NCBI GenBank assembly: GCA_963662715.1
Contig: OY759724.1
Coordinates: 120,001-152,000, forward strand
Direction of reading: 5' to 3'
DNA: 32,000 bases
DNA from: Candidatus Omnitrophota bacterium
Lineage (GTDB): Bacteria; Omnitrophota; Gorgyraeia; Zapsychrales; JANLHA01
Shown here: one piece after another, positions 1-32,000 of the stretch
Layout: each line of letters begins with the position of its first letter
How positions within the stretch are numbered: the stretch's first letter is position 1
Notes under the pieces: model-generated
What the model saw: the letters and a program-made list of their open reading frames with translations, nothing else
Database searches by the model: none
What the model was told of the DNA's origin: nothing
Translations under genes and position numbers: made by a program

Positions 1-43
1 TCCTTGATTTCTCCGGAAATGCTTCCTGCAGAAAGGCGTCCCG

Positions 44-1432
44 CTATATTTCAAAATAACCCAACATGAGAATAATAACCAAAAAGGCGACAGACATACT
101 TAACAAGCCGATCAAGAGTCCCAGCTTGAGCCATTGAAAAAAGGTCACTTTGATATTCTGCTCTTTTTCTAACAGGCCCAAAGCGACAATATTAGCCGTT
201 GATCCGATCATCGTGATGTTCCCGCCATAACAGGCCCCGAACAGCAGAGACCACCATAAGGGTTTAAGATTGATATGCAGCATATCCAAACTTTTAACAA
301 CAGGGATGTAAGACGCCACGGCCACGACATTGTCCAGCCCGCTGGACAGGATGCCACTCGTAAAAAGAACCATTCCGGACAAAACTCTCGGATGGTTGCC
401 GATCGTGGCAACAATTTTATGGGCAAAAAAATCAGCGATACCCGTGGCTCTGATAACACCGGCTTGCGCAAAAAGGAACAAAAAGAACAAAAGGGAATTC
501 CATTCAACTTCCCTTTCCACATAATACCGGGCTTTATCGTGACGGTAAAACATCACAATACCGGCAGAGATAATAGGCAGCATGATTAAAAGGGTGTTTT
601 CCTGCAGGCCCAGGAACACCTCCATGCGTTTATGCAAACCAATAAGAAAAATCGTGACGCCGAAGATCACCATACTGATTTTTGTTTTCTTGTCCGGAGG
701 GATGGAGATCAGGTATAAGAAACTCTTGTCCTCCTGGTATTCCTTTAACAGTTCCGTAATATCGCGGATATACTGGCGGTACCAGTAACCAATAATCCAC
801 AAAGAAAACAATAAGACCAAAACGGAGACCGGGAAAGCGTGTGTTAAGAAATCCTCGAAAGAAAGGTTGCTGCGGGCGGCAATCAAGACGCCAACGGGGT
901 TGCCGAGGACTGTTGCCGCAGATCCGATGTTGGTGGCCATGACAGAAGATATGATCAGAGGCAAAGGCGTAATCTCCAAAAAACTGCAAATATTCAAAAT
1001 CACGGTGACCATAACAATAATGGAGGCCACTTCTCCCATCAGACCGGAGAATAAAGCCGAGGCCAGCATGAGGATAAAGAATAATTTCCTCCCGTCAAGG
1101 TTATTAATCCGCAACAAAAGCGTGATAATCCAGTAAAAAAATCCGGCTTCCTTCATCATGCCCACGATGATCATCATGGAGATAAGAAACAAAATAACAT
1201 CCAGAGACGCAAATAAGATGAATTCTTCCAGGCTGACAGCCTTAATAATAAGAAAAACTCCCGAACCGATAAATACAAAACTGAGACGAAAATCCCAAAA
1301 GAACAGCGTCCCCAGGATGGACATGATAAAGACAGACATGACTATAGACTGTTGGGATGTCAGGCCGAATGAGTGTCCGAGATATCCCAGGAATGATGAA
1401 ATAATGACAAGAATCAAGAATTTGAGTTTCAT
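44..1432 (-). CDS. Polytopic membrane permease, ArsB/NhaD (CitMHS-like) ion transporter superfamily
   Basis: 462 aa ORF with ATG at 1430-1432 and TAG at 44-46. Hydrophobic throughout (about 10-12 predicted TM segments). It has a central charged loop (YRQYIRDITELLKEYQEDK) and duplicated halves typical of ArsB/NhaD-type permeases. Substrate is not inferable. Confidence 0.75.
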   Translation of the reverse strand: MKLKFLILVIISSFLGYLGHSFGLTSQQSIVMSVFIMSILGTLFFWDFRLSFVFIGSGVFLIIKAVSLEEFILFASLDVILFLISMMIIVGMMKEAGFFYWIITLLLRINNLDGRKLFFILMLASALFSGLMGEVASIIVMVTVILNICSFLEITPLPLIISSVMATNIGSAATVLGNPVGVLIAARSNLSFEDFLTHAFPVSVLVLLFSLWIIGYWYRQYIRDITELLKEYQEDKSFLYLISIPPDKKTKISMVIFGVTIFLIGLHKRMEVFLGLQENTLLIMLPIISAGIVMFYRHDKARYYVEREVEWNSLLFFLFLFAQAGVIRATGIADFFAHKIVATIGNHPRVLSGMVLFTSGILSSGLDNVVAVASYIPVVKSLDMLHINLKPLWWSLLFGACYGGNITMIGSTANIVALGLLEKEQNIKVTFFQWLKLGLLIGLLSMSVAFLVIILMLGYFEI

Positions 1433-1474
1433 AGTTTATTTATGTCTTTTGCATTAACATTAAGTTAAAGAATA

Positions 1475-1503
1475 ATAATAGCATCTGAAAAAATAATCGA
1501 CAA
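1475..1503 (-). promoter_or_regulatory. Candidate sigma70-type promoter for the permease gene
   Basis: Read on the minus strand: TTGTCG (1503-1498), 17 nt spacer, TGc-TATTAT extended -10 (hexamer 1480-1475). It lies about 45 nt upstream of the ATG at 1432. Confidence 0.45.
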
Positions 1504-1530
1504 GGAAGAAATAGGAGGATAATATTCTCT

Positions 1531-2589
1531 TTAACAAATACGCGGGAGCTGCTCCCCGGACAACATATCAACGACCCGTTCAACCCCTATCGGACTGAGG
1601 GAAAAAACAAGGCCTCTGGGGTCCGGTTCCCGGACTTTCCCAATCACGCAGGCTTTTTCACAGTCCTGATGACGTCTTATAACATCTAAGGACTTTTCAG
1701 CATAGGCTTGCGGGATAAAAAGAACCATGCGTCCCTCACAAGCCACATAAACAGGATCAAACCCCAATATCTCACAGGCCCCACGCACGTCCGCCTGAAC
1801 CGGGAGACATGTCTCTTCCACGATCAAGCTCAACCGTGCTGTCTGTGCAATCTCGTTGAGAGTTGTGCCCAAACCTCCCCGGGTGATATCCCGCAGGCAG
1901 TGAATAGGGATATGTTCCCGGATTAAATCCTGCACGAGGAACGACAACGGCATGGAATCGCTCGTGATCTGGCTCTCATACTCTAAACCTTCCCGGGTGG
2001 CCATGACAGCCATCCCGTGCCGGCCGATATCGCCGTTCACGATGATGACATCTCCTTCTTCAATGCTGGCAGGATCAATAAGGCTATCATGTTCTATGAC
2101 CCCTATCCCGGCCGTATTGATGTATAAACCGTCTCCTTTGCCCCGGTCAACCACCTTTGTATCTCCCGTCACGATAGAGACACCGGCTTTTCGGGCCGCG
2201 GCGGCCATCGAGCAAGCGACCCGATATAACGTGTCCATGGACAAACCTTCTTCCAGAATAAAACCCGCACTGATATAAAGAGGCCTGGCCCCTGACATCG
2301 CCAAATCATTCACGGTCCCAAAAACAGCCAAGGATCCGATATCCCCTCCCGGGAAAAACAACGGATGCACGACATAAGAATCTGTTGTAAAAGCCAGCTT
2401 CCTGCCGGGGCTGGGCAGCACAGCTGAATCGTGCTGGGAATGGTCTAAGGGATTGTGGAAGGACGACCGGAAAATTCTGGAAATAAGATCATGCATGAGC
2501 TGTCCTCCGCTTCCATGCGCCAAAAGGACCTGCGGATAATCCTTTATGGGGAGAGGACAAACAGGATGAAAATTTTCCGGGACAGACAT
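1531..2589 (-). CDS. hypE: [NiFe]-hydrogenase maturation protein HypE (carbamoyl dehydratase, AIR-synthase-like)
   Basis: The C-terminus ends in PRIC, the HypE signature. The N-terminus is HypE-like ([14 protein letters not shown]...LAHGSGG). I chose the ATG at 2587-2589, which overlaps the hypD TGA (ATGA). The longer track ORF to 2733 runs inside hypD. Confidence 0.95.
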   Translation of the reverse strand: MSVPENFHPVCPLPIKDYPQVLLAHGSGGQLMHDLISRIFRSSFHNPLDHSQHDSAVLPSPGRKLAFTTDSYVVHPLFFPGGDIGSLAVFGTVNDLAMSGARPLYISAGFILEEGLSMDTLYRVACSMAAAARKAGVSIVTGDTKVVDRGKGDGLYINTAGIGVIEHDSLIDPASIEEGDVIIVNGDIGRHGMAVMATREGLEYESQITSDSMPLSFLVQDLIREHIPIHCLRDITRGGLGTTLNEIAQTARLSLIVEETCLPVQADVRGACEILGFDPVYVACEGRMVLFIPQAYAEKSLDVIRRHQDCEKACVIGKVREPDPRGLVFSLSPIGVERVVDMLSGEQLPRIC

Positions 2590-3713
2590 CAGACACCCCC
2601 CTTCTTTTCCCGCTGATCTTCTCCCGCAGATACCCGCCGGTAACGATAATAAGCGGCACAAGCTCCTTCGGAAGAGACCATCGTGGCTCCCAGGGGATGT
2701 TGCGGATGACACCTTGCCCCGAAGGACGGGCATTCATCCGGCTTCATTAACCCCTGCAATATTAAACCGCTCTTACACTCCCCGGGCTCATCTCTTGTAT
2801 AATCGGACAGTTCAAAACGCTGTTCAGCATCAAAGGACAGGTATTCGTTCCGAAGCTTCAATCCGCTTTGAGGAATACTCCCGACGCCTCTCCATTTTCT
2901 CTCTGTCACTTCAAAAACCTGTTTAATAATTTCCTGAGCCGGACGGTTCCCTTCCCTTCTGACAGCACGGGCATACTGATTTTCCACTTCAAACCGGCCC
3001 TCCTCCAACTGCTGAATAACCATAAGCAACCCCTGTAGAATATCCAAAGGCTCAAAACCCGTGACAACGACCGGGACCTGATATGTTTTTGCAATCGGTT
3101 CATATTCCTCGAACCCCATAACCGCACACACATGGCCCGCGGCCAGAAAACCTTTCACTCGGTTTTGAGGGGAGGACAGGATGGCCTGCATCGCCGGCGG
3201 AACCAGGACATGGGACACGAGCATACTAAAATTCCCAAGACCTTCCTGCCGGGCCTGATAAACGGCCATAGCATTTCCGGGAGCGGTTGTTTCAAATCCG
3301 ACGGCAAAAAAAACAACTTCGCGTTTAGGGTTATCCTTGGCTAACTGTACGGCATCCAGCGGTGAGTAGACGATACGGACATCACCGCCCTGCGCTTTCA
3401 CGGAAAAAAGGTCCTTTTCGCTGCCGGGCACACGAAGCATATCACCAAAAGAACAAAAAATGACCTCCGGCCGCGCAGCGATATCGATAGCCTTATCAAT
3501 CAACTCCAGGGGAGTCACGCAAACCGGACATCCGGGGCCGTGGACTAAACTGACCTGGGCGGGGAGCAAAACATCTATACCGAACCTGACGATCGCGTGG
3601 GTTTGACCTCCGCAGATTTCCATAATAACGTGGGGACGTGTCGTCATCCGGTGAATTTCCCGGGCCAACTTCCGGGCCATTTGGGGGTCCCGGTATTCAT
3701 CAAGATACTTCAT
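2589..3713 (-). CDS. hypD: [NiFe]-hydrogenase maturation protein HypD
   Basis: 374 aa. N-terminus [10 protein letters not shown]. Motifs [17 protein letters not shown] and [17 protein letters not shown] match the conserved HypD Fe-S/thiol redox cascade motifs. Confidence 0.95.
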
Positions 3714-3972
3714 CGGAACGCTCCCCCCCGTTCAGATCTTCTTCGATCTCACCGATCTGATTCAACAGCTCGAAAACTTTCATCGCCTCTTCCTCATCGA
3801 CAAGGTTGATCGCAAAACCCGCATGAACCAAGGCATAGTCCCCCACCTGAGCTTCCGGGACATAAGCTAACGACACTTTTTTAAAAATGCCCCCGAAGCT
3901 GATCTTTCCGCAACGGTAGAAAGGATCTTCCCCCTCAATACTGACAATCTTTCCGGGAATGGCTAAACACAT
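3700..3972 (-). CDS. hypC: [NiFe]-hydrogenase maturation chaperone HypC
   Basis: 90 aa starting [10 protein letters not shown], with the essential N-terminal Cys2. Overlaps the hypD start by 14 nt. Confidence 0.93.
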
Positions 3973-4048
3973 ATTCTTTCTTCCTGCCTTTCAGTCTTTC
4001 CTTTAAAAAACATCACGAAATAAATACGCACATGACAGAACGGGTACC

Positions 4049-6415
4049 TTAATCACGCAAAGCGACGCTTACGGCCTGCCCTAAGGATATCCCTCCGTCA
4101 TTGGGCGGGATATTTTGATGCCAATACGGCTGAAAGCCTGCATCACGCAGATGCCTGATGAGTCCTTCCGTTAAAATTTTATTCTGAAAACATCCTCCGG
4201 TTAACACGACTTTCTCTTTTTTGATAGAACGCGCCATGGCAACCGCAATATGAATAAGGGTATTATGGAACTTCCCGGCTATAACAGCCCGGCTCAGTCC
4301 TGCTTGAACATCCTGAAGAATTTCCCGTATCATAGAAGACCAGCCGGCGATCCAGGGAGACTCCTCTGCCCGGAGGGCCGCCCCCCCCTGAGCTTTCCTG
4401 ATCTGATAAGAATATCGCTCATCGACGGTCGTTCCGGTACAGGAAAATTCCAGTTCCATAGCCGCCTGGCCCTCAAACTTCACCGAATCCCGCAAACCGA
4501 TCAGGGCAGAGACCGCATCGAATAAACGGCCGACACTGCATGTTCTCGGTGTGTTAATATTCTTGTTCAGCATTTGCGTCAGGATATTCAATTCATGTTC
4601 GGACCGGGATCTAAAACAGGACAAGGGCCTTGCCTGATCCATATTTCCCTGAAACAGCTCCCAGAGGATTCCCCAGGCGATCCGCCAGGGCTCCCGCACA
4701 GCCGCCTCCCCTCCCGGCAGGGGAAATGAGTGAAAATGCCCTGCACGTTTGAATCCCGTCCAGGTCGAGAGCAGGAACTCCCCGCCCCAGATAGAATCAT
4801 CCAGGCCGTACCCGGTCCCATCCCAGGCCATGCCCAGGACCTCTTCATTCAGCTGGTTCTCCGCCATGCAGGCAACAATATGGGCATGATGATGCTGAAC
4901 CCCGTAAACCTTCACCGCTGTCTGCCGTGCGGCTTCCTTCGTCGACATATAGTCCGGGTGTTGGTCACAAGCGACTTTCACAGGACTTGCCTGATACAGA
5001 TCGCTAAGAGAAGCTGCTGTCTTTCGAAATACCTGCAGAGATTCCCGGTTGTCGAGATCCCCGATGTGCTGACTCACAAAAACATTTTCTCCGACACTCA
5101 AAGATACGGTGTTTTTCTGATGCCCGCCTACACCCAGGGTTGGGGACAGAGGTATCCCCACAGAAATGGGTAACGGCGCATATCCTCTCGCCCGGCGAAG
5201 GACCAATGGCCTGTCAGATAAAATCCTCGCCACAGAGTCGTCAACGTGACGCAAAATCGGACGGTTATGCATCAAGTAGCCGTCTGCTATCTCTTTTAAT
5301 TTCCGCAAGGCTTCCTGATTATCCGTACAAATAGGTTCCTGAGAAATATTCCCGCTTGTGGCAATAACCGGGCGGCCGTACATCTGCATGAAAATATGGT
5401 GTAAAGGCGTATAGGGCAGCATGCAACCCAGATAAGGGTTCCCCGGGGCAACGCTCCCGGAGATAGTCGGACAGCCAACGCTCCCGGATTCCAGCTTTTT
5501 TTGCAACAGGACAATGGGGGCCATGCGTGACTGCAGAAGGGCTTTCTCCTGACGGTCAACATGACACATGGTGGTCAGCATCTCCAGGGAAGGAACCATG
5601 ACGGCAAAGGGCTTTTCATCACGCTTCTTTCTGAGCCTTAGTCTTTTCACCGCGGCTTCGTTCGAAGCATCGACAATCAGATGGAACCCTCCCAGGCCTT
5701 TAACCGCGACAATCCGTCCGGCTTCAACGGCTTTAACGGCACAGGCCATGGCCTCCTGACTTTCTACTGTCTGCCGCCCTCCCTGATCCCAGAACATCAG
5801 CTTGGGACCGCAGGCAGGACATGCGACGGGCTGGGCATGAAAAAAACGGCTCAGGGGATCTTCATATTCCTCCCGGCAAGCAGCGCACATCGGGAAAATA
5901 TCCATAGCCGTATTTTTCCGGTCATAAGGTAATGTCCGGATAATGGAGTAACGCGGGCCGCAATGGGTACAATTCGTAAAAGGATACTGATAACGGCGGT
6001 TCTTCCGGTCAAAAATATCCCGGTAACAATCAGGGCAGGTTGCGATATCGGGAAGAATCAACGTTGTTGCCTGGGCCTCTTGCACACTGGGGCGAATTTC
6101 AAAACGGCTATAGAAACAGGGATCCAAAGAGGTGCTTTGGACATTATAAATAAAAGCCAGGGCAGGTTTATCTTTGACAATACGTTCCTGGAAAAACACC
6201 AAGTCCTTCCGGGGACCTTCCGCTTCAACGCAAATCCCCTGTGGAGAATTCTGCACCCAGCCTGTCAAACAAAGTTCTTGCGCCAGCCGGAAAATAAACG
6301 GGCGGAAGCCGACCCCCTGGACCGCCCCCTGGATCTCCAGACGTATCCTTTGTATCTCTGCGGCCGTTCGGGATTTTGTCTGTGTGGCATGATTATCTTG
6401 CGGAAGGTATTTCAT
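4049..6415 (-). CDS. hypF: Carbamoyltransferase HypF
   Basis: 788 aa. N-terminal acylphosphatase-like domain (IQGAVQGVGFRPFIFR). Two zinc-finger pairs (CPDC...CTHCGPRYS and CAAC...CPACGP). YrdC-like segment and Kae1-like C-terminal domain. Confidence 0.95.
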   Translation of the reverse strand: MKYLPQDNHATQTKSRTAAEIQRIRLEIQGAVQGVGFRPFIFRLAQELCLTGWVQNSPQGICVEAEGPRKDLVFFQERIVKDKPALAFIYNVQSTSLDPCFYSRFEIRPSVQEAQATTLILPDIATCPDCYRDIFDRKNRRYQYPFTNCTHCGPRYSIIRTLPYDRKNTAMDIFPMCAACREEYEDPLSRFFHAQPVACPACGPKLMFWDQGGRQTVESQEAMACAVKAVEAGRIVAVKGLGGFHLIVDASNEAAVKRLRLRKKRDEKPFAVMVPSLEMLTTMCHVDRQEKALLQSRMAPIVLLQKKLESGSVGCPTISGSVAPGNPYLGCMLPYTPLHHIFMQMYGRPVIATSGNISQEPICTDNQEALRKLKEIADGYLMHNRPILRHVDDSVARILSDRPLVLRRARGYAPLPISVGIPLSPTLGVGGHQKNTVSLSVGENVFVSQHIGDLDNRESLQVFRKTAASLSDLYQASPVKVACDQHPDYMSTKEAARQTAVKVYGVQHHHAHIVACMAENQLNEEVLGMAWDGTGYGLDDSIWGGEFLLSTWTGFKRAGHFHSFPLPGGEAAVREPWRIAWGILWELFQGNMDQARPLSCFRSRSEHELNILTQMLNKNINTPRTCSVGRLFDAVSALIGLRDSVKFEGQAAMELEFSCTGTTVDERYSYQIRKAQGGAALRAEESPWIAGWSSMIREILQDVQAGLSRAVIAGKFHNTLIHIAVAMARSIKKEKVVLTGGCFQNKILTEGLIRHLRDAGFQPYWHQNIPPNDGGISLGQAVSVALRD

Positions 6416-6432
6416 ATCTCAATACGCGTGAC

Positions 6433-8535
6433 TTACTGAAAGCCCATCAAACGCCCTCCCTGATAAACGGCTAAAGCCACGACATAAGCGATGAACGTCA
6501 TATAGGCGCATTGAAAGATCGGCCATCGCCAGCTGTTCGTTTCCCTTCTGGTCACGACAAGCGTGCTGAAGCACTGCATCGCAAACACATAAAAGACAAG
6601 CAGACTCATGCAGGTCAGCGGGGTAAAGAGCACGCGCCCGTCAGCCCAGCGTGCTCCGGTAAAAGCCTTCTGCAAGGAGGCCCCGTCTTCAGATTCATTG
6701 ATATTAAAAACAATACTCATCGTACTGACAAATATCTCCCGCGCAGCAATAGAGCCAATCAAGCCAATACCGATCCGCCAATCATATCCCAGCGGTTCGA
6801 TGACAGGCTCTAACAGAATGCCCGCCCGCCCGGCAAAGCTGTGCCGTAAAGCCTCATCGGCAGACGCTCCCGGCATTTTCGGATAAGTCATCAAAGCCCA
6901 GAGAACAACAGAGAACACCAGAATAACCGTCCCGGCCTTCTTTAAAAACAAACGGCTGCGTTCCCACATGTGCAGCATCGTGGCCTTAAAGGAAGGATAC
7001 CGGTACGGCGGAAGCTCCATAATAAAAGGGGGTGTCGGGCCTTTGATGATCGTCTTTTTTAAAACCCAGGCCATCAAGATGGCGCCCATGATTCCCATGA
7101 AGTACAACAATAGCATGATCCCGGCCTTTTGCAACGGAGACGTATTCGGGATCAATACCGCAATCATAAGCGTAAAGACCGGAAGCCGGGCCGAACAAAC
7201 CATCAGCGGGGAAACGAGGATCGTCACCAGGCGGTCTTTCGGATTTTCAATTGACCGGCTGGCCATGATGCCGGGGATAGCACAGGCAAACGAACAAAGC
7301 AGCGGGATGAAAGATTTGCCGTGCAATCCGACCTGGCTCATCAGCCGGTCCATAATAAATGCGGCCCGCGCCATATAACCCGTATCCTGCATAAGGGATA
7401 TAAAAAAGAATAACGTCAGAATCTGCGGCAGAAAAACAACAATACCGCCGACGCCTGCGATGATCCCGTCCGTTAGTAGATCCCGGAAATCACCTGCGGG
7501 CAAAACAGACTTTAACCCGCCCGAAAGCCAATCGAATCCCTGCGAAATCCATTCCATCGGGTAAGAGGCGATTGTAAAAATCGTATAAAACATCAAAACC
7601 ATAACACTGACAAAAACCACCCATCCCCAGACCTTATGAGTCAACACGGCATCAAAACGGTCGGATTTTCTCATTTTGGGAGCAGGGAACTCTTCAATAA
7701 CTTCCAGCAGGGAACGATGAATCCAGTCGTATCGCGCCTCAATGGCGGCAGAGCGCCATCTCACCCCTTTTCGGGCGATTCTCTCGCGGGCGGCCGAGAC
7801 CAGATTCAGCCAATCGTCTTTCAAACTTTTTAAATCTCCCTGATCAATATGCGGGTTCGTCAAATAAATGACGGCTTCAGAGAAAGCAACCGATTTATCC
7901 ATCCCCTGGGTATGAACCAGCCATTTCACCAAAACAGCCACTTCCTCTTCCATGATATCCGGCATCCGCCAGGTGCGTTCCGGGGCAAAATGGACGCCTC
8001 CGGCCAAAACTCTTTTCAGGGCATCAATGCCCCGTTCTTTTGAGGCCACCATGGGGACCACCGGAATCCCGAGAGCTTCCTGCATTTTTTCCGGATCAAT
8101 TTTCCGGCCCTGCTTTCCGACTTCATCCATCATATTCAAAGCAATCACAAGGGGGACTCCAAGATCCTGAATCTGGCTGACCAGGTATAAATTCCGCTCA
8201 ATGTTACTGGCATCAACAATACAGACAACAACATCCGGCCGGCTTGTGTCATTCATGGTTCCGAGCAGAACATCACGGACAACCTGTTCATCCGGAGAAC
8301 GTACCGCCAGGCTGTATGTTCCCGGGAGGTCTAAAATGTTGACAGCCTTCCCGTCCGGTAAAATAGCCCGGCCCAGTTTCTTTTCAACCGTGACCCCGGG
8401 ATAATTTCCGACTTTCTGCCGCAAACGCGTTAAAGCATTAAATACCGTGGATTTCCCTGAGTTAGGATTTCCCACAAGAGCAACCGTCATGAAGCGCTCT
8501 TCCTGTTCTAAAAGATTTGTGTGCTGAAAACTCAT
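6433..8535 (-). CDS. feoB: Ferrous iron transporter FeoB (G-protein domain plus permease)
   Basis: G1 motif GNPNSGKST, DLPG, and a polytopic C-terminal permease. I chose the ATG at 8533-8535, preceded by GAAGGTGA 5 nt upstream. The track ORF starts 9 nt earlier at a GTG. Confidence 0.94.
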   Translation of the reverse strand: MSFQHTNLLEQEERFMTVALVGNPNSGKSTVFNALTRLRQKVGNYPGVTVEKKLGRAILPDGKAVNILDLPGTYSLAVRSPDEQVVRDVLLGTMNDTSRPDVVVCIVDASNIERNLYLVSQIQDLGVPLVIALNMMDEVGKQGRKIDPEKMQEALGIPVVPMVASKERGIDALKRVLAGGVHFAPERTWRMPDIMEEEVAVLVKWLVHTQGMDKSVAFSEAVIYLTNPHIDQGDLKSLKDDWLNLVSAARERIARKGVRWRSAAIEARYDWIHRSLLEVIEEFPAPKMRKSDRFDAVLTHKVWGWVVFVSVMVLMFYTIFTIASYPMEWISQGFDWLSGGLKSVLPAGDFRDLLTDGIIAGVGGIVVFLPQILTLFFFISLMQDTGYMARAAFIMDRLMSQVGLHGKSFIPLLCSFACAIPGIMASRSIENPKDRLVTILVSPLMVCSARLPVFTLMIAVLIPNTSPLQKAGIMLLLYFMGIMGAILMAWVLKKTIIKGPTPPFIMELPPYRYPSFKATMLHMWERSRLFLKKAGTVILVFSVVLWALMTYPKMPGASADEALRHSFAGRAGILLEPVIEPLGYDWRIGIGLIGSIAAREIFVSTMSIVFNINESEDGASLQKAFTGARWADGRVLFTPLTCMSLLVFYVFAMQCFSTLVVTRRETNSWRWPIFQCAYMTFIAYVVALAVYQGGRLMGFQ

Positions 8536-8558
8536 TGTAATCACCTTCTATCGGACCA

Positions 8559-8810
8559 TCAAGAATCCAACCTGATCTGTATAGCCGCTGCTTCTCTCTT
8601 CCGTATCGAAAGATGATATCCCCGTATTTTAATATCGATCGGGTCCCCCATAGGGGCAAAACGGACCACCTGAACCGGACACCCGGGCGTTACCCCCATT
8701 TCAAGAAGACGCTGAACAATATGGTCATCGCCTTCCAGGTCGGTGACAACGCCTCTCTGGCCCACTTTAAGATGATTGACTGAAATGAAAGGCATAGGTT
8801 CTTTTTTCAT
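8559..8810 (-). CDS. feoA: FeoA-family small protein (SH3-like)
   Basis: Core LKVGQRGVVTDLEGDDHIVQRLLEMGVTPGCPVQVV is typical of FeoA. The start is uncertain: ATG at 8810 or 8795. The track start at 8855 is a GTG overlapping fur. Confidence 0.85.
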   Translation of the reverse strand: MKKEPMPFISVNHLKVGQRGVVTDLEGDDHIVQRLLEMGVTPGCPVQVVRFAPMGDPIDIKIRGYHLSIRKREAAAIQIRLDS

Positions 8811-8839
8811 ATTCTGAGATAAAAATGATCGTTCCCGGG

Positions 8840-9271
8840 TCAACTCCGGCTGCACTCACGGCACACGCCAAACAATTCGTAACGCAATTTCTGCAAAGAA
8901 AATTTTTTCCTTTTCGCCAGGGAAAGGCTTATTTTCTTAATCCCTTCGTCAAAAACTTCAAAGCCCCGTCCGCATTTTGTGCATATAAAATGGGCGTGCA
9001 AATCCCGGCCTAATTTACGCTCAAACCTTTTTACACCGTCATTGAAATCCACTTCAACGGCAAGGCCGCTGTCGGCGATCATTTTGAGTGTCCGGTAAAC
9101 GGTTGTATAACCGATCCCGGGATATTTCTTCCGGACAAGTCCGTGCAGTTCCTGCGCACTGACGTGAGACTGCGTCTCAAGGAATATTTCTAAAACACGC
9201 TCCCGCTTTACGGATTGATGACAACCATTTCTGGCAACATGCTGTTGAAATAACTGCAGCTCTTTGGTCAT
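8840..9271 (-). CDS. fur: Fur-family metalloregulator (metal specificity not determinable)
   Basis: 143 aa. Winged-helix segment (GYTTVYRTLKMIADSGL), HAHFICTKCG ... CRECS (HxH plus two CxxC). GAGGGG RBS 5 nt before the ATG at 9269-9271. Immediately upstream of feoAB. Confidence 0.85.
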   Translation of the reverse strand: MTKELQLFQQHVARNGCHQSVKRERVLEIFLETQSHVSAQELHGLVRKKYPGIGYTTVYRTLKMIADSGLAVEVDFNDGVKRFERKLGRDLHAHFICTKCGRGFEVFDEGIKKISLSLAKRKKFSLQKLRYELFGVCRECSRS

Positions 9272-9289
9272 AAAGGCCCCTCAAACATG

Positions 9290-9306
9290 AAATTGAATTT
9301 CAATTT
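9290..9306. promoter_or_regulatory. Perfect 8-1-8 palindrome AAATTGAA-T-TTCAATTT (candidate Fur-family operator)
   Basis: Read directly from the sequence. It sits between the predicted -10 (9315-9310) and the fur RBS, around the expected transcription start. The odd-centred geometry resembles the 7-1-7 architecture of Fur-family boxes. Confidence 0.5.
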
Positions 9307-9309
9307 AAT

Positions 9310-9337
9310 ATCATAACAAAGTCTCTTTTAAAGTCAA
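9310..9337 (-). promoter_or_regulatory. Candidate sigma70-type promoter of fur-feoAB-hypFCDE
   Basis: Minus strand: TTGACT (9337-9332), 16 nt spacer, TGt-TATGAT extended -10 (hexamer 9315-9310). Confidence 0.6.
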
Positions 9338-9648
9338 GAAAAGATATTAAAGATAAAAGCACCGACGCTTTCCCTGATCAGGAGTCATGCCGAGGGCCTC
9401 ACGAGCCGGCTTGAGGACGATGCTCAGGCAGCAAGCAAGACAGAAGTCGCGTGATAAGAAAGGCGGCTAAAGCCTGTTAAAAAACCGTTTTGAGATTTTC
9501 TGATTTCAAAAAAAGCTATGAAATCGGGCAAGGATTCCGCAGACATAGCCATCCCGCTTTTCCGGCAAGCTCGCGGAAGACTTTCGATGGCATTTTTAGA
9601 GGTGAATTTTGCAGGCAGCAAGAATTCCCGTTAATATAACGAGAACAA

Positions 9649-9891
9649 TCACTCACAATCAAAAGAAACCAGACGCAGTTCCCGGGCAGGACTCTTTTCG
9701 ACGACAATTTCCGCCCCGTCCAAGACCGTCCCTTTTCCTTGTTCGGCAAAAAAGAACCGCAGAATTTCTTCATTAATTTCGGTATACTCCCCCATCCTCA
9801 AAAAAACTTTATTCACTTTGGATGTTTTCTGCTGTGTCGCATGATCCAAAAGATCTTTAAATAAATCTTTTATCAAGTGCATTTCATGCAT
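9649..9891 (-). CDS. HypA-like nickel metallochaperone lacking the zinc-finger domain
   Basis: 80 aa. It has the N-terminal MHE nickel-binding motif (MHEMHLIKD...). The body aligns by eye to the HypA N-domain. The C-terminal strand RELRLVSFDCE resembles the HypA C-terminal strand. The roughly 35 aa CxxC...CxxC zinc module is absent in frame. Confidence 0.7.
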   Translation of the reverse strand: MHEMHLIKDLFKDLLDHATQQKTSKVNKVFLRMGEYTEINEEILRFFFAEQGKGTVLDGAEIVVEKSPARELRLVSFDCE

Positions 9892-9902
9892 ACGCCTCTC
9901 CC

Positions 9903-10391
9903 TTATGTTAAGTGACGATAATATTTTTTAATTTCCTGACACAGAAGGTCGGCTGATTTCTTCACCTCGGGGGAAAGATCTTCGCCCATCATCACCGACC
10001 GCACCTGAATCCCCAAAAAGACAATCTCTGCCTGTGTGCTCTCCTGAATAATTCTTGTAATGACGTTCAAAGGGATCGCATGGGTGGAAAGTGTTGTTTG
10101 CGGGATAGCCGTTTCCTCGATCACGCGTACTTCGCCCGGCCGGCCCTGAAAATCCGCGGCATCAATCACGACAATATAATCCGGGTTTAGAGCGATAACA
10201 TCGTCGATGATATTCTCCGGAGTAAACCCGGCATCAATCACGTGAAGTCCTTCGTGATTCTGCAGCATCCCCGCCAGGCAAGGCCCCACCCCGTCATCAC
10301 ACCGGAACGTATTCCCGGCCGTGATAATAAGATTGCGCCCTTCCCGCGGTTTTAACGCCGCAACAATATCATCGGTTAATAAATTTGACAT
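9903..10391 (-). CDS. [NiFe]-hydrogenase maturation endopeptidase (HycI/FrhD/HoxW family)
   Basis: Motifs GNTFRCDDGVGP, VVIDAADF and LSTHAIPL. I chose the ATG at 10389-10391, giving a 23 nt overlap with hydA. The track ORF extends further, to 10439. Confidence 0.85.
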   Translation of the reverse strand: MSNLLTDDIVAALKPREGRNLIITAGNTFRCDDGVGPCLAGMLQNHEGLHVIDAGFTPENIIDDVIALNPDYIVVIDAADFQGRPGEVRVIEETAIPQTTLSTHAIPLNVITRIIQESTQAEIVFLGIQVRSVMMGEDLSPEVKKSADLLCQEIKKYYRHLT

Positions 10392-11694
10392 CCAGGAAAT
10401 GAGCTGAACAGGAGATGCATGGGTCGTAAGCCCTGACAAGCATTTCTAACCGCAAAGTAATGTCATCGTCGCTTAAGTCGAGGATTTCCGGAACCATTTT
10501 CTTCATGTCCCATTCAATACTGTTAACGTTCTGGTTCGTCGGAATAATACAGTTGGCGTTGACGATCTTGCCTTTATCATCGACCTCATAATCATGGAAA
10601 AGAATCCCCCGCGGAACTTCCACGGCCCCTACGCCCCGGCCGGCTTTAACGGGGATCGTATTATTTTCATTCAATCCCACAACAACTTCCTCAGCGTGAT
10701 TGATACCTTTGTCTTTAAACGTCTTTAAAATACGGATCGCATCATATAGACAATGGACACACTCAATGAGCTGGGCTGCGGTATTAAGATACGGATTCGT
10801 TGTTACGGGCTTTAATCCGACGGCCTCAGCGACAGCTTTTGCCTTGGGATGCAGCTTGTCATAGTTCAGGTTAACGCGGGCCAAAGCCCCGACCATGTAG
10901 GATTCTTTATGCCACTTTGTGTGTTTGGCTGATGAATGAGAAACAACAAATTCATTTGTGACAGATCTATACTCTTCCTTTTTTACCCGCTGGCCTTCCG
11001 TAGAACCGACATCTCCGAGCAATAACGGGTACTCGCCATTATCATTCACTAACCCGACATATTCGGTCGGACGGTCAAAGTCCGGGAACTTTAGCGTCGC
11101 ACACAGAGCAACCGTTTCTTCCATGTCGGGGAGCATGCCTTCCAAAAGGTTCAACATCGCATCTAGATCCTTTTCGCGGGGGAGCTTGGTAAAGCCCCCG
11201 ACGATCGAGGAAATGGGATGAACATGCCTTCCGACCAGGATATCACAAACATCATTACAGGTCTTTTTCATACGAAGAGCCCGGCGGACGACTTCATTAT
11301 GCGAGTTAATCAGCGGAACAAAGCTTTTCACCCCCAGCAGATCAGGCGCGACCAGGAGATAAATATGCAACAGATGGCTGTCCAGCTCTTCCATATGCAG
11401 CAAAAACTTCCGCAATTCTGTTGTCTGTTCGGAAGGGGTGAAGCCGATCGCGTTCTCCGCGGCCTGAATCGAGGCCAATGTGTGCCCGCAGGAGCAGATA
11501 CCGCAGATACGGCAGGTAATATGCTGGGCTTCAAAAATGGACCTCCCCCGGATCATCCCTTCAAAGAATCGAGGGGATTCGACGATCTCTAAACGGCACG
11601 CTTCCAGTTTGCTATCCTTGACATTGACCACAATATTTCCATGACCTTCTACACGGGTCAAATATTCAACATTAACTTGAACATTTCTACTCAT
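10369..11694 (-). CDS. hydA: [NiFe]-hydrogenase large (alpha) subunit, group 3b-type
   Basis: 441 aa. N-terminal RVEGHG and RICGICSCGH ligand motif. C-terminal DPCISCSAH followed by a 9 aa tail (FLDVKFINR) that fits endopeptidase processing. The operon context hydB-G-D-A matches the Pyrococcus sulfhydrogenase layout. Confidence 0.93.
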   Translation of the reverse strand: MSRNVQVNVEYLTRVEGHGNIVVNVKDSKLEACRLEIVESPRFFEGMIRGRSIFEAQHITCRICGICSCGHTLASIQAAENAIGFTPSEQTTELRKFLLHMEELDSHLLHIYLLVAPDLLGVKSFVPLINSHNEVVRRALRMKKTCNDVCDILVGRHVHPISSIVGGFTKLPREKDLDAMLNLLEGMLPDMEETVALCATLKFPDFDRPTEYVGLVNDNGEYPLLLGDVGSTEGQRVKKEEYRSVTNEFVVSHSSAKHTKWHKESYMVGALARVNLNYDKLHPKAKAVAEAVGLKPVTTNPYLNTAAQLIECVHCLYDAIRILKTFKDKGINHAEEVVVGLNENNTIPVKAGRGVGAVEVPRGILFHDYEVDDKGKIVNANCIIPTNQNVNSIEWDMKKMVPEILDLSDDDITLRLEMLVRAYDPCISCSAHFLDVKFINR

Positions 11695-12442
11695 GAGTCT
11701 TTATCTCCTCTAAATCCCTGGCTTTATTGTACATATTAAATTTATTTTCAATCCAATCCATTTGGATCTTATACTTTTCCATAACGTCCTTCTGGCCTTT
11801 TTCCGCCGGATTCGAGACCATCCCCCGGCATCCGTAACAGATATTCCCGTTATTGATACACCAGGAATTGCACCCCGCTTTTGTGATCGGCCCCAAACAG
11901 GTCACGCCTTTCTCGTACATACACACATTTTCATTCAGCTTGCACTCTGTGCAGACCGGATCATCCGGAACGCGGTAGGGCATACCGGCCAAAGCGCATT
12001 TCAAAACTTTAACAAATTCCGGGAGGTAGACCGGACAGCCGTGAACAAAATAATCGACTTTAACAACCTGATGGACGGCGCGTGTCGGGATGCTGTCAAA
12101 ACATTCCGCCTTATCCCGGTAAACATACTGACGGATCTCATCAAGCGGGAAGTTATTCTTCATCCCGTTCACCCCGCCGGTGGTCGCACAGGAACCGTAG
12201 GCTATGAGGACTTTGGCCGTATTTCTTATTTTTTTGATTCGTTCAACAGCGTGAGAATCCGTAATGCTGCCTTCAACAATAGCAACGTCATAAGCATCCG
12301 ACTTTTCGCTCATGACCTCCCTGAACTCAACAACTTCAATTTTGTCTAAAACATCCAGCAGAGCCTCTCCCATGTTGGCCACCTGCAATTGGCAGCCTTC
12401 ACAGCAGGCGAAATCAAAAAAAGCAACTTTAACTTTATTCAT
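11687..12442 (-). CDS. hydD: [NiFe]-hydrogenase small (delta) subunit
   Basis: 251 aa. FDFACCEGCQ proximal cluster motif, GSCATTGG, HGCP, and a Cys-rich C-terminal FeS region. Confidence 0.9.
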   Translation of the reverse strand: MNKVKVAFFDFACCEGCQLQVANMGEALLDVLDKIEVVEFREVMSEKSDAYDVAIVEGSITDSHAVERIKKIRNTAKVLIAYGSCATTGGVNGMKNNFPLDEIRQYVYRDKAECFDSIPTRAVHQVVKVDYFVHGCPVYLPEFVKVLKCALAGMPYRVPDDPVCTECKLNENVCMYEKGVTCLGPITKAGCNSWCINNGNICYGCRGMVSNPAEKGQKDVMEKYKIQMDWIENKFNMYNKARDLEEIKTHE

Positions 12443-12444
12443 AA

Positions 12445-13284
12445 TTATAATGCCTCGTAGTTTTGTTTAATTTCTTCATATGTAAACACCGGACCTTCCT
12501 GGCAACAATACACGTCGCCGATCTGGCAGTGCCCGCATTTCCCCACCCCACACTTCATATGGCGTTCCAAAGAAAGGACAATCTGATTATCCGGGAATTT
12601 CTTCTTCAGAAGCTCCTGAATGACGAACTTATACATGATGGGCGGCCCAACGATGACCGCATAAGTCTTCTTGGGATCACAATCCACCCCCGGGATCAAC
12701 TTGGTAATGAGCCCGACATTCCCTTTCCAAGTTTCGTCCGCCTGATCAACCGTCTTACTAATGACAACATCCGGCTTTTTTTCCCATTGCTCTAACTCAT
12801 CGACAAAAAGCATCGTCTGCGGGGTCTTGCATCCCAGCAAAATATTGACGGCTCCGAAATCTTCACGGTTATCCAGGACATAAGCAATCAAAGAATGCAG
12901 CGGGATGTTCCCGCAACCTCCTCCGATAAATAGCAGGTCTTTTCCCTTCAGGGTTTTAACGGGAAAACCTCTGCCAAATGGACCGCGAATCCCCACCGAA
13001 GCTCCGGCACTCAAGGCATGAAGGGCCGCGGTGAGCGTTCCGGCCTTACGAACGACCAGCTCAAAAGATCCCTTCTTCGTTGGCGAAGAAGAAATGGAAA
13101 TCGGGGCTTCTCCGACACCAGGGACAGAGATCATGACAAACTGTCCGGGATCATAGGTAAAATCATCAACACCGGCGAGCTGGATATCAAAATATGTTTC
13201 CAGATCGGTCATTTTCTTTTTGGTAACGATCGTCCCAGACATGACTTCATAAGGAGATTTTTCTAATAGCATTTGTTCTTTCAT
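12445..13284 (-). CDS. hydG: Hydrogenase gamma subunit: FAD/NAD(P)-binding oxidoreductase with C-terminal 2Fe-2S (AsrB-like)
   Basis: 279 aa. Ferredoxin-reductase-type fold motifs (PISISS, LLFIGGGCGNIP). C-terminal CGVGKCGHCQ...CC. ATGA coupling with hydB at 13281-13284. Confidence 0.88.
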   Translation of the reverse strand: MKEQMLLEKSPYEVMSGTIVTKKKMTDLETYFDIQLAGVDDFTYDPGQFVMISVPGVGEAPISISSSPTKKGSFELVVRKAGTLTAALHALSAGASVGIRGPFGRGFPVKTLKGKDLLFIGGGCGNIPLHSLIAYVLDNREDFGAVNILLGCKTPQTMLFVDELEQWEKKPDVVISKTVDQADETWKGNVGLITKLIPGVDCDPKKTYAVIVGPPIMYKFVIQELLKKKFPDNQIVLSLERHMKCGVGKCGHCQIGDVYCCQEGPVFTYEEIKQNYEAL

Positions 13285-14315
13285 TTCACATCCTTAGCCA
13301 AAGCATTAATGGTTTCTTTTAAATTTATATCAGCCATACACGTCCGGCTGCAGCGTCCGCATCCTGTACAGGCATAGGTATCCATCCGGTCAACAGGAAA
13401 ACGGAATTTTCTGTAATAACGATGCCGTTGCCGCTGGGAACGTTCCTCCCGGAAATTTTCTCCCCCGGCGACCTTGGCAAAATTTTCACTCTGGCACCCA
13501 TCCCACCTTCGGGAGCGCACCCCGGCGTTCAAATCCAGATTCAACTCGTCACGGATATCAAAGCAATAACAGGTTGGACAGACATTCGTGCAATTCCCGC
13601 ACGACAAACAGCGGCTGTTCAAATCCTCCCAGACAGGACTTTCATCGGCTTTCTGAAAAATTTCCTTCAGCTGCTTTCTCGGAACGTTGACTTCATCTTT
13701 AAAAATCTTTTCTTTCTTCGTCCTCAAAGCTGCCAGCGCTTCCTGGTCTTTCGCCGTGGCCTCTTGGAACAGTCCCGTTTTTTGAATGAGTGTTTGACCT
13801 TTATCCGTTTTAACATGCACCATAAAAATATCGTCCAAGTCCGTAAAAAACAAATCATATCCCTCTCCCGGGATATGATTATTCATAACCGCACAGCTTG
13901 CATATTCATCGCAATAATCATTGCACTCAAGCCCTATTAAAGTGATTTTGTTCTTCCTCGCCAAATAGTTGACATCCTGGGGATCATTCAACATCGCTTT
14001 GTTTAAAAACTGGATACCAGCCAAATCACAGGTATGAACTCCGAAGATAATCAATTCCTGACTGTCAACCACAGGAGTCCATTTCTTTTCGCTCTTATTG
14101 AATTCCTGGATAATTTCGTTCTGCGGCATAAAAAACTTTTTGGGAGGCAAGATGGTTGGGATGTACTTCAGGGACACCTCTCCGGCGCTGCGGACTTCGG
14201 CAAAGGCATAATTATTAAATCCTTTACTGACCGGCGCCACGACAGTGGATGCTTCTGCTGATTTTTTAATAAATTCTTCAAAATGCGTTTTCTGTAATAC
14301 GACATATTTATCCAT
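13281..14315 (-). CDS. hydB: Hydrogenase beta subunit: 4Fe-4S dicluster protein (AsrA-like)
   Basis: 344 aa. CLSCGNCTNVCPTCYC and CTGCGRCSRTC ferredoxin-type motifs. AAGAGG RBS upstream of the ATG at 14313-14315. Confidence 0.88.
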   Translation of the reverse strand: MDKYVVLQKTHFEEFIKKSAEASTVVAPVSKGFNNYAFAEVRSAGEVSLKYIPTILPPKKFFMPQNEIIQEFNKSEKKWTPVVDSQELIIFGVHTCDLAGIQFLNKAMLNDPQDVNYLARKNKITLIGLECNDYCDEYASCAVMNNHIPGEGYDLFFTDLDDIFMVHVKTDKGQTLIQKTGLFQEATAKDQEALAALRTKKEKIFKDEVNVPRKQLKEIFQKADESPVWEDLNSRCLSCGNCTNVCPTCYCFDIRDELNLDLNAGVRSRRWDGCQSENFAKVAGGENFREERSQRQRHRYYRKFRFPVDRMDTYACTGCGRCSRTCMADINLKETINALAKDVK

Positions 14316-14342
14316 TTTCCGGCCTCTTTTAATTTGATTAAA

Positions 14343-14365
14343 GATAATATTAGTACAATATTATC
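14343..14365. promoter_or_regulatory. Perfect 9-5-9 palindrome GATAATATT-AGTAC-AATATTATC overlapping the hydB -10
   Basis: Read directly from the sequence. The outer hexamers GATAAT/ATTATC are the Fur-box hexamer, but 11 nt apart instead of 7. It overlaps the predicted -10 hexamer (14363-14358) and the start-site region. Confidence 0.55.
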
Positions 14366-14385
14366 ACAAGTAATTTATCCGTCAA
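14358..14385 (-). promoter_or_regulatory. Candidate sigma70-type promoter of the hydBGDA operon
   Basis: Minus strand: TTGACG (14385-14380), 16 nt spacer, TGa-TAATAT extended -10 (hexamer 14363-14358). Confidence 0.6.
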
Positions 14386-14470
14386 CTAAATTGTCACGCC
14401 ATAAAAAAGCTATAAAGTCGATAAAATTCTCCCAAATGCCTTAAAAATTGCACCCCCCCGAAATAAGCCG

Positions 14471-15148
14471 TTAAGACGGCCGTTTCTCCCATTTGTTCTT
14501 CAGGGCCTGGTATTCATCTGCAGAATAATGCCGCTGGTCCAGGACCGAAGAGTCGATAAGATTGCTGCGCCCGACAAAATCCTGCAAAACGTAACGCTTG
14601 GCTTGCGTTAAAAACGGCCGCATCTCCTCCAAGTCCTCCCCATTGATAAACGGACGCACCATGGTGGAGCGGAACTCATAATCAATCGGAGCCCGGAGTA
14701 AAATTTTGATACTTTCAACGATACTGTCCGTATTGACCTTCACGCCGCAGGCAGCCGAATATCTCCGCAAAGACGTCTTGATGTCCAGGGCCACATAATC
14801 CACGAGTTCCTGCTGGATAAGACTTTTAAGGACATCCGGCCGGCTGCCATTGGTGTCCGCTTTCACCAGGAACCCCATGGTCTTCACCCTTTTCAGGAAA
14901 GGAAGAAGATCCGGCTGAATCATGGGCTCTCCCCCGGTGACAGCGACCCCCTGCAGGAGGCCCTTCCTCTGGTCAAGAAAACGAAGGATATCCTCTTCGG
15001 ATATGGGATTTTGAAATTGGGCAGGCAAGACCAGATCAGCGTTATGGCAAAAAGGACAGCGAAAATTACAGCCTTGTGTAAAGACAACTGCGGCAACCTT
15101 ACCCGGATAATCCACTAAAGAACTCTTTAAGAATCCTCCGACTTGCAT
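14471..15148 (-). CDS. nrdG: Anaerobic ribonucleoside-triphosphate reductase activating protein (radical SAM)
   Basis: 225 aa. CNFRCPFCHN radical-SAM cluster motif and a GGEP SAM-binding motif. Overlaps the nrdD 3' end by 22 nt. Confidence 0.92.
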   Translation of the reverse strand: MQVGGFLKSSLVDYPGKVAAVVFTQGCNFRCPFCHNADLVLPAQFQNPISEEDILRFLDQRKGLLQGVAVTGGEPMIQPDLLPFLKRVKTMGFLVKADTNGSRPDVLKSLIQQELVDYVALDIKTSLRRYSAACGVKVNTDSIVESIKILLRAPIDYEFRSTMVRPFINGEDLEEMRPFLTQAKRYVLQDFVGRSNLIDSSVLDQRHYSADEYQALKNKWEKRPS

Positions 15149-17247
15149 ATCTGATAAGTCTTTCTATTGAGGAACTCCTCCTTCTTGCCTTTATTCCACT
15201 GCTGAACCGGACGGAGATAACCGACAACCCTCGAATAAATCTCGCATTCATCTTCGCACTTCAAACAGTACTTATGCTCTCCGGCAATATACCCGCAGTT
15301 CGGACACACACTAAACGTCGGAGTGATCGTGAAATACGGAAGCCGGTAATTGGCACAAACGGTTTTAACCAATTGTTTAAGTGCCTCAACGTCGGAAATC
15401 CGTTCTCCCACAAAAATATGCAGAACCGTCCCTCCGGTGTATTTGGCCTGCAGATCATCCTGCCGTTCCAAGACCTCAAAAATATCATCGGAATAATTGA
15501 CCGGCAAATGCGTGGAATTGGTATAGAAAGGTTCTTTTCCGCTCTGACAGGAACATTGGTTCGCACAAAAGATATCCGGAAATTGTTCTTTATCCACCTT
15601 CGCCATGCGGTAAGACACCCCTTCTGCCGGAGTGGCTTCCAGGTTATAATTGTTCCCCGTTTCCTCCTGGAACTGGACCAGCTTTTCTCTCATGAAATCA
15701 AGAACCCTCAAGGCAAAAGCCCGCCCTTCTTCGGACGCAATATTCAGCCCTAACAAATTCTGGCACGCTTCATTCATGCCGATCAGCCCGATCGTGGAAA
15801 AATGATTTTTCCAATATTGATTGAAACGCTGTTTCACGGCACGCAGATAATAGCGTGAATAAGGATACAGGCCAGAATCGGTGAAGTCTTCCAGGACCTT
15901 TCTTTTGACCTCTAAACTCTCTTTGGCCAAAGACATCAAATGCTCAAGACGGGCGCAGAAATCATCTTCATCCTTGGAAACATGACCCAATTGGGGCAGG
16001 TTAATCGTCACAACGCCGATGGAGCCGGTTAAAGGCGAGGCTCCGAAAAGACCGCCGCCTCTCTTGCGCAGCTCCCGGTTGTCGAGCCGCAGGCGGCAAC
16101 ACATACTTCGGGCGTCTTCAGGGTTCATATCCGAATTCACAAAATTGGCAAAATACGGGATCCCGTATTTTGCGGTCATCTGCCAGAGAAGATAAAGGTT
16201 AGGATTATCCCAGTCGAAATCTTTCGAGATATTATACGTAGGAATCGGGAAGGTGAACACACGGCCCTTAGCATCCCCTTCCAGCATGACATCAAGAAAA
16301 GCCTTGTTAATAATATCCATTTCTTGCTGAAAATCTTTATATGTTTCCTGCTGAGGCTGCCCGCCGAGGATCACGGGTTCATCAGCAAAATGAGACGGGA
16401 CATGCAGATCAAAAGTCAAGTTTGTGAATGGGGTTTGGAATCCGACGCGGGTCGGGACATTTACGTTAAAAATAAATTCCTGCAAGGACTGCTTCACTTC
16501 GTCATAGCTTAATCCGTCGTAACGGATAAACGGGGCCAACAGAGTATCGAAATTCGAAAAAGCCTGGGCCCCGGCAGCTTCCCCCTGCAGGGTATAGAAA
16601 AAGTTGACGATCTGTCCTAAAGCGCTGCCGAAATGCTTGGCCGGAGCTGACTCCATTTTGCCCGAGGCGCCGCGGAAGCCGTTCTTCAACAGATCCTGCA
16701 GATCCCATCCGACGCAGTACACGCTGAGGAGTCCCAAATCATGGATATGGAAAAGGGCGTTACGGTGGGCTTCCTTAATCTGCGGTGTATAAATTTTGTT
16801 TAACCAGTATATTTTTGTAACTTCGGTCGATATATAGTTATTCAAGCCTTGCAGCGAATAAGCCATATTGCTGTTTTCATTGACTTTCCAATCCAAACGC
16901 TCCAAGTACTGATCGACCAATCCCACATGACTCTTAGAGGTGATTTCCCGGATCTTAGCATGTTGATCACGGTAGATAATGTAGGCTTTAGCAGATTTCT
17001 TATAAGGAGACGTCAGCAAAACATCCTCAACGATATCCTGAATCTCCTCCACACTCGGGTAATGCTCCGCGAACATCTGATGAGCGATGTTCACGGCACG
17101 AATAGTCAGGTTTCTCGCTACCGGTTCGTCGAACTCCCCCGTCGCCTGGCCGGCTTTAAGAATGGCTGTCGTAATCTTGTGGGGGACAAAGTCTTCAACC
17201 TTACCGTTGCGTTTAAGAATGCTGACAATAGTGCCCGTAGCCTGCAT
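15127..17247 (-). CDS. nrdD: Anaerobic (class III) ribonucleoside-triphosphate reductase
   Basis: 706 aa. N-terminal ATP-cone. C-terminal zinc ribbon (CPNCGY...CLKC) followed by the glycyl-radical motif RVVGYL. AGGAGG RBS. Confidence 0.95.
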   Translation of the reverse strand: MQATGTIVSILKRNGKVEDFVPHKITTAILKAGQATGEFDEPVARNLTIRAVNIAHQMFAEHYPSVEEIQDIVEDVLLTSPYKKSAKAYIIYRDQHAKIREITSKSHVGLVDQYLERLDWKVNENSNMAYSLQGLNNYISTEVTKIYWLNKIYTPQIKEAHRNALFHIHDLGLLSVYCVGWDLQDLLKNGFRGASGKMESAPAKHFGSALGQIVNFFYTLQGEAAGAQAFSNFDTLLAPFIRYDGLSYDEVKQSLQEFIFNVNVPTRVGFQTPFTNLTFDLHVPSHFADEPVILGGQPQQETYKDFQQEMDIINKAFLDVMLEGDAKGRVFTFPIPTYNISKDFDWDNPNLYLLWQMTAKYGIPYFANFVNSDMNPEDARSMCCRLRLDNRELRKRGGGLFGASPLTGSIGVVTINLPQLGHVSKDEDDFCARLEHLMSLAKESLEVKRKVLEDFTDSGLYPYSRYYLRAVKQRFNQYWKNHFSTIGLIGMNEACQNLLGLNIASEEGRAFALRVLDFMREKLVQFQEETGNNYNLEATPAEGVSYRMAKVDKEQFPDIFCANQCSCQSGKEPFYTNSTHLPVNYSDDIFEVLERQDDLQAKYTGGTVLHIFVGERISDVEALKQLVKTVCANYRLPYFTITPTFSVCPNCGYIAGEHKYCLKCEDECEIYSRVVGYLRPVQQWNKGKKEEFLNRKTYQICKSEDS

Positions 17248-17323
17248 TAAACACCTCCTTTTCTAATATAATTTTTGGGTCATCACCGGTTAATTTAAAG
17301 TTATCTGTTTTTAAATTAAAAAC

Positions 17324-17352
17324 ATTATCCCACACAACATATTGTGTGTCAA
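17324..17352 (-). promoter_or_regulatory. nrdDG promoter (near-consensus sigma70)
   Basis: Minus strand: TTGACA (17352-17347), 17 nt spacer, TGg-GATAAT (hexamer 17329-17324). About 77 nt upstream of the ATG. Confidence 0.75.
17332..17347. promoter_or_regulatory. NrdR box 1 (ACACAACATATTGTGT)
   Basis: Matches 15 of 16 positions of the published NrdR-box consensus acaCwAtATaTwGtgt. It fills the -35/-10 spacer of the nrdD promoter. Confidence 0.8.
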
Positions 17353-17362
17353 CAACTAATTA

Positions 17363-17378
17363 TGCTTATATATTGTGC
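17363..17378. promoter_or_regulatory. NrdR box 2, degenerate (TGCTTATATATTGTGC)
   Basis: The right half matches the box 1 right half at 7 of 8 positions and the left half is weak. The centre is 31 bp from the box 1 centre, which is the usual tandem NrdR-box phasing. Confidence 0.55.
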
Positions 17379-17435
17379 TTTTTAGGTTTTTCTGGCGCCA
17401 AACCTGCGTGCCCCCCAGAAGGGAAATAAAATCAA

Positions 17436-17690
17436 TTAATTTTGAAGGAAAGATAAAAAATTTCTACTGAACCCATGCACTGTTTGTCGAAATGTCTGCG
17501 GCTGGTTGATAATTTGAAATGATTTATAGATCATATTAAAAATAAAAACTGGTAGGATATGGCCACCAAAAATATTCATTCGTAACCCCTCAAAGCTGTG
17601 CGTCATGCAAGTATGATACAATCTTATAGAAAAATGACCAAAAGTCAATGCCAAAAGAAAATATTTTTTCACCGACGAGAATTGTGGCAT
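17436..17690 (-). CDS. Doubtful small hydrophobic ORF (84 aa from the ATG at 17690)
   Basis: It is the only sizeable minus-strand ORF in an AT-rich stretch. I recognise no motif and see no clear RBS. It may be non-coding. Confidence 0.2.
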   Translation of the reverse strand: MPQFSSVKKYFLLALTFGHFSIRLYHTCMTHSFEGLRMNIFGGHILPVFIFNMIYKSFQIINQPQTFRQTVHGFSRNFLSFLQN

Positions 17691-17796
17691 TATTCTCAGT
17701 TTTACTGTTTTTCCCGCTCCGGCATTTTCCAATCCCATTTTCTCCCGACGATAAGACAGGAACGGACTCTCCGATGATTTTTTCTGACGCAAAACC

Positions 17797-17979
17797 TTAC
17801 GACAAACCCATCTTTTTCAGAACCGTCATCATCAAACACCAGTTTGTAAAAGCGGACTGCAATAAATTCAACCCGACAAAAGCCGTCAGCCAAAGCCACG
17901 CCGGATGAATAAAACAGCCTAACGCCAGGCTAAAAAGAATAACGGCTCCGGCGATACCTCGCAATGTTCTTTCCAGCAT
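17797..17979 (-). CDS. DUF2892 / YgaP-C-terminal-like two-TM mini protein
   Basis: 60 aa. ERxxR-G N-terminus, two hydrophobic helices and a conserved-looking Cys near the end (FTNWCLMMTVLKKMG). Starts 13 nt after the upstream beta-barrel gene. Confidence 0.6.
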   Translation of the reverse strand: MLERTLRGIAGAVILFSLALGCFIHPAWLWLTAFVGLNLLQSAFTNWCLMMTVLKKMGLS

Positions 17980-17991
17980 GATCTCCTCCTA

Positions 17992-19263
17992 TTAAAAACT
18001 GTATTTGATTCTAAAATAAATATTTTTATTTCTTTTCATCTGACCAAATTCTGTTGAGTCATCTTCCCCCCAGGGGATATTCAGGCCGACAGTCCCCTTC
18101 CATTGATCCGTAATGTCATACGTGACGGAAGGCCGGACATAACCGTCTTTATCCGACGGAGAATAAAAATTGAACAGCGACACCTGCACCGTCTGGTGCT
18201 TGAATAGCTTGGTCACACGCTGCGTCAGGACATGACGGAATTCATCAAAAACAAAATCCGTCGGCAAAAGGCTCTCTTTATATTCCTTATAGTCCAATCT
18301 CTGCTCGTAATAATACTGGAACCCGACTTTCCAATCCTGCCCCAAATCCTGAGAGTACCCCAACAGTGTTTTCAGGAAAGAATTTTCTATCAAACGGTTG
18401 GTCCCGCTGGAATCTTCCCGGGCGTTTACATACCCCATTTCCGCATAACCTATCCCTTTGGCGAAAGGACCGCGCAGACTCCCCCCGTAAACATCCACGC
18501 GGGGGTAATACAGCTGACGGGCGGCCTCATCTTTAATGCCGACAGGATTTTTATCAAAGCCCCGGAAATAATACCAGGACCACTCATTGCTGCCGAAGGA
18601 ACGATACATCCGCAAAGCGTACTCGTTATTAGCCATCTGCCAGGCAGGCTCCAGCAACTCGCGGTCGGAAGCCCGGCCGGCCAGCCCCCCCTGAAACATG
18701 TCAAAAAAAGACAAACGGTCACCCTGCGCCGTCGTGTTGGGAGTGAACTTCGGGATAACAATGAAGTCGATATTCACGACTTCCGGATACAGGGAAACCT
18801 TCAGCGCATCAGAGGGTTTCTTAAGGTATTCATCCTCCCTCCCGCAGAAAAAAGAAACATAATCCTTTGGGAACATATCGTTAATAAAAATATAATCTCC
18901 TGTCCCCCAGGTCAGAATCTGACGGCCGATTTTCGCATCCATGAAATCAAAGGGGACGAAAGAAAAATTCAGCTCCCGCAGCTCAAAGCCGGTTTTCCCG
19001 GAATAGTATTCATCGACGGTAAAATCCCCTTTGAGATTCAAAATGCCCCCGTGCTCTCCCCAATACCCCTCTTCCAGGAAATAATTCGCCTTCAACTGCA
19101 GCCGCTGTTCCAGCAAATTATAATTGTCCCGTTTTGTCTGATCGTCGGACAGCTTAACGCCATAGTCCATGCCCACAAAACCATGGATAGCGGGGAATTC
19201 CCAAGCCCAACTGAACTGAGGGGACATCAGTAAGACAAGAATAACAAATATTTTTCTCTTCAT
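17992..19263 (-). CDS. Outer-membrane beta-barrel protein (family not identified)
   Basis: 423 aa. Signal peptide (MKRKIFVILVLLMSPQFSWA). Alternating-polarity Tyr/Gly-rich strands. C-terminal YFRIKYSF with a terminal Phe, typical of BAM substrates. The start overlaps the upstream stop by 1 nt. Confidence 0.7.
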   Translation of the reverse strand: MKRKIFVILVLLMSPQFSWAWEFPAIHGFVGMDYGVKLSDDQTKRDNYNLLEQRLQLKANYFLEEGYWGEHGGILNLKGDFTVDEYYSGKTGFELRELNFSFVPFDFMDAKIGRQILTWGTGDYIFINDMFPKDYVSFFCGREDEYLKKPSDALKVSLYPEVVNIDFIVIPKFTPNTTAQGDRLSFFDMFQGGLAGRASDRELLEPAWQMANNEYALRMYRSFGSNEWSWYYFRGFDKNPVGIKDEAARQLYYPRVDVYGGSLRGPFAKGIGYAEMGYVNAREDSSGTNRLIENSFLKTLLGYSQDLGQDWKVGFQYYYEQRLDYKEYKESLLPTDFVFDEFRHVLTQRVTKLFKHQTVQVSLFNFYSPSDKDGYVRPSVTYDITDQWKGTVGLNIPWGEDDSTEFGQMKRNKNIYFRIKYSF

Positions 19264-20060
19264 TACTTAACCCATTTTGTAGGCGGACGCCTTAGATAGC
19301 GTTCCGCAAAAATATCCTCCGTCAGCCCCGCATCATACTGCACATCTTTAAATTCCATAAGCGTTTCCCCTCCCCGTTCGACATCAACGGCCTTTGACCG
19401 CATGACCGTAGGATAGCCCTGAATGTCCTTGATGTCCAAAGCTTCTATCGTTCTGATGACTTTCCCGTCGCCATTGTAATACTCCGCTTTGGCGGGAAGG
19501 AAATTATCTTTCCGGACGTATAAATCATAATAGGCGAACTCGAGGCCCTGCGTTTCTTTGGGCGTATTCCGGAGTTTGTAGAACTCGTCTGTCGTTTCGA
19601 GCAGCTCATGCGTGTCGGCATTGATGCTCCGGCCGGAAACATCTTCATAGACAAAATGCGACCCCACAAAACTGGAGCGCTTATCACTGGCGGCAATGCG
19701 TCTGACCAAATCCAAGGCCGGCAAATACAGCCAACGGTCATCATCCCGGTCGACTTTCTTCCACACCATGTAAACCATGCGGGCCACATCCGTCGGTTTC
19801 CGGAAATACACATAAAATTTCTGTTCCCCTCCATCCCCCACGTCATAACGCATGATGCGAAATTCTCTGACCCGTTCACGGCCCTGGGCATCTTTAATTG
19901 TCATAACAACATCGGACAGCCCGTCTTTCCCGGCATAATAAGATGCCTGATTGGCTTTCTGCACAATGTCATCCACAGTCAAGGGCTGAGCATGCCCCCG
20001 GGCTCCCCCGGAAAAAAGGACAAGCAGCATCACGACAAAAGATAAAGACCTTCTCATCAT
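19263..20060 (-). CDS. LolA-like outer-membrane lipoprotein-sorting family periplasmic protein
   Basis: I chose the ATG at 20058-20060, which overlaps the RND TGA as ATGA. This gives signal peptide MMRRSLSFVVMLLVLFSGGARGHA. Family-typical segment RWLYLPALDLVRRIAASDKRSSFVGSHFVYEDV. The track N-terminal extension lies inside the RND gene. Confidence 0.8.
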   Translation of the reverse strand: MMRRSLSFVVMLLVLFSGGARGHAQPLTVDDIVQKANQASYYAGKDGLSDVVMTIKDAQGRERVREFRIMRYDVGDGGEQKFYVYFRKPTDVARMVYMVWKKVDRDDDRWLYLPALDLVRRIAASDKRSSFVGSHFVYEDVSGRSINADTHELLETTDEFYKLRNTPKETQGLEFAYYDLYVRKDNFLPAKAEYYNGDGKVIRTIEALDIKDIQGYPTVMRSKAVDVERGGETLMEFKDVQYDAGLTEDIFAERYLRRPPTKWVK

Positions 20061-22573
20061 CACTCCTCCTTTGGTGTACATATCGTTCTTTTGGAAGCCA
20101 GATGACAGAGGGCGGCAAACAGAACGATAACGGCCATTGTTATAAAAGTGTTTATTTTCCATCCCGCCGTCGTATAGCCGAAAAGGATATAGGCAACGGC
20201 CAGAGCGACAAAAGCGGCCACTAAAACACACGACCGGCAATCGCAGCCGATTTTCCCTTCGGACTGACTAAAAATCCATCTCGGTTTGACCGTTATGATC
20301 GCCGGGAGGATCAACAATGTCGCCGCGCTTGAGACGGCCATAATCATGAACATAAAAAACCCCACTGTTTTATAAGGCACCAGCGGTGCCGCCAGCAAGG
20401 GCAAAAACCCGACGGCAACAACAATCGCGTTGCGGACAATAGCCCGGCCCGGGCCCTGGAACAGCTCCAGGGACGTCTGCTCCCAGGAGCCTTTTGATTC
20501 ATGCACCATAACCGCCCGCTGAATAAAATGAATGGCGAAATCAACGGATAACCCGAGAGTTAGGGCCGACAGGACAGCCACCGGCATGTCATAATCTTTG
20601 CCGAAATATCCCAGGAGGCTGTAAATAAATAAAATCGTTACGGAAAGAGGCATCATCGAAACCAGGGCCTTGAAAGGAGAGCGGAACAAGAAAAGCATCA
20701 TAAACAGGACGATGACAAAACTGCCCATAAAATTCTTCATCATGCCTCCGACCATATTATTCTGCCACACGACGTTAATATAGGTCAACCCGGCCCAGTT
20801 AAAGTCAACCGGATACGGGGGGGGATTTTCCTGCTGATAGCGGGCGACAAACCGCCGCACTTTCTCCATATCCTTGTTATCACCGCTTCTAAGCTGCACC
20901 CAGATATTCACCTTTTCGTAATCAGGCGTCGTAAGATGCCACAGATCGTCAGGCTTGTGAGAGTTCTCAAAAGAAATCAGGCATTGCGCAACAGCCTCTT
21001 TTGTGGCCGGGATCACGTTGTTCGCCTGATCTCCTCCCAGGAGTTCATAATATATTTTTTTGACAATATCAGCCAAGGAGGTTGTCTTTCCGACCAATCC
21101 GCTGAAAAGCAGCTTTTGCTGAAGTTTCTCTATATATTTCAGCATATCGGGCTGCAGAAAAATCTCTTCCCCCTGTTTCTTCGCGTTTAAAACAAGGTAA
21201 GCTTCGTAGGTCCCGCCAAAATGCTTATTCAGGACACGGTCCGCCCGCCGGATCGGATGATTGGCGCTAAACCAGCGCACAGGATTATCATTGACCTGAA
21301 TACGGCTGATGCCGTACAGCGACAGCAGGATAAGAACACCTGTCCCCAACAAAACCGTTTTCGCGCGCTGAAAGGAAAAACCGCGAGCGGCCTGTAATAT
21401 ATTATTCATGAAGGGGGCAGATTCATCGACTTGCACCTTTTCCAATTTTTTCAGGGAACCCTCTTTCAGCAACATGATATAAGCGGGGATCAAGATCATC
21501 GTTAATATCCAAGCGATGAGGATTCCGATGGCGACAAAAACGCCAAAGACCTGCACCGGAGGGATCGGGGAAAAGGAAAGAGAAAAAAATCCGACAGCTG
21601 AAGTGAGCGAAGTATAGAGCATCGGGCTGAACAGTTCTTCAAAGACCGCAAGAATGGTTTTCCTGCGGTCTTTGATCCGCGGATAAAAATCAAAGAATTC
21701 ACTGAGGATGTGAACAGAATCCAAAACAGCGATCGGCATCAGAAAGATCGGGATCATAGAACTCATGATATGAACCGGATAGCCCAATCCGATCAGCAGC
21801 CCCATGGTCAGCAGGACCGTGACCAGAGCCAGAATCATCGGGGCAGCAATAAGCCCCAAAGATTTAAAAAACACCCACATCAGCAAAAAAATCACAATCC
21901 CGGCTAAAGGAGCGGAGATGGCCATCTGCTTAAACATTTCCACGCCAAACTGATCGTTGGCGATGGGCAGCCCCGTGATATAATACTGGGACGTGCCGTG
22001 ATAGTGCTCCAATATTTTTCTGATCTCGGAAGCGATCTCATAGCTCATATCTTTCTGTTTAATGGGGATATATAGACACAGGGCTTTCCCGTTCGAAGAA
22101 ATAACCGTATCGCGGAACATCGGATGATTCATCGCCTGGTCCCGGATCTTCAAAGCCTCTTCCCGTGTTTTAGGCGGAGAGGCCATGAGCCAGTTAAAGC
22201 GAACCGCGCCCAGGCTTTCCTGTTCGATATTATCCTTGGTGGAAGGAGATATAATTTCATGAGCAATGACCCCGTCCAGCTTCTTGATATCTTCTGTCAA
22301 ATAATAAATATTGGCCAATGTTCTGCTGTTGAAAACGCCGTCCTCATTCGTCTCATCAACAATCCCCAGGACAATCATGTCATACAGGGCGAATTCCTTC
22401 TTCACCTGGCGGTGAAAAATACGGACCGGAGCTTCGGCAGGAAGCATGTTTTCCGGGTCTGTGTCCACTTTTATTCGAGGAAACTGAATCAAGGCCAGCA
22501 GAACAAATGCCAGTGTCACCCAGATGATTCTAGCCGGATACTTTAGAGCCAGCTCAATAATCCTCTTCAACAT
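20060..22573 (-). CDS. MMPL/RND-superfamily exporter (COG1033-type, HpnN-like architecture)
   Basis: About 837 aa, with two 6-TM bundles separated by large periplasmic loops. I chose the ATG at 22571-22573, preceded by GGAGG 8 nt upstream. The track start at 22597 is a TTG. Confidence 0.9.
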   Translation of the reverse strand: MLKRIIELALKYPARIIWVTLAFVLLALIQFPRIKVDTDPENMLPAEAPVRIFHRQVKKEFALYDMIVLGIVDETNEDGVFNSRTLANIYYLTEDIKKLDGVIAHEIISPSTKDNIEQESLGAVRFNWLMASPPKTREEALKIRDQAMNHPMFRDTVISSNGKALCLYIPIKQKDMSYEIASEIRKILEHYHGTSQYYITGLPIANDQFGVEMFKQMAISAPLAGIVIFLLMWVFFKSLGLIAAPMILALVTVLLTMGLLIGLGYPVHIMSSMIPIFLMPIAVLDSVHILSEFFDFYPRIKDRRKTILAVFEELFSPMLYTSLTSAVGFFSLSFSPIPPVQVFGVFVAIGILIAWILTMILIPAYIMLLKEGSLKKLEKVQVDESAPFMNNILQAARGFSFQRAKTVLLGTGVLILLSLYGISRIQVNDNPVRWFSANHPIRRADRVLNKHFGGTYEAYLVLNAKKQGEEIFLQPDMLKYIEKLQQKLLFSGLVGKTTSLADIVKKIYYELLGGDQANNVIPATKEAVAQCLISFENSHKPDDLWHLTTPDYEKVNIWVQLRSGDNKDMEKVRRFVARYQQENPPPYPVDFNWAGLTYINVVWQNNMVGGMMKNFMGSFVIVLFMMLFLFRSPFKALVSMMPLSVTILFIYSLLGYFGKDYDMPVAVLSALTLGLSVDFAIHFIQRAVMVHESKGSWEQTSLELFQGPGRAIVRNAIVVAVGFLPLLAAPLVPYKTVGFFMFMIMAVSSAATLLILPAIITVKPRWIFSQSEGKIGCDCRSCVLVAAFVALAVAYILFGYTTAGWKINTFITMAVIVLFAALCHLASKRTICTPKEE

Positions 22574-22599
22574 CTCCACCCCCTCCTTTTTTAGCAAGG

Positions 22600-22893
22600 C
22601 TATTCACAGCAATTATTAAGGCATTTCAACAAGGACATCACCTTTTTATTTTTTATTCCGTAATACCGGATATTGGCCTCTTTGCGGTCAAAGACAATCC
22701 CAACATTCTTTAGCGCGGTCAAATGCTGGGATGTCATGGACTGGCTTATTCCCAAGGATGACTGGATTTCCCCTACGGAAAGCCCTTTTTTCTTATCTAA
22801 AAGACGTATAATTTCCAACCGCGTTGCGTGGGCCATCACACGCAAAATTCTTGCGGCCTCTTTCAGTTGTTCAGCTTTTGGTTTCATAGACAT
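22600..22893 (-). CDS. ArsR/SmtB-family transcriptional repressor
   Basis: HTH core LRVMAHATRLEIIRLLDKKKGLSVGEIQSSLGISQSMTSQHLTALKNVGIV. There is no alpha-3 CxC site. The C-terminus is CLNNCCE. The ATG at 22893 (or 22887) is preferred over the TTG at 22920. Confidence 0.88.
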   Translation of the reverse strand: MSMKPKAEQLKEAARILRVMAHATRLEIIRLLDKKKGLSVGEIQSSLGISQSMTSQHLTALKNVGIVFDRKEANIRYYGIKNKKVMSLLKCLNNCCE

Positions 22894-22947
22894 TAAGATA
22901 ACCCGCCGTTGACAACCCAACCCTTAGCTTTTCCCTCAGCATCCGTC

Positions 22948-22975
22948 ATATTAGAATATTAGCATTTTCTAATAT
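22948..22975. promoter_or_regulatory. Inverted repeat ATATTAGAA-N10-TTCTAATAT (candidate ArsR operator)
   Basis: Perfect 9 bp arms read directly from the sequence. One arm lies in the promoter spacer and the other overlaps the start-proximal end of the -10 hexamer and continues toward the start site. Confidence 0.5.
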
Positions 22976-22983
22976 TTTGTCAA
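22956..22983 (-). promoter_or_regulatory. Candidate sigma70-type promoter of the arsR-RND operon
   Basis: Minus strand: TTGACA (22983-22978), 16 nt spacer, TGc-TAATAT extended -10 (hexamer 22961-22956). Confidence 0.65.
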
Positions 22984-23032
22984 CCCCTTTTTAAATTCCG
23001 GGAGGTCACCCAGCGATAAATCACACAGACAC

Positions 23033-23494
23033 TCACAGATCCAGCATCAGCTCGATCTTTTCTGTGCCATCGGAAAGGAGGACCCTGTCACGGAGAACGT
23101 CTATGACAGTATAGCGATCCAGCTGGCTTCCCTTTTGAACAATTTTCCCGTTAATAATCGCTTTAGGATATTCCGGATCCCAGGAGATTCCGACGAGGAT
23201 CAGCTTTACAGACTTCCCCCCCTCCGGATCTTCCTCCTCCGCTTCTATTTTTTTCAAAGTAAAGGGGTCTCTCACCAGTTCGATGTCTTGGGCTTTATCC
23301 TGCAGGTCATGAAAGGCCGACGGCGGGGTCGGGGAAGAAGAAATGCTCGTTTGCGCTGAGGCCGCAGGGCGGGATGCTGAACGGGATTTCCTTTTTTTCT
23401 TTCTGTTTTTACCAAGCCCTGACGCCAGGATCACGATTAAAACAATAATGAGGATGCCCGTAATAACTAATTGTATTTTATCCTTCTTTTCCAT
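23033..23494 (-). CDS. PilP/GspC-like pilus assembly protein
   Basis: 153 aa. N-terminal TM, Lys/Arg then Ser/Pro-rich linker, DPF motif. The C-terminal beta domain (LILVGISW...AIINGKIVQKGSQLDRYTVIDVLRDRVLL) resembles the PilP/GspC HR domain. Confidence 0.6.
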   Translation of the reverse strand: MEKKDKIQLVITGILIIVLIVILASGLGKNRKKKRKSRSASRPAASAQTSISSSPTPPSAFHDLQDKAQDIELVRDPFTLKKIEAEEEDPEGGKSVKLILVGISWDPEYPKAIINGKIVQKGSQLDRYTVIDVLRDRVLLSDGTEKIELMLDL

Positions 23495-23499
23495 AACAA

Positions 23500-24078
23500 T
23501 TAACCAAGTAAATACAAATTTAAATCTATCGTGATGCTTAAAATTCCTGAAACAGCGTCCGCCCGGTCAAGATTCAGCCTTTCAACTGTCACAAAATAAG
23601 CCGGATCACGGGTCAAATCTTCCAGGTAAGTCACACAATCCTGGAACCTTCCTTTTAACTGGATGGCCACCGGGGTAAGACTGCATGTCCGGCCGCTAAA
23701 TGTTAAGGCTTTATTTTTCTTATCCGTGCTTTTTCTTTTTGACCCTATCCTCGTTGAAATGATATCCAGCTGGTTCTTCCGGGCCGTATCAGCCAAAGCC
23801 TTCAACCCCTGCTCTTCTTTTTCCGGGAATCTCAAATGAAATTGACGTATCTGTTCCTGAAAATCCCTTAATCCCTGCTTGATGTCCCTGTTTTTCCCGA
23901 CCAAAAGTTCAATACGGTCAATTTCTTCATTGATGGCCTTAGAATCCTCCTTAACGCTTTTCAATTCATTATACGAAGGGGAATACAGCCCAAATGTTAT
24001 CCCTAAGAAAACAACACTGAGGACAGCCATCTCAATATTCTTCTGTTCTGTTTTTGAAAAATCCTGCCATTTTTTCAT
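23500..24078 (-). CDS. pilO: PilO/GspM-like pilus assembly protein
   Basis: 192 aa. Short cytoplasmic N-terminus, single TM, coiled-coil, then a ferredoxin-like C-terminal region. Positioned directly after PilMN. Confidence 0.65.
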   Translation of the reverse strand: MKKWQDFSKTEQKNIEMAVLSVVFLGITFGLYSPSYNELKSVKEDSKAINEEIDRIELLVGKNRDIKQGLRDFQEQIRQFHLRFPEKEEQGLKALADTARKNQLDIISTRIGSKRKSTDKKNKALTFSGRTCSLTPVAIQLKGRFQDCVTYLEDLTRDPAYFVTVERLNLDRADAVSGILSITIDLNLYLLG

Positions 24079-24080
24079 AA

Positions 24081-25940
24081 TTAATTTACCACATCACATA
24101 CGATAGAAAAATTTTGAATTCTGCCGACCCCTTCAATGGACAGCAGGGTTGCTTCTGTAATAAAAGGCGTTTTTTCGAGCTCCTGCATAAAATCAGTTAA
24201 AATCTGTTCCGCCATGTCTTCCTTCTCCGCGATCACTCCGTCCAGACTGAGCTTGTGTGTCCCTTGAGCAAAACTCACCCGGCGCAAAATAATCTGGCGA
24301 GGAATGATAGAACTGAGTGTTCTCAAAACACCTTCCAAAGGCACGTATCCGTCAGAAAGCTTGTTCTGAAAAGAGGCGCTCTCCGTCAAGGTGTTCCTTG
24401 CCTCTTCGATCTCCTTGATAACAGACAAATGAATTTCTGCTGTATTAATTCTGGCATTAAAATCCTGAATTTGCAACCTCACGATGAAGAATAAAATCAT
24501 GATCATAAAGATCGCCGTGATGCTCCCGATCCGGATCAGCATCCTTTCAAACTGGACCATCTTTTGTCGTTTGATCTCTGTCGGCAAAAGGTTCACGTCC
24601 TGGGGAGAACTCAAAGCCGCTCCGAGAAGGGTGGTGATTTGATTACAATAAGGCTTCCTGGTAAAGCTCTGCGGTCGCGGGGTCTGGTCCAGCCCCAGAA
24701 TAGCGCCAAACCCCTGCAAGCCCTGAGGAGCGCCGTCATTCAGCAAGACCTGTTTGGCCCCGGAAGCATTGATAATTTTCTTTGTCTTGCTCTCTTCCTG
24801 GTCCGTCGGCCCCGCAGAAGACGGCTGAGCGGCGTCCTTTTCCGCAGGGGCTGATTCCGGCTCGGGATTAGAAGAACCTAAGCCCGGGATGGCCTCCAGG
24901 TTCATAATATCCGGGATAGGGAAAGGGTAAACTTCTATTTTCAGTTCACGGGTTAAGTATTCGTCAAGGCGTTTCAAATCCGCCCCACCCCCTGTTATAT
25001 AAAGCCTTCCCGGGGGCTCAACATTAAAATTAGCCGCATAATAGTCAAAAGAAAATTTCAGTTCTCTGACCAGCACTTCTAAAATAGGCCGGAGCATGGA
25101 CACCACATGCTTCAATTGCACATTATCCCTTACAAATTTGTTTTCATCATGCGGGCCCAGGGGGAAACCGATAGTGTTCTTGATTTCCTCAGCCTCCTCA
25201 TCGGACAGTTCAATCTTTCCTTTGTCGGAAACTAAAATTTCCGTAAGGGACTGAGTGATTTTCTCCCAGGAAATCGGCATATTCCGGGAAAAATGTATTT
25301 TATTATCAATAAAAAAAGTCAAAGTCGCCTGCTGATAGTCGAGATCCAATACCGCACAGGGCCCGGATGAAACCGAAAGGACATTCAAGAGGTTGCTGTA
25401 GGCAAGAGCGTTGGTGGTGACACAAATAGGATTCAGTTTCAGCCGGAGCAAGACATTCAAATACTCATCAACGGCATCTTTCTTCATAACGACAAAAGCA
25501 CAGTCTTTTTTCTTCTGCCCCTCCTCCTCATAAGGCCCCCGGATATTCTGCCAGTCAATATACGCCTGGGACATCTCGAAGAGGACCTCTTCCTTCAGGT
25601 CCTCTTTCACCGCTTCAATCAGGTCCTCTTTCTTATGAATATCCGGCACGGTCAGATAGGTAATACCCAAGACATCAGCATCGGAAAGGCTTAAAATGGT
25701 ATCGGATACTTCGATATTATGGCTCGTCAAAAACGTTTGGACAAAATTACTGAAAAGAGCAGGGCCGGCATCTTCCGAAGGGGTTAAACGCTGGACATAA
25801 TATTTATAAACTTTATAACAATGGGGGAGCTTTTCGAAATAGACAATCTTCGCTATGCCCTGCGCAACATCGATCGCCAGATATTTCGTAGGTTTCTTTG
25901 TGATTTTATTCCAAAGTTTTTGCAAATTATCCAAGGACAT
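24081..25940 (-). CDS. PilM-PilN fusion protein (GspL-like architecture)
   Basis: 619 aa. Residues 1 to about 446 form an actin-like ATPase-fold PilM (LAIDVAQGIAKIV, ITGGGADLKRL). The PilN signature VNLLP follows immediately (aa 449-453), then a TM (IGSITAIFMIMILFFIV) and a periplasmic PilN-like domain. A low-complexity insert spans aa 352-430. Confidence 0.85.
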   Translation of the reverse strand: MSLDNLQKLWNKITKKPTKYLAIDVAQGIAKIVYFEKLPHCYKVYKYYVQRLTPSEDAGPALFSNFVQTFLTSHNIEVSDTILSLSDADVLGITYLTVPDIHKKEDLIEAVKEDLKEEVLFEMSQAYIDWQNIRGPYEEEGQKKKDCAFVVMKKDAVDEYLNVLLRLKLNPICVTTNALAYSNLLNVLSVSSGPCAVLDLDYQQATLTFFIDNKIHFSRNMPISWEKITQSLTEILVSDKGKIELSDEEAEEIKNTIGFPLGPHDENKFVRDNVQLKHVVSMLRPILEVLVRELKFSFDYYAANFNVEPPGRLYITGGGADLKRLDEYLTRELKIEVYPFPIPDIMNLEAIPGLGSSNPEPESAPAEKDAAQPSSAGPTDQEESKTKKIINASGAKQVLLNDGAPQGLQGFGAILGLDQTPRPQSFTRKPYCNQITTLLGAALSSPQDVNLLPTEIKRQKMVQFERMLIRIGSITAIFMIMILFFIVRLQIQDFNARINTAEIHLSVIKEIEEARNTLTESASFQNKLSDGYVPLEGVLRTLSSIIPRQIILRRVSFAQGTHKLSLDGVIAEKEDMAEQILTDFMQELEKTPFITEATLLSIEGVGRIQNFSIVCDVVN

Positions 25941-25987
25941 GCCGAATCCCGACTATTCAATCATTAATCATACGAATATTCCTGCTA

Positions 25988-26551
25988 TTAAAACCGCGGC
26001 ACATGAATCGCGGAACGGCCTTCACTGCTGCCTTCCCATGCTTCAACACTGCCGGAGCCATCCTGCACGCTCAGGCCAATATGGATCCAGCGCACATCTT
26101 CTGCCGTGGCCGTGGCTGTTTCCGTACTGTCATAAAACACAAACAACGTGTTCCCAATCCCGCTCATGGTTATGGCGGCAGGGACATAATACGGAATAAG
26201 ATTTTCTGCCCCGCCGTCAATGGAACGGTATAATTTTCCTGTCCCGGTATCTAAACGATAGCGGACCGTGTGCCCGTCCTGATTCACAAAAGTCAAATCA
26301 TTGGCGGCAATGGATGTCATGGACTGGCTGCAGCGCAGGCCGGCCGCGGTTGCGTCTCCGTCAATAAGAAGGTTTAACGTATCGGCCAGCACCATGTCGG
26401 TGTTGAGCTGATTAGGCAAATAAACGGCATTCTGCACGAAATGCATAAGGATGTACGCCGCCGGGACCGACAAAATGCCCACGATCACGATCACCATGAT
26501 CATTTCAACTAGGGTGAAACCTTTGCCTCGATTATACTCCAAATTGGACAT
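25988..26551 (-). CDS. Minor (pseudo)pilin, PilW/GspJ-like
   Basis: 187 aa. Prepilin leader MSNLEYNRGKG / FTLVEMIMVIVIVGIL with Glu at +5. Confidence 0.8.
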   Translation of the reverse strand: MSNLEYNRGKGFTLVEMIMVIVIVGILSVPAAYILMHFVQNAVYLPNQLNTDMVLADTLNLLIDGDATAAGLRCSQSMTSIAANDLTFVNQDGHTVRYRLDTGTGKLYRSIDGGAENLIPYYVPAAITMSGIGNTLFVFYDSTETATATAEDVRWIHIGLSVQDGSGSVEAWEGSSEGRSAIHVPRF

Positions 26552-26930
26552 TTTTCACGCGATAAGTTATAAAACTTGCCAAGACTTCCGATGATCCGCT
26601 CTTGGTGACTTCAATCTGAACCTGTTTCAGGCTTTCTGCACTGGAGGGATTTCCCTGCACATAAGTCACTGTGGTTGAGACATCGAAGTCATAGCCCTCA
26701 TAATTCGCCTGGCTTTCCGTCAACAGACTGTCATAGGCCGCATTATTCAAACGCTCCATTTCCCTGCGGCCCAGTTGAGCGGCCATGACCTGATCCGAGG
26801 ACATAAACGTTCCTTCAACATGCTCATAAAGCAGCAGTGTTAAAGGAACCGCAACGATACCCAGAACAACCATCGTCATAACAAGCTCAACCAGCGTCAC
26901 TCCTCTTGTCTTCTTACGGGCTGACTTCAC
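26532..26930 (-). CDS. Minor (pseudo)pilin, PilV/GspI-like
   Basis: 132 aa with a GTG start. Leader ...KKTRG / VTLVELVMTMVVLGIV, with Val rather than Phe at +1 and Glu at +5. Confidence 0.75.
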   Translation of the reverse strand: MKSARKKTRGVTLVELVMTMVVLGIVAVPLTLLLYEHVEGTFMSSDQVMAAQLGRREMERLNNAAYDSLLTESQANYEGYDFDVSTTVTYVQGNPSSAESLKQVQIEVTKSGSSEVLASFITYRVKNVQFGV

Positions 26931-28029
26931 TGTTGTCCTCCTCCAGGGCCATCACCTCACCGGTCAGGCTGTTGTATGTCGCAGCCATGGTTCGGTACAC
27001 GGACGATTGAGCCGTTTTGCCGGTGGACCGCACGGTAAAGTTATTATTATCCGATTCCGGATAAACGAGCACGGATTTCGAGGAACCGTCGGCCATAACA
27101 AACTCAATGCTGGCTGTCGTGGCGTCCGCCATGGTCCCGGAGAATTCAAGATGATCAATGCTGTATATTGTCTGGGACGCGTTTAAAGTAAAATCCGGAT
27201 TAAGATTCGCGTCGGCGGAACTTGAAGCGCTCCCGGTCCAGACCGTCTGGGCATCTATCACGATCTCTTCCAATTGATGAGCATTATCCCATGTGACAAT
27301 CATACGGTCTATGGTAATCGTCTGAGAATCCGTGACGTTCTGTATATAAATGTCTGTTAATTTATTTCCATCGATGCAATCCTGCAAATCGTCATCACAT
27401 TCCGTCACACACGTTAAATAATCCGCATAACACTGGTCGCGGCAATTCCCCCAGGCATCATCACAGGCACCGTAAGCATCGTATAAATCAAGCTGACACA
27501 GGATGCGGCACAGCCATCCCTGCCATCCCCCCGGGCAGGCCGCGCGGCAGGCCTCATAAACAGCATAAGCATCATCATAACATTCATCCTGGGCATCATC
27601 GCAGTCCTCGTAACAATCATTCCTGTCATCACGGCATTCCCTGCGGCAAGTTCTGGCCATGGCCCGGCATTCCCGAGGCGTATACTCTCCCCCTAATACC
27701 GTGAAAGAAGTGTTGACCATCAGGAGGTCCGCCTGAGATCCGCCGATCACAAAATAATTATTGCTGTCAATATCGGTCTGCCCCAGGCTGAAGTAGCCGT
27801 TGCCGGAAAGGTCGTTGTTCCGGAAATCGTACAGGGCGCTGTGAATCCCGGCCTGAGCTAAATAAATGGCCTGATTGTTAACCGTTTGGGTTTCCGAAGA
27901 GACCAAACGTTCCACGACAAAAGTTGTCACGCCATAAACCGAAATCGTCGCAAAAGCGATCAGCAGAATAGTCGTTAAAAGGATAACGCCGTTTTTCTTC
28001 CCGAAATGTCTGCCTGAGAAATTTTTCAA
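26914..28029 (-). CDS. PilX/GspK-like minor pilin carrying a 16-Cys acidic insert
   Basis: 371 aa. TTG is the only in-frame start after an upstream TAG. Basic N-terminus plus TM (GVILLTTILLIAFATISVYG). PilX_N-like AQAGIHSAL. No Glu at +5. The Cys-rich segment is aa 121-218, followed by a beta-rich C-terminal domain. Confidence 0.65.
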   Translation of the reverse strand: MKNFSGRHFGKKNGVILLTTILLIAFATISVYGVTTFVVERLVSSETQTVNNQAIYLAQAGIHSALYDFRNNDLSGNGYFSLGQTDIDSNNYFVIGGSQADLLMVNTSFTVLGGEYTPRECRAMARTCRRECRDDRNDCYEDCDDAQDECYDDAYAVYEACRAACPGGWQGWLCRILCQLDLYDAYGACDDAWGNCRDQCYADYLTCVTECDDDLQDCIDGNKLTDIYIQNVTDSQTITIDRMIVTWDNAHQLEEIVIDAQTVWTGSASSSADANLNPDFTLNASQTIYSIDHLEFSGTMADATTASIEFVMADGSSKSVLVYPESDNNNFTVRSTGKTAQSSVYRTMAATYNSLTGEVMALEEDNSEVSP

Positions 28030-28132
28030 TTTATCTGTCTATCATTTTGACGTTAACAGCCAGGGATAAAACAATTTCCGTTATGAGATGAAATGGATAT
28101 AAAGCCTGATTGAGTGGGCAAGAAAAATGTGT

Positions 28133-28522
28133 TTAAGCGCTTAAACCGACAATATCTTGCAATTTCTGAATAAGTTGATCAAAAGTATAAGGTTTGTCCA
28201 AGAAATGGTGGATGCCGCAAGCAAACAATTTCTGCTTCGCCTGATCATCTATCACCCCGGAAGAAACAATGATCGGGATGTCTTTCAAATTCCTGTCATC
28301 TTTAGCTTGCCGGATGACTTCATATCCATTAAGATTACGCATCTGGATATCCAATAAAACAACCGCGACAGCATGGGTCCGCATGAGATCCAAAGCTTCA
28401 TAACCGTCTCTGGCGACTAAAGGTTCTAAAGAAATATTCGGGTCCACGAGAATCCTTCTTAAAACCATTTGAATAATGATTTCCTCGTCATCAACAATAA
28501 GGATATACTTTTTATCTTCCAT
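28133..28522 (-). CDS. Stand-alone CheY-like response-regulator receiver
   Basis: 129 aa from the ATG at 28520-28522. Acidic pocket DDEE, phospho-acceptor LLDIQM, IIVSSG, and conserved Lys in LDKPY. No output domain. The TTG-extended track ORF would read through the hairpin at 28576-28607. Confidence 0.88.
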   Translation of the reverse strand: MEDKKYILIVDDEEIIIQMVLRRILVDPNISLEPLVARDGYEALDLMRTHAVAVVLLDIQMRNLNGYEVIRQAKDDRNLKDIPIIVSSGVIDDQAKQKLFACGIHHFLDKPYTFDQLIQKLQDIVGLSA

Positions 28523-28575
28523 ATTTTTCAACGGCCGGCCCGCCGCCGCAAGCGGTACAGGCGCTAAGGAGAACA

Positions 28576-28607
28576 ATGCCGACTATGAGAAAAATCATAG
28601 TCGGCAT
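28576..28607 (-). terminator. Perfect 13 bp stem / 6 nt loop hairpin downstream of the major pilin gene
   Basis: ATGCCGACTATGA-gaaaaa-TCATAGTCGGCAT, read directly. It begins 30 nt after the pilin stop. On the minus strand it is followed by UGUUCUCCUU, a modest U-tract. It is a likely partial terminator or mRNA-stabilising element. Confidence 0.5.
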
Positions 28608-28636
28608 GACGGACACAACAAACTTTATACAAATGT

Positions 28637-29005
28637 TTACGGCGTTTCAAATGATCCATCGGAAGAATCATAGGCATAAGATCCGGTGTTAGGACCGACG
28701 TAATTCCCCGAAGCATCCACGCTCCAATCATCTGTGACGCCGCCTTGAGCCAGGACACTGCCGAAACAGACATTACCGGTCGTACAGTCCCCTTGTGTGG
28801 CTGAGTCCAACGAGGTAGGCCAATCTTTATACTTTGCAAAATAAGTCTGGATACCGGCACGGACACCGCCGACAATACCTTTTTCCGCCGCATCATTCGC
28901 ATCATCCTGCAAATTAAAATATTGGGGGATGGCCACAGCCGCAAGAATACCCAAAATAACAATCACCATGATTAACTCGATTAACGTAAACCCTCTTCTT
29001 CTCAT
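28637..29005 (-). CDS. Major type IV pilin / pseudopilin
   Basis: 122 aa. Short leader MRRRG / FTLIELIMVIVILGILAAVAIPQY with Glu at +5. C-terminal Cys pair (CTTGNVC) suggests a small disulfide loop. Strong AAGGAGGAG RBS. Confidence 0.9.
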   Translation of the reverse strand: MRRRGFTLIELIMVIVILGILAAVAIPQYFNLQDDANDAAEKGIVGGVRAGIQTYFAKYKDWPTSLDSATQGDCTTGNVCFGSVLAQGGVTDDWSVDASGNYVGPNTGSYAYDSSDGSFETP

Positions 29006-29224
29006 CTTCTCCTCCTTTTAACGGATTTCATTGTAGTATCTTTTTTAAAATCAACTGCCTTTTCTTGAATATTTTCTGGGATGACGTTGTTTTAAAACCT
29101 CACCCCATCCCGGATATTTCCCTGAAAAACAGGAAGCGTAAAACGTTTTAAGAACCCATTTCTTAATATATCGTGTAATTCCTGTCCGTAAAGAGAATTC
29201 TCAAAAATATTCCGTCCCTTCCGA

Positions 29225-30283
29225 TTATTTAAACAGCTTCATTAAACTCCACATAGGCATAAAAATTCCTAACGCCAGGAACAGAACTGTGCTTCCAAGA
29301 AAAACGATCAAAACAGGCTCAATCAAGGACACGAGATTATTAATGGTGTACTCAACCTGCGCATCATAATAATCAGCGACATGAATCAGCAATTCGTCCA
29401 ATTTTCCGGTCTCTTCCCCCACCGAAACCATCTGCGTCACGACAGGAGGAAATAATCCGCTGGCTTTCATCGGATCAAGCATTCCTTTACCGTCATTGAC
29501 GCTGATCCGTATCCGTTCAATAGCCTGGGCGATAACGGCATTATCGGACGTTCCTTTGACAAGATCAAGAATGGTCAAAATAGGCACACCACTTTTTAAA
29601 AGAGTCGATGTGATCCGGCAAAACCGGGATAAACTGATTTTCTGAATCATCGACCCGAAGATAGGCACCCGGAGAAAAATCCGGTCACAGACATATTTGC
29701 CATGCGGAGTCCTCACATAGTGAAAAAAAGCAAAAGAAGCCAAGCCGACGAGAATGATCACCAGCCACCAGTAGTGCACAATGCTGTTGTAAATAAGCAA
29801 CAATAATTGTGTCGGGAGAGGCAAAGCCGTATCAAATTTCGAAAAAATATTCGTAAATTTGGGGACGACAAAGAGCACCAGGGAAACAAATCCAACGATT
29901 AGTGTCACGACAACAATGAGCGGATACCGCATAGCTGATTTAATGTGCATACGGATCTTCTCATCGTGTTCTCCCAGCGTCGCCAGCCGGTCCAGAATCT
30001 GGTCGAGCTTCCCGGAGACTTCCCCGGAACGCACCATGTTGACATAGATCGAGCTGAAAATGCGAGGATAAGAACTTAAGGCCTCCGAAAGGCTTGAGCC
30101 CGATTCAATCCTTTGCGCAACCTGATCTACGACATCTTTCAGAACCTCGTTTCCCGTTTGGTCGCGGATGGCGTGCAAACTCATCAGCATCGGAAGACCC
30201 GCCCTCTGCAAAGTATAGAGCTGGCGGGTGAACATATTGAGGTCGGAAAATTTGACCCTTCGGGTATCTTTTTTAGCAGCCAT
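29225..30283 (-). CDS. pilC: PilC/GspF-family inner-membrane platform protein
   Basis: 352 aa with duplicated T2SS-F domains (FTRQLYTLQRAGLPML... and FCRITSTLLKSGVPIL...) and three TM segments. Confidence 0.92.
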   Translation of the reverse strand: MAAKKDTRRVKFSDLNMFTRQLYTLQRAGLPMLMSLHAIRDQTGNEVLKDVVDQVAQRIESGSSLSEALSSYPRIFSSIYVNMVRSGEVSGKLDQILDRLATLGEHDEKIRMHIKSAMRYPLIVVVTLIVGFVSLVLFVVPKFTNIFSKFDTALPLPTQLLLLIYNSIVHYWWLVIILVGLASFAFFHYVRTPHGKYVCDRIFLRVPIFGSMIQKISLSRFCRITSTLLKSGVPILTILDLVKGTSDNAVIAQAIERIRISVNDGKGMLDPMKASGLFPPVVTQMVSVGEETGKLDELLIHVADYYDAQVEYTINNLVSLIEPVLIVFLGSTVLFLALGIFMPMWSLMKLFK

Positions 30284-30320
30284 AATAAATGTCCCAGAAA
30301 ATAACAGTAAAAGTTCTTTC

Positions 30321-31997
30321 TTAATCTGTCAAAGTGACACGCAGGACCTCTTCCGGGGTTGTCATCCCCATCCGTACGAGCTGTTGACCGGCTTCCCGCA
30401 AATTCTTAAATCCTGTTTTTCTCGCCTCTTTACGGATATCGTCCGCTGAGGCCCGCAATTCAATACACCGGCGCACATCCTCGGAAATAGGCAGGAGCTC
30501 AAAAATTCCTGTGCGGCCTTTCAACCCGGTACCATCACATTCGCGACAGCCTTTCCCGCGATAAATGAATTCCACGTCTTCTATGCCAAAATCCTCCAGC
30601 AGCGATTTATTGGCTTTGATCTTTTCCTTGCATTTATAGCAAATGGTCCGGACCAGCCTTTGGGCCAGGATACCTATCAGCGACGTGGAAAGGAGAAAAG
30701 GCTCAATCCCCATGTCCAGAAGCCGGGACAGGGTCGAAGGGGCATCGTTCGTGTGCAGGGTCGCAAACACCAGATGGCCGGTCAGGGCGGCCTGAATAGC
30801 GATATCAGCGGTTTCCCTGTCCCGGATTTCCCCAACCATAATGATATCCGGGTCCTGCCGCAGAATACTGCGTAAGCCTGTCGCAAACGTTAATCCGGCT
30901 TTGGGATTAATCTGCGTCTGCCTGATAAGCGACAGCTCATATTCCACGGGATCTTCTATCGTCACAATCTTTTTCTCCATCGTGTTGATCTGCGATAAGG
31001 CCGCATAAAGTGTCGAGGTCTTCCCGCTGCCGGTCGGGCCGGTAACCAGCACGATCCCGTAAGGACGGTTGATCATTTTCTGAAACAACTGCAACTCATC
31101 GTCTAGGAAACCGAGCTCTTTCAAGCCCAGCAAAACAGAACTCTTGTCCAGGACGCGGAGGACGAAATTTTCCCCATGAATTGTGGGGAAAGTTGAGGCC
31201 CGCAGGTCCAGATCTTTATTATCGATCTTCAGGCGAATCCTTCCGTCCTGGGGCTTCCGGCTTTCGGCAATATCCATTTTGGACATGATTTTAATCCGTG
31301 AAATAACCCCGCTTTGTATTTTTTTCGGCAACATCTTCAATTCCTGCAAAATCCCATCGACACGCAGCCGGACCCTCACTCCGTCCTCCTCAGGCTCAAT
31401 ATGAATATCCGAAGCGTGATCTTTAACGGCCTGGGCAATAATAATATTCACCAATTTGACCAGCGGAGCCCCGGATCCGACATCAGATTTCCCTCCTACG
31501 ATATCTTCGTTATCGATGGACTTAACAATATCATCAATGGAACTGCCGATGCCGAAACAGGCATCCAACAAACGTTTCACCCCGCGCTCAGAGACCAGGA
31601 CCGGGTCTACGGTGTCAATCTTGCATATTCTTCTTAACTGGTCAAGCGCCACAATGTCCTGAGGGTCAACCATCCCGACGGTAATACTCTTCCCGATTTT
31701 GAAAAGGGGGACGAGATTGAACTTCTTGCAAACTTCCTTAGGGACCATCGCGATGATTTCCGGATCGACAATATAATCGCTTAAATCCATGTAGGGAATG
31801 CCCAGGGCATTCGCACGGACCTTGACAATATCTTCTTCCGTCACAAGCTCGAGCTTGATCAAAGCCTTCTCGATGTTCAATCCGCTCATCTGAGCCTCCC
31901 GCCGGGCGTACTCAAGCATTTTCTCGGTGATGATCCCTTCTTTCAGCAGAAGATGAACGATCTCTCTATAGCGGCGTAAATTAGCCTTAGGGCTCAC
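30321..31997 (-). CDS. pilB: PilB/GspE-family secretion ATPase
   Basis: N-terminal GspE-N/MshEN-like domain. Walker A GPTGSGKTS, Asp box, Walker B IIMVGEIRD, His box, and tetracysteine CYKC...CRECDGTG. The listed start is a GTG at 31995-31997 and the frame stays open to the window edge, so the true N-terminus may lie outside. Confidence 0.92.
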   Translation of the reverse strand: MSPKANLRRYREIVHLLLKEGIITEKMLEYARREAQMSGLNIEKALIKLELVTEEDIVKVRANALGIPYMDLSDYIVDPEIIAMVPKEVCKKFNLVPLFKIGKSITVGMVDPQDIVALDQLRRICKIDTVDPVLVSERGVKRLLDACFGIGSSIDDIVKSIDNEDIVGGKSDVGSGAPLVKLVNIIIAQAVKDHASDIHIEPEEDGVRVRLRVDGILQELKMLPKKIQSGVISRIKIMSKMDIAESRKPQDGRIRLKIDNKDLDLRASTFPTIHGENFVLRVLDKSSVLLGLKELGFLDDELQLFQKMINRPYGIVLVTGPTGSGKTSTLYAALSQINTMEKKIVTIEDPVEYELSLIRQTQINPKAGLTFATGLRSILRQDPDIIMVGEIRDRETADIAIQAALTGHLVFATLHTNDAPSTLSRLLDMGIEPFLLSTSLIGILAQRLVRTICYKCKEKIKANKSLLEDFGIEDVEFIYRGKGCRECDGTGLKGRTGIFELLPISEDVRRCIELRASADDIRKEARKTGFKNLREAGQQLVRMGMTTPEEVLRVTLTD

Positions 31998-32000
31998 AAT

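Follow-up and report, generated by a model that had tools for sequence, protein, structure and literature searches.

The type IV pilus operon and its ladder gene

The window, a 32,000-nucleotide stretch of a contig from a Candidatus Omnitrophota bacterium, contains a type IV pilus operon in which one pilin-like protein carries a ladder of 16 cysteines (Table 1). The gene order PilB-PilC-pilin-(REC)-X-pilin-pilin-PilMN-PilO, where X is the slot of the ladder protein, is shared by the window and the loci L001-L004. The arrangement with a receiver gene also occurs in L003, while L001, L003, and L004 all keep the PilM-PilN fusion. The gene for the 132-aa minor pilin and the end of the ladder gene share an overlap of 17 nt. 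The major pilin has a CX5C pair (C74, C80) that is invariant in four orthologues and is kept in lineages both with and without a ladder. NrdD/NrdG and a NiFe hydrogenase are also encoded in the window, and PFOR is present in related loci; judged by these marker genes, the host is an anaerobe. FeoB and Fur are encoded near the ladder locus.

The TTG start of the ladder gene lies 12 nt downstream of an in-frame TAG, and no alternative start codon would keep the hydrophobic N-terminus of the protein. NCBI/ENA holds an identical protein record (P0001). The N-terminus reads MKNFSGRHFGKKNG|VILLTTILLIAFATISV, a short basic leader that ends at Gly14, with a stretch of about 20 hydrophobic residues after it. 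At least 90% of ladder homologues conserve G14. Position +5 after Gly14 is Thr19 instead of Glu, and homologues have Thr, Ser, Ala, or Gly there; the other pilins of the operon have the canonical Glu. AF2 predicts a long N-terminal helix (residues 12-73) followed by strands (83-106).

Table 1. Genes of the pilus operon and segments of the ladder protein, with positions in the window; segments based on AF2 are predictions.
Feature	Residues	Position	Strand	Basis
PilB/MshE-type assembly ATPase		30321..31997	(-)	Pfam T2SSE, E = 6e-140, and MshEN
PilC/GspF platform protein		29225..30283	(-)	Pfam T2SSF, E = 3.6e-61
Major pilin, 122 aa, G|FTLIE motif		28637..29005	(-)	N_methyl and GspG/PilA-type matches
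Response-regulator receiver gene, between major pilin and ladder genes		28133..28576	(-)	Pfam Response_reg, E = 4.5e-20
Ladder-bearing pilin-like protein, 371 aa, TTG start		26914..28029	(-)	ORF list and translation
Leader, hydrophobic segment, long alpha1-type helix	1-73	27811..28029	(-)	Sequence, AF2
Three short beta strands, pilin-like head ending at the insertion site	83-106	27712..27783	(-)	AF2
16-Cys mirror-symmetric ladder	121-218	27376..27669	(-)	Sequence and alignments
Arm 1 helix, with Cys 121, 128, 132, 139, 143, 150, 161	118-163	27541..27678	(-)	AF2
Tip, C165-P-G-G-W-Q-G-W-L-C174	165-174	27508..27537	(-)	Alignments, AF2
Arm 2 helix, with Cys 174, 178, 189, 196, 200, 207, 211, 218	168-219	27373..27528	(-)	AF2
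C-terminal all-beta sandwich domain	223-365	26935..27363	(-)	AF2, 11 strands, pLDDT about 95
Minor pilin, 132 aa		26532..26930	(-)	N_methyl and weak PilV match
Minor pilin, 187 aa		25988..26551	(-)	N_methyl and weak GspH/GspJ matches
PilM-PilN fusion, 619 aa		24081..25940	(-)	Pfam PilM_2 and PilN
PilO-like protein, 192 aa		23500..24078	(-)	Sub-threshold PilO match and conserved position

The preliminary description called the ladder protein PilX/GspK-like, an assignment that stands on its Gly-ending leader, the absence of Glu at +5, and the order of the genes, but finds no support in HMM or fold searches. Like GspK, PilX, and ComGG, the protein combines a Gly-ending leader with a hydrophobic alpha1 segment that lacks Glu at +5, is the largest of its minor-pilin set, and is encoded among minor pilins, next to the major pilin and the PilB/C/M/N/O genes. 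GspK also has a large insertion within its pilin fold. Unlike these proteins, it has no HMM match to N_methyl, PilX_N, or T2SSK in Pfam and NCBIfam. At E <= 0.1, Pfam returns only a sub-threshold match to ChitinaseA_N (0.086), and the best NCBIfam entry is ComGG at E = 0.091, with 13.4 bits against a cut-off of 40. Foldseek with the full model finds no solved minor pilin and nothing at E <= 0.001 in the PDB, where the best filament-related match is Iho670 (probability 0.30). The C-terminal beta-sandwich also differs from those three proteins in being unrecognized in PDB searches: against the PDB and BFVD, Foldseek with the full model returns only generic beta-sandwiches with weak CBM/CE2-like resemblance, none of them significant. 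The protein is a probable Glu5-less, tip-class minor pilin; since neither HMMs nor fold comparison link it to GspK, PilX, or ComGG, its tip location is putative.

The mirrored cysteines and their predicted fold

Retranslation gave exactly the cysteine pattern of the preliminary description. The 16 cysteines of the protein fall at residues 121, 128, 132, 139, 143, 150, 161, 165, 174, 178, 189, 196, 200, 207, 211, and 218, and the remaining 273 residues have none. Their spacings, 6-3-6-3-6-10-3-[8]-3-10-6-3-6-3-6, read alike in both directions, with each mirrored pair summing to 339. In the other ORFs of the window, the Cys background is 1.75%. With arm 1 given, the chance of an exact mirror is about 1 in 4.5e8. 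The palindrome is partly automatic because 6-3-6-3-6 is a periodic pattern. Not trivial are the arms of equal length, their register with respect to the loop, and the mirroring of the 10-3-[8]-3-10 core. A trivial effect of periodicity was therefore rejected as the explanation of the palindrome: the core, the equal arms, and the coupled insertions and deletions in homologues are not periodic. A mirror-ladder detector run over six frames of 439 kb (the window and 34 loci) gives a signal at known ladder genes only. No tandem or inverted repeats of note occur in the DNA between 27300 and 27750, so recent slippage is not the source of the symmetry.

Two antiparallel helices had been proposed for the segment, and AF2 predicts them at residues 118-163 and 168-219, with pLDDT of 94-98 (93.9 for the full protein). 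Modeled by itself, the hairpin reaches a pLDDT of 96.1 and a pTM of 0.79, with a predicted rod length of about 66 Å. Residues 164-167 at the tip are predicted to form a non-helical turn, which places Cys165 just beyond the end of the arm 1 helix. The AF2 hairpin could be an extrapolation from the periodicity of the cysteines. Helical analysis agrees with the proposal that an 11-residue repeat puts all cysteines on one face: those of arm 1 lie within a 33 degree stripe at 11/3 periodicity, and the i+4, i+7, and i+11 spacings are compatible with a single helical face. In a toy model with the same periodicity and a fixed axis separation of 8-9.5 Å, the eight mirrored pairs can all reach a Cβ-Cβ distance of 3.9 Å. 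Ala154 of arm 1 lies opposite Ala185 of arm 2, forming a small-residue pair at a skipped rung.

The composition of residues 121-218 (19 Asp, 5 Glu, 9 Arg, no Lys, 8 Tyr, and 3 Trp) matches the earlier counts. The acidic and aromatic character read from them holds for the window protein but is confined to a sub-clade, as net hairpin charge ranges from -1 to -15 and the number of aromatic residues from 0 to 11 across homologues.

Conservation, insertion, and the wider ladder family

The ladder protein has 79 detected homologues, and all named ones come from Omnitrophota MAGs. Among GTDB representatives, which do not include the genome of the window, the best match is 63% identical to the window protein. 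The 16-Cys pattern recurs identically in 17 homologues at 48-67% identity, so that 18 full ladders, including that of the window, share all 16 cysteines. P166, G168, and G171 are likewise invariant within this clade, residue 154 is Ala in 18/18, and residue 185 is Ala in 13/18. Four homologues carry shorter ladders of 5 or 7 rungs (5-8 across lineages), and in these both arms shorten jointly, from the canonical 44/44 residues to 33/33 in P0020, 33/34 in P0021, 22/22 in P0019, and 19/19 in P0066. Over the 22 ladder-bearing sequences, all 16 Cys positions are at least 90% conserved. The symmetric spacing is thus strictly kept in homologues, and the arms of the variants change length together. 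The non-Cys positions of the hairpin are the least conserved in the protein, with a mean pairwise identity of 41% against 57-64% elsewhere.

The remaining 58 homologues lack cysteines and have only a short loop of 0-10 aa at the insertion site. The boundary 'LMVxTS..LGG' is kept in 80/80 homologues, and the C-terminal beta sandwich is common to those without a ladder. The ladder-free homologue that was looked up, P0028, occupies the identical operon position. Because so many homologues cleanly lack the segment, the alignments identify the ladder as a lineage-specific insertion, as had been suggested earlier.

The ladder is not peculiar to this pilin, as it had first appeared, but belongs to a wider, unannotated family of modules. 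A hairpin profile search finds 46 proteins among 1.84 billion representatives, including small secreted proteins, tandem multi-hairpin proteins, enzyme-like proteins, and a proteobacterial PilY1. Module copies score E = 1e-8 to 1e-3 in hmmsearch, values driven largely by the Cys columns of a low-complexity sequence, so the copies may share descent or have converged. Family members have mirrored arms and same-face helical spacings (i+4/7/11), with 3 to 14 or more rungs. Spacings of 3, 6, 10, 14, and 17 surround a loop of 5-13 residues, a rule to which the window ladder conforms; over 43 profile matches, the spacing histogram peaks at 3, 6, 10, and 8. The core 3-6-10-3-[8]-3-10-6-3, matched by residues 139-200 of the window protein, has 29 non-redundant copies in >20 proteins. 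These copies have a Pro/Gly tip and a small residue, often Ala, at the skipped rung, and C-P-x-G-like tips also occur in unrelated ladder proteins. Charges at mirrored positions of the 29 core units, a small and phylogenetically structured set, show no mirror-diagonal enrichment in covariation. A word-indexed search with the 62-aa core profile, a method that requires shared 5-mers, retrieves P0109 only.

P0093 has the identical 16-Cys pattern, and P0122 is a PilY1 with eight rungs. Further examples are P0109, P0111, and P0084-P0086. In all of these the ladder is alike, whereas the host proteins are unrelated to the pilin. Most relatives have ordinary Sec-type signal peptides; P0111, a single hairpin, has the twin-arginine-like leader TQRRFFLS. 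In PilY1, another pilus-tip protein, the mirrored ladder recurs, apparently independently.

The view that the segment matches no recognized Cys-rich domain is borne out by profile, sequence, and fold searches. Pfam, NCBIfam, and PDB sequence and profile searches match no characterized Cys-rich domain. PDB sequence searches with the protein, the family profile, and the hairpin profile return no match, and Pfam zf-Tim10_DDP and CHCH give none at E <= 0.1. To our knowledge, the cystine-stabilized helical hairpins described so far (small Tims, CHCH proteins, plant hairpinins, and some toxins) all have two rungs; a literature search on multi-rung helical cystine ladders and Cys-rich minor pilins likewise yielded two-rung precedents only. 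Against the PDB, Foldseek with the hairpin model finds long helical hairpins, none significant. The nearest shapes are the long antiparallel two-helix rods of the colicin E3/E9/E2 receptor-binding hairpin (E about 0.6, rmsd about 10 Å, not significant), which lack a cysteine ladder. The distal tip of colicin rods binds the cell-surface receptor BtuB.

Two known hairpin types resemble the ladder in part. Alpha-hairpinins carry twin CX3C motifs on antiparallel helices, joined by nested C1-C4 and C2-C3 disulfides (PMC7191063). The ladder tip, C161X3C165-X8-C174X3C178, has exactly the sub-pattern of plant alpha-hairpinins and vicilin-buried peptides (XnC1X3C2XnC3X3C4Xn), although Pfam and PDB hairpin-profile searches detect no sequence homology between them. 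Plant hairpinins are free peptides of 30-40 aa with two rungs, whereas the ladder spans 98 aa and eight rungs within a 371-aa protein. Small Tims form a helix-loop-helix with two juxtaposed interhelix disulfides from twin CX3C motifs (PMC3759932). They and the twin-CX9C proteins (CHCH, Cox17) share with the ladder mirrored cysteines along one helical face. Unlike these two-rung proteins of the eukaryotic intermembrane space, which are oxidized by Mia40, the ladder has eight rungs with mixed i+4, i+7, and i+11 spacings and belongs to a bacterial surface organelle.

Bonding chemistry and proposed role

We moderately favor reading the segment as a cystine-stapled alpha-hairpin rod on a probable tip-class minor pilin, an eight-rung extension of the twin-CX3C hairpin with putative disulfides, a putative tip location, and a putative role. 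Cysteines at the a and h positions of the 11-residue repeat would line one face of each helix, so that Cys i of arm 1 would face Cys 339-i of arm 2. After Sec-dependent membrane insertion, outside the cytoplasm, the eight facing pairs would oxidize to nested interhelix disulfides. Exported hosts and even Cys counts are as expected for disulfides. The 5- or 7-rung variants and the isolated rungs 121/218 and 150/189 fit pairwise bonding and not four-Cys metal sites. The invariant CX5C pair of the major pilin also speaks for this reading.

An array of metal-thiolate or FeS sites is a rather unlikely alternative. The facing CX3C pairs (128/132 with 207/211, 139/143 with 196/200, and 161/165 with 174/178) would then form four-Cys sites about 16 Å apart that hold Zn, Fe, Ni, Cu, or clusters. 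With such sites, in a habitat that is anoxic and rich in Fe(II), the pilus tip would be redox-active, sense or scavenge metals, or bind minerals. The anaerobic host and the nearby FeoB, Fur, NiFe hydrogenase, and NrdD speak for this alternative, since extracellular disulfides may be hard to form or keep in an anaerobe. The leader of P0111 points the same way, since twin-arginine leaders typically direct the export of proteins that have folded beforehand, with their cofactor in place. The hairpin is net acidic in every homologue, and reduced twin-CX3C motifs bind zinc 1:1 through all four Cys (PMC3759932).

Against a metal array, the two isolated rungs provide only two cysteines each, and a variant with 5 or 7 rungs leaves one odd rung outside the four-Cys groups. 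The hairpin contains neither His or other auxiliary ligands nor CXXC, and two helices are unable to bury a cubane cluster. Ordinary Sec-type signal peptides prevail among the relatives, one of which is the proteobacterial PilY1. Pilins themselves reach the membrane in unfolded form through the Sec/prepilin route, and we know of no extracytoplasmic Fe-S assembly system.

It is distinctly unlikely that the ladder, though structurally real, is a neutral expansion of a Cys/Ala/Asp/Arg-rich 11-residue repeat that a tolerant loop accommodates and that does nothing specific beyond leaving pilus assembly undisturbed. The low identity of the non-Cys hairpin positions, the variation from 5 to 8 rungs between lineages, and the fact that most homologues function without a ladder would all suit such drift. 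Against neutrality, 16 cysteines, P166, G168, and G171 stay invariant at 48-67% identity, the DNA shows no tandem repeat that would point to recent slippage, and the module recurs, apparently independently, in PilY1.

A bolder form of the metal alternative, in which a linear metal or FeS array with sites about 16 Å apart on a 66 Å pilus-tip rod serves as a proteinaceous electron conduit with bound cofactors or as a metal or mineral probe, is very unlikely. If true, the pilus would bear a redox module distinct from both cytochrome nanowires and aromatic e-pili. Highly improbable are intermolecular Cys bonds to other copies, pilins, or a host-cell surface protein that covalently lock the tip complex or attachment: with unpaired arms the stripe of cysteines would face the solvent, and the ladder protein might have to attach because the Omnitrophota operon lacks a PilY1-type adhesin, but mirror symmetry and coupled arm lengths are predicted by intramolecular bonds and not needed for intermolecular ones, AF2 pairs the arms in the isolated monomeric segment, and secreted proteins made of one hairpin of this pattern occur by themselves.

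Read as a disulfide-stapled hairpin, the ladder would be a rigid, thin rod of about 66 Å in a surface loop of the Omnitrophota pilin-like protein. It would resist proteases and pulling force, and its conserved C-P-x-G-x-x-G-x-x-C tip loop would be kept at a distance from the body of the pilus. Projecting from the pilus tip, the loop on its rod would probably serve adhesion or probing; an adhesive or mechanical role is putative. Omnitrophota are thought to attach to host cells by type IV pili (PMC10066038), which makes the ladder protein a candidate contact point.

The analysis thus reveals a helical-hairpin Cys ladder that is natural, conserved, and eight rungs long, together with ladders of 3 to 14 or more rungs in dozens of exported proteins that lack annotation; none of the ladder-family proteins is covered by an entry in Pfam, NCBIfam, or the PDB. 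If the rungs are disulfides, few alpha-helical rods known to us would be cross-linked as densely as the hairpin, with one disulfide per ~8 Å, and it would be of interest to protein engineers seeking hyperstable scaffolds. At least two pilus proteins assigned as tip-associated or tip-class carry the module, namely the Omnitrophota minor pilin and the proteobacterial PilY1. These two placements suggest a recurring way to equip a retractile fiber with a thin projection that bears force.

The mirrored cysteine pattern and its predicted fold

Translation confirms the mirror pattern of 16 cysteines that the preliminary description had located in a 371-aa pilin-like product, here called the ladder protein (see table). 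All 16 cysteines fall within residues 121-218, with the spacing 6-3-6-3-6-10-3-[8]-3-10-6-3-6-3-6 (residues between consecutive cysteines, tip loop in brackets), and all mirrored pairs sum to 339. The other 273 residues contain no cysteine, whereas cysteine makes up 1.75% of residues in the other ORFs of the window. The palindrome is partly automatic because 6-3-6-3-6 is periodic. However, periodicity does not account for the equal arm lengths, for the register with respect to the loop, or for the mirrored 10-3-[8]-3-10 core, and the pattern is far beyond chance. A mirror-ladder detector applied to six frames of 439 kb gave signals at known ladder genes only. TTG is the sole start codon that preserves the hydrophobic N-terminus, and an in-frame TAG lies four codons 5' of it. 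The identical protein had been recorded previously (P0001, NCBI/ENA).

Genes of the window and elements of the ladder protein
Feature	Position	Strand	Transcription order	Remarks
PilB/MshE ATPase	30321-31997	-	first	
PilC	29225-30283	-	second	
Major pilin	28637-29005	-	third	canonical G|FTLIE
Receiver-domain protein	28133-28576	-	between major pilin and ladder genes	stand-alone
Ladder protein	26914-28029	-	fifth	TTG start
16-cysteine segment	27376-27669			residues 121-218
Long helix	residues 12-73			pilin alpha1 type; AlphaFold2
Three short strands	residues 83-106			AlphaFold2
Hairpin helices	residues 118-163 and 168-219			AlphaFold2, pLDDT 94-98
11-strand beta-sandwich	residues 223-365			AlphaFold2
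Minor pilin	26532-26930	-	directly after ladder gene	
Minor pilin	25988-26551	-	seventh	
PilM-PilN fusion	24081-25940	-	eighth	619 aa
PilO-like protein	23500-24078	-	last listed	
Region after the pilus operon	17992-22597	-		
Anaerobic and hydrogenase gene region	1531-17247	-		
HypD ORF	2589-3713			
HypE-like ORF	1531-2733			

The two paired antiparallel helices proposed in that description are predicted confidently by AlphaFold2, both in the full protein (80-sequence alignment; mean pLDDT 93.9, pTM 0.73) and in the hairpin alone (13 sequences; pLDDT 96.1, pTM 0.79). Given an 11/3 periodicity, the cysteines of each arm line up in a stripe no wider than 33 degrees. Toy modelling of an antiparallel helix pair with this periodicity allowed Cβ-Cβ distances of 3.9 Å for all eight mirrored pairs when the axes were 8-9.5 Å apart. 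Straight helices turning 100 degrees per residue moved the end rungs to 6-8 Å, which implies some supercoiling. The rod would be an estimated ~66 Å long (44 residues x 1.5 Å). At the skipped rung, Ala154 faces Ala185; alanine occupies position 154 in 18 of 18 sequences and position 185 in 13 of 18. Conservation, coupled indels, and confident prediction together support the predicted hairpin structure.

Searches for a characterised Cys-rich domain or other known family gave no Pfam or NCBIfam match at or near threshold, nothing in PDB sequence and profile searches, and no Foldseek match at E <= 0.001 for the full model or the hairpin. The nearest shapes in Foldseek were the receptor-binding coiled-coil hairpins of colicins E3/E9 (E about 0.6). 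The earlier label 'PilX/GspK-like' thus found no backing in HMM or fold comparisons, and what is left to it is a leader ending at Gly14, a +5 position occupied by Thr19 rather than Glu, and the gene order. Among known structures, the ladder is closest to the cystine-stabilised alpha-hairpin. In plant alpha-hairpinins, twin CX3C motifs are joined by nested disulfides, C1-C4 and C2-C3 (PMC7191063), and mitochondrial small Tim and CHCH proteins form similar cystine-stapled hairpins (PMC3759932). These examples have two rungs, whereas the ladder protein has eight. We rate the ladder as a probable multi-rung cystine-ladder alpha-hairpin of this kind. A literature search for multi-rung helical cystine hairpins or Cys-rich minor pilins of this type found none.

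Conservation and insertion in the pilin-like family

The pilin-like family comprises 80 proteins, including the ladder protein. The symmetric spacing is conserved: 17 homologues (48-67% identity) have the identical 16-Cys spacing, and four have shorter ladders. P0020 has seven rungs (6-3-6-3-6-3-[5]-3-6-3-6-3-6), P0021 has seven with arm 2 longer by one residue, and P0019 and P0066 have five each (3-6-3-3-[5]-3-3-6-3 in P0066). Arm lengths are 44/44, 33/33, 33/34, 22/22, and 19/19 residues; therefore, both arms change length together. P0006, P0008, P0010, P0017, and P0081 carry one or two cysteines beyond those of the ladder, for instance within the hydrophobic N-terminal segment. In these extra-Cys homologues the cysteine total is odd, and the count inside the ladder is always even.

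The remaining 58 homologues (~217-304 aa) have a mere 0-10-residue loop at the ladder site, which is bounded by the conserved motifs 'LMVxTS..LGG' and 'L..L.IQNATNS'. One short ladder-free form occupies the same operon position, and ladder-bearing orthologues lie in the same operon too. As first proposed, the ladder is thus an insertion, specific to a lineage, in a protein that otherwise has few cysteines. Rough neighbour-joining on the flanking domains, computed without support values, groups the 16-Cys forms as one clade; the shorter ladders are basal and interleaved with a few ladder-free sequences. Within the 16-Cys clade, mean pairwise identity is lowest at non-Cys hairpin positions (41%, versus 57-64% in the other domains), and the cysteines, P166, G168, and G171 are invariant. 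The residue counts behind the reported strongly acidic and aromatic composition were right, but this composition is confined to one sub-clade; across homologues, hairpins have net charges of -1 to -15 and contain 0 to 11 aromatic residues.

Ladder modules in other exported proteins

The ladder is not unique to this pilin. A hairpin profile matched 46 of 1.84 billion representative proteins at E <= 1e-3. Three belong to the pilin family; the remainder are unrelated proteins bearing the same kind of mirrored ladder. Because cysteine columns dominate the profile, common descent and convergence of the copies are not distinguished by it. P0109, P0111, and P0084 (~100 aa, with signal peptides) have one 5-rung hairpin (3-6-10-3-[8]-3-10-6-3), and P0085, P0086, P0097, P0104, and others have two to four in tandem. 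P0093 (409 aa, signal peptide) has the identical 16-Cys pattern at residues 26-123. P0122, a PilY1/PilC-type pilus-tip adhesin of 942 aa, has an 8-rung ladder (3-6-3-6-3-6-3-[8]-3-6-3-6-3-6-3). It has a Pfam T4P_PilY1 match and a weak PilC-adhesin match. Its gene (L033:2339-5167; ladder L033:3032-3283) lies in a pilY1-pilE-ispH-lspA-ileS-ribF-murJ-rpsT neighbourhood, a proteobacterial arrangement. P0122 is a second and independent case of a pilus-tip protein bearing the module.

The profile matches P0081-P0124 (e.g., L034:2132-2590) range from single 5-rung units through 2-4-hairpin arrays to proteins with >70 cysteines. The ladder of P0093, which is not a pilin, directly follows the signal peptide and precedes a poly-Glu linker and a coiled-coil-like region. 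P0092 (842 aa, 50-kb JGI contig) has at least 14 cysteines per arm in a 3-6 repeat; at residues about 474-835, two alternating CX3C/CX6C runs flank a central turn and, if paired, would make a rod >200 Å long with about 30 rungs.

Cysteine spacings in 43 proteins peak at 3 (409 cases), 6 (279), 10 (179), 8 (60), 14 (25), and 17 (10), corresponding to same-face helical i+4, 7, 11, 15, and 18, with eight residues as the favoured loop length; hardly any other spacings occur. In a common 62-aa core (residues 139-200 of the ladder protein; 29 non-redundant copies), alanine usually fills the skipped rung and the tip is usually rich in Pro/Gly. No Pfam family covered the ladder in 44 proteins scanned, no NCBIfam family did in 10, and no PDB sequence matched the P0081-P0124 ladders. 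On sequence grounds, the modules appear to form a wider family in exported proteins, annotated by none of the databases searched.

Bond chemistry, role, and genomic setting

The most economical reading of the chemistry, and the one we infer, is eight nested interhelix disulfides joining Cys i to Cys 339-i. These would form once the extracytoplasmic part of the pilin has left the cytoplasm. They would staple the hairpin covalently into a thin rod presenting the conserved tip loop, carried by a protein likely capping the pilus. It is improbable that the cysteines instead build four-Cys metal sites, given the isolated two-Cys rungs 121/218 and 150/189 of the canonical ladder, the odd rung numbers among variants, and the absence of an obvious cofactor route for a pilin inserted unfolded. 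The invariant CX5C pair of the major pilin, the plain Sec-type leaders of most relatives, and the module's presence on a proteobacterial PilY1 also favour pairwise bonds. However, reduced twin-CX3C motifs bind zinc (PMC3759932), and the twin-arginine-like leader of P0111 and an anaerobic host weigh against disulfides. The window encodes NrdD with its radical-SAM activase (NrdG), FeoB, Fur, and a four-subunit NiFe hydrogenase, including FAD/NAD and 4Fe-4S subunits, with the maturation proteins HycI protease, HypF, HypD, and HypE; these genes mark the host as an anaerobe. The P0111 leader (TQRRFFLS; residues 1-28 of a 112-aa single-hairpin protein) may bear on whether the cysteines form disulfides or hold a cofactor.

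As for function, we infer that the disulfide-stapled hairpin may be a force-bearing adhesive or probing projection, since a variable surface covers an invariant scaffold, the module recurs on PilY1, and type IV pili, nearly universal in Omnitrophota, are proposed to attach these bacteria to host cells (PMC10066038). All 28 related loci and the source-named homologues come from Candidatus Omnitrophota MAGs.

The ladder gene is located within the type IV pilus operon of the window. Four orthologues of the major pilin, as little as 58% identical and including a lineage without the ladder, all keep its CX5C pair (C74, C80). The PilM-PilN fusion contains a low-complexity linker of ~200 aa and is kept in the related loci L001, L003, and L004. 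In L003 the receiver gene likewise separates the major pilin and ladder genes; in L001 and L004 it lies upstream of pilB, after a PAS-HisKA-HATPase-PilZ kinase gene. The region after the operon lacks a secretin gene and encodes an MMPL/RND-like transporter (845 aa), a LolA-like protein, and a DUF1302-like putative outer-membrane protein. The mechanically made HypD and HypE-like ORF calls overlap by 145 nt (2589-2733), most likely because the downstream start was called too early.
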